A stretch of 62,731 nt of DNA, the filler included, from an uncultured bacterium (lineage in GTDB: Bacteria > DYJV01), in the NCBI GenBank assembly GCA_964543655.1. It is 4 parts of 4 records of this genome, joined end to end, with 100 filler letters (N's around TTAATTAATTAA, not from the genome) between each part and the next. Parts side by side here need not be neighbours in the genome. Positions count along the whole stretch, not along the records: positions 1 to 26,261 come from CAZIZE010000077.1; 3 more parts are not named here. One strand, written 5' to 3'. The notes under the pieces were generated by a model that had not been told where the DNA came from, did no database searches, and saw only the letters and a list, made by a program, of their open reading frames with translations. Below are positions 1 to 62,731 of the stretch, piece by piece. Position 1 is the stretch's first letter. Each line of letters opens with the position of its first letter. A program made the translations under genes and the position numbers.

Positions 1-108
1 TATGGTTACCTCTATTTTCCAGGAGAATGCAAATCACCTAATAAGCTTAGACTTGCAATGGAAATTAATGGCAGGTTAGAGGTAAAAAATATTAATTTAT
101 CTAACTAA
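1..108 (+). CDS. 3' end of a hypothetical protein (partial, window edge)
   Basis: Open frame from position 1 (YGYLYFPGECKSPNKLRLAMEINGRLEVKNINLSN) to TAA at 106-108, convergent with the next gene. Confidence 0.55.
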   Translation, partial: YGYLYFPGECKSPNKLRLAMEINGRLEVKNINLSN

Positions 109-111
109 ATT

Positions 112-2175
112 TTAATTCTTTGGCTTTATTAATTTAAATAACCTTGCAAAAGGGAAGTTATTGTAAACTTCTTTAAAATACTTTTTATTAACTCTACCAA
201 GCAGGAATTGCTGATTAAAATTAGAATTAAAAAGCCTATTGTTAATAATAAATATTCCAAAAACTCTATTATTTTTCAACAGTAGCTCAAGATAGTAACC
301 ATTATTGTCAAAATCATTTTCCTTTACTACATAACCATTGTTAATAAATAACACTTTCCTTATTTTAAATTCTCTGTTTATTCCTATTTTACCAATGCCA
401 TTTCCTAAATTAATTATCATATTGCCGCAGTAAAGTTGATTATTCTTAATCTGAGTACATCTTAATTCCTGGTATGCATCTGGATCACTTTTTTTTCTAT
501 GAAAATCCCAGTTACCAAAAAAAGAAATAGCACCATATTTACCAATCATATCTCTTGTGTATAAAATATAAATATCTTTTTGCATTTTAAACTTTGGATG
601 ATTATAGTTAAAAAGCTTTGATAACATATACTCAGGTGATCTGTTATCATGAATCATTTTAGAAACATTTTTAAATCCATTATCATCAATATATCCAAGC
701 ATATTGTAAAGCTTTTGTTGATTGCTAATGGTCATACCTTTTGCAACAAGATAAGTTCTTATTCCACCATGAATACCTCCATCATGGTACGTATAAAAAT
801 CTCCTAACTCCATTAAAGCATATCCAAAATCCCACCATGTATATACAACTTTGTTTTTGCCAAATTTTTTATTCATATCAATAAAAGACTTTACAATAGG
901 TGCTGGTATAGATGGTCTTGGGACATAAGAATAGGCAGTGTACTTATTTAGCAAAAAAAATAATATAAAACAAATTGCCACCTCTGCTATATACTTTGAA
1001 AAATGTTCTTTTTTCTTTAAAAAATAATAAAAATAATGTACAATTAATGTTATTGCATAACCTATACCTATTCCAACAAATGGTGCTAAAAACATAGAAA
1101 ATCTATTTGAAGTAAAAAATGCAAGGCACCCTATTCCAAAAACAGGTAGCAACATTAAACTTCTTTTATAATTTTTTATAAAATAAACTACTGATAAAAT
1201 AAGTCCTGAAACTGCAAGAAATTTATTAGTAAACATCATATTTAAAATTCTATCAGCTGGCATACGTTGAGTTTCTGTAATTGTAGAAATTATATTGGGC
1301 AACACTATCTTAATTCCATGCTCAACATCTTTTGTCCCAAAATTTAAGAAATATTTAGAGCTTAAAAATCCGAAAAAATATTTTATGCCAAAAAATAGAT
1401 TAAGTGGATTGGAAAAAATAATAAAAAGAATTATTGTTATATTGATATCTTTACTGAACTTTCTTTCATTATTCAGCCAGGCTGAAATTATAAATAAAAT
1501 CAAATAAGCAATGTACCCAACTTTAATAGCATCATGATATTTGGACAAAATCAGGAATAAAAGTCCAGAAATTGCTGCAAAAAAATATTTCAAAAATTTT
1601 TCCCTTGAAATAATTGATAAGAGCATAACCAAGGCAATTGTAATAGGTGCAAACAAAACTATTCCATCTGTATCCACTCTACCTGTACAGGATCTTATAT
1701 AGTATGCCCAACTAAATGTGCCTATTAAACCACCTAAAATACCTGCAAAGCCTCCTCCACTGAAATAAATATACAAAATTAATGGAATTATAAATAACCC
1801 TGATACAATGTCTATAAATTTAATACTTCCAACATACATTGGATTATATCCATCAGAATTAAAAAATTTATAAAATTTAGATAATAAAAGACTTAATGAA
1901 GGTACATGTTTAGGAAATTTACGCAAATCTGGATAACCATTCAAATCAAATTTAGGCTTTTTTTTAAGATTAGCATTAACCTCCGCATATCTCAACCAGT
2001 AATATGCATCAAGAGTGGTTACTGCTGGATACTTATCAACAAAGTATATACTTTTATTTTTTTTCCAGATATTATATTGATTAAAACGCTGGTGAACAGA
2101 GATAAAAAATACTGCAACTATTGAAAATATCAGTAAAATTATGGATAACCTTTTTTCCATGTAATTCTCCTGCAT
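112..2175 (-). CDS. pglB: STT3/PglB-type oligosaccharyltransferase (N-linked protein glycosylation)
   Basis: Many TM helices, TTLDAYYW, DxD (RVDTD), TIxE (TITE), and WWDFG...HDGG sequon-binding motif. Confidence 0.88.
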   Translation of the reverse strand: MQENYMEKRLSIILLIFSIVAVFFISVHQRFNQYNIWKKNKSIYFVDKYPAVTTLDAYYWLRYAEVNANLKKKPKFDLNGYPDLRKFPKHVPSLSLLLSKFYKFFNSDGYNPMYVGSIKFIDIVSGLFIIPLILYIYFSGGGFAGILGGLIGTFSWAYYIRSCTGRVDTDGIVLFAPITIALVMLLSIISREKFLKYFFAAISGLLFLILSKYHDAIKVGYIAYLILFIISAWLNNERKFSKDINITIILFIIFSNPLNLFFGIKYFFGFLSSKYFLNFGTKDVEHGIKIVLPNIISTITETQRMPADRILNMMFTNKFLAVSGLILSVVYFIKNYKRSLMLLPVFGIGCLAFFTSNRFSMFLAPFVGIGIGYAITLIVHYFYYFLKKKEHFSKYIAEVAICFILFFLLNKYTAYSYVPRPSIPAPIVKSFIDMNKKFGKNKVVYTWWDFGYALMELGDFYTYHDGGIHGGIRTYLVAKGMTISNQQKLYNMLGYIDDNGFKNVSKMIHDNRSPEYMLSKLFNYNHPKFKMQKDIYILYTRDMIGKYGAISFFGNWDFHRKKSDPDAYQELRCTQIKNNQLYCGNMIINLGNGIGKIGINREFKIRKVLFINNGYVVKENDFDNNGYYLELLLKNNRVFGIFIINNRLFNSNFNQQFLLGRVNKKYFKEVYNNFPFARLFKLIKPKN

Positions 2176-2291
2176 AAAATTTTCATATATCTATCATTAA
2201 AGTATTAAATTATCAAGAACAAAAAGCTTAATTGCACATCTCTACATTTTTTATTAAAAAAATTTCATTGACAAAGAATATAAATTTTAAT

Positions 2292-2480
2292 ATATGGTCG
2301 TTGGCTTTAAGGGAAGTCCGGTGAAAGTCCGGCGCTGTACCCGCAGCTGTAACCGGGAACGAAAGCCAGTTTAACCACTGCCGAAGCACAGGAAGTGCTT
2401 TATGAAAAATAATAAAGCACTGAAGTGCCTGGTGGGAAGGTTGGTGAGTAGGTCGCCCGGAAGCCAGAAGACCTGGAGCC
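2292..2480 (+). ncRNA. Cobalamin (B12) riboswitch
   Basis: GC-rich island with AAGGGAA-GTCCGGTGAAAGTCCGGC-GCTGTACCCGCAGCTGTAA, CCACTG, GGGAAGG and AGCCAGAAGACCTG (B12 box); upstream of cbiK; TTGACA at 2268-2273. Confidence 0.95.
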
Positions 2481-2746
2481 CGTCATGTCCTGCGCCAGCA
2501 GGATTGACGAAAAGTATCCCCGGGTATTGGGATCGGGCAGTTCATTAGCCATTTGAACCCTGATCTCAAAAAAGCTTATTTTATAAAAATTTTATTTGAA
2601 AGGAGGTGATGTTGGACAGATTCATAACTTTTTATAGTTCAAAGTTAAAAAACTCTGATAACAATGAGTTAAAACATTGTAAATAGCACTTTTAGTAGAG
2701 AGTTATATTATTTTTATTCAGTTAAAAAAATTTAAAGGAGGACACT

Positions 2747-3733
2747 ATGAAAAGAATAGTGAAAATTTTAATTGCTTTTAGTTTAATTTTATGTTTTGCA
2801 ACCTCAAATATTTTTGCAATGGGGAGTGGAATGAAAAAAAATAAAACTGCTATAGTTATAGCAAGTTTTGGCACAACTTATCCATCAGGTTTAAAATCAA
2901 TTATTAACATTATTAATCATGTAAAAAAAGCATTTCCAAAAACCACAGTTAAAGTAACTTTTACATCTAATATTATTAGACATATCTGGGAAAAGAGACA
3001 GGCAGAAGCTGATAAATGGCTTAAAATGGGTGTACCAAAAGAGATTATTTATGTAAAAGGTATTGTTGCAACTCTTGGTGACCTTTCTGATCAGGGATAC
3101 AAAACAATTATTATTCAACCAACTCATATTTACCATGGTGAAGAATTTTCAGATGTTTTGGAATATGCAAGAGGTTTAAATTCCATTCAAACAATTAAGA
3201 AAAAGTGGAAACCATTTTATAAAATTGTTGTTGGAAGACCAGCACTTGGAACTTATGGTCCCAAATATGATTATCATGAAGATATAGAAAAGGCTGTAGA
3301 GGTTTTAAAACCAGATGTTGAGTTTGCAAAGAAAAAAGGCGCTGTTCTTGTATATATGGGACATGGAAATGAATTTTATTCAACAGGCATTTATGCTGAA
3401 ACTCAAAAAGAATTCAATAAGATGTATCCAGATGTACAGACATATATTGGTACTGTTGAAGGTTATCCTTCCTTACAAGATGTTGTTAATTCTCTGAAAA
3501 AGCACGCCAAATCAAAGAAAATAGTTTTAAAGCCATTTATGATTGTTGCAGGTGACCATGCTAATAATGATATGGCTGGTAATGAGCCTGATTCTTGGAA
3601 AAATGTTTTAGAAAAAGCAGGGTTTAAAGTTTATCCTGTTCTTGAAGGGCTTGGTTCTAATAATGAATTTGCTGATATATTTGTTCAACACATTAAAGAT
3701 GTTGCAAAAGATAATGGTATAAAATTAAAATAA
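2747..3733 (+). CDS. cbiK: Anaerobic cobaltochelatase CbiK with N-terminal signal peptide (exported, CbiKP-like)
   Basis: SFGTTY, YMGHG, FMIVAGDHANNDMAG and LEGLG motifs; Sec signal MKRIVKILIAFSLILCFATSNIFA; GGAGG RBS. Confidence 0.92.
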   Translation: MKRIVKILIAFSLILCFATSNIFAMGSGMKKNKTAIVIASFGTTYPSGLKSIINIINHVKKAFPKTTVKVTFTSNIIRHIWEKRQAEADKWLKMGVPKEIIYVKGIVATLGDLSDQGYKTIIIQPTHIYHGEEFSDVLEYARGLNSIQTIKKKWKPFYKIVVGRPALGTYGPKYDYHEDIEKAVEVLKPDVEFAKKKGAVLVYMGHGNEFYSTGIYAETQKEFNKMYPDVQTYIGTVEGYPSLQDVVNSLKKHAKSKKIVLKPFMIVAGDHANNDMAGNEPDSWKNVLEKAGFKVYPVLEGLGSNNEFADIFVQHIKDVAKDNGIKLK

Positions 3734-3749
3734 TTTGGAGGTTAAAATT

Positions 3750-5060
3750 ATGAAAAAAATTGTTTTACTGATTTTGGCTTTTTTTATTTTTGCAGGTGTG
3801 CCGAGTATTTCAAAAGCAGCATCAACAGAGGAGTTAATGCAACAAATTAAGATGCTTCAACAAAAATTAATGGAACTTGAAAAAAAGGTAGAGCATCAGC
3901 AAGCTTCAATAGAGGAAACCAAAAAAAATCAGGAAGAAATCAAGGAAGCTTCTGAAATGTTAAAAACATTAAAGGATCATATCTCAATTGGAGGAGTTGT
4001 AGAGGTTGAGGCGAATTATACAGGGATTGATAATAAAAAAATTTCAGGAGATGCAAGTAGTGATATAACACTTGCAACAGCCGAACTTGATATCGAAGCT
4101 AAACTTCACAAATATGCAAGTGCAAATATGGTATTTTTGTGGGAAGAAGATGACACTGAGCCTGTGGACATAGATGAAGGATATATTACACTTGGTAATA
4201 CTGATTATTTCCCTTTATATTTAAAAGCAGGTAGGATGTATGTACCATTTGGAAATTTTGAAACAAACTTTGTTAGTGATCCTCTTACTCTTGAGCTTGG
4301 TGAAATTCAAGAATCTGCATATCTCTTTGGTGCTTTTTATAAAGGAATAGATTTTTCTGTTTACTTTTTTAACCCAGATATTAATGAAAATAGCGATAAT
4401 AATGAAGATATTATTAAATCCTGGGGTGCAACTTTAAGTATAGAATTTGGACCTGCTTCACCTGGGGAACCTGGAAGTGAAGCAAGGGAAAGTTACAATA
4501 ACCATATTTTAAATATTTTACCAGAAGAAACAAGTCTAACTATTCAATTATCATATTTAAATAATTTAGCTGATACAGATGATTTCAAAGATGCTTTTAG
4601 TGATAATGGCTGGGGAAGTAGTGTAAAAGATTATGTTGGTGCTTTTCATGCATTTTTAATGGCAGAAGCATATAATTTTAATTTTATTGCAGAGTATGTT
4701 GGAGCAACAGATAATTTTGATAAAACTGATTTTGGTGGAATTGGTAAAAAATTTCAACCAAAAACATGGAATTTTGAATTAGGTTATACTTTCCCATATT
4801 GGAATGAAAAAGAAATGACTCTTGCTATTAAGTATGAAGGCTCAGATGATGCTGCTTTTATTGATCCAGAATTATTTATGGAGAAACAGTATGGTATTGC
4901 TGTTTCTACAAATTTATTTTCCAATGAAAAGTGGGGTACAAATGTTAACTTGAACATTGAATATCTACATGGTGAAGCTGATGATGATATTGTTAAATTT
5001 CTTGGAGAAAGTATAGATTCAAAAGATTCTGTTACTGTTCAATTACAAGCAGAATTTTAA
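3750..5060 (+). CDS. LbtU-family outer-membrane porin-like protein
   Basis: Signal peptide, N-terminal coiled coil, DITLATAEL...DIDEGYITLG...LYLKAGRMYVPFG...SDPLTLELGE pattern, C-terminal Phe; ATG at 3750 after GGAGG. Confidence 0.75.
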   Translation: MKKIVLLILAFFIFAGVPSISKAASTEELMQQIKMLQQKLMELEKKVEHQQASIEETKKNQEEIKEASEMLKTLKDHISIGGVVEVEANYTGIDNKKISGDASSDITLATAELDIEAKLHKYASANMVFLWEEDDTEPVDIDEGYITLGNTDYFPLYLKAGRMYVPFGNFETNFVSDPLTLELGEIQESAYLFGAFYKGIDFSVYFFNPDINENSDNNEDIIKSWGATLSIEFGPASPGEPGSEARESYNNHILNILPEETSLTIQLSYLNNLADTDDFKDAFSDNGWGSSVKDYVGAFHAFLMAEAYNFNFIAEYVGATDNFDKTDFGGIGKKFQPKTWNFELGYTFPYWNEKEMTLAIKYEGSDDAAFIDPELFMEKQYGIAVSTNLFSNEKWGTNVNLNIEYLHGEADDDIVKFLGESIDSKDSVTVQLQAEF

Positions 5061-5066
5061 ATTTTT

Positions 5067-5092
5067 CAGGCTGCTTCGGCAGCCTGTAATTT
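5067..5092 (+). terminator. Stem-loop (terminator or stabiliser) between porin and cbiL
   Basis: CAGGCTGC-TTCG-GCAGCCTG 8-bp stem with UUCG loop and weak T tail. Confidence 0.6.
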
Positions 5093-5113
5093 AATAGGTT
5101 ACGGAGAAAGGTT

Positions 5114-5824
5114 ATGAAGCAAGGAAAATTTTTTGGAGTAGGAATAGGGCCTGGTTGTCCTGATCTTGTAACAGTTCGAGGAGCAAATTTAATAAAAGAA
5201 GCAGATGTTGTTTATGTTCCAACAAAAGATAAAGTAGAAAACAGTATTGCCTACAAAACTATTGAGCCATATTTAAAGGATGCTATTGTAAAGCCAGCAA
5301 TATTTTCTATGTCATATAAAAAAGAAATTCTTAATAAATATAGACTGGAAATAATTACAAATATAAAAACTGATCTTGAAAAATTTCAAAAAGTAGTGTT
5401 TGTTACTCTTGGTGACCCAATGCTATATAGTACCTATGTTTACATTCTTAATGGTCTGAAACAGTGTGTTGATAAATTAAATTATGAAACAATTCCTGGT
5501 ATAACTTCATTTTCAGCAATGGCTTCTAAAACAAGCACACCACTTGTAGAAGAAAATGAAATCTTAACTATTTATCCTCTTACACATTATAATGAGGATA
5601 CTTTTGATAAAATTTATAATGTATCAGATGCAATAGTTTTAATGAAAATACCTAAAAAATCTTCTCAAATTATGAAACATCTTACTGAAAAAAAATTTAG
5701 TGAAATTGTTCATATGAAAAATATATGCCTCAATGGAGAAATTGCTGAATATGATCTATCTTGTGAAGAATTAAACAAAGACAGTGTAAAAAAATACCTT
5801 TCTATTATCCTTCTTAAAAAATAG
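5114..5824 (+). CDS. cbiL: Precorrin-2/cobalt-factor II C20-methyltransferase
   Basis: GVGIGPG.PDLVT, VTLGDPMLYSTY and IPGITSF motifs; follows cbiK. Confidence 0.85.
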   Translation: MKQGKFFGVGIGPGCPDLVTVRGANLIKEADVVYVPTKDKVENSIAYKTIEPYLKDAIVKPAIFSMSYKKEILNKYRLEIITNIKTDLEKFQKVVFVTLGDPMLYSTYVYILNGLKQCVDKLNYETIPGITSFSAMASKTSTPLVEENEILTIYPLTHYNEDTFDKIYNVSDAIVLMKIPKKSSQIMKHLTEKKFSEIVHMKNICLNGEIAEYDLSCEELNKDSVKKYLSIILLKK

Positions 5825-5906
5825 CCTGAAAATATCTTGATAATTTATTTTAATTGTATTATATACCTCTGTTCTATTTCCAATATAAATTAATAATTAA
5901 GGAGAG

Positions 5907-8900
5907 GTGTTATTTATGAAAAGTTTGAAAATTAAAACAAAAATTATCTGTTTGGTTATTTTTTCCGTTATTGTTTCAATGCTTGCAATCTATTTATATT
6001 CACACAACACACTTGTTTCAATTTTAAAAGAAGATATAAAAAATTATAAAGAACAGGCAATGAATGAGCAGAAAGAAAAGATAAAAGACCTTGTGGATGT
6101 TGCGTACCAGTCTGTTCAAAATTTTTATAAAGACTCAAAAAATGAGAAAGAAATTGAAAATCAGGTTAAATCTCAAATTGTAACAGCTGTTGATGTTACT
6201 TATAATGCAATTTTATCTTTATATAAAAAATCTCTTGAGATTGTACCTGATAAAGATGTTGCTAAATTAAGGACATTGACTCAGGTTAGGAATTTATTAA
6301 GTAACTTAAGATATGGGAAAAATAAATCAGGTTATTTCTGGATAAATGATTTAAATGGGGTAATGGTAATTCACCCTGTTAATCCTAAATTAGAAGGGAA
6401 AAACTTATATAACTTAAAAGATAAAAAAGGTAATCCATTTTTTAAAGAGATGATTGAAGTTTGTAAAAAACATGGAAAAGGATTTGTAAAATATTGGTGG
6501 ACAAGGCCTGGGAGTAATAAGCCAGAGCCTAAATTGAGCTATGTTAGATTAATGAAAGAAACTGGTTGGATAATAGGTACAGGTGCATATCTTGACAATA
6601 CTGTTCAGGCTTTTAAAAAGAAAGCAATCGAAACAATCAAAAATATGAGATATGGCAAATCAGGTTATTTCTGGATAAATGATTTAAATGGGGTAATTAT
6701 AGTTCATCCAATAAAACCTCAGTTAAATGGCAAAAATTTATACAATTTAAAGGATAAAAAAGGTAATCAAATATTTAAAATGATGATTGATGTTTGCAAA
6801 AAGAAAGGTAAAGGATTTGTAAAATATTGGTGGACTAAGCCTGGTAGCTCTGTTCCAGAGCCAAAGTTAAGCTATGTAAAACTTTTTAAACCATGGGGAT
6901 GGATAATAGGTTCAGGAATCTATATTGATAATATAAAAAAAGAGATTAAAACAAAAGAAGCACTGTATCATAAAAAGCTTAAAGCACTTACAGCCAAAAG
7001 TTTGATAATACTTGTTATTTTAATAATAATATTTGCAGCAATAGGAATATTTCTAACCAATATTTTTATTAAACCACTTGAAATGATAAAAGACTTTGTT
7101 ACTGATTTAAGTCAAGGTGAAGGTGATTTAAATAAAAAAATCAATTATGAACATAATGATGAAATAGGAATTTTAGCACGAGCATTTCACAAATTTATAG
7201 ACAAATTGCAGGAGATGATTTTAAATATTGGGCTTTACTCTGGAAAAGCTGATGTTGCAACAGATAAAATTATGCTCTCATCTGTTTATCTTTCTAAAAT
7301 TAGTGATACACAAAAAGCATCTATTGAGGAGACATCGTCTGGTATTTTAGAGATGAGCCGTTCTATTAAAGAAGTTCAGGAAAATGTTGATAACACATAT
7401 CAGTTTGTTGACTCACTTGAGAATGCAATTCAAGAAATTAAGAAGGAAACAGAAGAGTTGATTAATAACTCTGGAGAGCTTATTAATAATGTTCAGGAAG
7501 GTAAAGATTTAATGGTTACAATGGGTAATGCAATGGAAGATGTTCAAAATGGCTCAGAAATGATACTTGATTATAACAGATCTGTAAATGAAGCAGGAGA
7601 GCTTGTAAAAGGTAAAATAGCAGAAACAACTACAGCTATTGATAAAATTAGACAACTTATAGATGAAGTTTCTACAGCAATTAATGAACAGACAGCATCC
7701 ATTGAAGAAGTTGCAAATAACAGTAATGACACTTTAAATGTTACACAGGAAGCTCAGGAAAAAGCTAATAATGGTAAAGCTGCTCTTGATAAAGTATTGG
7801 CATCAATGAAATCAATTAAAACAATTGTTGGTGAACTTGGAAGTATGATTTCCAAATTAGAGGAATCAGCAGGAAATATTAGTGAAATTACAAATATGAT
7901 TAATGAAATATCTGATCAGACAAATTTACTTGCTTTAAATGCAGCAATTGAAGCAGCAAGGGCAGGAGAAGCAGGAAAAGGATTTGCAGTGGTTGCTGAT
8001 GAAGTTAGAAAGCTTGCAGAGAGAAGCTCCAAAGCTTCAAGCGATATTGCAGAGCTTATTACAGGAATTCAAAAAGAAGTTCAAGATGCCACAACTAAAA
8101 TGCAACAAGGATTAACCAAGGTTGATGAAGGTGTAGAACTTACCAATGAAGCGAATACAACAATGGATGAAATTGTTCAAGCAACTGATAATGCTTTAAG
8201 ATTTGTTGCTCAGATAAATAATGCAACTGAAGAGCAGGCAAATGTTAGTAGAGGTATTATATCTTCTGTTCAAGCTGTAATTGAGGAAACAGAAAATGTT
8301 GAAAATGTTCAAAATGCTTTAATTGAGGCAGGTGAAAATATTATTGATAAGAGCCAGGAACTTGGTAGTGCAATAGAAAAAATTCAAAATCTTATTATTG
8401 AGCAGAATAATTTAAAACAGCAAATGGACAGTAAAATGATAACTATGAGTGACTCAGCTTCAAATACACAGAATATATTAAGCTCATACCACACAAAAAT
8501 TGGTGAGATAATAGATGCTATTCCAAAAGTTCTTGATGGAATGAGATCTGTTAAAATAGCTCTTGATGAGCAAACAGTGGTCGCTGATAAAATAGCAGGC
8601 TTAGCTGAAAAATCTGTTGACCTGACCAATCAGGTGAATGAAAATGTAGAGAATGTTTACAAACTTGTAGTAGTAACCAATGATGAACTTGCAACATTAA
8701 ACAATGAATTTGGTAAATTCAAATTTAAAGAAATTTCATTTTTAACTTTTGCTGCTACACAACATAGTAAAAATGTTATTAGCATCTTTGTAGATGTTGC
8801 TCTTGGTAAAGATGTTTCTGCTAATAAAAAAGATCATAGAGAATGTTTTTGCGGTCAATGGTTGTATGGCAAAGGAGCAGAAATTCTTGGAGATGATCCA

Positions 8901-9083
8901 AGGTATCAGGACCTTCTCAACTTGCACAAAAAGGTTCACGACAAATTAAATGAATTTATAGAAACAAAAGATATTAGCATGCAGGATGAAATATTACAAC
9001 TTTCTGATGAATTATCAGAGAAATTTCTACAACTTTACAAGGAATTATCAAAAGAAGATGCTATAGTAGAAGTGAAAAAATAG
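5907..9083 (+). CDS. Methyl-accepting chemotaxis protein: two Cache_2-type domains, HAMP, long signalling domain, C-terminal CZB domain
   Basis: Duplicated [10 protein letters not shown]...HP...KDKKGN...YWW..PG...[53 protein letters not shown]...HKKVH. Confidence 0.93.
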
Positions 9084-9464
9084 CTTAAAAAATTACTAAA
9101 ATTTGATAATTATAACCGATATTTTAAGAAAAGTGTAGAAGAGATTTTAAAACAAAAAAATAAGTCTGAAATTTCAAATTATGAGCTTTTAGAACGGATA
9201 ATTAAGGTAGAAGAAAGAATAGTAAAAATAGAGGAACGAATACTTAAAGTAGAAGAAGAGTTAAAGCATCAAAGAGAATTAATTCATTTAGTTTTAGCGC
9301 AAATGGAAAAAAGATTTGAACACGTAGATAAAAGGTTTGAACAAATAGATAAAAGATTTGAACAGATTGCAAACAGAATTGATAGATTTATGTTTTGGAG
9401 CCTGGGATTAGTTTTAAGCTCCACAATTTTGATAATAGGATATATGCATTATTTTGTTAAATAA
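9084..9464 (+). CDS. Coiled-coil protein with KRFEQ-type repeats and C-terminal TM helix; no canonical start before ATG 9303 (absent from the ORF track)
   Basis: 126 sense codons: ...YELLERIIKVEERIVKIEERILKVEEELKHQREL...MEKRFEHVDKRFEQIDKRFEQIANRIDRFMFWSLGLVLSSTILIIGYMHYFVK*. Confidence 0.65.
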   Translation, partial: LKKLLKFDNYNRYFKKSVEEILKQKNKSEISNYELLERIIKVEERIVKIEERILKVEEELKHQRELIHLVLAQMEKRFEHVDKRFEQIDKRFEQIANRIDRFMFWSLGLVLSSTILIIGYMHYFVK

Positions 9465-9671
9465 AATCAATTAACATAACAGAGGTGAAAAAGTACTATT
9501 AACAGAATGAATAGATGTAATTCATTAAAAAATAAAGGATAATGTAGAATTCATTGAATTAAAATGATAATCTATTTACCTCTGTTTAAGCCCTTCTTTC
9601 AAATTAAATAAATCAAGCAAAAAGAGTAGAATTTCATCTTTTCTTCAGATTTAATCTGATATAATATTTTT

Positions 9672-9947
9672 ATGAATGAAAAAATTTGGTTAATAATCGG
9701 TTTAACAGGCCAGATATTTTTTTGTTTGAGATTTTTAATTCAATGGATTATATCAGAAATAAAAAAATCAAGTATAATTCCTGTTAATTTTTGGTATTTT
9801 AGCATAATTGGAAGCTTTTTCCTCTTAAATTATGCAATTTATCGAAAAGATATTGTTTTTATTAGTGGTCAATTATTTGGAATAATAATTTATTTTAGAA
9901 ATTTAATATTAATAAGCAGAAAAGAAAATGAGAATTTTAATAGTTGA
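9672..9947 (+). CDS. Lipid A biosynthesis N-terminal (LAB_N) domain membrane protein
   Basis: GLTGQIFFCLRFLIQWIISE...IPVNFWYFSIIG...YAIYRKDIVFISGQ...IYFRNL. Confidence 0.85.
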   Translation: MNEKIWLIIGLTGQIFFCLRFLIQWIISEIKKSSIIPVNFWYFSIIGSFFLLNYAIYRKDIVFISGQLFGIIIYFRNLILISRKENENFNS

Positions 9948-10599
9948 AGATGAAAAAGGTTTATCAGAAGAATTAAAAAAAACTCTTGAAAATGAAATGT
10001 TTACAGTATCTACTGTATTTAATGGCAGTGATGCTATTGATAAAATTCTTTCAGAAAAGTTTGATTTGATTATTCTTGATTTAATGTTACCTGAAATTGA
10101 TGGTTTTGAAGTGCTAAAATTTATTAGAGAAGAAAAGGTAAAAACACCTGTATTAATTCTCACAGCAAAAGGACAGATTGACGATAAAGTAAAAGGCCTT
10201 GACCTTGGTGCTGATGATTATCTCACAAAGCCTTTTTCTGGTGTTGAATTACTTGCAAGAATCAGAGCTATTCTACGCCGCTCAGGTGGAGAGTCTGAAA
10301 ACATAATCTTTACAGAAAATTTAAAATTAAATATCAAAACAAAAGAAATATTTTTTAAGCAAATCAAACTGGATTTAACACCAAAAGAATACGCTATCCT
10401 TGAATTTTTAATTTTAAATAAAGGTAAGCCTGTATCAAAGTATGATATTGCTGAGCATGTTTGGGGCGACTCTTATGACATATTTTCTACCTCAAACTTT
10501 GTTGAAGTCCATGTAAAAAATATTAGAAAAAAATTTCAAAAATTAACCAATCACATTATAATAAAAACATTGAGAGGATTTGGATATAAGATTAATTAA
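9928..10599 (+). CDS. OmpR-family response regulator
   Basis: ILIVEDE, DLMLP, GADDYLTKPF and winged-helix TLRGFGY. Confidence 0.95.
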   Translation: MRILIVEDEKGLSEELKKTLENEMFTVSTVFNGSDAIDKILSEKFDLIILDLMLPEIDGFEVLKFIREEKVKTPVLILTAKGQIDDKVKGLDLGADDYLTKPFSGVELLARIRAILRRSGGESENIIFTENLKLNIKTKEIFFKQIKLDLTPKEYAILEFLILNKGKPVSKYDIAEHVWGDSYDIFSTSNFVEVHVKNIRKKFQKLTNHIIIKTLRGFGYKIN

Positions 10600-12004
10600 C
10601 TACTTTTCAAAACTTACAATAAAATCAAAAATTACTATTCTATTTTTCATTACAAATTTAGGAATCTTAATCTTATTTTCAGGATTTATTCTTTTACGCA
10701 GCTACTTCCTGATATATGGCGCTATTGATAGAAGCCTTGAAACAATTACAAATGAATTGATAAAATCTATTGAGAAAAAATCTATTCTACCAGCTGAAAT
10801 AAAATTTTGTGGCAATAAATATTGGATAAAAATATACAATAATAATAAAAAAGTTATATTTACTTCTCAGTTGGCAAAAAAAGTGAGGAAAATTCCAGAC
10901 TTTTTCCAATTTTTTGGAACAACAAAAAAATTCAGTTACGATATACGATTAAAAGGGAAAAATTATCTTTTTTTATCACCTGACAAATATGCACATGTGG
11001 AATTTAGAGTATTAATAAAAAAATTTAAAAATGGTTATATTCAAATTGCATATCCAATAGAGCAAACAGAAGAATCATTCCAAAATCTACTTGGTGTAGT
11101 TGCCTGGGCTATAGCTATCTTTGTTCTTTTAATTGCAATAATTGGTTATTACTTTTCATACAAAACTCTTTCACCAATTAATCAAATTATAAAGCAGGCA
11201 AATTACATTTCAGAAAAAAATTTAAATATTAGATTGCCAGTTATAAATAAAGATGAAATAGGTAAACTTGGTGAAACTCTTAATGAATTATTTTCAAGGC
11301 TTGAAATTGCATTTTCAAAACAGAAAGAGTTCAGTGCAAATGTATCACATGAACTTAAAACTCCACTATCTATGATAAAATTATCTCTTGAAAATATTAT
11401 TAATAACAACAATATAACAGAGGAACTAAAAATAGAATTAAAAAAAGTTATTACCAATATTCAAAGAATGCAAAATCTCATTTCAAAGCTTTTATTGCTC
11501 TCTAAAATAGAATATATGAAAAATAATCCTGAGCTAATTGATAGTTTTAAAAATATTAATTTAACCCAAATAATTAAAAACACTTTATCTGAGTTTGAAG
11601 AATATTTTAAGAGCAAAGATATTATTCTAAAGAAAAATTTTCCTGAAGAAAAAATATTAATAAAAGGTGATAAAGAATTAATTGAAAAGTTATTTTTTAA
11701 CTTATTTTTAAATGCATTTAATTTTACCCAAACAGCTGGAAAAATAGAAGTAACTTTAATCAAAGATGAAAATTATATTATATTCAAAATAAAAAATAGT
11801 GGGATGGGAATTCCTTATAATAAATTAAAAAATATTTTTAATAGATTCTATAGAATAGACAGGTCTCGTTCAAGAGATACTGGTGGCTCTGGTCTTGGTC
11901 TGGCAATTTGCAAAGCAATTGTTGAAATTCATAAAGGTGAAATTCAAGCTATAAGTAAAATTAATGAATATACACAATTTATTGTAAGATTAAAAATAAT
12001 TTAA
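10580..12004 (+). CDS. HAMP-domain sensor histidine kinase (CusS/CzcS-like)
   Basis: Two TM helices, DEIGKL HAMP, SHELKTPL H-box, RFYR..GGSGLGLAI. Confidence 0.92.
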   Translation: MDIRLINYFSKLTIKSKITILFFITNLGILILFSGFILLRSYFLIYGAIDRSLETITNELIKSIEKKSILPAEIKFCGNKYWIKIYNNNKKVIFTSQLAKKVRKIPDFFQFFGTTKKFSYDIRLKGKNYLFLSPDKYAHVEFRVLIKKFKNGYIQIAYPIEQTEESFQNLLGVVAWAIAIFVLLIAIIGYYFSYKTLSPINQIIKQANYISEKNLNIRLPVINKDEIGKLGETLNELFSRLEIAFSKQKEFSANVSHELKTPLSMIKLSLENIINNNNITEELKIELKKVITNIQRMQNLISKLLLLSKIEYMKNNPELIDSFKNINLTQIIKNTLSEFEEYFKSKDIILKKNFPEEKILIKGDKELIEKLFFNLFLNAFNFTQTAGKIEVTLIKDENYIIFKIKNSGMGIPYNKLKNIFNRFYRIDRSRSRDTGGSGLGLAICKAIVEIHKGEIQAISKINEYTQFIVRLKII

Positions 12005-12044
12005 TTTTTCCATTATAATTTCAAATTTTATATGAATTAAAATT

Positions 12045-12267
12045 ATACAAAACCAACATTGAATCAAAAATTTTTCAGGTTAAACCCATCAAAATAACTG
12101 CTTTTGTGGCAAATAATCCAAGTTTCTACTTAAAATGACATCTACAATATTCTTAAGTTGTTGTTATTAAATATCTTTTAACGTTGAACTATGAACCTTG
12201 AACCGTGAACTTGTATAAGACTCTTCGTTAAAAAAATTGTTAATAGATTTTATATTTTGTTTTATAT
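12045..12267. mobile_element. Expanded copy of MITE-like repeat (contains heptamer insert)
   Basis: Left end ATACAAAACCAA, core ATTTTTCAGGTTAAACCCATCAAAATAACTGCTTTTGTGGCAAAT, degenerate right end TTTGTTTTATAT; aligns with 16088-16208 and 42916-43036. Confidence 0.55.
12184..12211. repeat. Heptamer tandem repeat (NTGAACY x4)
   Basis: TTGAACT ATGAACC TTGAACC GTGAACT. Confidence 0.7.
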
Positions 12268-12304
12268 AACAAAAAATGTCGTGCAATTCGACAAAATTGT
12301 CGAA
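12268..12304. promoter_or_regulatory. Putative enhancer (UAS) for a sigma54 activator
   Basis: Near-perfect palindrome TTCGACAAAATTGTCGAA (12287-12304) plus partial site AACAAAAAATGTCG centred 21 bp upstream; matches 55108-55147. Confidence 0.8.
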
Positions 12305-12345
12305 TGCTCAACCATTAAAACCTTGTGATTTAAACATGTTACAAC

Positions 12346-12361
12346 TGGCACGATGGTTGCA
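12346..12361 (+). promoter_or_regulatory. Sigma54 (-24/-12) promoter
   Basis: TGGCAC-GATGG-TTGCA, consensus match, ending 43 bp before ATG 12405. Confidence 0.88.
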
Positions 12362-12404
12362 ATATCAATAGCATAATTAACAAAAATTAAAAGGAGGAGA
12401 AAGG

Positions 12405-12683
12405 ATGAAGAAAAAAATTATAGTTGGACTTCTTGCTGGCACAATGCTTTTAAGCAGTTTGCCATTAATGGCGAGAGGTTATGGAAAAGGTTACATGGGT
12501 GGAAGAAATAGTAATTACACTCAGCCTTCAGGGGTTCAGGCATATCAAGGGTACGGTGATGGGACAATGCCAAGGCCTATGGATGGCACTGGTTTTGGTG
12601 CTCAAAGCAGTAATTTTAGAGGTAAAGGTCAAAGATTAAGAGATGGTTCATGTTTAAATAACACAACCACAACAACACAATAA
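12405..12683 (+). CDS. Small exported Gly-rich protein with GDGTMPRPMDGTGFG and LRDGSC motifs
   Basis: Sec signal, AGGAGG RBS, paralogue at 54174-54457. Confidence 0.85.
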   Translation: MKKKIIVGLLAGTMLLSSLPLMARGYGKGYMGGRNSNYTQPSGVQAYQGYGDGTMPRPMDGTGFGAQSSNFRGKGQRLRDGSCLNNTTTTTQ

Positions 12684-12702
12684 AAATTAAAGGAGGAAAA
12701 AA

Positions 12703-13431
12703 ATGAAAAAAATTTTATCAGTAGCAGTATTAATTATTTTGGCAATGTCTGTTAGTTTAATGGCTCAACCAAGATGGGGAAATGCTAATGCTCAAAGAGG
12801 TGCAGGATTGTACAATGCAATATCTTCACTACCTGTACAAGATTTAAATGATGCTGAAAAAGCTGGGTTATTAAAAATGAGACAAGAGGAAAAATTGGCA
12901 AGAGATGTATATTTAAAGCTTTATGAAAAATGGGGACTTCAAGTGTTTGCGAACATAGCAAATAGTGAGCAGAGACATATGGATGCAGTTAAAATGCTTC
13001 TTGAAAAATATGGAATTTCTGATCCAGTAGTTGATGACTCTGTTGGAGCATTTAGTGATACTGAATTTACAAATCTTTACAATGAGCTTGTTGCTACAGG
13101 TGAAGCATCTGAAGTTGCTGCATTAAAAGTTGGAGCGGAGATAGAGGATCTTGATATTGCAGATCTTGAAAACTTAATAAATAGTAGTGATAATGATGAT
13201 ATAAAATTTGTTTATGATAGATTGATGAATGGCTCATATCATCATATTAAAGCTTTTTCAGCTATGCTTCAAAATTATGGTGAAACTTATACACCAAAAT
13301 ATATTTCAGAGGATAAATACAATGAAATACTTTCATCCTCTACACAAATGCAGAGAGGCTATGGTAGAAGAGGTAGAGGTGCTGGAATGGGATTAAGAGA
13401 TGGCTCATGCCTGTATAATACAAACCAATAG
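12703..13431 (+). CDS. Exported DUF2202 ferritin-like protein with Gly/Arg-rich LRDGSC tail
   Basis: Signal peptide; EEKLARDVY...F.NIA.SEQRHM...GAEIEDLDIADL...GS.HH..AF. Confidence 0.85.
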   Translation: MKKILSVAVLIILAMSVSLMAQPRWGNANAQRGAGLYNAISSLPVQDLNDAEKAGLLKMRQEEKLARDVYLKLYEKWGLQVFANIANSEQRHMDAVKMLLEKYGISDPVVDDSVGAFSDTEFTNLYNELVATGEASEVAALKVGAEIEDLDIADLENLINSSDNDDIKFVYDRLMNGSYHHIKAFSAMLQNYGETYTPKYISEDKYNEILSSSTQMQRGYGRRGRGAGMGLRDGSCLYNTNQ

Positions 13432-13439
13432 TTTTTCTT

Positions 13440-13472
13440 AAAGTTCAAGGTTTTAAAACCTTGAACTTTTTT
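13440..13472 (+). terminator. Perfect 30-bp palindrome with T tail (rho-independent terminator); second hairpin at 13478-13497
   Basis: AAAGTTCAAGGTTTT/AAAACCTTGAACTTT followed by TTT; AGAGCCC-CCT-GGGCTCT-TTT. Confidence 0.7.
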
Positions 13473-13664
13473 GTTATAGAGCCCCCTGGGCTCTTTTATG
13501 TTTTACAAGATTTTCAACTTAAAATGATCACTTTTTGTGGTATATAAAAACACTCGTTAACAAATTGGTGTTTGTTTATAAATTTAGATTTATATTATTT
13601 GCAATTGTCTGTTATTAAAATATTTTTCAAGTTTATATTATTAACTATTAACAGAGGAGGAAAT

Positions 13665-14246
13665 ATGTCTTTAAGAAGATTAACATCTTTAATGATTTTA
13701 TTTATAGGGGTTATTTTAGTTATCTCTGGAGTTATATTATTTATTATGCCCCATGGAAGAGTAGCATATTGGACTGATTGGAGATTTTTAGGACTCAATA
13801 AAGATCAATGGAGTTTATTACACGTTATTTTTTCCATTATTTTTATATTACTTTTTGCACTTCATACTTTTTTTAATATAAAACCTCTAATTCATTACTT
13901 TAACAAATCTAAAAAAGAATTACTTTTATCTTTTTTAATAATAACTTTCTTAACAGTTGGCTCTATATTTACTTTTTTTCCTTTTAATGCTGTAAAAAAT
14001 TTTGAAGAAAAGGTTAAAAACTCCTGGATTGATAATAAAATTGCTCCTAAAATTCCACATGGAGAGTTGATGACATTAAAAAAATTATCCAAAAGAATAG
14101 GCATTAAACCTAACATAGCTCTAAAAAGATTAAATGAAAATGGTATAAAATATAATTCATTAAATGATACCATTCAACATATTGCAAAAATAAATGGCAA
14201 AAAACCAATAGAAATATATAAAATAATAAAAACAAATTCTAAGTGA
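13665..14246 (+). CDS. DUF4405-type membrane protein
   Basis: SGVILFIMPHGRVAYWTDWRFLGLNKDQW..LH...LH; ATG 13665 after GAGGAGG. Confidence 0.75.
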   Translation: MSLRRLTSLMILFIGVILVISGVILFIMPHGRVAYWTDWRFLGLNKDQWSLLHVIFSIIFILLFALHTFFNIKPLIHYFNKSKKELLLSFLIITFLTVGSIFTFFPFNAVKNFEEKVKNSWIDNKIAPKIPHGELMTLKKLSKRIGIKPNIALKRLNENGIKYNSLNDTIQHIAKINGKKPIEIYKIIKTNSK

Positions 14247-14266
14247 ATTTAGTTAAAAAAAAATTA

Positions 14267-14307
14267 TTGACATTTGCATATTTGTATTATATTGCAAATA
14301 TGCAAAT
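14267..14307. promoter_or_regulatory. Sigma70-type -35 overlapped by a 13-bp inverted repeat (probable ArsR operator)
   Basis: TTGACA 14267-14272; ATTTGCATATTTG-N10-CAAATATGCAAAT. Confidence 0.65.
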
Positions 14308-14330
14308 TATATAAACAGAAAGGATTTACA

Positions 14331-15071
14331 TTGATTTTACTTTCATTACTTGCATTTTTATTTAGTTTTCTTTTTTCTCTTGGAGGTATTGGAGCTGCAA
14401 TAGTTCTTGTTCCTATTATGTATGCTTCAGGCATTCCTCTTAATCAGGCAAAAGCCACAGGACTTTTCTACAATACAATTAGCCTTGCTGGTGCAAGTTA
14501 TTTAAATATAAAAGAAAAAAGACTCGATTTTAAAATAGGGCTTCCTTTAATTATTTTTTCACTTATTTTCGCACCTGTTGGTGCTTATCTTTCAAGTTTT
14601 GTTTCTCACAAGATTGTATTAATAATTTTCATACTGTTTCTTCTTTTTTCCACATCAGTAATGTGGTTTTTCAAAAGCAAAAATTATCAAAAGAATTATA
14701 GAGAAGATAGACCTTTTGTAATATTATCTATTATTGGGATTGTTGTAGGAATTGTATCAGGCTTGCTTGGAGTAGGAGGAGGCGGATTAATATCACCTAT
14801 TATGATTATTCTGGGCTTTAATCCAAAAAAAGTTGCAGCTATTACTGCTTTTGTAGTACCCTTTTCATCTTTTTCTGGATTTTTAACCTATTTTGCAATG
14901 GGTAGCGTAAATTTTAAAATTCTTGCTTGTGTAACAATTTCAGGTTTTTTTGGTGCATTTTTAGGTACCTCAGTTATGCAAAAAAAATTCAAGCCAGATA
15001 CTGTTAAAAAATTGCTGGGAGTAATACTTTTAATCCTTGCAATAAAAATGCTTCTAAAGCTTTTAAATTAA
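14331..15071 (+). CDS. TauE/SafE (TSUP) family membrane transporter
   Basis: Two GxGGG-type repeats (SLGGIGAA, GLLGVGGGGLISP), about 8 TM helices; probable TTG start after AAAGGA. Confidence 0.85.
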   Translation: MILLSLLAFLFSFLFSLGGIGAAIVLVPIMYASGIPLNQAKATGLFYNTISLAGASYLNIKEKRLDFKIGLPLIIFSLIFAPVGAYLSSFVSHKIVLIIFILFLLFSTSVMWFFKSKNYQKNYREDRPFVILSIIGIVVGIVSGLLGVGGGGLISPIMIILGFNPKKVAAITAFVVPFSSFSGFLTYFAMGSVNFKILACVTISGFFGAFLGTSVMQKKFKPDTVKKLLGVILLILAIKMLLKLLN

Positions 15072-15085
15072 ACAGGAGGTGTAAA

Positions 15086-15733
15086 ATGTTTGAAAAAAGG
15101 ATGCAACTTATAAATTCAATTTCATCTTTATCAGATGAAGAAAAAGAAATCCTCTATTCAGCTCTTAACATTCATGGACATATGTGTGGTGGAATGCCAT
15201 TAGGTTTTACAGCTGGCAAATTTGCTTTAAAGATTTTAAATAGCAGTAGAGAGCGTAACATGGATAAGCTTGTTATTATGTTTACTGGAGAAAGACATGC
15301 AGCAGGATGTTTTGCAGACGGCGTTCAATTTGCAACAGGATGTACATTTGGAAAAGGTATAATGAAAAAAGAGCCAAAAGGGAAATTTGGATTTTTACTT
15401 ATTAAAAAAACAATGGAAAAAGCTGTTAAAGTTAGTGTTAAGCCTGAAGTAATGTTAAATGCTTTTAAATCTCCTTTTATTGAAATGAGAAAAAAGGGTA
15501 TAAAACCTACTGACATTCCATCTGAATTATCTGAAAAAATGTTTTTAAATCCTTTTAATAAAAATCCAGAGGAGCTTTTTAATTATGAAGGCCCTTTTAA
15601 TTTCTCAGTAAAAAAAGGGAAATCTTGCTTTAACATTGTTATTTGTGATAAGTGTAGAGAAGCAGTTGCTGAAAATTACATTAATCTTGAAAATGGAAAA
15701 AAGGTATGCTTGGACTGCTGGTCTTTTAGGTAA
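15086..15733 (+). CDS. FmdE-family protein with C-terminal Zn finger
   Basis: HGHMCGG, CFADGVQFATGCTFGKG, CDKCRE...CLDC. Confidence 0.85.
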   Translation: MFEKRMQLINSISSLSDEEKEILYSALNIHGHMCGGMPLGFTAGKFALKILNSSRERNMDKLVIMFTGERHAAGCFADGVQFATGCTFGKGIMKKEPKGKFGFLLIKKTMEKAVKVSVKPEVMLNAFKSPFIEMRKKGIKPTDIPSELSEKMFLNPFNKNPEELFNYEGPFNFSVKKGKSCFNIVICDKCREAVAENYINLENGKKVCLDCWSFR

Positions 15734-15746
15734 AACAGGAGGAAAA

Positions 15747-16085
15747 ATGCAATATTTAGAATTAGAAGAAAAATATAAAGAATGGGCAAATCTTTTAAAA
15801 TCATTAGCTCATCCTGTAAGGTTGTTTATAATAGAGCTTCTTGCACAAGGTGAGAGAAGTGTTAATGATATTGAAAAAAATTTACATATTGATGTATCAA
15901 CTGTTTCAAGGCATCTTTCTACCTTAAAAAGAGCAGGTATAATAAATGATAAAAAAAAGGGAAATAAGGTTTTTTATTCATTAAAAATTCCTTGTGTATT
16001 AAATTTTTTTAAATGTACAGAACAGGTTCTAAATGAACAATTAATACGTAAAATTAAAATATTAAGCAATGTTAAAAAGAAATAG
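15747..16085 (+). CDS. ArsR/SmtB-family transcriptional regulator
   Basis: LKSLAHPVRLFI, STVSRHLSTLK, KGNKVFYSL, PCVLNFFKC; ATG after AGGAGG. Confidence 0.9.
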   Translation: MQYLELEEKYKEWANLLKSLAHPVRLFIIELLAQGERSVNDIEKNLHIDVSTVSRHLSTLKRAGIINDKKKGNKVFYSLKIPCVLNFFKCTEQVLNEQLIRKIKILSNVKKK

Positions 16086-16087
16086 TT

Positions 16088-16208
16088 ATACAAAACCAAT
16101 TGCAAAATCCAACAGCAATTTTTTTACAACTGATTCTATTTACCACAAAAGCTGTCATTTTGAGGGCGTTAGTCCGAAAAATCTTTTGTTTCAAGGTTGG
16201 TTTTGTAT
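16088..16208. mobile_element. 121-bp MITE-like element with perfect 12-bp terminal inverted repeats
   Basis: ATACAAAACCAA...TTGGTTTTGTAT; internal GTCATTTTGAGGGCGTTAGTCCGAAAAATCT; homologous copies elsewhere in the window. Confidence 0.65.
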
Positions 16209-16282
16209 TAGTTGGTAAATGCTGGTTGGTGATTAAAGTAAAGTCATTAACTTTGAACCATAAACAATTATGGGAGGATTAA

Positions 16283-17527
16283 ATGAGATATTTTTTTATT
16301 TTCTTTTTGTTTATTTTTTTTTCTATTAATTTAAATGCTCTTACACTTGAGCAGGCATTAAAAATGGCTTTAAAATATAATCCAGCTATTAATCAAACTT
16401 CTCTGAATATCTCAATTCAGAAAAAAAGAACTGCACAAATTGAATCATCACAATTTGGAGAAATTGATGCTATTGCAAAATATAACAAAACTGACTACCC
16501 ACAAGCCTTACAGCCATTAAACATGAGGCACCTTGCCAAAGATGTACTTTCAGTTGGAATCAACTACCAGGTGCCGCTATTTACTGGATTTGAAATAACA
16601 AAATCTATTGAGATTTCAAAATTAAATGAAAAAATTTTTAAAATAGCAAATAATCTAACTAAAAATCAGGTTATTTTTAATATAAAATCAGTTTATTATA
16701 AAATACTTTCTTTAAAAAAGCAGCTTATTGCAATGAATAGTTATAAAAATTCCCTTAATAAGCTTTTCCAAGATGTTAAGTTAATGGTTGAAACTGGAAA
16801 AAAGCCAGAGGTTGACCTTTATAAAATAAGTTATGATGTAAAAAGTGTTGATGCTACTATCTCATCAATTAAAAATAACATAGACACTTTAAAATACACC
16901 TTAAAAGAACTTATTGGCAAAGATAATCTAATTATTAATAATATTCAAGATATTACTTTAACAAAAAATTTTAAACCTGAAAAAATTTCATACAACAAAT
17001 TACCATCTTTGGAACAATTATCAACCAAAAGTAAAATTTCAAAAAAAAATATAGCAAAAACTAAGTCAGCATATTATCCAAAACTTTATCTAAATGCGGA
17101 TACTTTTGAAAATTATGGAAAGGGAGATGATTTAAATATATGGCAAATTACATTGGATTTAAAGTTTAATATTTTCGATTTTGGAAAAACTAAAAACAGT
17201 GTTAAAGAAGCCATACTTGAAAAGCAAAAAATTGAGTTTGAAAAGCTTCAGACAAAATTAAAAAAAGAAAAAGATATAAGAGATGCTATTAATAGAATTA
17301 AAACTGAAAAAAATAATATTGATGCATTAAAGCAGCAGGTAAAATTCGCAAAAGAGTCTGAAAGAATAGAAAAGATGAAATATGAAGAGGGAGTGAGTCA
17401 AATATATGATTACCTGTATGCAAAAAGTAGAAGATATATAGCTGAAAGCAATTTTTATGACTCTCTTTATAAAAGAGAAACAGCAATTGCCTATTATGAC
17501 TATGTAATTGAAAAATATGCTAAATAA
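16283..17527 (+). CDS. TolC-family outer-membrane efflux protein
   Basis: Signal peptide, LTLEQALKMAL..NP, VPLFTGF, YYPKL; precedes adaptor and RND genes. Confidence 0.88.
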   Translation: MRYFFIFFLFIFFSINLNALTLEQALKMALKYNPAINQTSLNISIQKKRTAQIESSQFGEIDAIAKYNKTDYPQALQPLNMRHLAKDVLSVGINYQVPLFTGFEITKSIEISKLNEKIFKIANNLTKNQVIFNIKSVYYKILSLKKQLIAMNSYKNSLNKLFQDVKLMVETGKKPEVDLYKISYDVKSVDATISSIKNNIDTLKYTLKELIGKDNLIINNIQDITLTKNFKPEKISYNKLPSLEQLSTKSKISKKNIAKTKSAYYPKLYLNADTFENYGKGDDLNIWQITLDLKFNIFDFGKTKNSVKEAILEKQKIEFEKLQTKLKKEKDIRDAINRIKTEKNNIDALKQQVKFAKESERIEKMKYEEGVSQIYDYLYAKSRRYIAESNFYDSLYKRETAIAYYDYVIEKYAK

Positions 17528-17549
17528 ACATAAATCTGGAGGAAATATT

Positions 17550-18737
17550 ATGAAAAAAACTTTAAAAATCATTATACCTATTCTTATTATTGCCTTACTT
17601 GGATTATTTGCAATTAAAAAGATAAAATCTCGAAAAATAGAAATTGCAAAAACACCTTCTGCGAAACTACCTGTTTACACAGTAAAAGCAGTTAAAATAA
17701 AAAAGGGGAGCATTTATGTAACCCAGCAATATCTTGGAATAATTGAGCCTGACAAATCTGTAAACATTGCTTCTAAATTTTCTGGGTTTATTAACAAAGT
17801 TTATGTAACAGAGAATCAAGTTGTTAAAAAAGGTGACTTGCTTGTAAAAATAGATGATAGAGATATAAAATTTCAACTTAAAAACCTTGGTAATACAAAA
17901 TATTCACTTAAAGCCCAAAGAGAAGCTTTAAAAGCTGAGTTAAAAGGTGCTCTCTCAAGATTAGAATACCTAAAGAATAAATTTTATAGAGATAAAAAAT
18001 TATTTGAGGGTAAAGCTATATCAAGGGAAAATTTTGACCTTTCCAAAACTTTATATGAAGAAGGGAAATCAAGAGTTGCAACAATTAGAAGCAATATTAC
18101 AGCTTTTAATAAAAAGATAAAATCAATTAATTCGCAGATAGCTATTCAGAAAAATAATTTAAAATACACTAATATCTACTCTGATATAAATGGAATTGTA
18201 ACAAAAATTTTCCTTCATGAAGGGAATATTGCCATGCCAGGCAAACCTATTATGAATATTGAAACTACTGAAAATTATAAAATTTTGGTAAATATCCCTG
18301 AAAAACAGGCAATGTCTATAAAACCTCATAACAAGGTTATTATTAATTTTTCTGATAAACCAATAACTTCTGAAATTAAAAAAATTTATCCTAAATCAAA
18401 CAACAATTCTCTTGTAACTGCTGAAATAAGAGTTAAAAGCCTTCCCAAAAATATTGCAACCAATTCTTATGTTAATGTTAAAATATTTATTAAAAAAATT
18501 AGCGGATTAATTGTTCCAATAGATTCTGTTTTGCAGTTAACTAATGGAACATATCTGTTAAATGTTGAAAATGGGAAAATTAAAAAAATTTTAGTTAAAA
18601 TAATAACAAAGAATGACAAATTTGCTATTGTAAAAGGGAATATAAAAGCTGGAATTCCTGTGATAACAGCAATGGAAAATAAACTTAGATTACTATCTTT
18701 TGGAGTAAAAGGTAAATTAAATATATTAACTCAGTAA
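17550..18737 (+). CDS. RND efflux periplasmic adaptor (MFP)
   Basis: IASKFSGFINKVYVTENQVVKKGDLLVKID, IYSDINGIV; ATG 17550 after GGAGG. Confidence 0.88.
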   Translation: MKKTLKIIIPILIIALLGLFAIKKIKSRKIEIAKTPSAKLPVYTVKAVKIKKGSIYVTQQYLGIIEPDKSVNIASKFSGFINKVYVTENQVVKKGDLLVKIDDRDIKFQLKNLGNTKYSLKAQREALKAELKGALSRLEYLKNKFYRDKKLFEGKAISRENFDLSKTLYEEGKSRVATIRSNITAFNKKIKSINSQIAIQKNNLKYTNIYSDINGIVTKIFLHEGNIAMPGKPIMNIETTENYKILVNIPEKQAMSIKPHNKVIINFSDKPITSEIKKIYPKSNNNSLVTAEIRVKSLPKNIATNSYVNVKIFIKKISGLIVPIDSVLQLTNGTYLLNVENGKIKKILVKIITKNDKFAIVKGNIKAGIPVITAMENKLRLLSFGVKGKLNILTQ

Positions 18738-18760
18738 TTAATGAAAGGGGTAAGGTTTTA

Positions 18761-21700
18761 ATGAATAAAATTTTAAATAACAAACATTTTATTTTTGCAA
18801 TCTTAATAGGCTTAACTTTTATTGGAATAATAGGTTTTTTTAATATAAAACAGAATCTTTTCCCAGATACAGATAGACCACAAATTTCAGTGGTAATAAT
18901 AGAAAAAGGCGCATCAGCAAAAGATATGGCAGAAAATGTTGCTATCCCGGTGGAAAAAGAGCTATATACTCTTGATAAGATTAGAAAGGTAAGCTCCACA
19001 TCTAATGATGAATTTACAGTAATAACAGCAGAATTTGAATATGAAAAAAGTCTTGGTGATGCTGCAACTGACGTTGCCAATGCATTAAACAAAATCAAGG
19101 GAAAGTTACCAGCAGATATAGAGCCTCCACAAATTTACAAAATATCTTCTGCTACAGCACCTGTTATAGTTATAACAGTGTCTCCTAAAAAAGGCACAAA
19201 TTTAAGCCTTGCAGATGTGAGACAGATTGCAGAAAATCAGATTAAAGATAAATTATTAAAATTGAAAAATGTTGCTAATGTTGACGTATTTGGTGGATAT
19301 AAAAAAGAAGTTTTCATAAAAATAGATAAAAACAAATTGAACAAATATAATTTAAGTCTATTTAATGTTATTACTCAAATTAGAAAATTTAATGCTGACA
19401 TACCAGTAGGTTTTATAATTAACAAAAAGAAACAATTTCTTGTTAAAGCAAATAATAAATCTATAAAAATAGATCAATTAAAAAATATTTATATTACTAA
19501 GGATATAAAATTATCAGATATTGCTCAAATTAAATATTCTTATAAAGAAAATAATGCTCTCTATTTTGGTAATGGTGCTCCTGGGATAGCTCTTGCAATT
19601 CAAAGGCAAATTGGAGGAAGTGTTCTTGACGCAATAAAATCTGTAAAAAAAGTTTTACCTGAATTAAAAAAAGAGTATCCTGCACTTAAATTTTCTATTT
19701 CTGATACTCAGGAAAAAATAATAAAATTAAGCAATATAAATATGCTTGAAGCTTTACGAGATGCAATTATAATGACTGCAATAGTAGTGTTTTTCTTTCT
19801 TGCAAACATTAGACAGCTATTTATTGTTGGCCTTTCCATACCATTTGTTTATATAGTTACTATAGCATTTATGTGGTTGCTTGGAATAGAATTTAATATT
19901 GTTACATTAACTGCAATTATTCTTGCTCTGGGACTTTTAATAGATGATGCTGTTGTTATTATTGAAAATATTGAACGGCACTATTATGAGTTAAAAAAAC
20001 CAATTAAAAAAGCTGTAATAGAAGGCACAAGAGAAGTTTTACTTGCAGATTTCTCTGGTACAGTTTCAACAATGGCAATGTTATTTCCTATACTATTTAT
20101 AGGAGATTATCCTCAGCGAATTTTTAGACCTTTTTGTGGCACTTTATTACTAGCATTAGTTGTTTCCTATTTTGTTTCTGTTACCTTTATTCCCATTATA
20201 GCAACTTATTTATTAAAAAAGAACAATGAAAAAAATATATTGGAAAAGTTTTCTTACAGAATACTTCAGTTTTTTCTTCAACCATTTCAAAATTTTATAA
20301 TAAGTGTAGTTAAAACTGTTCTTAACAAAAGATTTTTAATGCTCCCTCTTACAATTCCATTAATTGCTCTCTTTGTAATATCAATGAGAGTTTTAATTCC
20401 TCTACTTGGAAGTGAATTAATGCCTCCTATGGATACAGGTATTGTAAAAGCAAAAATTACCTATGATAGCAATTTATCAGATAAAGTAATTGAAAATAAA
20501 GTTAAGCAGGTTTTAAAAATTTTAAATTCTGACAAAAATGTATTGATGACTTCTCTATCAGTGGGCTCTGAGCCTGGTGTTTTATCAGTTGGTAAAGGAG
20601 GTTCACCTCAATCAATCAGTCTCACAATACATTATATAGATAGATTTCACAGAAAAAAAACAATCTGGCAGATAGAAGATCAATTGAGAGATAAATTGTG
20701 GAAAATTCCTGATACAAAATATGTAGAGGTTTTTGACTATGGTGCTACACCATTGTCAACAATTAAAGGAAATCTCGATGTTATGATTACAGGGAATGAT
20801 TTAAAGACAATAGATAAAATTGGAAATGATATATTAAAAAAATGCTATAATGTAAAGGGTATTACATCATGCTCAAGAACATGGGATATGGATAAAGTTT
20901 CTTACAATCTTGAATTTAATCCAAAAATTTTAAATTATTACAAAATCACTCCTTATGATATTGCAACACAGTTGAGCACCAAAATTACAGGCTCTTTTGT
21001 TTCCTTAATGAATGTTCAAAATGAAAATTCTCTTAAAATAAGATTAATTTATGAAAAAAAACAGAGAAACTTTCTTGAAGATTTAAATTCATTTTACATT
21101 GATACTCCTTCTGGTAAAATTCCATTAACTGCATTGGTAAAATTCAAAAAAATTATAGAACCTACTGTTATTTCAAGGCAAGGATTAAAATATTCACTTG
21201 ATGTTATAGGTTATAGACAAAAAGCTGCTATTACTCACATAGTTGAAAGTTTTAAAAAAGAAGTTAAAAATTATAAAATACCTGATGGCTATAAAATGTC
21301 AAATGAGGGCGATCTGAAACAGCTAAAGGATTCTATGGGAAGAATGATTAAAGGTTTTTTAATTGGACTTGTACTTCTTTTCCTTACCATGGTACCTATT
21401 TTTAAATCATTTAAAAGCCCTGTTGCCATATTTGTAGCTATTCCTCTATCAATGCTTGGTGGTATATGGGGATTATTTTTCTGGAACTATCATAGGGCTA
21501 TGCCTGCTGTTATGGGACTTATTTTGCTTGCAGGGATTATTGTAAATAATTCAATATTATTAATAGATTTTATTCAAGAAGCACTGCAAAAAGGTACAGA
21601 TATAAAAGATGCTATTATCAATAGTATAAAAATTAGGACAAGACCTGTGTTAATGACTGCTTTTGGAACTGCTGTTGGAATGCTTCCCATTGCAATGGGA

Positions 21701-21838
21701 AATGCACTTGGTCTTGAAAGATTGGCTCCACTTGGTGCAGTAGCAATAGGAGGTTTAATATTAGGTACTTTTCTAACTTTAATATATGTGCCTCTATTTT
21801 ACTACTTTATTTCAAACATAAGATTATGGAGAAAATAG
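18761..21838 (+). CDS. RND efflux permease
   Basis: 1025 aa; GLLIDDAVVIIENI, GIIVNNSILLIDF, RTRPVLMTA. Confidence 0.93.
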   Translation: MNKILNNKHFIFAILIGLTFIGIIGFFNIKQNLFPDTDRPQISVVIIEKGASAKDMAENVAIPVEKELYTLDKIRKVSSTSNDEFTVITAEFEYEKSLGDAATDVANALNKIKGKLPADIEPPQIYKISSATAPVIVITVSPKKGTNLSLADVRQIAENQIKDKLLKLKNVANVDVFGGYKKEVFIKIDKNKLNKYNLSLFNVITQIRKFNADIPVGFIINKKKQFLVKANNKSIKIDQLKNIYITKDIKLSDIAQIKYSYKENNALYFGNGAPGIALAIQRQIGGSVLDAIKSVKKVLPELKKEYPALKFSISDTQEKIIKLSNINMLEALRDAIIMTAIVVFFFLANIRQLFIVGLSIPFVYIVTIAFMWLLGIEFNIVTLTAIILALGLLIDDAVVIIENIERHYYELKKPIKKAVIEGTREVLLADFSGTVSTMAMLFPILFIGDYPQRIFRPFCGTLLLALVVSYFVSVTFIPIIATYLLKKNNEKNILEKFSYRILQFFLQPFQNFIISVVKTVLNKRFLMLPLTIPLIALFVISMRVLIPLLGSELMPPMDTGIVKAKITYDSNLSDKVIENKVKQVLKILNSDKNVLMTSLSVGSEPGVLSVGKGGSPQSISLTIHYIDRFHRKKTIWQIEDQLRDKLWKIPDTKYVEVFDYGATPLSTIKGNLDVMITGNDLKTIDKIGNDILKKCYNVKGITSCSRTWDMDKVSYNLEFNPKILNYYKITPYDIATQLSTKITGSFVSLMNVQNENSLKIRLIYEKKQRNFLEDLNSFYIDTPSGKIPLTALVKFKKIIEPTVISRQGLKYSLDVIGYRQKAAITHIVESFKKEVKNYKIPDGYKMSNEGDLKQLKDSMGRMIKGFLIGLVLLFLTMVPIFKSFKSPVAIFVAIPLSMLGGIWGLFFWNYHRAMPAVMGLILLAGIIVNNSILLIDFIQEALQKGTDIKDAIINSIKIRTRPVLMTAFGTAVGMLPIAMGNALGLERLAPLGAVAIGGLILGTFLTLIYVPLFYYFISNIRLWRK

Positions 21839-21883
21839 GATGCAACATTGATAAATTTGTAAAAAAATGTTATTTATTAATTA

Positions 21884-24448
21884 ATGAGTGTAAAAAATAT
21901 AGATACTCTGTTTAATCCTAATAGTGTAGCAGTTGTTGGTAATTTTAATGACGGATTATGCAAAGGTAACATTATTTTAAAAAATTTAAAAAACTTTAAG
22001 GGTAAAATCTTTGCATTAACACCAGACAACTTTAAAATACCACAACAAATTGATGTAGCTTTCTTTACCTGCCCTCTTAATCAGGTATTAGAAATTTTAT
22101 CAAAAGTAGAAGATTCAAAACTTACCAATATTATTATTAGTGAAAGTTTAAAAAATGAAAAAGAAAAAAATATTTCAAAAAAAATAATGGAGGTATCAAA
22201 AGAGAAAAATCTTAACATATTAGGTTTTAATTCAACAGGAATAATTAATCCACGTTTGGGATTAAATTTATCTTTTTATCAAAGTATGCCTCAAGATGGA
22301 GATATTGTTTTAATTTCCCAGAGTGGTGCTATTCTCACTTCAATGCTGGATTTTGCTGAAAAAAATAACATAGGTTTTAGATATATTGCAAGTATAGGCA
22401 CTATTGCTGATATTGATTATGCTGATATTATTGATTATCTCTGGGGTGAATCTGATGTGAAGGTTATTCTTCTTTACATTGAGTATGTTAAAAATACTCA
22501 CAAATTTTTAAGCTCTGCCCGTCACACATCAAGGATTAAACCAATTCTATCAGTTAAAAGCGGCAACAACATATATAGTTCTAAATTAATAGAGCATAGA
22601 ATTATTAATTTAGTTGGTGATTTTCTTGTTTATGACAATGCTTTTAGAAGAGCTGGTATTATTAGAGTTGAAGATATAAATGAAATAATTCTTGCAGGAA
22701 ATATTATTTCAAAAACAAGGATTCCAGAAGGTGACCAGCTCTGTGTTATTACAAATTCTGGTGGTAGTGGAATTATTGTTCTTGATGAGCTTCATAATAA
22801 AAAATTAAATATAGCAAAATTTGATAATGAGTTTATTAAAGAGCTTAAAAAAAGTAAGATAAATTTTGAATATGTTAATAATCCAATAGATTTATCAGGA
22901 GAGGCTGATGAACTTGACTATGTAAAATGTGGAGAAAAATGTTTAAAATATGCTAAATTTGACACAGTTATGGTAGTGATTGTTTTAAATGGAAGAATTA
23001 ACCCTCTATTTATTGTAAAGCAGCTTATAAAGTCAAATATTTACCATAAAAATCTTATTTTCATCTGCCTCGGAGGAAATGATTTTTACAGAGAAAATTT
23101 ACAACAATATGAAAATGTGTTCTTCACTATAAAAGAGGCTATAGATTCTTACTACTATGGACTAAGTTACAGATTAAAATTGAAAAAACTTATTGCCACA
23201 CCACCACGATTCCATTCTGAGCTTAAATTTGACTATTCAAAAGCAAAAGAATTAATAGAAAATAATCTAAAAAACAACAAAAGAGAATTAAATTACATAG
23301 AATCAAAACTACTTTTAAAGTATTATACAATTCCCTGTATCAAATTTAACTCAATAAAAAACTTTAATGAAATAAAAAATATTTTTCATCTTGCAGAGGA
23401 AATTTCTTATCCATTAAACCTTACTCTACTTTCAAAAAATTTTAAAAAAGTTCAAAGCAAGCTAATTGAATCACCCAAAATTCTGAAAAAATATATTCAA
23501 GAAATAGTTGATTTTAAATCTGACTTTGGGATGATTTTATTGGAAGAATTTATTGAAAACATAGATATTGTTTTACAAGCAGGGATAAAAACTGATAAGC
23601 AGTTTGGGCCATACATATTTTTAGGGCTTGGAGGCAGGTATAAAGACATTACAGATGAAATTTCAATTATGCTACCACCGTTAAATAAATTTTTAGCAAA
23701 ACGACTTATTGAAAAATCTTATATGTATAAATTTCTTTATAAATTAAATGTAGTTGAGAGCCTTGAGGAAATTTTAATTAAACTATCATATTTAAGCAGT
23801 GATTTCTCAGAGATAGATGAATTAATTATTGACCCTCTAATTTGCTCTAATAAAAGCTTTTCTGCATTAAATTGCTTTGTAAAGATTAAACCATCAAAAA
23901 TTCCAGCACCAAAACATTTTGTAATTGCTCCCTACCCTAATCAATATGAGTTTCATGAAAAAGCCAAAAATGGGGCACATATTTTAATTAGACCAATTAT
24001 GCCTGAAGATGAATTAATGCATTTAAAATTTTTCTACTCCCTTTCAAAAGAGACAAATTATTATAGATTTTTCAGCTATAGAAGAAAGTTAAGTCACGAA
24101 CAACTTGCAAGCTTCACACAAATTGATTATGGTAGAGAAATAGCTATTGTTGCCATTACTAAAATAAATGGAGAAGATACAATTATAGGTGTTAACAGGC
24201 TTGTTTATTATCCAAATGAAGATAAATATGAATTCGCTATTGTTGTTACAGATGATTGGCAAGATCAGGGTATTGGCCATATTTTAATGGAAAAGCTTCT
24301 TTACATTGCTAAAGATAGGGGGATAAAAGAGATTTATGGTTCTGTACTTGCAATTAACAGAAAAATGATTAGTTTTTGCAGAAAATTTGGATTTGAAATA
24401 GTAGATTCTGATAATGAGATAATCTATTTTAAAAAAGTATTAACTTAA
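21884..24448 (+). CDS. Acetate-CoA ligase-like / GNAT fusion (Pat/PatZ-type lysine acetyltransferase)
   Basis: LISQSGA, ITNSGGSG, NNPIDL, FGP, then IRPI.PED...YYRFF...QIDY.RE.A...DDWQDQGIG GNAT domain. Confidence 0.85.
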   Translation: MSVKNIDTLFNPNSVAVVGNFNDGLCKGNIILKNLKNFKGKIFALTPDNFKIPQQIDVAFFTCPLNQVLEILSKVEDSKLTNIIISESLKNEKEKNISKKIMEVSKEKNLNILGFNSTGIINPRLGLNLSFYQSMPQDGDIVLISQSGAILTSMLDFAEKNNIGFRYIASIGTIADIDYADIIDYLWGESDVKVILLYIEYVKNTHKFLSSARHTSRIKPILSVKSGNNIYSSKLIEHRIINLVGDFLVYDNAFRRAGIIRVEDINEIILAGNIISKTRIPEGDQLCVITNSGGSGIIVLDELHNKKLNIAKFDNEFIKELKKSKINFEYVNNPIDLSGEADELDYVKCGEKCLKYAKFDTVMVVIVLNGRINPLFIVKQLIKSNIYHKNLIFICLGGNDFYRENLQQYENVFFTIKEAIDSYYYGLSYRLKLKKLIATPPRFHSELKFDYSKAKELIENNLKNNKRELNYIESKLLLKYYTIPCIKFNSIKNFNEIKNIFHLAEEISYPLNLTLLSKNFKKVQSKLIESPKILKKYIQEIVDFKSDFGMILLEEFIENIDIVLQAGIKTDKQFGPYIFLGLGGRYKDITDEISIMLPPLNKFLAKRLIEKSYMYKFLYKLNVVESLEEILIKLSYLSSDFSEIDELIIDPLICSNKSFSALNCFVKIKPSKIPAPKHFVIAPYPNQYEFHEKAKNGAHILIRPIMPEDELMHLKFFYSLSKETNYYRFFSYRRKLSHEQLASFTQIDYGREIAIVAITKINGEDTIIGVNRLVYYPNEDKYEFAIVVTDDWQDQGIGHILMEKLLYIAKDRGIKEIYGSVLAINRKMISFCRKFGFEIVDSDNEIIYFKKVLT

Positions 24449-24449
24449 T

Positions 24450-24467
24450 GGGGAGCCATAAGCTCCC
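24450..24467. terminator. Hairpin between convergent genes
   Basis: GGGAGC-CATAA-GCTCCC. Confidence 0.55.
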
Positions 24468-24476
24468 CAATATTAA

Positions 24477-25829
24477 CTAACTTTTAACCTCTGGTAATCT
24501 TTTGAGAGCTTCATCAATATACTTTTCATCAAGTGAATAATCAATTAACTCGTTATTATTAAACTTATCATATGATGCAAGGTCAAAATGACCATGACCA
24601 CTTAAATTAAATACTATTGTCTTAGGTTGATTTTCTTCTTTTGCCTTAATCGCTTCATCAATTGCAGCTTTAACTGCATGAGCTGATTCCGGAGCAACTA
24701 TTAATCCTTCTAATCGAGCAAAATCTATTGCTGCTTTAAATACTTCAACCTGAGAGTAAGCTTTTGGAGTTATAAGACCTTTATAGGTAAAATAGCTAAC
24801 AAGAGGTGCCATACCATGGTATCTCAAACCACCTGCATGAATTGAAGGTGGCATAAAATCATGGCCAAGAGTAAACATTTTTAAAATAGGAGTCAATCCT
24901 GCAAGATCACCATAATCAAATGCATACAACCCTTTTGTAAGTGTTGGGCATGCTGTAGGTTCAACAGCAATGATATCTATTTTTTTACCATTCATTTTTT
25001 CTCTAATATATGGAAACGCAAGTCCTGCAAAATTACTTCCACCACCAACACAACCAATTACAACATCAGGATAATCACCTATTATTTCAAATTGCTTAAT
25101 TGCTTCCTCTCCAATAATAGTTTGATGTAGACACACATGGTTTAAAACACTACCAAGAGCATAATTTGTATCTTTATTAGTAGCAGCATCTTCAACTGCT
25201 TCACTAATGGCAATACCAAGGGAACCTTGATTATCTGGGTCCTCTGCAAGAATCTTTTTCCCAATTTGAGTTAGATTGCTCGGGCTTGGAATAACCTTGC
25301 CACCCCAGGTCTCTATCATAAATTTTCTATACGGTTTCTGATTAAAGCTAACTTTAACCATATATACCATTATTTCAAGGCCAAAGTAAGCTCCAGCAAG
25401 CGAAAGAGCACTCCCCCACTGTCCAGCACCAGTTTCAGTAGCAAGCCTTTTTATACCAGCTTTTTTGTTATAATAAGCTTGGGCAACTGCTGTATTAGGT
25501 TTGTGACTTCCAGCAGGGCTAACGCCCTCATACTTAAAATATATTTTGGCAGGTGTTTGCAAATATTGCTCTAATCTTGTCGCTCTCATCAATGGAGATG
25601 GACGCCATATTTTATAAATATCTAAAACTTCTTCAGGAATATCTATGAATCTCTCTGTGGAAACTTCCTGCATTATTAATTCTTCTGGGAAAATTACAGC
25701 AAGGTCATTAGGTGTAACTGGTTCTTTAGTTTCTGGATTAATTGGTGGTGGGAGTTGTTCATCCATATCTGCTTGAATATTATACCATTTTTTGGGCATT
25801 TCATTTTGTGGTAAATCAATTCTTTTCAT
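24477..25829 (-). CDS. trpB: Tryptophan synthase beta chain type 2 (TrpB2)
   Basis: GSHKPNTA (PLP lysine), [31 protein letters not shown]. Confidence 0.93.
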
Positions 25830-25862
25830 TATTGCCTCCTAAATTTAGATAATTTGTAGCTA

Positions 25863-25980
25863 TTAATCAAAAAAGCCGCTGATAAACCAGCGGCTCTGTA
25901 TCATATATTAAAAATTAATAATGCAATTAATACTACTTTAATCATATTTTAACCTTATAATTAATTAAAAAGCTTGTCAA
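25863..25980 (-). promoter_or_regulatory. trpB2 leader: promoter, two overlapping mini-ORFs and an intrinsic terminator (attenuator-like)
   Basis: TTGACA at 25980-25975; ORFs 25945-25901 and 25904-25863; hairpin AGCCGCTG-GTTTAT-CAGCGGCT-TTTTT. Confidence 0.55.
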
Positions 25981-26072
25981 GAAAAATATTACAATGTTTG
26001 AATTTTATAATATTTTAAAAAATGAAATGAAATTTTGAATTGATTTAAAATAGTAAACTTTGTTATATTTCA

Positions 26073-26146
26073 TGCCCCCAGCAGGATTCGAACCTGCGGC
26101 ACATGGATTAGGAATCCATTGCTCTATCCTTCTGAGCTATGGGGGC
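26073..26146 (-). tRNA. tRNA-Arg (CCT)
   Basis: GCCCCCATAGCTCAGAAGGATAGAGC-A-ATGGA-TTCCTAA-TCCAT...GGTTCGAATCC...TGGGGGCA; CCA not encoded. Confidence 0.95.
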
Positions 26147-26261
26147 ATATTGAGTTTTTGCTGATATTAAAAGGATTGATAGCCTTTTTAATTTCTTTTG
26201 TCAAGTATAAAAAATCGTAAAAATAAGGTAAAATTATGCAAGTTTTGTTAGCAAATTGTTA

Positions 26262-26361
26262 NNNNNNNNNNNNNNNNNNNNNNNNNNNNNNNNNNNNNNN
26301 NNNNNTTAATTAATTAANNNNNNNNNNNNNNNNNNNNNNNNNNNNNNNNNNNNNNNNNNNN
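26262..26361. other. Assembly gap with artificial linker
   Basis: N44-TTAATTAATTAA-N44. Confidence 0.97.
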
Positions 26362-26819
26362 GGTTTATCATATTCATCTATTAAAATTACTACTTTGGAG
26401 CTGTATTTTTCAAAACATAACTCTATTAATTCTTCAAAACATCCTGCAAAATTCTCTGTTGAACAATTGATTTTTAAGTGTTTCTGATTTTGTTTTAATA
26501 TCCTATTTATTTTATACTTAATCATTTCTTCATCTGTATAATCACCGCTACCAAAGCTTATTCTAATAACAGGATGAGGTTTAAAATCGTATTTATCATA
26601 AATATAAAGCCCTTTAAAAAGGTCTCTGCTACCAAGAAATATCTCTGATAATGTATCAAGAAATAGAGATTTGCCAAATCTTCTTGGACGGGATAGAAAA
26701 AAATATTTACCTGAAGTTATTAATTTATAAGCAAAAGTAGTTTTATCAACATATAAATAGTTTTCCTGGATTATTTCACTAAAGGTCTGTATGCCTATGG
26801 GAAGCTTTTTTAGGTTCAT
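26362..26819 (-). CDS. AAA-ATPase-like protein, N-terminal part (family usually fused to a PD-(D/E)XK domain); truncated by gap
   Basis: KKLPIGIQTF..I....YLYVDKT, FLSRPRRFGKSL, VVILIDEYDK. Confidence 0.88.
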
Positions 26820-27070
26820 ATTAGTAAATTATCAGAAATTTTGGATAAATTCAAGGGATATTTAGGAATGGGGTATAGAGATTAGGATTTATACAACTTT
26901 CTACTTGAAATGACATTTGCAATATTCTTAATTTATAGTGATTAAAGTATCTTTCAACGTTAAACTATGAACGTTGAAAGTTGTATAAAAAAGTCATTCA
27001 GACCCTGAGCAGAGAGGCAGGGGAGATTACTTTCTCTGGTCAATAGAAAAAAAGCTAATGGGACAAAAAG

Positions 27071-27154
27071 TGCCGGGGGTGGGACTCGAACCCACACGGG
27101 ATTGCTCCCACTGGATTTTGAGTCCAGCGCGTCTGCCAGTTTCACCACCCCGGC
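27071..27154 (-). tRNA. tRNA-Leu (CAA)
   Basis: GCCGGGGTGGTGAAACTGGCAGACGCG-CTGGA-CTCAAAA-TCCAG, long variable arm, GGTTCGAGTCC; TTGACA upstream. Confidence 0.95.
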
Positions 27155-27342
27155 AAATGTAGATTTAGTCGATAACACTAAATTCAACACTTGTCAAGCA
27201 AAATCAAGATGTTTCTGCTCTTTAAAAATACAATGACAAAGAGAAAATACAATATAAATTTTTTTAAAAAAGTTCATATTTATTATAGAAGTTGACATTT
27301 GGAGAGGTTTAGCAAGGAAAATCTCTTTCTCTAAAGTTATTT

Positions 27343-28614
27343 TTATATAATATAGATTTGAATATCAGCAACATTAGTTCCTGTTAAGCCAGTTAATATT
27401 AAGCCACCTGTTTTTTCAAAAAAATTATAAGAATCATTTTTTTCTAAAAAATCTTTCCATTTCAAATTCAACATTAAAGCTCTTTCCACTATATCTTCAT
27501 CTATATAAGCTCCAGCAGCATCAGTAGGCCCATCAATACCATCTGTACCAATAGAAAGAAATAAACCCTTATTTTTTTTAATAAATGGAAACATTGAAAG
27601 TGCAAGTTCCTGATTCCTTCCACCTTTACCACTACCCTTCACTGTAACTGTTGTTTCTCCACCAGAGATTAAAGCAAATAAATTACTTGAATTCATTGAA
27701 AATTCTTCTATTTTACTGCTAAGATATTTAGCAGCAAGTTGTGCCTCACCTTTTAAATTTGAGCCTATGTAAAATACTTGAAAACCTTTTCCTTTTAAAA
27801 AAAGCTCTACCTCTTTACAAGCCCTGTAATTATTTGCAATTATTACATTTAAAACCTTTAATTTTTCAAATTCTTTCTTTTTTAATGTTTCATCCTTACT
27901 ATTTTTAAAAATTTTTATTACACTTTCTGGAACCTTATTTATAATACCATATTTTTTTAAAACATTAAGTGAATCTTCATAGGTAGTATTGTCAAAATAG
28001 GTCACTCCAGATGCTATTGTATCAAGCGAATCTCCTATTACATCTGAAATTATTAAAGATATTAATGTTGCTCTGATTTTTTTTAATAACATTCCACCTT
28101 TAATAAAGGATAGATGCTTTCTCACTGAATTTATTTCATGAATATTTGCTCCAGCCTGCAGCAGCAGCCTATTAACAATTTTAAGCTCTTCTAATTCTAT
28201 TTTGGGATATTCAACCATTGCGGAGCCTCCACCAGATAGTAAGAAAATTATCAAATCTTTTTCAGTTGCCTCTAAAACCAAATTATAAATCTTTTTACCA
28301 GCTTTTAAGCTATTTTCATCAGGGATAGGGTGCCCAGCTTTTATATATGGAAATTTGAAATTTTGATTTTGCTGATTTCCAACAACAATAATCTCACTAA
28401 AATTAATCTTATTAAAAAAAAATTTTGCCATACTAACACTTGCTTTACCAAAAGCAATTAAAAAAATTTTTCTAAAATCTTTGAAAAAAAATTTTCTCCC
28501 ATTAATTGAAATAGTATCCTTTTTTATAACAACACTCTCTTTCAAGCAATTTTCAGGGAGAACAGAATCAATACCTCTTTTAATAGCATCAAATGCTATT
28601 TCTTTTAAATTCAT
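27343..28614 (-). CDS. Glycerate kinase type 2 (MOFRL family)
   Basis: AFGKAS, GHPIPD, LSGGGSA, ISDVIGD, SGGETTV, GGRNQE, GTDGIDG, TGTNVAD. Confidence 0.92.
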   Translation of the reverse strand: MNLKEIAFDAIKRGIDSVLPENCLKESVVIKKDTISINGRKFFFKDFRKIFLIAFGKASVSMAKFFFNKINFSEIIVVGNQQNQNFKFPYIKAGHPIPDENSLKAGKKIYNLVLEATEKDLIIFLLSGGGSAMVEYPKIELEELKIVNRLLLQAGANIHEINSVRKHLSFIKGGMLLKKIRATLISLIISDVIGDSLDTIASGVTYFDNTTYEDSLNVLKKYGIINKVPESVIKIFKNSKDETLKKKEFEKLKVLNVIIANNYRACKEVELFLKGKGFQVFYIGSNLKGEAQLAAKYLSSKIEEFSMNSSNLFALISGGETTVTVKGSGKGGRNQELALSMFPFIKKNKGLFLSIGTDGIDGPTDAAGAYIDEDIVERALMLNLKWKDFLEKNDSYNFFEKTGGLILTGLTGTNVADIQIYII

Positions 28615-28615
28615 T

Positions 28616-29314
28616 TTACTTCTCTGTGATTTTTCTATATTCTTTAATAACGTATTGCAAATGATTTTTCATTGCTTTCTCTGCAAGCTCTGGCTCCTGC
28701 TCTTTTATAAATTTGAAAATCTCTTTATGCTGAATCAAAAGCTGCTCCTGTGATTCTCTTGAAACAAATATTACCTCTCTGTAAAATTTTAGAGAAGAAC
28801 TTATCAAATTATGAACTGTATCTGTAATGTGTATATAAATTAAATTTTTTGTACTTGTTGCTACTGTCATATGAAAATCAAAATCTGTCTTAAAATTGAT
28901 AATATTTTCTGTAAAATAGTATTCCATCCTATTAATTATATTTTCAAGCTTTTTAATATCTTGCTCTGTTCTGTTAATTGCAGCATCTTTAGCACCATAT
29001 GCTTCAAGATATGCTCTGATTTTAGTAAGCTCAACTATTTTTCTTTCATCTTTAGTTAAAAGTAATTGCAAAGGATTTTTAATAGTATCCTCTGTTGCAT
29101 TTTTAATAATTGTACGCTTGCCATGTGCAGTTTTAATAAAACCTGACAACTCTAAATATTTCAAAGCTTCCCTAATAGAAGCTCTGCTTACTTTAAATAT
29201 TTCAGAAAGCTTTCTCTCTGATGGTAGAGGCTCTCCTATTTGAAATTTTCCCTTTGCTATTAAATCAAGAATCTGTTTTGCTACTTTATCAGGGACAGAT
29301 TCAATATTAAACAT
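28616..29314 (-). CDS. GntR/FadR-family regulator
   Basis: LPSERKLSEIFKVSRASIREAL helix-turn-helix; FCD domain DFDFH...H. Confidence 0.92.
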   Translation of the reverse strand: MFNIESVPDKVAKQILDLIAKGKFQIGEPLPSERKLSEIFKVSRASIREALKYLELSGFIKTAHGKRTIIKNATEDTIKNPLQLLLTKDERKIVELTKIRAYLEAYGAKDAAINRTEQDIKKLENIINRMEYYFTENIINFKTDFDFHMTVATSTKNLIYIHITDTVHNLISSSLKFYREVIFVSRESQEQLLIQHKEIFKFIKEQEPELAEKAMKNHLQYVIKEYRKITEK

Positions 29315-29360
29315 TACAATTTTCTCCTTGACTTTTATAATAGTGTTTGTTAAATAACTT

Positions 29361-29378
29361 TAACTGGTCAGACCAATA
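29361..29378. promoter_or_regulatory. FadR-subfamily operator
   Basis: TGGTCAGACCA palindrome (LldR/PdhR/GlcC-like) in the divergent intergenic region. Confidence 0.75.
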
Positions 29379-29507
29379 TTTTAATATTTATCTATATAAG
29401 AAAGGGTTTCAATTGTCAATTTTTTTTCATTTTTCCAATTTTTACTTATCTTTTATCCAGAAAGATTCAAATCTTGTTTTACCATTTTTATATAACAGGA
29501 GTGTATC

Positions 29508-31145
29508 ATGGATAAATATGAAGAAATGTGTCAAAATTTTAAGTGGCAAATCCCTGAATTTTTTAACATAGGTGTTGCAACATGCGATATTCACGCACAT
29601 GAGACTCCTGAAGCAACCTGTTTAATTCTGGAAAATAGCTCTGGTAATGTGACAAAATACACATTTAATGATATTAAAAAACTTTCCAATAGATTTGCAA
29701 ACTTCTTAAAATCAGTTGGAGCAAGAAAAGGTGACAGATTTGCTATTTTTCTTTCACAGCAGTTAGAAACAGCTATTGCTCATATTGCAGGATATAAACT
29801 TGGATTAATAAATGTTCCTCTATTTACTCTATTTGGTCCTGATGCACTTCATTATAGACTTGAAAATAGTGCAGCTAAATTTATTATTATTAATAATAAC
29901 GACCTTGAAAAAATATCCGAAATAGAAAAAAACCTTCCTAATTTAGAGACAATAGTAGTTGTAGATGGTTCTATTAACAATGGTAAAATTTTCAGTTTTG
30001 ATTTTTGCATAAATAGAGCATCTGATGAATTAATACCAGAGAAAACATATTCAGATGATCCTGCTCTGATAATTTACACTTCTGGTACCACAGGTCCACC
30101 AAAAGGTGCCTTACATGCACATAGAATGTTACTTGGCCATCTCCCTGGAGTTCAGCTTCCACACGATTTTTTTCCACAAAAAGGCGACCTTTTCTGGACT
30201 CCTGCTGACTGGGCATGGATAGGGGGACTTTACGATGTGCTTTTTCCAAGCCTGTACTATAAGGTACCTGTTTTTGCCTGTAGGTTGAAAAAATTTGACC
30301 CTGAAGAAGCTCTTCATTTAATGGAAAAACATGGGATTAGAAATGTCTTTATGCCACCTACTGCTTTAAAAATTTTGCGTAATATTAAAAATATTCGCAC
30401 AAAATATAAATTAAATCTCCGTACAATTGCAAGTGGCGGCGAGTCACTTGGAGAAGAAACTTTACTATGGGCAAAAGAGGAATTAGGTATAAATATAAAT
30501 GAATTTTATGGTCAAACAGAAGCAAATCTTCTCATAAGCAATTCAGCTACTCTCTTTAAAATCAAGCCAGGTTCTATGGGCAAAAGAGTAATGGGCCATA
30601 AAGTAGCAATTATTGATGAAAATGGCAATGAATTACCACCAGGCGAGGAAGGGGAAATTGCAGTAAAAAGTCCTGATCCTGTTATGTTTATTGAGTACTG
30701 GAAAAATATAGAAGCAACACATGAAAAATTTATAGGCAATTGGATGAAAACTGGTGATACTGGCAAAATTGACTCAGATGGTTATTTCTGGTTTTCAGGT
30801 AGAACTGATGATGTAATTTCAAGTGCTGGTTATAGAATTGGGCCTTCAGAAATTGAAGATTGTCTGCTCAAACATCCAGCTGTTTCTTTATCTGCTGTTA
30901 TAGGTAAACCTGACAAATTAAGAGGTGAAATTGTTAAAGCATTTGTTGTGTTAAAAGATGGAATAGAGCCTCAAAAAAATTTACTTGATGAATTAAAACA
31001 GTTTGTAAAGAAAAGATTGGCAGCCCATGAATACCCAAGGGAAATTGAATTTGTTGATTCTCTACCAATGACAGTTACTGGGAAAATTATGAGAAGAGAG
31101 CTTCGAAAAATGGAAGAAGAAAAAAGAAAGGAGGTGAAACAGTAA
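29508..31145 (+). CDS. Acyl-CoA (acetyl-CoA-type) synthetase, AMP-forming
   Basis: YTSGTTGPPKG, EFYGQTE, TGD, GRTDD, TGKIMRR. Confidence 0.9.
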   Translation: MDKYEEMCQNFKWQIPEFFNIGVATCDIHAHETPEATCLILENSSGNVTKYTFNDIKKLSNRFANFLKSVGARKGDRFAIFLSQQLETAIAHIAGYKLGLINVPLFTLFGPDALHYRLENSAAKFIIINNNDLEKISEIEKNLPNLETIVVVDGSINNGKIFSFDFCINRASDELIPEKTYSDDPALIIYTSGTTGPPKGALHAHRMLLGHLPGVQLPHDFFPQKGDLFWTPADWAWIGGLYDVLFPSLYYKVPVFACRLKKFDPEEALHLMEKHGIRNVFMPPTALKILRNIKNIRTKYKLNLRTIASGGESLGEETLLWAKEELGININEFYGQTEANLLISNSATLFKIKPGSMGKRVMGHKVAIIDENGNELPPGEEGEIAVKSPDPVMFIEYWKNIEATHEKFIGNWMKTGDTGKIDSDGYFWFSGRTDDVISSAGYRIGPSEIEDCLLKHPAVSLSAVIGKPDKLRGEIVKAFVVLKDGIEPQKNLLDELKQFVKKRLAAHEYPREIEFVDSLPMTVTGKIMRRELRKMEEEKRKEVKQ

Positions 31146-31184
31146 TTTTTTTTAAAAACCAACAATTACAGGAGGGGGAGTACA

Positions 31185-32330
31185 ATGAAAAGAGCTATTC
31201 TATTTTCAATTATTTTTACACTTATTTTTTCATTTTCTGCGTTTGCTAAAAGCAAGAGAAAAAAATTTGGAGTGGATCAGAGACACATTGAGTGGCAGCA
31301 CAAAAAATTTACAACTTCAAATAAAAAGTTTCATTGGAGAATGGTAGAAACATGGACAAAAGGAATTCTATTCCACGATGTTGCCCAACATTTTTGCGAT
31401 AGTGTAAGAGCTGCAAGTGGAGGAAGATTAACAATAAAACTTTTCCAGGCTGGAGCACTTGTTCCTGCAAAAGAAGTTTTTGATGCTGTTAGAAAAGGTG
31501 TAGTTCAGTGTGGCCATGATTGGTCAGGCTATTGGAAAGGTAAAAATGAAGCATTTGTTTGCTTTGCTTCTGTTCCTTATGGACTTGATATTGAAGGTTA
31601 CAATATCTGGCTGTATGCAAGAGATGGCCTCAAACTATGGCAGCAATTGTACAAACCCTGGGGTCTTGTTGTTTTTCCATGCGGTAATCCTGGACAAGAA
31701 TTAGGATTGTTTTCAAATAAAAAGGCAACTAAGATGGCTGATTTTAAAGGGATGAGAGTTAGGACAGTTGGCTGGTACATGGATATTCTCACAAGATTAG
31801 GTGCTTCAGTATCACCACTACCAGGTGGAGAAGTTTACCTTTCACTTGAAAGAGGGGTTATTGATGCTGCAGAATTTTCAACACCAGCAATAGATCTTCC
31901 AATGGGTTTTGATGAAATTACCAAATATGTTATAGAGCCTGGAGTTCATCAACCATCCTCGCAAACAGAAGTTATAATTAATCAAAAAGCATGGAATCAG
32001 CTACCTGAAGATTTAAAAAATATTGTTAGAATTTGTGCAAAAGAGACTCAACTCTGGAGTGAAGCTTGGATGGAAAATTTAAATGCAAAAGCTGTTAATA
32101 TTCTTGCAAAAAGGATTAAATTTATAAAAATGGATAAAAGTACTATTCTTGAATTTGCTAAAACAACTCATGAATATTTAAATGAGCTTAAAAAGAAATA
32201 TCCTGATGTTAAAAAAGTTCTTGAATCCCAGGAAGCATTTAGGAAAGAATTTGCAAAATGGAGAGATTTGAGAAGTGGAGTTGCTCCATGGCCATACAAT
32301 ATTTATATAAAAGGCAAAATATTACAATAA
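31185..32330 (+). CDS. dctP: TRAP transporter substrate-binding protein DctP (TakP-like)
   Basis: Signal peptide; SGGRLTIKLF.AGALVP..EVFDAV, GEVYLSLERGVIDAAEF. Confidence 0.9.
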   Translation: MKRAILFSIIFTLIFSFSAFAKSKRKKFGVDQRHIEWQHKKFTTSNKKFHWRMVETWTKGILFHDVAQHFCDSVRAASGGRLTIKLFQAGALVPAKEVFDAVRKGVVQCGHDWSGYWKGKNEAFVCFASVPYGLDIEGYNIWLYARDGLKLWQQLYKPWGLVVFPCGNPGQELGLFSNKKATKMADFKGMRVRTVGWYMDILTRLGASVSPLPGGEVYLSLERGVIDAAEFSTPAIDLPMGFDEITKYVIEPGVHQPSSQTEVIINQKAWNQLPEDLKNIVRICAKETQLWSEAWMENLNAKAVNILAKRIKFIKMDKSTILEFAKTTHEYLNELKKKYPDVKKVLESQEAFRKEFAKWRDLRSGVAPWPYNIYIKGKILQ

Positions 32331-32334
32331 CAGC

Positions 32335-32358
32335 ATGCCCGGTGCTACCGGGCATTTT
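32335..32358 (+). terminator. Intercistronic hairpin after dctP
   Basis: ATGCCCGGT-GCT-ACCGGGCAT-TTT. Confidence 0.6.
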
Positions 32359-32382
32359 CTTATTAATATTAGAGGTGAAAAA

Positions 32383-32895
32383 ATGAAAAATTTTTTGAGA
32401 AAATTTGTAAAATTCGCAGACAAATTAAATATTATTATTGGCGTGTGGGCATCCTACCTTGTGCTTGTTCTTACTTTTGTGGTTGTTTATGAAGTAATTA
32501 GAAGAAAAATATTCAATTCTCCAACAAGCTGGGCATTTGAATTTAGTACATTTTTATATGGTGGAATGTTTATACTTGGCGCAGGATATACCTATTATCA
32601 GGATATGCACGTATCCATTGATGTTATTGAGGAAAGATTACCAGAAAAAGTTAGAACTTGGCTCAGAATCATTACTTTTCTAATATTCTTCTTACCCTTT
32701 GTTTCAGGAATATTTTATGCATCAATTACCTATACACTTGACTCCTGGCGGACCCATGAGCATAGCTGGAGTGCATGGGCACCACCTATATATATTTACA
32801 AAACTGTTATGCCTGTGGGATTTTTTCTCCTTCTCATAGAAGGAATTGCAAAATTTATTAAGGATATTTTCAAATTGAAAGGGGAAGAATTATGA
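32383..32895 (+). CDS. dctQ: TRAP small permease DctQ
   Basis: 4 TM helices, HVSIDVI; ATG 32383 after GAGGTG. Confidence 0.88.
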   Translation: MKNFLRKFVKFADKLNIIIGVWASYLVLVLTFVVVYEVIRRKIFNSPTSWAFEFSTFLYGGMFILGAGYTYYQDMHVSIDVIEERLPEKVRTWLRIITFLIFFLPFVSGIFYASITYTLDSWRTHEHSWSAWAPPIYIYKTVMPVGFFLLLIEGIAKFIKDIFKLKGEEL

Positions 32896-34229
32896 GTGCT
32901 GAATTTTTAACAATTATGATGTTTGTTATTTTGCTTTTAATGATATTTATGGGGCATCCTCTTGCTTTTACTCTTGGAGCAATTGCTACAGTCTTTGGGC
33001 TTATTGGCTGGGGTGGTGATTTTAACCTTGTAATAAATTTATTTATTAATAAAATTTATGGAATTATAACAAATTATGTACTTGTTGCAATACCGTTATT
33101 TATTTTTATGGCGCAGGTGCTTGATGCATCTGGAATTGCAGAGAAGTTATTTAAAGCAATGTATCTTATAGTTGGCTGGATTCCAGGTGGTCTTGCAATT
33201 GCCACAATTTTAGCATGCACAATATTTGCCTCTTCCACAGGGATAGTTGGAGCAGTGGAAGTTGCAATGGGATTACTTGCTGGCCCAGCATTGCTCAAGC
33301 GGGGATATTCACCAAAGCTTGTGGCAGGTTCTATTTGTGGAGGTGGTACACTTGGAATTTTAATTCCACCAAGTATAATGCTTGTAGTTTATGGAGGTCT
33401 GCAAGGATTATCTGTTGGAAGATTATTTGCAGCAGCAATACTGCCAGGGCTGATTCTTGCAGGTTCATATGTTTTATACATTTTTATTAGATGTTTAATT
33501 AATCCAAAAATGGGCCCACCTATTTCAAAAGAAGAGAGGCAGAGTCTATCAATAAAAGAGAAAACCAAACTAATTATGGAATCTCTTGTGCCACCTATTG
33601 TATTGATTGTGCTTGTTCTTGGAAGTATTGTTGCTGGTGTTTCTACACCAACAGAAGCTGCTGGAATGGGCTCAATAGGCTCCATTATTCTTGCATTCCT
33701 CTACAAAAGGCTCTCATGGAAAGTTTTAAAAGATTCAGCAATAGCTACATTAAAAACAACATGCATGGTAATGATACTCTTTATTGGTGGCAACTGTTTC
33801 AGTGCTGTTTTTATGGGATTAGGCGGTGGTGATACATTGGCAAGCATGCTACTTGGAATTTCCTCAAACAAATATGTAATTCTTGCTATTATGCAGCTTG
33901 GACTTGTTGTATTGGGTATGTTTATTGATTGGCTTGGAATTTTATTAATCTGCGTACCTGTATTTACCCCTGTTGCTATGCAGCTTGGATTTGACCCTCT
34001 CTGGTATGCCACCCTTATCTGTGTTAATTTGCAAATGTCTTTTCTCACACCACCATTTGGTTATTCATTATTCTACTTAAAAGGGATAAATCTTGAAGGG
34101 CTAAAAATGGTTGATATTTATCGTGGTGTTACACCATTTGTTTTACTACAGGCATCTACTGTTCTTGCATGTATAATATGGCCAAACATTATTTTATATT
34201 TACCACACATATTTTTTGCAGCTAAATAA
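32892..34229 (+). CDS. dctM: TRAP large permease DctM
   Basis: AIPLFIFM, GTLGILIPPSI, TPTEAA, LTPPFG. Confidence 0.93.
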   Translation: MSAEFLTIMMFVILLLMIFMGHPLAFTLGAIATVFGLIGWGGDFNLVINLFINKIYGIITNYVLVAIPLFIFMAQVLDASGIAEKLFKAMYLIVGWIPGGLAIATILACTIFASSTGIVGAVEVAMGLLAGPALLKRGYSPKLVAGSICGGGTLGILIPPSIMLVVYGGLQGLSVGRLFAAAILPGLILAGSYVLYIFIRCLINPKMGPPISKEERQSLSIKEKTKLIMESLVPPIVLIVLVLGSIVAGVSTPTEAAGMGSIGSIILAFLYKRLSWKVLKDSAIATLKTTCMVMILFIGGNCFSAVFMGLGGGDTLASMLLGISSNKYVILAIMQLGLVVLGMFIDWLGILLICVPVFTPVAMQLGFDPLWYATLICVNLQMSFLTPPFGYSLFYLKGINLEGLKMVDIYRGVTPFVLLQASTVLACIIWPNIILYLPHIFFAAK

Positions 34230-34240
34230 AGGAGTTTTAA

Positions 34241-35629
34241 ATGAAAATCAAAGAAGAAGTTATAAAAAAAATAGAAAGTATAGTTGGAAAAGGGAATATT
34301 TTTACAGATAAAGATACATTGAAGCACTTTGATTATGATGCAACAGAAAGGCATTACCTGCCAGATGTTGTTATAACTCCTGAAAATAGTGAGCAAATAT
34401 CAAAAATAATGAAAATAGCTTATGAAAATGAAATACCTGTTACTCCTCAAGGTGGTAAAACAGGTTTAAGTGGCGGCTGTTTACCAGTAAATGGCGGGAT
34501 AGTGCTTTCATTAAAAAATATGAAAAATATTATTGAAATAGATGAAAAAAATTACACTGCCACTGTAGAGCCAGGGGTTGTTGCTGCTGATTTTCAAAAA
34601 GCAATCAGGGATAGAGGTCTCTTTTTCCCACCTGACCCTTCAAGCACTGTAGAAAGTACAATTGGTGGAAATGTTGCAGAAAATGCGGGATATACAAGGG
34701 CTGTGAAATATGGTGTAACAAAAGATTATATTTTGGGAATAGAAGCTGTGCTTGCAAATGGAAACATTGTAAAATTTGGTGGCAAAAATATTAAGGATGT
34801 TGTTGGCTATGATATTATAAGACTCCTTATAGGCTCAGAAGGCACTCTTGCTATTATTACAAAAATTATTGTTAAATTGCTGCCGTTACCTGAAGATAGA
34901 AGGACTCTCATTGGATATTTTGATGATATGACAAAAGGTGCAGACCTTGTAGTTGAAATATTTCAAAGAGGCATTGTTCCAACAGCAATAGAATTTATGG
35001 ACAGACTCACCATGAAAGCTGTAGAAAATTATTTAAACGTCTCTTTGCCAGATGCTGAAGCAATGATACTTGTTGAGGTTGATGGCAATAAACTTGCAGT
35101 TAATGATGAAGCAGAAAAAATATTAAAAATTTATGAAAATGTTGGTGCAAAAGAATTTAGACTTGCAAAAGATGAAGAGGAAGCAGAAAAATTTTGGATT
35201 ATACGTAGAGAATCTCTACCAGCCTTAAAAGCAAAAGGTGGTGATCAGCTTGAAGCTGATATTGTTGTTCCCAGATATTTTTTACCAAAATATGTTAAAA
35301 ATATTCAGCAATTAGCAGAGGATTACAAATGTGAGGTTGCTACATATGGACACGCCGGTGATGGCAATCTGCACATTACTATAATTTATCATAAATCCTC
35401 TTTTCAGGACCTTGTAAATGCAAATGAGCTTCTTGAAAAGTTTTATAGAGAAGCAATTAAATTAGGTGGCTCCCTTACAGGTGAGCATGGTATAGGTATT
35501 ACAGCAGCACCATATCTTCAGTTGCAACTTGGAAAAAATGAAATTGAAATTTTAAGAAAGATAAAAAAAGCATTTGATGAAAAGAATATTCTTAACCCCG
35601 GAAAAATATTTGATTTTAAAGAAGATTAA
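34241..35629 (+). CDS. FAD-linked D-2-hydroxyacid dehydrogenase (GlcD/D-lactate dehydrogenase-like)
   Basis: GGKTGLSGG, FPPDPSS, GSEGTL, GHAGDGNLH, GEHGIG, LNPGK. Confidence 0.88.
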   Translation: MKIKEEVIKKIESIVGKGNIFTDKDTLKHFDYDATERHYLPDVVITPENSEQISKIMKIAYENEIPVTPQGGKTGLSGGCLPVNGGIVLSLKNMKNIIEIDEKNYTATVEPGVVAADFQKAIRDRGLFFPPDPSSTVESTIGGNVAENAGYTRAVKYGVTKDYILGIEAVLANGNIVKFGGKNIKDVVGYDIIRLLIGSEGTLAIITKIIVKLLPLPEDRRTLIGYFDDMTKGADLVVEIFQRGIVPTAIEFMDRLTMKAVENYLNVSLPDAEAMILVEVDGNKLAVNDEAEKILKIYENVGAKEFRLAKDEEEAEKFWIIRRESLPALKAKGGDQLEADIVVPRYFLPKYVKNIQQLAEDYKCEVATYGHAGDGNLHITIIYHKSSFQDLVNANELLEKFYREAIKLGGSLTGEHGIGITAAPYLQLQLGKNEIEILRKIKKAFDEKNILNPGKIFDFKED

Positions 35630-36479
35630 GCTCATATTTTTCAGCGAGTTTAATTGCTTCTATATATTCATTTGATGTGATTCTTCTGTTCAACTCCGGG
35701 TAATTATCTGCTTTGTAACATGGATAATATTGCTCCATTATATTTACATAGGTATTTTTTGAAATTTCAGTTGATATAAATTTCAGCACATTTTCTGTAT
35801 TAGCTATTGAATTGGGCAAGACTAAATGACGAATTAAAAGCCCTTTATAAGCTATCCCCTCTGAATCTATCAATAGATCGCCAACCTGCTTATACATCTC
35901 TTTTAATACTGCTTTTATATTTGAAAAATAATTTTTAATTCCTGAATATTTGTACGCTGTTTCATTATCACCATATTTAAAATCTGGCATGTAAATATCA
36001 ATAATCCCATTTAGCAATTGTATCAATTTTATAGAATCGTATCCACCTGTGTTATAAATAAGAGGCACTTTAAGGCCATTTTTTCGAGCAATAAACACAG
36101 CTTCAACTATCTGTGGTGCAACATGGGTGGGTGAGACAAAATTTATATTATGGCAACCTTCATCCTGCAAATAAAGCATTATTTCTGCAAGTTTTTCTGA
36201 AGTAACCTCATAACCATTATCAGGATTTTGGCTAATATCATAATTTTGGCAATATACACATGCTAAGTTACAGCCAGTAAAAAAGATAGTGCCTGAGCCA
36301 TTGTAACCTCTGATAACATCTTCTTCACCAAGATGTGGAGAATAACTGCTAATTTTTGCAAAAAGCTTTATACCACACTTCCCTTTTTCTAACTCCAACC
36401 TGTTCACACCGCAATTGTTAGGACACAAAGTGCAGCATTTCAACAAATTTTTTAATTCATTTAATATATCTACATTCAT
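35616..36479 (-). CDS. Radical SAM protein, PflX-like
   Basis: CTLCPNNC, HLGEE, GSGTIFFTGCNLACVYCQN, NINFVSPTH, IRHLVLP. Confidence 0.87.
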   Translation of the reverse strand: MNVDILNELKNLLKCCTLCPNNCGVNRLELEKGKCGIKLFAKISSYSPHLGEEDVIRGYNGSGTIFFTGCNLACVYCQNYDISQNPDNGYEVTSEKLAEIMLYLQDEGCHNINFVSPTHVAPQIVEAVFIARKNGLKVPLIYNTGGYDSIKLIQLLNGIIDIYMPDFKYGDNETAYKYSGIKNYFSNIKAVLKEMYKQVGDLLIDSEGIAYKGLLIRHLVLPNSIANTENVLKFISTEISKNTYVNIMEQYYPCYKADNYPELNRRITSNEYIEAIKLAEKYELNLL

Positions 36480-36653
36480 TACTTTTAAAAATAATTTATA
36501 AAAAAGGTTGAGTCAAGTAGATTTAAGTATTTTCACCACAAATTAATAAATTACCTTGATTTTTTTTTCATTACATACTAAAATTACAATATTAAGACCA
36601 TTTGCACAGTGGTTAAAGTGATATAATAAAGTTTATATTCAATATTACAACTT

Positions 36654-36738
36654 ATGGATTCTTCAGTTACAAAAATACTTTCTGGGAGACACTAAAAAGA
36701 CATTTTGACCCTCAGTAGAGCTAAGGGGAAGAATCCAT
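36654..36738. repeat. REP-like inverted-repeat element
   Basis: ATGGATTCTTC...GAAGAATCCAT 11-bp inverted repeat; right arm resembles 26993-27031. Confidence 0.55.
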
Positions 36739-36839
36739 TACAATTATTTAATTTTACTTACTTATCTATTTGTAATATTGAACCATTTTTTACTGTGCAA
36801 TACTTTTTAATGCAAAATGAAACTTTATAGGGGGCAAAC

Positions 36840-38114
36840 ATGAAAGTTAGATTAAAATATGGTTTTGAAGGACTTGAAGTTGATTTACCAGAAACTCCCA
36901 ATTTTAAAGGAATAATTACTCCTGATGAGCCATCACCTATAACTAATGTTACTGATAGATTAAATGAAATGATTAATAATCCCATAGATTCCAAACCGTT
37001 AATTGAAATTGCTAAAAATCGTAAAAATGCAGTAATTGTAATAAGTGATATTACTCGACCTGTACCTAATAAAGTTATTTTACCACCTATTCTTTCTACA
37101 ATTGAAAGAGCTGGCATTAAAAAGGAGAATATTTCCATCCTTATTGCAACAGGTATTCACAGACCAAATGAGGGAGAAGAGCTTACTATGCTCGTAGGAG
37201 AAGATATTGCAAATAATTACAGAATTATCAATCATTTATCTAAAAATGACAATGATATGGAGCTTGTTGGTTATATTAGTAATGGTAAAGTTCCTGTTTA
37301 CATTAACAAATATTATTTAAAAGCTGATCTGAAAATTTTAACTGGCTTTATAGAGCCTCATTTATGGGCAGGTTTTTCAGGAGGAAGAAAGTCTATACTT
37401 CCTGGTGTTTCATCTATTAAAACCCTTGAATATATGCATAGCCCTGAAATGGTTGCCCATCCCAAAACTGTATATGGAGTACTTGAGGGGAACCCATTTC
37501 ATGAAGCTGGTTTACAAGTTATGGAAAAAAGTGGAGCTGATTTTATTTTAAATGTTACATTAAACACAAAAAAGGAAATAACTGGGATATTTGCTGGTAA
37601 TCCTGTAACTGCACATATTGAAGGATGCAATTTCCTATCTAAATTTTGTATAAAATATATTGATGAGCCTCTTGACTTTGTTGTTACTACCAATTCAGGA
37701 GCACCACTTGATATTAACCTTTATCAGACAGTTAAAGGGATGAGTGTGGTAGCACCTGTTTTAAAAGAAGGGGCAACTATTTTAATTGCTTCAAAATGTT
37801 TTGAAGGTCTTGGCAGCCCTGAATATGTAAAGGTACTTAACATGATAGATTCTCCAGATAAATTTCTAAAACGGTTGATGAATAATGAATTTTTTATCCC
37901 TGATCAATGGTGTGCACAAGAAACTTACCAGATAATATTAAAGCATCCAACATGGATATATTCAGATCTACCAGATGATATATTAAAAAAATACTTTTTT
38001 CACCCAGTAAGCTCAATTGAAGCTGCTGTGAAGAAATTATTATCAATGTATGGGAACAATGCTTCATGGGCAGTGTTACCAGATGGCCCAATGGTTATTG
38101 TAAAACTTAAATAA
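36840..38114 (+). CDS. larA: Nickel-pincer lactate racemase family protein
   Basis: ISDITRPVP, ATGIHR, PHLWAGFSGGRKSILPG, NLYQTVKG. Confidence 0.9.
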   Translation: MKVRLKYGFEGLEVDLPETPNFKGIITPDEPSPITNVTDRLNEMINNPIDSKPLIEIAKNRKNAVIVISDITRPVPNKVILPPILSTIERAGIKKENISILIATGIHRPNEGEELTMLVGEDIANNYRIINHLSKNDNDMELVGYISNGKVPVYINKYYLKADLKILTGFIEPHLWAGFSGGRKSILPGVSSIKTLEYMHSPEMVAHPKTVYGVLEGNPFHEAGLQVMEKSGADFILNVTLNTKKEITGIFAGNPVTAHIEGCNFLSKFCIKYIDEPLDFVVTTNSGAPLDINLYQTVKGMSVVAPVLKEGATILIASKCFEGLGSPEYVKVLNMIDSPDKFLKRLMNNEFFIPDQWCAQETYQIILKHPTWIYSDLPDDILKKYFFHPVSSIEAAVKKLLSMYGNNASWAVLPDGPMVIVKLK

Positions 38115-38268
38115 ATATATTATTAGTGTGGATAATGAAGGTTGCAATTTGTAGAAATACAATGATTAATTGTTGGTTTTTATTGCTTTATTTAAATTAT
38201 AATAATTCAAACTAAATTTCAATTAAGTTATGAACTATGAGCATTAAACTAATAGTTGGGGGAAATTT

Positions 38269-38892
38269 TTGAATATTGGTATTTTTGGTGGTACGTTTAA
38301 CCCTGTTCATTTTGGACATTTAAGAACAGTTGAAGATATTAGAGAAAAATTTAAGCTTCAAGTTGTTTACTTTGTTCTTGCTAAAATTCCACCTCACAAA
38401 CTCCATAAAAATATTATTTCTGCAAAAGAAAGGTATAAAATTCTCAAGCTTGCAGTTCAAAGCAACCCTTTTTTCAAATTATCAGATATTGAGCTTAAAA
38501 GGAAAAAGCCATCATATTCCTTGCAAACAATAAAATATTTTAAAAAGAAATTTTCAAATGACAATCTCTATTTTATTTTAGGTAGTGATGCATTTTATGA
38601 AATTGACACATGGTATAAATTTCAAGAGATTCTTGCAAGTATTGATATTATTGTTATGACAAGGGAAAGTTTCTATTGCAATGAAAACTTTCTTAAACAA
38701 CTAAATTATACAAAAGAAAAAGATTATTTTATTAACAAATCTGGCAAAAAAGTATATTTTTGCAATGTTACAAGACTTGATATATCATCATCAAAAATCA
38801 GAGAAAATATAAAAAAAAATTTATCTATAAATTATTTTATGCCTGAAAAATGTATTCAATACATTTATAAAAAACAACTTTACACAGAGTAA
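38269..38892 (+). CDS. nadD: Nicotinate-nucleotide adenylyltransferase
   Basis: GGTFNPVHFGH, PPHK, LGSD, ISSSKIR. Confidence 0.93.
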   Translation: MNIGIFGGTFNPVHFGHLRTVEDIREKFKLQVVYFVLAKIPPHKLHKNIISAKERYKILKLAVQSNPFFKLSDIELKRKKPSYSLQTIKYFKKKFSNDNLYFILGSDAFYEIDTWYKFQEILASIDIIVMTRESFYCNENFLKQLNYTKEKDYFINKSGKKVYFCNVTRLDISSSKIRENIKKNLSINYFMPEKCIQYIYKKQLYTE

Positions 38893-38953
38893 AAATTTTT
38901 TGAAATTTCAAAAATTTTCTGATAAGCTTAATAAAAAAATAGGAAGGAGGGAT

Positions 38954-39316
38954 ATGGAAAATAATCTTTTAAAAACAACTGTTTTAGCAGCTCTTGAAAA
39001 AAAGGCTAAAAATATCAATATACTTGACTTAAGAAAGTTTGGTACATTTACTGATTACTTTGTAATAATCAGTGGTACATCAAATAAGCATGTTCAAGCA
39101 ATTGCTGACAGTATCAAGGAGGAGAACAAAAAAAGAAAATTCTCTCTTTTTGGAGAAGAGGGATACAGAGAAGCAAAATGGATTTTACTTGATTATGGTG
39201 ATCTAATTGTCCATATTTTTGATGAAGAAGTGAGAGATTTTTATGATATTGAAGGGTTGTGGTTCGAAGCTGATAAAATAGAATTGGAGTCTCTTGGAAT
39301 TGAGGACAAAACTTAA
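38954..39316 (+). CDS. rsfS: Ribosome silencing factor
   Basis: DYFVIISG.S..H..AIAD, WILLDYGDLIVHIF, RDFYDIEGLW; follows nadD. Confidence 0.93.
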   Translation: MENNLLKTTVLAALEKKAKNINILDLRKFGTFTDYFVIISGTSNKHVQAIADSIKEENKKRKFSLFGEEGYREAKWILLDYGDLIVHIFDEEVRDFYDIEGLWFEADKIELESLGIEDKT

Positions 39317-39767
39317 ATTCATATTTGTAGGAAAAACCAGGGAAAACTTTGTGTCTGAAGCAATAAAAAAATATGAAAAAATCCTGAAAAAATATGGGAT
39401 AATTGAAATAAAAGAGATTAAAAATTTTAAGGAATATGAGCCAAAAAAAATTTTAGAAAAAGAAAAATCTCTTATTTTAAAAAATATTGAAAAAAATTTC
39501 TTTACTATAATTCTTGATTTAAGAGGGAAACAAGTTTCCACAGAAAAAATGGCGAATTTATTTAATAAAAATTTTGAAAATGGAATAAATAGTTTTCAGT
39601 TTATAATTGGAGGAGCTTTTGGAATAGAGAGAGAGGTTTTAAATCAAGCTGATTTTGTCTGGAAATTATCAGATCTTACTTTTAATCATCAAATTGTTAG
39701 AATTATATTGTTAGAACAAGTTTACAGAATATTGTCAATAATAAATGGAGAGAGCTATCATCACTGA
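39294..39767 (+). CDS. rlmH: 23S rRNA m3Psi1915 methyltransferase
   Basis: FIIGGAFG, LSDLTFNHQIVRIILLEQVYR...YHH. Confidence 0.93.
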   Translation: MELRTKLKFIFVGKTRENFVSEAIKKYEKILKKYGIIEIKEIKNFKEYEPKKILEKEKSLILKNIEKNFFTIILDLRGKQVSTEKMANLFNKNFENGINSFQFIIGGAFGIEREVLNQADFVWKLSDLTFNHQIVRIILLEQVYRILSIINGESYHH

Positions 39768-40224
39768 TAAATTAAAATTAATTGAAGAATTGATTGATAT
39801 TTTTAAATATCCTACTGTAGAAACTATTGGAAAATATAATTTGAATTATCCTATTAATGAACTGGAAGTGGAGTATGTCTCACTTTTTATTGCTAATTAT
39901 GATATTAAACCTATTTCTCTATACTTATCAACATATGTTGATATAAACACACCTGATCTTTTAGAAAAGCTGACAAATATTTTTAAAGCAGCCAATGTTG
40001 AAATTAACAAAGATTTTAAAGAGAGAATTGATCATATTGTTATAATTTTGGAGTTTTTTTATCTTTTAATGGAAAGTGAAATAGAGAAAAGATATTTAGA
40101 AAACTTTTTTAAAAACTATGTTCAACCTTTTAATAAAATATCTGAAGTTTTAATAAGCAGAACTAACAATAAATTTTTTCTTTCAGGAGCAGAGAAACTT
40201 ATTCAATTATGTCAAGGATTTTAA
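39745..40224 (+). CDS. TorD/DmsD-family molybdoenzyme chaperone (short)
   Basis: LEVEYVSLF...Y.S.Y and ERIDHIVIILEF (EPxDH-like). Confidence 0.6.
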   Translation: MERAIITDKLKLIEELIDIFKYPTVETIGKYNLNYPINELEVEYVSLFIANYDIKPISLYLSTYVDINTPDLLEKLTNIFKAANVEINKDFKERIDHIVIILEFFYLLMESEIEKRYLENFFKNYVQPFNKISEVLISRTNNKFFLSGAEKLIQLCQGF

Positions 40225-40967
40225 CCATTACAACAGATTTTGGTCATTCCCTATTTGTTGGGATAATGAAAGGGGTTATTCTTTCAATTTGCCAAAATGC
40301 AACAATTGTTGATATAGCACATAATATTGAAAAATTTAACATTTCTCAGGCAAGTTTTATTCTCTCTTCCTCATACTCATATTTTCCTCAAAATAGCATT
40401 CATATTGCTGTTGTTGACCCTGGTGTTGGAAGCAATAGAAAGAGCATTGTAATAAAAACAGATAAATATTGGTTTGTTGGCCCTGATAATGGTATCTTCT
40501 CTTTTATTAAGGTAGAGAATATAAAGGCTATTTATGAAATAATATATAAACCCAAAAATCTTTCATCAACATTTCATGGTAGAGATATATTTGCTCCAGT
40601 TGCAGCAAATATAGCAAAAGCTCCGAATAATATAAATAAAATTTGCCAAAATATTAATTTAAAAGATACCTTTACTTTTGATACGTATAAACAACAAGAA
40701 AAAAGAGAAGTTATCTACATTGATGATTTTGGAAATATTATTTTAAATTTAAAAAAAGATGAGCTTGTTAATTATAAAAATTTTACAATTGAATATAAAA
40801 AACAGAAATTTGAAAAAATCTCTCAATCATACTCAGATGTGGTTAAAGGAGAGTTACTACTTTTAATAAACAGCCTTGGCTATGTTGAAATAGCCATGCG
40901 GGAAGGAAGTGCAGCTAAAAAATTAAATGCAAAAATTGGAGATGAATATTTTATTAGAAGCTGTTGA
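40209..40967 (+). CDS. SAM hydroxide adenosyltransferase / chlorinase-fluorinase family (DUF62)
   Basis: TTDFG, VVDPGVGS.R, GPDNG, STFHGRDIFAP, IDDFGNI. Confidence 0.9.
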   Translation: MSRILTITTDFGHSLFVGIMKGVILSICQNATIVDIAHNIEKFNISQASFILSSSYSYFPQNSIHIAVVDPGVGSNRKSIVIKTDKYWFVGPDNGIFSFIKVENIKAIYEIIYKPKNLSSTFHGRDIFAPVAANIAKAPNNINKICQNINLKDTFTFDTYKQQEKREVIYIDDFGNIILNLKKDELVNYKNFTIEYKKQKFEKISQSYSDVVKGELLLLINSLGYVEIAMREGSAAKKLNAKIGDEYFIRSC

Positions 40968-42813
40968 TGCTTATTTTAAAGATAATGGACTTTTAAAAAC
41001 AAATTTAAAAAATTTTGAATACAGAAAACCACAGCACGAAATTGCCCAAAAGTTTGCACAATTCTTTGAGGAAGGTGGCATATATTTAATAGAAGCTGGT
41101 ACTGGCATAGGTAAAACGTTTGCCTACCTTATTCCTGCAATTTTATCACAGAGAAAAGTTGTTATTTGCACAAAAAGCAAAAATTTACAGGAGCAGCTAT
41201 TTTTTAAAGATATTAGCACACTTAAAAATCTTATTCCTTTTCAATTTAAGTCAATTTTTATAAAAGGTAGAAATAATTACATTTGTTTAAATAAGCTTTC
41301 AAAATTATCAGTAAAAAATGTGTTTTTTAAAAATGAAACAATAGAAAAATTAACAGAGTGGGTAAAAAAAACGAATTTTGGCGACCTATCAGAGCTTGAA
41401 GAAAATATAGAGAATCTTTACTCTTTAAACATATCATCAACTTCTGATACATGCCTTGGGTCAAAATGTAAATTTTACAGAGAATGTTTTATATACAAAA
41501 TGAAGCTTGAAGCTGAAAAATCAGATATAATAATTGTTAATTATCATCTTCTATTTGCTGATTTTAAAATAAAAAATGAAGGTTTTGGCAAAGTTTTACC
41601 AGAATATCAATTTCTCATATGTGATGAAGCACACTCCATTGAGGATATTGCTACTGATTATTTTGGAGATGCAATATCAAAGTATAAAATTATTAATTTT
41701 TTAAATGAATTGCAGCAGATAAAAATTGACAACATTGAAACTTTTAGAAACAGCATTGAAGAGTTTTTTTTAATGTTTCAAAAATTACCAGAAAATACAA
41801 GGATTAATTTAGATAAAATTTTGGATAATAAAATTCTTCAAAAAGCAGATACTTTATTAAATGAAACATTGCTTTTAAAAAAAGAGTTAATAAAAAAAGA
41901 TGAATTTTTAAATCTTGCACAATTTAGTGAAAATTTTATAACCACTTTAAACAATATATTTTTTACAGAAGATTATGAAAATGTAAAATGGGTTGAAAAA
42001 TCTCAAAAAAATATTTCAATTAAATATTCACCTGTTGATGTTTCTATGCATTTAAAAGAATTTTTTTACAACCTAAAAGGTGTTGCCTTTACTTCTGCCA
42101 CTCTTGCAATTAACAACAGCTTTCAATTTTTCAAACAGCGGATTGGAATAGAGGAAGTCGACCTGGAAGCTATTTATCCATCAATTTTTAATTATAAAAA
42201 ACAGGCTGTGCTTTTTATTCCTGAAGATATTCCACTTCCTGATAAAGAGGATTTCCCGGATAAAATGGCAGAAATTTTAATTTCACTATTTAAAATAACT
42301 GATGGCAATGCTTTTGTGCTTTTTACAAATTTAAAAAATATGCACAATGTATATAACAAACTGAAAGGGAAAATAGAAAATAATATTTTTCTTCAAGGGA
42401 CTGAATCCAATTTTCAAATTTTAGAAAAATTCAAAAAAAATAAAAATTCTATTCTTTTTGGAAGTTTCTCGTTTTGGGAAGGCATAGATATTCAAGGTGA
42501 TGCACTTTCTCTTGTTGTAATTGAAAAACTTCCATTTGCTGTACCTACTGATCCATTGAAAAAATCAAGAATAGAGAAAATTAAAGAAAATGGAGAAAAT
42601 CCTTTTTTCTCATATCAGATACCTGAAGCTATTATGACTCTCAAACAGGGTATTGGCAGGCTTATTAGAAGTAACTCTGACAGGGGAATAATTGCTATTT
42701 TTGATAAAAGAATTGTAAAAAAATCTTATGGCAAAAGATTTCTGAAAAATCTACCTGAAATGAATATTTTTACAAAAGTTGATGATTTAAAAATTTTTGA
42801 TTTTAAGCTTTAG
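40927..42813 (+). CDS. DinG/YoaA-family ATP-dependent helicase
   Basis: EAGTGIGKT, KGRNNYIC, Fe-S cysteines, DEAH, TSATL, FWEGID, QGIGRLIR. Confidence 0.92.
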   Translation: MQKLEMNILLEAVDAYFKDNGLLKTNLKNFEYRKPQHEIAQKFAQFFEEGGIYLIEAGTGIGKTFAYLIPAILSQRKVVICTKSKNLQEQLFFKDISTLKNLIPFQFKSIFIKGRNNYICLNKLSKLSVKNVFFKNETIEKLTEWVKKTNFGDLSELEENIENLYSLNISSTSDTCLGSKCKFYRECFIYKMKLEAEKSDIIIVNYHLLFADFKIKNEGFGKVLPEYQFLICDEAHSIEDIATDYFGDAISKYKIINFLNELQQIKIDNIETFRNSIEEFFLMFQKLPENTRINLDKILDNKILQKADTLLNETLLLKKELIKKDEFLNLAQFSENFITTLNNIFFTEDYENVKWVEKSQKNISIKYSPVDVSMHLKEFFYNLKGVAFTSATLAINNSFQFFKQRIGIEEVDLEAIYPSIFNYKKQAVLFIPEDIPLPDKEDFPDKMAEILISLFKITDGNAFVLFTNLKNMHNVYNKLKGKIENNIFLQGTESNFQILEKFKKNKNSILFGSFSFWEGIDIQGDALSLVVIEKLPFAVPTDPLKKSRIEKIKENGENPFFSYQIPEAIMTLKQGIGRLIRSNSDRGIIAIFDKRIVKKSYGKRFLKNLPEMNIFTKVDDLKIFDFKL

Positions 42814-42915
42814 AATTTTCAAAAGTATTTCGATTTAATGATAATATGCTTTTTCTTTTGAAATAGCAAAAAGAGCTGCTATTTTATAATTTTTTTTACC
42901 TCGAACTTTAAACTA

Positions 42916-43036
42916 ATATAAAACCAATCTTAAATAAAGAGATTTTTCAGGCTAAAGCCTTCAAAATAACTGCTTCTGTGGCAAATAGAAGCACTTGTAA
43001 AAAAAATGCTGTTAGATTTCACATTTGTTTTTGGAT
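42916..43036. mobile_element. 121-bp copy of the MITE-like element (degenerate TIRs)
   Basis: ATATAAAACCAA...GATTTTTCAGGCTAAAGCCTTCAAAATAACTGCTTCTGTGGCAAATAGAAGCACTTGTAAAAAAAATGCTGTTAGATTT...TTGTTTTTGGAT; collinear with the reverse complement of 16088-16208. Confidence 0.65.
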
Positions 43037-43051
43037 TATAAATTTTTTCGA

Positions 43052-43507
43052 TCAATTAATAAGTTCAGCTATATCGACACTAATTCCATCTTTAACTTTT
43101 TTATAATAAATAATTTTAACTTCAATTTTTTCATTAAGATTTTTCTTTATTTTATATGTTTCAGGTTTAATGCTAACAGGAATATTTCCTATAAACCCAT
43201 CTATCCCCATAGATTCTTCTTCTGGATTTGCCAACCGATATTCTTGATTTAAAATTTTAGATATTTTAATTAGAATAGCTTCTTGAAATCTCAATCCAAT
43301 AAATGTTTTAATAATTACAAGATCATGAACCCATTTTTCTACAAGTTCCCTATCAATTTGATTCATGACATCTTTGAAATTATTTATCATGTCTATTACT
43401 TTATCCGTAGCTCTTCTTATAGCATCAGGATGCTTTTTAAGATACCATTTTTCCCACTCTTCTATTGATTTTCCAGAAAATTCTTGTATTAATTCACTCA
43501 TTTGCCC
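43052..43507 (-). CDS. MjaI-family restriction endonuclease (5' end lost in gap)
   Basis: GQMSELIQEF...EEWEKWY...WVHDLVIIKTFIGL...EEESMGIDGFI...VSIKP. Confidence 0.78.
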   Translation of the reverse strand, partial: GQMSELIQEFSGKSIEEWEKWYLKKHPDAIRRATDKVIDMINNFKDVMNQIDRELVEKWVHDLVIIKTFIGLRFQEAILIKISKILNQEYRLANPEEESMGIDGFIGNIPVSIKPETYKIKKNLNEKIEVKIIYYKKVKDGISVDIAELIN

Positions 43508-43607
43508 NNNNNNNNNNNNNNNNNNNNNNNNNNNNNNNNNNNNNNNNNNNNTTAATTAATTAANNNNNNNNNNNNNNNNNNNNNNNNNNNNNNNNNNNNN
43601 NNNNNNN
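43508..43607. other. Assembly gap with artificial linker
   Basis: N44-TTAATTAATTAA-N44. Confidence 0.97.
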
Positions 43608-43850
43608 AGATTAAAAAAAATGATATATTTAATCAATGGAGTGTCACCAACACCATCAGCAGAAGAATTGGTAAAAATTGTGAAAAAGAAAATTCCAGGT
43701 ACAGATGTTATTTTTTATGCTGAAAAATCTATTTCAGATATTTTAGAAGTTTTATCTAAAAAAATTGATGATTCAAATGCAAGAAAAGAGTGGGGATGGT
43801 CTCCTGAATTTGACAAATATGAAAAAATTGTCGAGGAATTTTTAGAATGA
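43608..43850 (+). CDS. C-terminal fragment of an NAD-dependent epimerase/dehydratase (SDR)
   Basis: Y.ING...SAEEL...IDDSNARKEWGWSP typical of an extended-SDR C-terminus; 5' part in gap. Confidence 0.65.
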   Translation, partial: RLKKMIYLINGVSPTPSAEELVKIVKKKIPGTDVIFYAEKSISDILEVLSKKIDDSNARKEWGWSPEFDKYEKIVEEFLE

Positions 43851-44875
43851 GAGCATACAGAATTTTAAAATGGAAAGGTGGTGGTAAATTTATTCACAAT
43901 ATGGAAAAACCTTCACCAGATTATGGAGAGGTTTTATTAAAAGTGGTTGCAAATGGAATTTGCCAATCTGATCTGCATCTAATGTATCACTGGGAAGCAT
44001 CTCCTCCTCACCTAAAAATAAACCTTCCAATGACTATTGGCCATGAAATAGCAGGGTATGTTGAAGAAATTGGCAAAGGTGTAAAGGGTATAGAAAAAGG
44101 TATGAACTGTGTTGTAACAATTTCAGGATGTGGAAATTGTTATTACTGTGTTAAAGGGTTTAACAATTATTGCCCTTTTAAGCCAGCACAACCTGGCATG
44201 GGGCGGGATGGAGGTCTTGCAGATTATGTGGTTGCACAGGCTGAAAGTATTGTTCCTATAGAAGATGTTGACTTATGTAAAGCAGCACCTCTAACAGATG
44301 CAGGACTTAGCTCTTATCATGCAATAAAAAGAGTAAAAGAGCTTTTGTATCCAGGTGCTAATACTATTGTAATAGGAGTTGGTGGTCTTGGACATATGGC
44401 AGTAATGATATTAAAAGCTCTTTATAAGGTAAATGTCATTGCTGTTGATATTTCTGAGAAAGCTCTCAATCTTGCTAAAGAGCTTGGGGCTGATTTTGTT
44501 TTTGAATTTAGAAAAAATAGTTTTGAAAATATTAAAAATGCTGTTGGAAAAAGAGATATTCATTCAGTTTTTGATTTTGTAGGTAGTGGTGAAACTATTT
44601 CATTAGCAGCAAGGATAATATCTTCACTTGGGCATATAGTTGTTGTTGGTAGAGGTGATGGAGTGTTTCATTTTAAACATAACTCAATGCCTTATGGTGC
44701 TTTTTTAAGTACTACCTTTGGTGGAACAAAGGGAGAGTTAGTAGAGTTAATCAACCTATTAAAAATGGGAGCTATTGAGCCTGTAATAGAGAAGTACCAG
44801 TTAAATGAAGTTGAATTAGCTTTTGAAAAACTTAAAAAAGGAGAAGTTAAGGGACGGGCAGTTATTAAAGTTTAA
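43847..44875 (+). CDS. Zn-dependent alcohol dehydrogenase
   Basis: GICQSDLH, GHE, CGNCYYC...C, GVGGLG. Confidence 0.92.
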   Translation: MRAYRILKWKGGGKFIHNMEKPSPDYGEVLLKVVANGICQSDLHLMYHWEASPPHLKINLPMTIGHEIAGYVEEIGKGVKGIEKGMNCVVTISGCGNCYYCVKGFNNYCPFKPAQPGMGRDGGLADYVVAQAESIVPIEDVDLCKAAPLTDAGLSSYHAIKRVKELLYPGANTIVIGVGGLGHMAVMILKALYKVNVIAVDISEKALNLAKELGADFVFEFRKNSFENIKNAVGKRDIHSVFDFVGSGETISLAARIISSLGHIVVVGRGDGVFHFKHNSMPYGAFLSTTFGGTKGELVELINLLKMGAIEPVIEKYQLNEVELAFEKLKKGEVKGRAVIKV

Positions 44876-45503
44876 TGTTTAAAATTTCCAATAATTGAAT
44901 ATGGTCATCAATTCTTGTGCAGTTCTCAATACTTATTTTATAACCGATAAATTTGATTTTAGCACTTTTTGATGCCTGAAAATCTACCATAGAATCACCA
45001 ATAAAAATAGTATGAAAAGGTTTTAAGTTATTTCTTTCTACTAAAAGATTTAACATATCTGGATGAGGCTTGGGGTGCTTAACGTCAAGAGTTGTAACAT
45101 AGTCATCAATTACCTTACTTAGACCAAAAAATTTTAATATACCAGCAAAAGAGATGCTTCTATTTGTGGCAACAGCTATTTTAATTTTATTTTCCTTTAA
45201 AACATTGCAACATTTAAAAAAATTTTTCTCTATTTCCATATAGTTATAAAATTTAGAATAATCAACAGTTTTAGAGTATTTTATAATTTTTTGCTGCAAA
45301 GCTTTGTTTTGTATAAAATATTTAAAAACCTCATCATTTGAATATGTATGCAACACTTTCATATGCTCAGGATTTGACTCTGATACAGGTGGTATGTTAA
45401 ACTTTTTTAAAATATAATTGTAATATTCTAAATTAGCTTTTTTAGATTCAAATATTACACCATCACAGTCATAAATTACCATTTTTACATCTTTCACTAC
45501 CAT
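44865..45503 (-). CDS. HAD-family phosphatase
   Basis: YDCDGVI, VATNR, KPHPD, FIGDS..D. Confidence 0.88.
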   Translation of the reverse strand: MVVKDVKMVIYDCDGVIFESKKANLEYYNYILKKFNIPPVSESNPEHMKVLHTYSNDEVFKYFIQNKALQQKIIKYSKTVDYSKFYNYMEIEKNFFKCCNVLKENKIKIAVATNRSISFAGILKFFGLSKVIDDYVTTLDVKHPKPHPDMLNLLVERNNLKPFHTIFIGDSMVDFQASKSAKIKFIGYKISIENCTRIDDHIQLLEILNIKL

Positions 45504-46543
45504 AGCTCCTTTCCTACAATAACATAATCAAAGCATGCATGAATTTTTATTTCATTTACACCAAAACTATTATCCTTTGGAAAAGGTGGATAATCAGCAG
45601 CTTCTTTTATTGCTTTAATTGCTTCTTTATCAAGAATAGCTGCACCTGATGATTTAAGTAATTTAACATTTACAAGGTGACCATATTTATTTATTGTAAA
45701 TTTTACAAAAACTCTTCCGCCAATGCCCATTTCACCTGCAAGAGGTGGATATTCCCACACGAGTTCTATTTTTCTTTTTACTTTATGCAAATATGAAGCA
45801 AATCTACTTGATTGAGTTGAGATTGAAACAGAATCGCTAATATCAATATCATCAGGATATATGTGAGAAGGCTGAAATATATTAGGTGATAAGGTTTTTA
45901 CATCTGATTCTTTAAATTCTTTGTTTGGTTGTTTATTAGATTTTTTACTCTTCTCTGTTTTTTTATTAGATTTTACTCTTTTTTCAGGTGTAAATAATCC
46001 CTTTTCCAATATCTCTTTGTAATTTGGGGTAATTTTGTTAAGAGCAATAACAGTTTTCTTTTTTACAATTTTTTTTCTTATTACTTTTTTTCTAATTTTA
46101 GCTGTTTTTACCTTTTTCTTTACAATCTTCTTTACAATTTTCTTCTTTACAATCTTTTTGGGTTTTGTTACTTTTCTTTTCCTCTGTTTCTGCTGTTTTT
46201 TAGCAACTACTTTATTATTGTATAATGTGGGAATTTTTTCTGTAACAACAATAGATTTTTTTTGAGGTATTTTAGGCTTAGATTTAATTAGAGGAGTGTT
46301 TTTCCTTGTTTGTTTCTTGGCTAAATGTGATTTTTGGGCAATAAATTTACTTTTAACCTTTTTTTTGGTCTCTGGAGTATTATCCGGGAGATCTATAAAT
46401 CTGATCTTTGTTGGCTCATTTTTTTTTATAGTAACAATTTTATTATTTTTAAAAAGAGTGTTTTCTTTTATTGTAAAAAATAGTAATATGTGTAATAAAA
46501 TAGATATTAATAAAAAAAGGATAAATTTGTAATCTTTTGTCAT
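45497..46543 (-). CDS. TonB-family protein with Lys-rich linker
   Basis: N-terminal TM with SILLH; TonB C-domain WEYP..A...G.V.V.FTI...G......SSG..ILD..A. Confidence 0.82.
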   Translation of the reverse strand: MTKDYKFILFLLISILLHILLFFTIKENTLFKNNKIVTIKKNEPTKIRFIDLPDNTPETKKKVKSKFIAQKSHLAKKQTRKNTPLIKSKPKIPQKKSIVVTEKIPTLYNNKVVAKKQQKQRKRKVTKPKKIVKKKIVKKIVKKKVKTAKIRKKVIRKKIVKKKTVIALNKITPNYKEILEKGLFTPEKRVKSNKKTEKSKKSNKQPNKEFKESDVKTLSPNIFQPSHIYPDDIDISDSVSISTQSSRFASYLHKVKRKIELVWEYPPLAGEMGIGGRVFVKFTINKYGHLVNVKLLKSSGAAILDKEAIKAIKEAADYPPFPKDNSFGVNEIKIHACFDYVIVGKELW

Positions 46544-47501
46544 GGTTAAAAAATCTCACAACTCCACAAAATTATCAACAGAAAAGTTATTAAATTCTTT
46601 TAAAGTTTACTTAAAATTTATAAAAAATTATTCATCACATACAGTTGATTCATATATTAGAGATATTAATCAGTTTACACTATTTTTAAATAAGATAGGT
46701 ATTGATGTGATTAATGCAACTTATGATGAAGTGTCAAGGTTTATATATTTTTTACTTTCAGAGGAGAAACTTGAAAAAAATTCTGTTAATAGAAAAATTT
46801 CTGCAATAAAACATTTTTATCAGTATTTGTACAAAGAAAAAATATTGGATAAAAATCCTGCTTTTAATATTCAATATCAGAAACAGGATAAGAAAATACC
46901 AACATATCTCAATATAGATGAAGTTTATGCACTTCTTGAGTATAAAGATGAAAATATTAAAAAAACAGAGCAATTTTACAGAGATAACGCTATTCTCGAG
47001 CTAATATATTCATCAGGTATTAGGGTAAGTGAAGTAGTTGGATTAAATATTGAAGATATTGATTTTGATGAAAATGTTATGAGGATACGTGGCAAGGGTA
47101 GTAAGGAGCGGTTTGTTATCTTTAATGATAATGCTAAAAAAAAATTAAAAAATTATTTAAAAATTCGAAAAAATGTTTTAAAAGAAAAAGTAAACAGGGA
47201 ATTTGTTACACCTGTTTTTACTAATTTAAAAGGTAAAAGAATTACACCACGAGCTATTCAGATGATGATAAAAGATAGAGCAGCTAAAGCTAATATTAAC
47301 AAAAAAGTGACACCTCATGTTTTAAGGCATTCATTTGCATCTCATTTACTTAATCAAGGTATGGATATTAGAATGATTCAATCATTGTTAGGCCATTCTT
47401 CATTATCAACCACGCAGATTTATACACATATTAGTATAGATAAATTAATTGAAGTTTATGATAAATCTCATCCAAAAGCAGGAATCAATGAAGCAGATTA
47501 A
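46542..47501 (+). CDS. xerC: XerC/XerD-type tyrosine recombinase
   Basis: [43 protein letters not shown]. Confidence 0.82.
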
Positions 47502-48165
47502 AATTTTTATAATTTTTCTTATAATTTTTATATCTGGTTGTGCAACTAAGCGAAGTTATTACATATATCATGCCCCAACCAAGCCAATGAAAGCATATGT
47601 GGGGTATCAGGAGACAGGTATTGCCTCATGGTATGGAAGTGATTTTCATGGCAGACCAACTGCAAGTGGTGAAATATACAACATGTATGCAATGACAGCA
47701 GCACATAAAACATTGCCACTTGGCACCTATGTAAAGGTTACAAATCTCGAAAATGGTAGGTCTGTTATTGTGAAAATCAATGATAGGGGACCTTTTGTAA
47801 AAGGAAGAATTATAGATTTAACTTACGCTGCTGCTAAAAAACTTGGTATGGCCAAAAAAGGGATAGCAAGGGTTAGAATTACAGTTGTTAAATCTCCATT
47901 TTTATATAAAAATAGCAGGTTTCACTACTCTCGCTACTATGCAGTACAAATAGCATCTTTTACCATTTACTCCAATGCTAAAAGTTTTAAAAAGATTTTA
48001 TCAAGATATTTTATAAAAACTTATATAAAATCCACATATGTTAATGGTAGAAAATTTTATAGAGTTTTAATTGGCAATTACAGGAGGAGGTCCTCTGCTG
48101 AAAAAATTTTAAAAAAGGCTCTAAAGCTTGGATATGATGGCTTTATCATAGAAATAGATAGGTGA
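47488..48165 (+). CDS. rlpA: RlpA lytic transglycosylase lipoprotein with SPOR domain
   Basis: Lipobox [32 protein letters not shown]-terminal SPOR. Confidence 0.9.
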
Positions 48166-49247
48166 AAATGAATATTACTTTTAATTATTTAAGTAGTAGA
48201 GGTAAAGATTTTTTTTTAAAAGTTAAGGGGAAAAGTTCAATTTTTTTATGCACCATAGCACACACGGAAACATGTGAAATCCCCGGTATATCAGCAGCGG
48301 GAGCCAATACTGATTTGATTAAATTTACTGCTGCTGCTGATGTTGAAGCTATATATTATGGTAAAGCCAAATGCCTGGCTGCTGTGCCAGAAAATCCTCT
48401 TGGCCCACCTTCACCTGTAATAATATCAATAGCAGCGCTAAATATTTTGAATATTCCATACTTTCCAATTAATGCAGGATTAAAAGTAAAGCCAGTTACA
48501 CCTTTAATTGAAATAAATGATAATTTTGGCAAGAGCCTTGAAAAGGGCAAAGCTCTTATTGAGTTTGATTTTGAAAATATTTTTGAAAAGGTTAAAGCTC
48601 TTGCTGAGCATATTTCGAAATCTTTTGAATTTGTAATTCTTGGTGAAAGTGTTCCAGGAGGCACCACCACAGCACTTGCTCTTATTGAAGCTTTTGGCTA
48701 CAATGGTTTTAATAAAATTTGTGGTAGTATGCCTGGAAATAACCATGATTTGAAAATTAATGTAGTTAAAAAAGCTTTGAAATATATTAGTAATAATGAT
48801 GAACCTTTTGAAATTGTTAAGAAAATAGCTGACCCAATGCAACCTATTCAGGCAATATTATCCATTGAGCTTGCAAAGAGAGGCGTTCTGGTACTACTTG
48901 CTGGTGGTACGCAGATGGTTGCTGTTGCAACGTTAATTAAGCATATTAATTCTGATAATTCTATTTATGAAAATCTTGCTATTTCCACAACCAAATGGGT
49001 TACTTTTGATAAAGACTCTGATATTATAGGGTTAATGGAAAATATAGATTTGAAAATTCCTTTAATTACTTCAATGCTGAATTTTGAGACCTCAAAGTAT
49101 GAAAATTTACGTTTATATGAAAAAGGGTATGTAAAAGAAGGTGTTGGAGCAGGTGGTTTATCTGCTGTTTTATTTAATGAAAAGGGTATATCAAATAGTG
49201 AATTTTTAGAAGAAATAGAGAGAGTTTATAAAAATATTTATGGATAG
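48162..49247 (+). CDS. cobT: Archaeal/cyanobacterial-type nicotinate-nucleotide phosphoribosyltransferase CobT
   Basis: [43 protein letters not shown]. Confidence 0.85.
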
Positions 49248-49929
49248 AGTTAAAATCCTTATTAATGATAAATCTCTTTCCAAAATTCAATCAGCAAAAA
49301 TCTTAATAGTTGGAGTTGGTGGCGTTGGCTCCAATGTTGCAGAATCTCTTGTAAGAAATGGTTTTAAAAATATAACTCTTGTTGATGCAGATAAGGTTGA
49401 TATTTCTAATTTTAACAGGCATGCAATTGGTTTTAAAAAATATTTAAATTGGTTTAAATGCCATGCAATGAAAGCTCTTTTAATGGAGATTTATGATGAT
49501 ATTGATATTACCTGTATAACTGAGAGGTTTAATTTTGAAAATAAAGAATTGATTCTAAGGAATGATTACGATTTTGTTGTTGATGCAATAGATAAACTTT
49601 CTGATAAAATTGAACTAATTTTGCAATGTTTAAATAAAAAATTAAATATTATTAGTGCTATGGGAGCAGGTGGTAAAATAAATCCAGAAAATATTAAAAT
49701 ATCAGATTTTGGAGAAGCTTATGGAGATAGGTTGTTAAAAAGAGTAAAAAAAAATTTAAAAAAGCATGGAATAGAGGAAGGATTTCCTGTTGTATACTGT
49801 ATTGAAGAGACCAGATATATAAAAGTCAACAATAGTAAAATTATTGGGTCATGTGCACATATCCCTGGAATTTTTGGGCATTTAATTTCAGGTTACATTT
49901 TTAATTATTTTGTTGAACAATCTTTATAA
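49240..49929 (+). CDS. tcdA: ThiF-family tRNA threonylcarbamoyladenosine dehydratase
   Basis: GVGGVGS, DADKVDISNFNR, VVDAID, ISAMGAGGK. Confidence 0.78.
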   Translation: MDRVKILINDKSLSKIQSAKILIVGVGGVGSNVAESLVRNGFKNITLVDADKVDISNFNRHAIGFKKYLNWFKCHAMKALLMEIYDDIDITCITERFNFENKELILRNDYDFVVDAIDKLSDKIELILQCLNKKLNIISAMGAGGKINPENIKISDFGEAYGDRLLKRVKKNLKKHGIEEGFPVVYCIEETRYIKVNNSKIIGSCAHIPGIFGHLISGYIFNYFVEQSL

Positions 49930-50764
49930 TAGAATGAATTTTTAAACTATTATCTATTTTTTCTCTGACATTTTCAGCCTCATTAACAGATTCAAAAGGA
50001 CCAAGAATTACCCTGTGCCATTGGTGAAATTTATTAATATAGCAAGGTATCCCTAAATCCCTAATTTTTTTCAGGATATTAACTGCTTTTTCTTTTAGCA
50101 AAAAAGCACCAGCCTGGACAATATAATTTGTTTTTAACTTTTTTTTAGAAATTAAACTACCTGGTATTCTATATGCAAGTACTCTACATGAATCTTCAAT
50201 TAAAGTTATAGTAACACTTTTTTCCATATTCATTGTAGTTGAAGCAGAAATAAAAGGGATAGATAGTATTGATGTGGGAACTCCTCCTTCATGCTGTTTT
50301 GCTATAATCCTATCATGCCAAACAACGTTGCATTTTTTTGTATCAACAATTTGTATATCTATTTCTATTGAATTTAATGAATAAATAGCTGCGAAAACTT
50401 TTTCATTGGAAACAACCTTACCATAAACAAGATAATCTGTTTTTAATGCATTTCCTATTTTTTTTATCTGTGCTTTATTATTAATATCAAGATTTTTTAT
50501 CTTTAATCTTTTTAAAATAAAGTCAACTGTTGATAATTCAATATCTTTAAAAGCCCTTACAGTGAGATGACTGTAAAAGCTGATTCTAACAAGTTTTGCA
50601 AGATCCTTATTTGTGGTTAAATTTGTAAATGGTAAAACTGCAATAGTTTTTACCCTATTTGGTGAAAAATTATCAGATGGAGGTAGAAATGAAGAATTTT
50701 TTACCAATCTACTGCATGAAATTAATAAAAAAAAGAGTAAAAAGGATAGATATAGTTTTTTCAT
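49901..50764 (-). CDS. Lipoprotein (DUF799/CsgG-like N-terminus) with C-terminal SPOR domain
   Basis: Lipobox LISC, TIAVLPFTN, YIVQAGAF...HRVILGPF. Confidence 0.7.
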   Translation of the reverse strand: MKKLYLSFLLFFLLISCSRLVKNSSFLPPSDNFSPNRVKTIAVLPFTNLTTNKDLAKLVRISFYSHLTVRAFKDIELSTVDFILKRLKIKNLDINNKAQIKKIGNALKTDYLVYGKVVSNEKVFAAIYSLNSIEIDIQIVDTKKCNVVWHDRIIAKQHEGGVPTSILSIPFISASTTMNMEKSVTITLIEDSCRVLAYRIPGSLISKKKLKTNYIVQAGAFLLKEKAVNILKKIRDLGIPCYINKFHQWHRVILGPFESVNEAENVREKIDNSLKIHSIIKIVQQNN

Positions 50765-50765
50765 T

Positions 50766-52259
50766 TTAATTATCTGTAATTATTTTAAACTCTATAACAT
50801 CTCCTTCTACTGTACAGGAAATTTCCCAGTTATGAGATTCAACTATTTTTTTTACAATTGCAAGCCCAAGACCAGACCCTTTAATTTTGGTTGTGTAATA
50901 TGGCTCAAAAATTTTTTCACAATCAATTTTTTTTAATACTCCATTATTTTCAAAAGTTATAATATTATCCTTTGCTGAAATTTTTAAAAGAGTAGTTTCT
51001 CTATTTTCATAAGCATTTTTTATTAAATTGGTAAATAACTGCTTCATTAAGTTTTTATCAGCATTAATAAAAAAGTTATCATTAATGTTAATTGAAATTT
51101 CCAAATTAGAATTTTTGAAAAAAGATAAAATCTCTGAAATCAGATTTTTCAATAATATTTTTTCTTTATTAACTTTTAATGGCTTAGAATAATCAAGAAA
51201 AAGTTCAATTGTATTGTTTATTCTGGATAATTCTGCTATCATAGTGTTAATAAGATTCAAGTATTCGTCATCTTCTGATAATTCTGTTTCATATTTTAAT
51301 CTTTGAAGCCCCATGCTTACAACATTTACAGGATTTCTAATTTCATGTGCAATTAGAGCTGCACTTCTACCAAGTGATGCATATTTTTCCTGTGTAAAAA
51401 GTTTTCTTTCATAATTTTGAAGAGATTGAAAATATTTTTTTTGCAAAATATAGAGTAAGATACTGACAACTATTGCTACAACTATAATGACACTTAAAAA
51501 AACTATTAGGTTATGTTTAAAATTTTTTATTATTTTTACCCCATGAGTTGCATCAATTGTTATTTGAATAATTTTACCATTAACTCCTTTAAAAGGTAAA
51601 GTTACAATAAAATATTTGTCCTGCTTCAAAACTATCTTCATTTTATTTAAATTACCATTTATTATCTTTATATTAATAACTTCTTTTCTATGGCTGACTA
51701 TTGCTTTAATTAGATTGTCTATGGTAAATTTTTTTTTTGCCTGAAAATATTTAGCTGCTGTTATACCTGTAATTATAAAAGCCTTTGAGTATTTTCCTTT
51801 GTAATTGTATAATATAAGATTATTTTCCTTGTGAAAAATAATTTTATCTGGAGTATTATTATAAATTTTATAAAAAAATTTACTTACAGGAACATTTGAG
51901 TAACCTATTATTTTCTTATTTTTTCCAAAAGGGACAATGTAAATTAATGCAAGATTTGTTTCTTTTGAGAACTCTTTAAGCTCATCATAGTTAAATGGCT
52001 CTATTGAATTAAGTAGATCAATAAATTTAGCTTGAGATTTGAGATTATTTTCTATTATTGAAATGATAAAGTTATTTGACCTATACAGCTTTGTTGCTGC
52101 AATCTCAAAACGTTTTGCAATTGATTCAGCTTCTGTTTTAACTAAAAGGTAAACCTCTTTTTTTAAATTCAGATAGTGATTATAATAATGGAACATTATA
52201 ATAGAGATTAATAGTAAAAAAAATATAATATTCCAAACAAAAAATTTAATGTCTTTCAA
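50766..52259 (-). CDS. Sensor histidine kinase (ZraS/NtrB-like)
   Basis: Two TM helices, IAHEIRNP, NLIKNA, FEPYYTTK..GSGLGL. Confidence 0.9.
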   Translation of the reverse strand: MKDIKFFVWNIIFFLLLISIIMFHYYNHYLNLKKEVYLLVKTEAESIAKRFEIAATKLYRSNNFIISIIENNLKSQAKFIDLLNSIEPFNYDELKEFSKETNLALIYIVPFGKNKKIIGYSNVPVSKFFYKIYNNTPDKIIFHKENNLILYNYKGKYSKAFIITGITAAKYFQAKKKFTIDNLIKAIVSHRKEVINIKIINGNLNKMKIVLKQDKYFIVTLPFKGVNGKIIQITIDATHGVKIIKNFKHNLIVFLSVIIVVAIVVSILLYILQKKYFQSLQNYERKLFTQEKYASLGRSAALIAHEIRNPVNVVSMGLQRLKYETELSEDDEYLNLINTMIAELSRINNTIELFLDYSKPLKVNKEKILLKNLISEILSFFKNSNLEISININDNFFINADKNLMKQLFTNLIKNAYENRETTLLKISAKDNIITFENNGVLKKIDCEKIFEPYYTTKIKGSGLGLAIVKKIVESHNWEISCTVEGDVIEFKIITDN

Positions 52260-52268
52260 TTTTAATCC

Positions 52269-53222
52269 CTAAAAATTGATTCCCACAACTATTTCAGATA
52301 TATATTTTGTATAACTTTCACCCTCCTTGTTTGAGCTATCTCTATCTGATTCAAAAGTGAGCCCAATATAATATTTTTCTGAAAGTAGATAGATTATACT
52401 ACATTGCAAAGATAGGAAATACTCTCTTCTGTCTGCTTTATAATAATTAAGATAACCTGATACAGCTGCTAAATCAAGATTAAAAGAATTTATATTAGCT
52501 GAATATTCAAGAGAGAGTTGAATATTTTGATACTTTTCATATTTAATGTTGCTGTTATTCAAAGTAAAACTTGGTGTAATTATAAAGTTTTTCAATGAGT
52601 ATTCTATTGAAAAATTATGCGAAAGGTCTTTTTCATATTTTTGACTTAAAAATGAATCAATAAAAGATTTAAATCTTTCTCTCTTTTTATAATTGTCAGA
52701 AGAGGAAGTTTTTAATTTAAAAATAGTTCTTAGATTGTATAATACATAATCATCATACTGATACTTTTCAATAAAGTAATCATACTCTATTCTATAGGAA
52801 AACTTTAATCTTCTTAAATTTAAGCTAAAGTTGTTATAAATTCCAAGATAGCTATTGGTATTGTCATTGTTATCTTTTAAATATGTAATACCAGCAGCAT
52901 AATCAAACTTATTTTTGAAACTATACTTAAAGTTGCTGTTTAGATATAGGTCATTTTTTAAACTATAATACTTTGAAAATTCAGCAAGAATTGTTAACTC
53001 TATTGGATTTTTTGGAAAGATATAATTATCAATTAAGGAAATTTTATTATACCATGAATTTATTTTATTACTTTCAGTTTCTAAGATATTGGAATTGTAG
53101 CCTGTTGATATTTCTGTATTAAAAATATTTTCTGCAAATATGTTATTTTTTATGGCGACGACTATTAAAATGAGGACGAGAATTTTTCCTAATTTTATGA
53201 AAAGATTTTCTCTGCTCTGCAA
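52269..53222 (-). CDS. Probable outer-membrane beta-barrel protein (start uncertain)
   Basis: Signal-like segment, TGYNSNI, Tyr/Asn-rich amphipathic strands, C-terminal Phe. Confidence 0.6.
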   Translation of the reverse strand: MQSRENLFIKLGKILVLILIVVAIKNNIFAENIFNTEISTGYNSNILETESNKINSWYNKISLIDNYIFPKNPIELTILAEFSKYYSLKNDLYLNSNFKYSFKNKFDYAAGITYLKDNNDNTNSYLGIYNNFSLNLRRLKFSYRIEYDYFIEKYQYDDYVLYNLRTIFKLKTSSSDNYKKRERFKSFIDSFLSQKYEKDLSHNFSIEYSLKNFIITPSFTLNNSNIKYEKYQNIQLSLEYSANINSFNLDLAAVSGYLNYYKADRREYFLSLQCSIIYLLSEKYYIGLTFESDRDSSNKEGESYTKYISEIVVGINF

Positions 53223-53526
53223 GTTTTCTAATCCTTTCCCTGATTCTTAAACATCTACAATTTGGATTTTTATTAAAATTATTTTCAGTTTTTAATATTA
53301 ATGTGTCACCCTCCTTTAACTGAGATATTTTACTCTTGTCAAGGTATAATGTTTCAATTTTATTATTTTTTGAATTTAAAATTTTTATTTGGTTATCTTT
53401 TATTTCCAGAACTTTTCCAGAAAAGTTTGTGTTAATATTGCTATCTTGAATTATAACATCTTTTGCAGATAAAGTTGTCCGGGTAAATAGAAATATTAAT
53501 GAAATGATAAAAAGTTTTTTTATCAC
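53143..53526 (-). CDS. Exported hypothetical protein with basic C-terminal tail
   Basis: Signal peptide, small beta domain (GKVLEI...LKEGD), CRC and Arg/His-rich tail. Confidence 0.6.
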   Translation of the reverse strand: MIKKLFIISLIFLFTRTTLSAKDVIIQDSNINTNFSGKVLEIKDNQIKILNSKNNKIETLYLDKSKISQLKEGDTLILKTENNFNKNPNCRCLRIRERIRKLAEQRKSFHKIRKNSRPHFNSRRHKK

Positions 53527-53610
53527 ATTTCACCCCAATTATACAACCTTTGCAATATTTTTAACAGATTATTGAAATATTTTTTCAATTTTGAACCTTG
53601 AACTTAAATT

Positions 53611-53629
53611 AAAAGGGGATTTCCCCTTT
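53611..53629 (-). terminator. Small hairpin after the 53630 ORF
   Basis: AAAGGGGA-TT-TCCCCTTT. Confidence 0.45.
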
Positions 53630-54103
53630 CTATTTTGCGAAAGGGCATGTTGAATTATCAAATTTTCTCCCCATATATCCCCCTTTATTCATTCTGCCAT
53701 GTGCTCCTCTCCATAAAGGAAGAGTTGTGTCACTATCTCTCAAATTTAATTTTTTTCCATCACTTAGTGTTATATTTTTTAAAATATAATATAATTCACC
53801 ATTAATATCAAGTTTATAAACTTCAACATTAACTGTTTCACCAACTGTAGGTCTTTCTACTTGATTTTTTTGCCAATACCATATTGGTCCCAGTCCATAA
53901 ACTTTTATCTCCCCATTTTCAGTATCAAGTGTCATAGCTTGTCCTCTTTTCCCAATAAATGGTACAGGGACTGATATTACTTTACCTTCAATTTTTATTG
54001 TTTCTGCATTTTGCAAAATTGTTGAAAAGATTCCTCCTCTTGCAAAAGCTATTGTAGCAATTGTAAATAAAAAGAGCAAAGTTATTAAAAAATATTTTTT
54101 CAT
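53630..54103 (-). CDS. Exported OB-fold-like protein (LGPxWY type)
   Basis: Signal peptide; IEGKV...VYGLGPIWYW...VGETVNVE...LRD...PLWRG; Gly-rich Cys tail. Confidence 0.65.
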   Translation of the reverse strand: MKKYFLITLLFLFTIATIAFARGGIFSTILQNAETIKIEGKVISVPVPFIGKRGQAMTLDTENGEIKVYGLGPIWYWQKNQVERPTVGETVNVEVYKLDINGELYYILKNITLSDGKKLNLRDSDTTLPLWRGAHGRMNKGGYMGRKFDNSTCPFAK

Positions 54104-54173
54104 AAAATCCTCCTAAATTGAAATTTTAAAAAGAGGAATAGCCATTTTCAGGCTATTCCATCTTAACAGAGCA

Positions 54174-54457
54174 TTAATCTAAAATTTGTAAAATACTTTG
54201 ATTGTCACAGCTACCATCTCTTAACATTTGCCCATTTCCTTGCCTGTCATTGTTAGTTGCACCAAAACCTGTACCATCCATAGGTCTCGGCATAGTACCA
54301 TCTCCAAAACCATTTTGCAATAATTGTCCGCTTCCCTGAACAAAGTTAGCATTGTTACCCCGCCCATAAACCCTTTTCCATTTCCTCCTGCAAAGAGAGG
54401 TACCGCTACTAACATTGCTCCTAAGAGAATTCCTACTACTAATTTTTTTGCTTTCAT
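54174..54457 (-). pseudogene. Frameshifted paralogue of the 12405 protein (one base short in a G4 run; possibly a sequencing error)
   Basis: Adding one G at 54358-54361 gives 94 aa ...GKGFMGGGNNANFVQGSGQLLQNGFGDGTMPRPMDGTGFGATNNDRQGNGQMLRDGSCDNQSILQILD*. Confidence 0.85.
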
Positions 54458-54549
54458 TTTTTCCTCCTTTCTGTTTTTTTTACCCTACATAGGATTAGAA
54501 AATTTTTTCATAATATTTTAAACGTTGAGTTAGCACCTGATACTATTTT

Positions 54550-55005
54550 TTATTTAACTATTTCCCATGTTCCATCGTCATTTCTGCAAGCAGTTGTTTT
54601 TACCTGTTTATATTCACCATTAATAACAGCCTGAATGTATGCATCTCTACATACTCTACCATCATTACTGGTGTATGCTGGTTCTGGTATTACTTCATAT
54701 TTGTTATGGTTATCAGGATTGACCCATGTTACTTTTTTGTGTGAAGGCACTTTTTCAAAGGTTTGATTTAATTTTTCTCTGTCATATTTATCCATTTCAT
54801 TACCAACTATATAACCGATAACAGCTCCTGCAAAAGCACCTATTATTGCATTTCTACTTCTGTGGCTTTTATCTCCAATCTGACCTCCAATTGCTGCACC
54901 ACCAAGCCCACCTATTGTGGAGCCAAGCTGAGCACTTGTACAGCTAAAAAGAGTAAATGATAAAGCTATTAAAATGAAAATTAGTGTAAGGTGATTTCTT
55001 TTCAT
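54550..55005 (-). CDS. 17-kDa surface-antigen-like lipoprotein (glycine zipper)
   Basis: Lipobox LFSC, glycine zipper, W.NPD, CR...TACR..DGTW. Confidence 0.85.
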   Translation of the reverse strand: MKRNHLTLIFILIALSFTLFSCTSAQLGSTIGGLGGAAIGGQIGDKSHRSRNAIIGAFAGAVIGYIVGNEMDKYDREKLNQTFEKVPSHKKVTWVNPDNHNKYEVIPEPAYTSNDGRVCRDAYIQAVINGEYKQVKTTACRNDDGTWEIVK

Positions 55006-55040
55006 TTTTATCTCCTTATTGTTAATTTGTTTTAAGTTAT

Positions 55041-55056
55041 ATCACAAAGTATGCCA
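55041..55056 (-). promoter_or_regulatory. Probable sigma54 promoter (imperfect -12)
   Basis: TGGCAT-ACTTT-GTGAT on the minus strand, 35 bp before ATG 55005. Confidence 0.55.
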
Positions 55057-55107
55057 AATAAAATATCCAGTAAAAACAATATATTTTGTTTGTGGCAGGT
55101 GTGATTG

Positions 55108-55147
55108 TTTCGACAAATTTGTCGAAATGAATTTCAAATTTGTCGAA
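55108..55147. promoter_or_regulatory. Putative enhancer (UAS) of the adjacent NtrC-family regulator
   Basis: Perfect 20-bp palindrome TTTCGACAAATTTGTCGAAA plus partial site TTTCAAATTTGTCG centred 21 bp away; TTGACA at 55157. Confidence 0.82.
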
Positions 55148-55192
55148 TAAAAAAATTTGACAATAAGAAACTTTTATTTTAGTGAAGAGATT

Positions 55193-56521
55193 ATGAAAAT
55201 ATTAATTATTGATGATGAAAAAGCACAAGTAGAATTATTAAGTGGATTTTTAAAAAAACAAGGTTTTTCTGTTATTACAACTACATCACCTGTAGAAGCA
55301 ATAGATATTGTAAAGAAAAATCATGTTAATCTTGTTGTGTCTGATTATAGAATGCCTGAATTTACCGGTGAAGAATTACTTGAAAAAATAAAAGAGATTA
55401 ACCCTGAAATTGGTTTTATATTAATTACTGCATTTGGTTCAATAGAAACTGCAGTAAATATAATGAAACTTGGAGCAGTAGATTTTATTGAAAAGCCAGT
55501 TGACTTAAAACTATTGTTAGAAAAAGTCAGAGAATATGAAGAAAGTTTTTTAACTAAAGAAACTGTAAAAGAGATAACAGAAAAGATAAATATAGATATT
55601 CCATTTAAAAATCCCAAAATATTAAAAATATATCAGACAATTTACAAAGTTGCTCCAAAAGATATAAATGTTTTTATAACCGGTGAAAGTGGTACAGGAA
55701 AGGAGGTTATAGCAAAAACTATTCATAAATTAAGTGAAAGAGCAAAAAAACCTTTTATTCCTGTTAACTGTGCTGCAATACCAGAGAATCTATTTGAAAG
55801 TGAACTTTTTGGTCATGAAAAAGGTGCATTTACAGGAGCAATTTCAGATAGAAAAGGAAAATTTGAGCTTGCAAATAGAGGTACTCTTTTTCTTGATGAA
55901 ATTGGAGAGATGCCTCTCCATTTACAGAGTAAGTTATTAAGAGCAATTCAAGAAAGAAAAATAGAGAAAGTTGGTAGTGAAAAAACAATTTCAATTGATG
56001 TGAGAATCATCTCTGCTACTAACCGTGATATAAAAGAGATGATTAAGAGTGGAGAATTTAGAGAGGATTTATACTATAGATTAAATGTAATTTCATTACA
56101 ATTGCCACCATTAAGGGAAAGACGTGAAGATATTCCTATTTTTATAGATTATTTTTTAAAAGAGTTTTCAAAATCAACAATATCAATTACTCCTGAAGCA
56201 AAAGATTTGTTGATAAAGTATCATTATCCAGGAAATATTAGGGAGCTTGAAAATATCATTCAAAGAGCTGTTGCACTTTGCAATGGAAAGACCATAGAAG
56301 TGAATGATTTACCTGAGGAAGTAAGGTTAGCGCAATTACTTGAAGAAGATGAAAGTACAACAGTTAATTTAAATAAAGAGATAGAGAGACTTGAGAAAAA
56401 ACTTATTTTAGAAGCACTTGAACAGCATAATTACAACAAAACACAAGCAGCAAAATATCTTGGTATTAATGAGAGAGTAATCCGTTACAAGATTGAGAAA
56501 TATAATTTAAAGAGAGGTTAA
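55193..56521 (+). CDS. Sigma54-dependent response regulator (NtrC/ZraR-like)
   Basis: REC domain, [25 protein letters not shown], Fis-type HTH. Confidence 0.94.
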
Positions 56522-58114
56522 ATGAGGGAAAATATTAAAAATTTTGTGAGCTTTATTTCAGATAAAATAAACTTAAAAGGAAATGTGATAGAATTTGGCT
56601 CATTTCAGGTAGATGGACAGGTTGGATATGCTGACCTTAGACCATATTTTAAAGACTGCAATTACATAGGTGCTGATATTAGAGTAGGGGTAGGTGTTGA
56701 TGTTATATGTGATATTCATAGGGTTCCATTTAAAAAAAAGACCTGTAAATGGGTTTTGTGCCTTGAAACATTAGAGCATGTTTTTTCTCCTCTTGATGCA
56801 GTAAAGGAAATGTCAAGCCTTGTTGATAATGACGGTGTTTTTATTATATCATCTGTGATGGATTTCCCAATTCATGAACATCCTGCTGATTATTGGAGAT
56901 TTACTCCTCAGCTATTTTATAAAGTTTTAGACCAATTTAAATATAGGGCTGTGCTTTTTCAGGGAAATATTTTAAAGCCTCATACCATTATTGGTATTGC
57001 ATCAAATAGCATTGATTTTGATAAATTTTCATTTCCAGAAAATTTACAAAATGAATATTTGCATAAATTTAATGAAAATAATTTTGAAGAGCAGGAATAT
57101 ATAGAGGATGGTTCTCAAAAATATTTTTATAAAATCAATATGAAAAATGAAAATAGTGTTTATTATAAAATTTTAAAAGAAATTAAACCACACAGTGATG
57201 TTCTTGAAATAGGTTGCGCCTCAGGTCATGTTTCCCAATATTTAAAAAATAATCTAAAGTGCAAAGTTTATGGTATTGAGATAGATGAAGTTGCAGGGAC
57301 GATAGCAAAGCCATTTCTTGAGAAATTAATAATTGGTGATGTTCAAGATAGTCAGGTGCTTGCTAAATTAGGAGAGCAAAAGTTTGACTATATTTTACTA
57401 ATGGATGTTCTTGAGCATCTTCAAGAAAGTGAAAGCACATTAAAAAAACTTTTACCATATTTAAAACCCAATGGAATTTTGCTAATTTCAGTGCCAAATG
57501 TAGCTCATGGCTCTATAATCGCCAATATTATTGATGGGAAATGGGATTACAATGAAACAGGATTATTAGATTCAACTCATGTAAAGTTTTTTACAAGAAA
57601 AACTATTTTTCTTGAATTAGAGAGAGCAGGATTTTTTGTAACAAAAATTGATAGAGTTATAATGGAGCCTTGGAATACGGAATTTAAAACAGATTGGTTT
57701 AAAATTCCAGAGGATATTAGAAAGAGAATAGAAAATAGTAATCCTGATATTTTTACATATCAATTTGTTATTAAAGCTGTACCAATGGAGAAATCCTCTG
57801 CTGTTAAATTATTAGAAGAAAGGGCAGATACTCTACTAAATGAACTGGATAACTTTAGAAAATTATTTGCTAATAAAAAAGAGGAGATTGAAACTTTAAA
57901 AAATAGAATTACTTTGCTTGAGTGTGAAAAAAATGAACTTGCAAGAGAATGTAATGCTCTTATTGGAAAAGAGAAACAATTAAATGAAAAAATTATAGAA
58001 TTAGAAGCAAAGCAGCAAGAGTTGAAAAACAGAATTTATGAACAGAACAATCAATTGCTTTCATTAAAATTTCAAATTGCTGAAATAGAGAACTCACTTG
58101 CATGGTCAATAATC
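56522..58114 (+). CDS. Double class I SAM methyltransferase with coiled coil (glycan-associated); truncated by gap
   Basis: VIEFGS...ETLEHV...DYWRFT; VLEIGCASG...DVLEHL...GLLDSTH; heptad tail ending in NSLAWSI. Confidence 0.78.
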
Positions 58115-58214
58115 NNNNNNNNNNNNNNNNNNNNNNNNNNNNNNNNNNNNNNNNNNNNTTAATTAATTAANNNNNNNNNNNNNNNNNNNNNNNNNNNNNN
58201 NNNNNNNNNNNNNN
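58115..58214. other. Assembly gap with artificial linker
   Basis: N44-TTAATTAATTAA-N44. Confidence 0.97.
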
Positions 58215-58215
58215 G

Positions 58216-58362
58216 AGGATAACTCCTGGAGAGAAAATTTATATTACTGAAAATGTTTTAAATGCATTAAGAGCAAGAGAGAAATATAGAATCAATTTTA
58301 TAAAAAATGCGAAATTTAAAGGCAAAAGTAGGGAAGTTAAGATTTTTGAAGTGATTGTTTAA
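58216..58362 (+). CDS. C-terminal fragment, probably a class III adenylate/guanylate cyclase
   Basis: RITPGEKIYITENV...KFKGKSREVKIFEVIV*. Confidence 0.55.
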   Translation, partial: RITPGEKIYITENVLNALRAREKYRINFIKNAKFKGKSREVKIFEVIV

Positions 58363-58390
58363 TATTTAAAAAAGGAAATTTAAATTTTTA

Positions 58391-60202
58391 ATGTGTGGTA
58401 TTGCCGGTGGTGTTAATCTAAAATTAAATGTGCCATTTTTGTTTGAAAAATTAAAACATAGAGGCCCCGATGATTCAGGATTTTTTAAATATAAAAATAT
58501 TTTTTTTGTTCATACCCGTCTTTCAATTCAGGATATAAAACATGGGCATCAACCTTTTGAATTTAAAAATTATGTTATTATTTTTAATGGAGAAATTTAC
58601 AATCATTTAGAATTAAGAAATAATTATCTTAAAGATTTTAAATTCCAGACCAATTCGGACACAGAAACCCTTCTTTATCTCTATATTAAATTTGGCAAAG
58701 ATATGTTTAAATATATAGATGGAATGTTTGCTTTTGCAATACTAAATCTTGCTGAAAATATTATATTTATTGCAAGAGATAGAGCTGGGAAAAAACCATT
58801 ATTTTTTTATCATGAAAAGGAGAAATTTTTTTTTGCAAGTGAATTAAATACGTTTAGCTATTTAAATGATTTGGAAATTGATGAAGATGCTATTTATTCT
58901 TACCTTAGATGTGGTTTTTTCCCGGGAAATTACACTCCGTTTAAAAAAGTAAAAAAATTAAAAAATGGTCACTTTTTAATCTTTGATATTAATAACAACA
59001 GATTAAAAGAGTCAGAATATTTTAATATATTAAATTACTATGAAAAACCTTTTTTACCGCTTTCTCAAAATGAATTATTTAATGAGCTTGAGCAAAGGAT
59101 TGTCGTCAGTGTTAAGGATAGATTACTATCATCAGATCTTGAGGTAGGAGCTTTTTTAAGTGGAGGGATTGACAGCTCACTTATTGTTGCAATAGCTTCT
59201 CAATTTACATCTAAGTTGAAAACATTTACTGTTAAATTTCAAGGTGCATATGATGAATCAAAGATAGCTAAATTAACAGCAGATAAATATAACACTGAGC
59301 ATACAGAAATTGAAGTATCAATGAATGTTAAAGAAGATATTGAAAAAATTTTATTAAACTATGGTATGCCATTTATGGATTCTTCTGCAATACCAAGTTA
59401 TTATGTTAGCAGAGAAGCTAAAAAATATATTACAGTGGTATTAAATGGTGATGGAGCAGATGAGCTTTTTGCAGGATATAGAAGATATGTTGCTATTGCA
59501 AATAATTTTACAAATTCAGCAAAGGTTTTCAATTTTCTGTTGAAAATTTTACCTGTGCCTAATGAAAAAAAATCAGCTTATAACTATCTTTATAGATTGC
59601 TTGCAATGAGCAAAAAAGAGGGAATAGATTTTTACTTATCAGCTACTAATGATATTTTTGAAGATGTTTATTTTTTTGAGAAAAATTATATATTAGATGA
59701 TTTAAATGAGTTTATTTTGAAAACCATTCACAATAGAAAATTGTCAGAATTATCCAAATTTTTATATCTTGATTTTGAAATAATTTTATTTTGTGACCTT
59801 TTAATTAAAATGGATATAGCCACAATGGCAAATTCCCTTGAAGCAAGAAGCCCGTTTTTAAGTAAATATATTTTAGAATTTGCTCCATTAATATCTGATA
59901 ATTTAAAAATAAAAGGAGTAACAACAAAGTATATTTTGCGAAAGCTTGCTAAGAAATATTTACCATCTGAGCTGATTATGCAACCCAAACGAGGTTTTGA
60001 AGTACCCCTAAAAGCTTGGGTTAATAATGAGCTAAAAGATAAAATTTTTGATGCCCTAACTAAAGGATGTTATTCAGAAAATTATATTAACAGGAAATTC
60101 ATTGATAATCTGTTAAAGAGAAAGATAAAAGCATCAGAGGAAAAGAGAGCTAAAATGCTTTGGACAATGTTTTGCCTTGAAGTATGGAAAAATAACTGTT
60201 GA
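58391..60202 (+). CDS. asnB: Asparagine synthase-like glutamine amidotransferase (glycan-associated)
   Basis: MCGIAG, HRGPD, FNGEIYNH, FLSGGIDSS, GDGADELFAGY, SLEARSPFL. Confidence 0.92.
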   Translation: MCGIAGGVNLKLNVPFLFEKLKHRGPDDSGFFKYKNIFFVHTRLSIQDIKHGHQPFEFKNYVIIFNGEIYNHLELRNNYLKDFKFQTNSDTETLLYLYIKFGKDMFKYIDGMFAFAILNLAENIIFIARDRAGKKPLFFYHEKEKFFFASELNTFSYLNDLEIDEDAIYSYLRCGFFPGNYTPFKKVKKLKNGHFLIFDINNNRLKESEYFNILNYYEKPFLPLSQNELFNELEQRIVVSVKDRLLSSDLEVGAFLSGGIDSSLIVAIASQFTSKLKTFTVKFQGAYDESKIAKLTADKYNTEHTEIEVSMNVKEDIEKILLNYGMPFMDSSAIPSYYVSREAKKYITVVLNGDGADELFAGYRRYVAIANNFTNSAKVFNFLLKILPVPNEKKSAYNYLYRLLAMSKKEGIDFYLSATNDIFEDVYFFEKNYILDDLNEFILKTIHNRKLSELSKFLYLDFEIILFCDLLIKMDIATMANSLEARSPFLSKYILEFAPLISDNLKIKGVTTKYILRKLAKKYLPSELIMQPKRGFEVPLKAWVNNELKDKIFDALTKGCYSENYINRKFIDNLLKRKIKASEEKRAKMLWTMFCLEVWKNNC

Positions 60203-60252
60203 CAAACATAAAAAATATCATACATATATTTATATCTGATAAAGGAGAATGT

Positions 60253-60540
60253 ATGATAAAAAGAATGGGTATTAGAGAGATAGCAAGAAATTTAAAACTG
60301 CTTGATAAATTTGACTATATTGAAGTTGAAGACAAAAAGACTCACAAAATTAAGGGAATTTTTATTTCTGGAAAGTATCTGGATGAAATTAAGGAAATTG
60401 TTAGGAAAATAATTGAAGAGAAAAAGAAAAAAGAGGTAGAAGAGATTTTAAAATTTGTAGGAATTGCAGAGGGTGATACAAAAAATATGTCTGAAAAAGA
60501 ACTAAGAGAATATCATGCAAAAAAATATTCAAATAAATAA
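60253..60540 (+). CDS. Probable antitoxin
   Basis: Small protein (MGIREIARN) overlapping a PIN gene; AAAGGAG RBS; TTGACA at 60199 and imperfect inverted repeat 60216-60241. Confidence 0.6.
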   Translation: MIKRMGIREIARNLKLLDKFDYIEVEDKKTHKIKGIFISGKYLDEIKEIVRKIIEEKKKKEVEEILKFVGIAEGDTKNMSEKELREYHAKKYSNK

Positions 60541-60943
60541 GGTCTTTTTAGATACAAATATCATTGTTGATATAATTGATCATGCAAGAGACAATCATTT
60601 TTATGGAGTCAAATTAATTGAAATATTAATAAAAAAAGAAATAGATATTGCAATTAGTGAAGATATGCTCACTACAATCTATTATATAGTAAAAGATAAA
60701 TTAAAAGTTATTGGGTTCATAAATTATATAATGAAAAAATGGAATGTTTATTATTATGGAGATAAATTAATTAGAAAAGCAATTAAAATTTCAATGGAAA
60801 AAAATGTAGATTTTAAAGATGTCCTGCAATGTTTATGTGCAGTAGAGAATAAATGCGATTTATTTATCACCAATGACAAAAAATTTTATAACTGTGGTAT
60901 AAAATTGATGTCAAGTAAGGAATTTACTGAAAAATTTTTTTAA
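60515..60943 (+). CDS. PIN-domain (VapC-like) toxin
   Basis: VFLDTNIIVD, DFKD, FITNDKKF. Confidence 0.82.
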   Translation: MQKNIQINKVFLDTNIIVDIIDHARDNHFYGVKLIEILIKKEIDIAISEDMLTTIYYIVKDKLKVIGFINYIMKKWNVYYYGDKLIRKAIKISMEKNVDFKDVLQCLCAVENKCDLFITNDKKFYNCGIKLMSSKEFTEKFF

Positions 60944-60953
60944 AGTTTGTTTT

Positions 60954-62057
60954 ATGAAAATAGCATTTCTCAGCCATTTTGATTTAAATCTATATCTTTT
61001 TAGACTTCCTATTATGAAATCGCTTATCTCAGATGGCCATAAAGTATATGCTATTGTTCCATCTGGAACTTATACAGAGCAAATAAAATCACATGGGATT
61101 ATGCATATAGATTACCAGATTCACAGACAAAGCCTTAACCCTTTTAACGAAATAAAAACCATTAAAAATATTAAAAATGCAGTTAAAAAAATTTCACCTG
61201 ACATATTACACACTTTTATGCACAAGCCCAATATTTATGGTAATTTTTCTGGAGCTAAAAATATTATTAACACAGTTACTGGGTTGGGTAGCTTTTTTAT
61301 ACAAAATGATTTAAAGTCAAAATTAGTTAGAACAATAATTGAGCATCTTTACAAATATTCAGCTAAAAATGCTAAAAGGGTAATTTTTCAAAATTATGAT
61401 GATTTAAATTATTTTGTTTCAAAAAAAATAATTTCAGAGCAAAAAGCAGTTCTTATAAAATCAAGTGGGGTTGATACAGAGTTTTTTCACCCTTTATCTA
61501 AGAATTTACAATTGATAAAAGGATTAAAATTGGATACAAAGCCAGTTGTTTTGATGATAGCAAGAATCCTCAGAGATAAAGGAGTAGAAGAATTTATAAA
61601 AGCAGCAGAAATTTTAAAAGATAAAGCTAATTTTATCTATGTTGGAGATATTGACAAAGGCAACAAAAATGCATTTATGCCAGATTTTAAAAATGTTAGG
61701 TTTTTAGGCTTTAGAGATGATATAAAAGAGATAATATCCATTTCTGATATTGTTGTACTACCAAGCTATAGAGAAGGTACTCCAAGGACATTACTTGAAG
61801 CTGGTGCAATGGCAAAACCACTTGTTACTACAGATGCTCCAGGTTGCCGAGAAGTGGTTGTTGATGGTTATAATGGTTTTTTAGTTCCAGTAAAAGATTG
61901 TAAAACACTTGCGGAAAAAATAAAAATTTTAATAGAAAATGAAAATTTAAGAAAAAAGTTTGGTAATAATAGCAGAGAGTTGATAAAGAAGGAATTTGAT
62001 ATTAAAATTGTAGTACAGAAATATTTGGAACTATATAATGATATTATTAAACCCTAA
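60954..62057 (+). CDS. GT4 glycosyltransferase (PglA/CapM-like)
   Basis: LYLFRLP, HTFMHKPNIYG, GLGS, LPSYREGTPRTLLEA, DAPGCRE. Confidence 0.9.
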   Translation: MKIAFLSHFDLNLYLFRLPIMKSLISDGHKVYAIVPSGTYTEQIKSHGIMHIDYQIHRQSLNPFNEIKTIKNIKNAVKKISPDILHTFMHKPNIYGNFSGAKNIINTVTGLGSFFIQNDLKSKLVRTIIEHLYKYSAKNAKRVIFQNYDDLNYFVSKKIISEQKAVLIKSSGVDTEFFHPLSKNLQLIKGLKLDTKPVVLMIARILRDKGVEEFIKAAEILKDKANFIYVGDIDKGNKNAFMPDFKNVRFLGFRDDIKEIISISDIVVLPSYREGTPRTLLEAGAMAKPLVTTDAPGCREVVVDGYNGFLVPVKDCKTLAEKIKILIENENLRKKFGNNSRELIKKEFDIKIVVQKYLELYNDIIKP

Positions 62058-62640
62058 CAATAAAAGTTATATAGAGCAGGTAGCTGGGCTACATTCGGCT
62101 TTTTTAAAAACAGGTTTCCTTAGCAAGCTTGGAAAAAATTTTTTAATTAACCTATATGAAGCTATTGCTCGATCTGAAAATAGTTTTCTAATAGTTTTTG
62201 TTGAAAAGGAAAAAGTTATAGGTTTCATATCAGGAACAGAAAATTTAAATTTATTTTACAAATATTTTTTTAAAACCTATTTTTTTAATATAATTGTTTC
62301 ACTTTTACCAGTAATTTTTTCATTTAATAAGTTAAAGAAGGTTATAGAGATTATCTGTTATATTAAAGGGAAAGATAGGGAAGATGTTAAATTACCTGAT
62401 GCAGAATTGTTGAGTATTGTTGTTGAGCAAAATAGTAGAGGTAAAAATATAGGAGAAAAACTTTTTATAACATTATTAGAAGAATTTAAAAAGAGAAATA
62501 TAAAAGAATTTAAAATAATTGTTGGTTCAGAACTTAAACATGCAAAGAAGTTTTACGAAAAATTAGGTGCAGAACAAATAGGGGAAATAGAATTACATAA
62601 AGGAGCAGATTCAATAATTTACATTTTTAAAGTAGAATGA
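62038..62640 (+). CDS. GNAT-family acetyltransferase
   Basis: AELLSIVV...RGKNIG...AKKFYEKLG. Confidence 0.8.
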   Translation: MILLNPNNKSYIEQVAGLHSAFLKTGFLSKLGKNFLINLYEAIARSENSFLIVFVEKEKVIGFISGTENLNLFYKYFFKTYFFNIIVSLLPVIFSFNKLKKVIEIICYIKGKDREDVKLPDAELLSIVVEQNSRGKNIGEKLFITLLEEFKKRNIKEFKIIVGSELKHAKKFYEKLGAEQIGEIELHKGADSIIYIFKVE

Positions 62641-62731
62641 CAAAAAGTGATAAAATATTAAAAAGATGTTTTGATATAATTTTTTCATTAATAGGTCTTT
62701 TATTGACTTGGTGGATTATTTTAATTGCATG
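62637..62731 (+). CDS. Start of a polyprenol-phosphate sugar transferase (PglC-like), partial
   Basis: MTKSDKILKRCFDIIFSLIGLLLTWWIILIA (KRxFD followed by a hydrophobic helix). Confidence 0.75.
   Translation, partial: MTKSDKILKRCFDIIFSLIGLLLTWWIILIA

Follow-up and report, generated by a model that had tools for sequence, protein, structure and literature searches.

The window analysed here, i.e. the whole stretch of 62.7 kb, consists of four contigs of one assembly joined by runs of N: C77 (positions 1-26261), C78, C82 (from 43607) and C88. The two loci described below therefore lie on separate contigs, locus 1 on C77 and locus 2 on C82, of one genome (G000; 2.26 Mb, 29.7% GC, 94% complete, 102 contigs). 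The host is an uncultured vent bacterium. Locus 1 comprises the following features:

12268..12281, unstranded: degenerate promoter-distal dyad, AACAAAAAATGTCG, with the conserved half-site TGTCG at 12277-12281; 21 bp from the perfect dyad
12289..12302, unstranded: perfect promoter-proximal dyad, CGACAAAATTGTCG, proposed binding site of an activator dimer; starts about 58 nt before the -24 GG
12316..12328, plus strand: IHF-like element, TAAAACCTTGTGA, centred 25 nt upstream of the GG; 2 mismatches to the IHF consensus, position conserved in the metagenome set
12346..12361, plus strand: sigma-54 promoter, TGGCACGATGGTTGCA, 12/12 match, with the -24 GG at 12347-12348 and the -12 GC at 12359-12360
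12405..12683, plus strand: small secreted Gly/Tyr-rich protein of 92 aa, with the core GDGT..PRPMDGTGFGA and the tail LRDGSC
12703..13431, plus strand: secreted ferritin-like DUF2202 protein (Pfam PF09968, E 1.8e-59)
13440..13494, plus strand: two tandem terminator-like hairpins, probably the end of the locus-1 unit

Sigma-54 promoters share the consensus TGGCACG-N4-TTGCW, with GG at -24 and GC at -12 held at a fixed spacing. Only two sequences in the whole genome match it at 12/12 positions, and the promoter of locus 1, already read as a consensus promoter in the initial annotation, is one of them. Orthologous promoters are present in G001 and G005, two of the six species genomes (G000-G005) that made up the entire reference set for the phylum. 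The centre of the perfect dyad lies 51.5 bp from the GG. The 92-aa protein is represented by 11 clusters only in an index of 5.8 billion proteins, and it has in common with the DUF2202 protein a G-rich tail ending in LRDGSC. Transcription probably stops after these two genes, at the tandem hairpins, a probable correction to the initial annotation. In G001 a convergent gene is located beyond the DUF2202 gene. The DUF4405, TauE, FmdE-like, ArsR-type and RND efflux genes found farther 3' of locus 1 are probably a separate unit. Two regulators of other types are encoded close to locus 1: an OmpR-type protein (9928-10599), which is one of a pair, and an ArsR-type protein (15636-16085).

Locus 2 contains a longer gene set on the minus strand, and the gene of an NtrC-type regulator diverges from it:

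50766..52259, minus strand: sensor histidine kinase with two membrane helices, a periplasmic domain of about 225 aa belonging to no known family, and the H-box AHEIRNP
52269..53222, minus strand: probable outer-membrane beta-barrel protein, judged from its sequence pattern (C-terminal Phe, alternating pattern)
53143..53526, minus strand: small secreted beta-rich protein of 127 aa, with syntenic homologues in G001, G003 and the metagenome loci L128, L109, L154 and L097
53630..54103, minus strand: secreted OB-fold protein of 157 aa, tentatively of a MamS/MamX-like family (340 relatives at E<=0.001; OB-fold model)
54174..54457, minus strand: paralogue of the small secreted protein, frameshifted at the GGGG run 54358-54361 in the present assembly
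54550..55005, minus strand: glycine-zipper lipoprotein of 151 aa (Pfam Gly-zipper families), first gene behind the promoter
55041..55056, minus strand: imperfect sigma-54 promoter, TGGCATACTTTGTGAT, 8/12 match, with the GG present and a -12 TGA against the consensus TGC
55074..55086, minus strand: IHF-like element, AAATATATTGTTT on the promoter strand, centred 25 nt upstream of the GG
55111..55124, unstranded: perfect promoter-proximal dyad, CGACAAATTTGTCG, starting 69 nt before the GG
55132..55145, unstranded: partial promoter-distal dyad, TTTCAAATTTGTCG, 21 bp from the perfect dyad and 11 nt upstream of the TTGACA box of the activator gene
55157..55188, plus strand: putative sigma-70-like promoter of the activator gene (TTGACA, 17 nt, TAGTGA, 7 nt to ATG)
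55193..56521, plus strand: NtrC-family response regulator and sigma-54 activator with REC, AAA+ (GAFTGA) and Fis-type HTH domains, the latter with the helix NERVIRYKI

At the -12 element of the locus-2 promoter the G is present and the C is replaced by A. Orthologous promoters occupy the same place in G001, G002, G003 and G004, and the deviant -12 (TGA or TGT) is conserved in G001, G002, G003 and G005; it therefore looks like a tolerated variant. The centre of the perfect dyad is 62.5 bp from the GG. The initial annotation had described a palindrome at each locus, 52 and 63 bp from the GG, each with a partial second site 21 bp promoter-distal, together with an imperfect sigma-54 promoter beside the regulator gene, and all of these were recovered. 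It had also assigned one small protein family to both loci, which we confirm, the locus-2 copy being frameshifted. This frameshift may be an assembly error: the public contigs X1, X2 and X3 leave positions 54342-54431 uncovered, and an identical metagenome contig (L091) starts just short of it.

The reading frame of the barrel gene overlaps the gene before it, which leaves the true start of the former uncertain; in distant modules the syntenic counterparts of the barrel are about 370 aa long. Terminator-like hairpins follow both the small-protein gene and the OB-fold gene, and the kinase gene is followed, also on the minus strand, by the gene of a SPOR-domain protein. The confident model of the OB-fold protein (pLDDT 85.7) gives OB-fold matches. 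In comparison with clusters of the MamS/MamX family (PF26390) the protein reached an atlas feature score of 0.92 (192/256 features in common) and a TM of 0.53; the fold itself is a generic OB-fold. One MamS/MamX atlas cluster is fused to DUF2202. Searches of Pfam and NCBIfam returned no match for the small protein, the OB-fold protein, the small beta protein or the barrel protein.

The palindrome CGACA-N4-TGTCG is present in 3 exact copies in the whole 2.26-Mb genome, against about 0.003 expected from the half-site frequency. Pairs of the form TGTCG-N16-TGTCG are equally rare (3 in the genome, about 0.005 expected) and fall in the same three places, i.e. each genomic dyad has a second TGTCG 21 bp off. 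The pentamer TGTCG itself occurs 156 times on both strands of the whole genome, whose CpG observed/expected ratio is 0.19, and 100 shuffles of the window yielded 0 dyad matches. Chance is excluded as the source of the dyads. Controls with reversed patterns, which gave as many matches as the real pattern or more, were rejected as no fair comparison: in a genome so depleted of CpG, the reversed pentamer GCTGT outnumbers TGTCG 23-fold. Dyads with one mismatch number four in the genome; all are intragenic and solitary, and are therefore taken as chance. A genome scan found no half-site clusters upstream of any other sigma-54-like promoter. Such rarity of the operator, in a genome poor in CpG, allows the complete regulon to be read off. 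The genome encodes one rpoN, 13 sigma-54 activators and 3 proteins of the HU/IHF family.

Two of the three genomic dyads precede the GG of a sigma-54 promoter, with their starts about 57-58 and 69 nt away from it. The third pair, which extends the two-locus set of sites originally proposed, is located on contig C9 (46255-46289) and consists of CGACAATTTTGTCG with AAACATTTTTGTCG 21 bp away. It is flanked on one side by the C-terminal fragment of a chemoreceptor with a zinc-binding CZB domain and on the other by a 97-codon frame. A search for a sigma-54 promoter up to 400 bp away, covering both strands and both expected distances, returned nothing, and the 97-codon frame has no orthologue among the relatives. 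The adjoining gene is conserved solely as part of longer chemoreceptor genes. We treat this pair as an orphan site, which by comparison with the relatives is not conserved; binding sites can therefore exist without activation.

The protein encoded at 55193-56521 has the architecture of an NtrC-type activator, with Pfam matches to Response_reg (6.9e-27), Sigma54_activat (1.4e-75) and HTH_8 (1e-13) and with the motifs GAFTGA, Walker A GESGTGKE and Walker B LFLDEIGE. Its gene is divergent from the locus-2 unit, and the geometry of its own putative promoter is the same in G001 (TTGACA-17-TAATAA-7-ATG) and G002 (TTGACA-17-TAGAAT-6-ATG). Clear orthologues are encoded in G001-G004, with 63-71% identity compared to at most 48% for paralogues; none was found in G005, a 92% complete genome. 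The recognition helix has one form in the four orthologues with a complete C-terminus, unlike that of all 12 genomic paralogues. The activator gene adjoins the dyads in G000, G001 and G002, and is unlinked to any dyad in G003.

The histidine kinase of locus 2 is 45% identical to the kinase gene product that ends the target operon of G003. A kinase gene stands directly before the activator gene in G004 and in at least seven metagenome loci (L097, L118, L128, L154, L160 and L167, and L125/L127/L162 of a second clade). By gene order, the kinase is the syntenic partner of the activator, and we infer that the two proteins form a kinase-regulator pair.

Homologues of the target proteins found in the relatives (5 OB-fold, 4 small-protein and 2 DUF2202) are all encoded on contigs that carry a sigma-54 promoter, and dyads are present on every one of these contigs except one, which is cut at its end. 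The pattern TGTCG-N16-TGTCG has 8 matches in the six genomes: 6 before sigma-54 promoters of target genes, the orphan of G000, and 1 intragenic. The last of these, on contig C72 of G003, lies inside a gene and forms no dyad, and was discarded.

In six promoters of the phylum the proximal dyad starts 58, 57, 57, 57, 56 and 58 nt before the GG, compared to 69 nt at locus 2; the helical phase is therefore kept. Both in G001 and in G002 the activator gene diverges from a sigma-54 promoter that lies behind two dyads 21 bp apart, the first target gene encoding the small protein in the former and the OB-fold protein in the latter. In G003 the dyads and promoter lead into an operon for two small proteins, the OB-fold protein, a DUF4405 protein, the small beta protein, the barrel and the kinase. 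G004 has the dyads and promoter before the OB-fold gene, and its kinase-activator pair is on another contig. In G001 the DUF2202 operon is again preceded by the dyads, here with a consensus promoter, and no OmpR pair lies alongside; the DUF2202 copy of G005 begins, at the end of its contig, with the promoter.

Metagenomes were scanned with an OB-fold protein alignment as query, which returned 80 loci. Fourteen of them, with 15 sites in total, have a dyad of no more than 1 mismatch 61-76 nt before a sigma-54 promoter, upstream of the OB-fold gene, on contigs of 41-57% GC. A second TGTCGA lies about 20 bp promoter-proximal of the full dyad, so that the starts of the two sites, promoter-proximal site and full dyad, are about 70 and 90 nt upstream of the GG, respectively. 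This is the geometry of locus 2 (69/90 nt), which is present in 13 unrelated loci. Activator matches were obtained in 14/80 loci, and kinase matches also in 14/80; in nine loci the activator is 45-54% identical over at least 300 residues. On long contigs the genes follow the order small Gly-rich protein, OB-fold, barrel-like, small beta, kinase, activator. The first genes of distant modules are homologous to the small protein of the window (pairwise E 6e-11 to 1e-4, calculated without composition correction).

In a tree of 29 activator sequences, the four phylum orthologues and the activators of L097, L128, L154, L160 and L167 form one clade with 100/98 support. Outside it are eight paralogues from G000, ten generic matches, a true ZraR and a true AtoC. 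The tree excludes four paralogues of shorter length, the incomplete activators of L118 and L110, and L127. The five module-linked activators of the clade, from contigs of 41-55% GC, have the helix LGISERVLRYK[MI], which is near-identical to that of the phylum; three of them (L128, L160, L167) are encoded behind the same dyad and sigma-54 promoter, and scans of L097 and L154 found no dyad-plus-promoter pair. A different helix is found in the activators of L125, L127 and L162, which come without a dyad; two of these, L125 and L162, branch outside the clade. A search of genome contigs with the activator returned only generic NtrC-family genes (38-50% identity), none of its 80 loci being near a homologue of a target gene. 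Sites, spacing, phasing and promoters are established, and the activator clade, the dyad and the target genes are inherited together. The wiring recurs in unrelated bacteria, in lineages of 29-57% GC.

The initial annotation also noted IHF-like tracts between palindrome and promoter. When the IHF consensus, WATCAANNNNTTR, was searched anywhere in the spacers, the result equalled the modal background outcome in this AT-rich genome and so was no better than background. In the 15 metagenome spacers (53-86% AT), 8 match this consensus with at most 1 mismatch, compared to 13% of shuffled spacers, mostly in one orientation and about 26 nt upstream of the GG. At about 25 nt upstream of the GG, a position taken from these independent metagenome data, 6/7 phylum promoters have at most 2 mismatches versus 5.8% of random positions, a figure that overstates independence because the phylum genomes are related. 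IHF-like matches exceed background at a fixed position and not in a search of the whole spacer, and a protein-induced bend between dyads and promoter seems likely.

Based on these observations, we suggest the following mechanism. The activator would be the response regulator of the periplasm-sensing kinase encoded at 50766-52259. Its phosphorylated dimers would bind the two dyads (consensus CGACA-WWWW-TGTCG), whose centres are 21 bp, i.e. two helical turns, apart and which therefore lie on the same face of the DNA. The bound dimers would build an AAA+ ring, and this, helped by a bend at the IHF-like element about 25 nt upstream of the -24 GG, would contact the sigma-54 polymerase, so that the promoter opens. 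The first unit driven in this way would encode the small secreted Gly-rich protein and the ferritin-like DUF2202 protein (12405-13431). The second, divergent unit would run from the glycine-zipper lipoprotein through the small-protein paralogue to the MamS/MamX-like OB-fold protein. Read-through of two internal hairpins might then reach the small beta protein, the outer-membrane protein and the kinase, providing positive feedback; as these hairpins lie inside the gene set, feedback onto the kinase is uncertain.

That the regulator at 55193 and the kinase at 50766, and not the OmpR pair, control both operons was claimed in the initial annotation, and the comparison of genomes supports it. The regulator very probably acts through a rare palindrome, located ahead of sigma-54 promoters, to switch on both gene sets for secreted proteins, and we infer from the sequences that it binds the dyads and activates both promoters. 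The explanation as a whole, in which activator and kinase drive both units through tandem dyads, appears probable to us. With regard to the inducing signal, all products are extracytoplasmic, and DUF2202 and DUF4405 accompany iron-storage clusters; our best guess is therefore periplasmic iron, metal or redox stress.

One could argue that only locus 1 works in this organism and that locus 2 is a decaying copy, with sites that serve mainly to autoregulate the divergent activator gene. Its promoter matches the consensus at only 8/12 positions, the small-protein paralogue is frameshifted at 54358-54361, and 11 nt separate the distal site from the TTGACA box, itself conserved, of the activator gene. 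However, neither the position of the promoter nor its deviant -12 is private to this genome, both being conserved in the relatives, and the 69/90-nt geometry recurs in unrelated loci. The frameshift itself falls in a homopolymer, within the stretch that other assemblies leave uncovered. We therefore regard decay of locus 2 as unlikely. It seems less likely still that the dyads are bound by another regulator and that their adjacency to the 55193 gene is accidental. Candidates are at hand, as an OmpR pair and an ArsR gene lie near locus 1 and the genome has 12 other activators among its 13, and the C9 site presents the dyads without a sigma-54 promoter. But sigma-54 promoters need an AAA+ activator and are not opened by OmpR- or ArsR-type proteins, as is well established; an OmpR-type regulator therefore cannot drive the promoter at 12346. 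Both the OmpR pair and the ArsR gene are absent at locus 2 and at the orthologous loci of G001-G004. As regards the other activators, the dyads travel with one clade into unrelated contigs, whereas activators with another helix come without dyads.

Another reading is that the palindromes have no part in regulation and are copies of a small dispersed repeat or of a terminator hairpin; a simple scan did flag TGTCG-N7-CGACA (12277-12293) as terminator-like on the minus strand. The stem has only 5 pairs, though, and no minus-strand gene runs into it; we reject this call as a by-product of the half-sites. Similarity between the two loci is restricted to the half-sites, the spacers being different, and the distance to sigma-54 promoters is fixed across lineages of 29-57% GC, which leaves a repeat or hairpin with a negligible probability.

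The type of switch is itself a textbook one, in which a two-component activator of sigma-54 works from tandem enhancer sites, probably helped by a bend. The textbook model of enhancers of the NtrC family is NtrC at glnAp2. As in that system, tandem dyads on one helix face lie upstream of a -24/-12 promoter, the activator has REC, AAA+ (GAFTGA) and Fis-type HTH domains, and a bend between enhancer and promoter is likely. The sequence of the dyad is different, however, as are the targets, which are outside nitrogen metabolism, and the sites are closer to the promoter, their centres lying about 51 and 72 or 62 and 83 nt upstream of the GG.

The system was initially described as Zra-like but distinct. 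Similarly to ZraPSR, it has an NtrC-type activator, a periplasm-sensing kinase, sites in a divergent intergenic region, small periplasmic proteins as its main output, and a very small regulon. For no target protein did Pfam or NCBIfam indicate a family of the ZraP/CpxP type. In addition, with the ZraR model (NF007689) the activator reaches 396 bits, where the cut-off is 760 and the true ZraR in the tree reaches 925; it does not join the branch of that protein, and its gene stands alone behind a sigma-70-like promoter, with the kinase gene placed within the target gene cluster. For Escherichia coli, zraP, zraSR and mgtA are the only direct targets reported (PMC7657598). The resemblance to Zra is one of analogy only; on this comparison, the system is a member of neither ZraPSR nor NtrBC. 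The domain architecture is also that of AtoSC, and AtoC and AtoS are the top-scoring NCBIfam models for activator and kinase, respectively. Yet the scores of 470 bits against a cut-off of 714 (AtoC) and 137 against 646 (AtoS) place neither protein among the equivalogs, the true AtoC is outside the clade, and no acetoacetate genes are present.

On the side of the target proteins, the OB-fold protein resembles MamS_MamX clusters (PF26390). In contrast to magnetosome systems, no magnetosome genes were seen, the proteins have signal peptides, and Pfam gives no match to the OB-fold protein. According to a preprint, DUF2202 and DUF4405 are conserved accessory proteins of fez clusters, and FezB is a P1B-6 ATPase with the motif D[YF]SCA (bioRxiv 10.1101/2020.01.10.902569). 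Neither D[YF]SCA nor DKTGT was found in any of the six frames of the 94%-complete genome. Without a P-type ATPase motif there is no FezB and therefore no ferrosome (fez) cluster, and membership in this class was rejected. In the literature searched, including text of PMC4641369, no report linking the target families to sigma-54 was found. The same text, on the Desulfovibrio sigma-54 regulome, contained no matching operator, its motif logos being figures that could hide a similar motif.

The same wiring in unrelated bacteria argues that the system is a real, so far undescribed member of this textbook class of switches. Its description links an activator clade without a characterised member to a precise operator, a promoter geometry and a presumed cognate kinase. 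The operator, moreover, ties together families of unknown function, i.e. the small DGTG peptides, the MamS/MamX-like OB-fold proteins, DUF2202 and DUF4405, which recur together in lineages from 29% to 57% GC and elsewhere accompany iron organelles. We tentatively propose, as a possible though still doubtful reading, that dyad, activator clade and kinase constitute a widespread undescribed module whose output forms a system for iron or another metal outside the cytoplasm, acting by binding, oxidation or nucleation. This output would consist of a Gly-rich GDGT..RP.DGTG peptide with a Cys-bearing tail, the MamS/MamX-like OB-fold protein, the small beta protein and the barrel, joined in some lineages by the ferritin-like DUF2202 protein and the DUF4405 membrane protein. 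If this is true, the module would be a periplasmic counterpart of ferrosome and magnetosome proteins, switched by a kinase when metal enters the periplasm. Any cultured carrier of the module might offer an entry point to the inducing signal with a single reporter.

As the window consists of four non-contiguous contigs of one assembly, with N-run joins at 26262-26360, about 43507-43606 and about 58114-58213, the closeness of features across these joins is meaningless. The features considered here are as follows.

Features in the window, in contig C9 of the same genome (region L001), in activator regions of relatives (L002, L003) and in metagenome loci with the OB-fold gene (L109, L128)
C9 46255-46289 (L001 6256-6290): third dyad pair, spacing 21 bp
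Window 55157-55195; L003 about 1580-1627; L002 about 4662-4710: TTGACA-to-ATG stretch of the activator gene, read from the sequence
Window 12640-12683 and 13390-13431; L128 1268-1723; L109 1804-2226: Gly-rich/Cys tails
Window 13572-21838: genes for DUF4405, TauE, an FmdE-like zinc-finger protein, an ArsR-type regulator and an RND efflux system, downstream of locus 1 and past terminator-like hairpins

The whole genome is strongly depleted in CpG (observed/expected 0.19), its rarest words being pentamers that contain CTAG. Since each dyad carries two CpGs, the proposed operator (CGACA-N4-TGTCG) is almost unique in this genome. The third pair of dyads, in C9, lies directly 3' of the CZB-domain end of a chemoreceptor gene, and a 97-codon frame lies 15 nt past it. 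This chemoreceptor gene looks as if it were split in two (L001 7467-9314 and 6307-7284). No sigma-54 promoter was found within 400 bp of this pair, and a search of the relatives revealed no conservation of it.

Upstream of the activator gene, a TTGACA box is followed, after a 17-nt spacer, by a -10-like hexamer, an arrangement kept in this genome and in its relatives G001 and G002. As only 6-7 nt separate the hexamer from the ATG, the activator mRNA would be leaderless or nearly leaderless.

At locus 2, a frameshift of one base within a GGGG run (window 54358-54361) disrupts the gene for the small secreted protein's paralogue. The relatives G001, G003 and G005 have intact copies. The frameshift may be an assembly error, as this site is covered by no other assembly. 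At the C-terminus of the small proteins, and likewise of the DUF2202 proteins, a Gly-rich stretch is followed by a Cys and then by a short tail rich in Asn/Thr/Gln (e.g. DGSCLNNTTTTTQ, DGSCLYNTNQ and GNRTN). A Cys-bearing tail is present in the OB-fold proteins too, and such tails could act as a signal for sorting, modification or metal binding.

The DKTGT motif had no match in any frame of the 94%-complete genome, which therefore appears to be devoid of a P-type ATPase. The adjacency of the DUF4405 gene to locus 1 may be functional, as this gene lies within the sigma-54 operon in G003 and adjoins the activator gene in the metagenome locus L160. In two other metagenome loci (L119 2639-3658 and L149 744-1946) the DUF2202 gene is located directly 3' of the OB-fold gene, and a protein atlas cluster contains the OB-fold and the DUF2202 fold apparently fused; this connects the outputs of locus 1 and locus 2.
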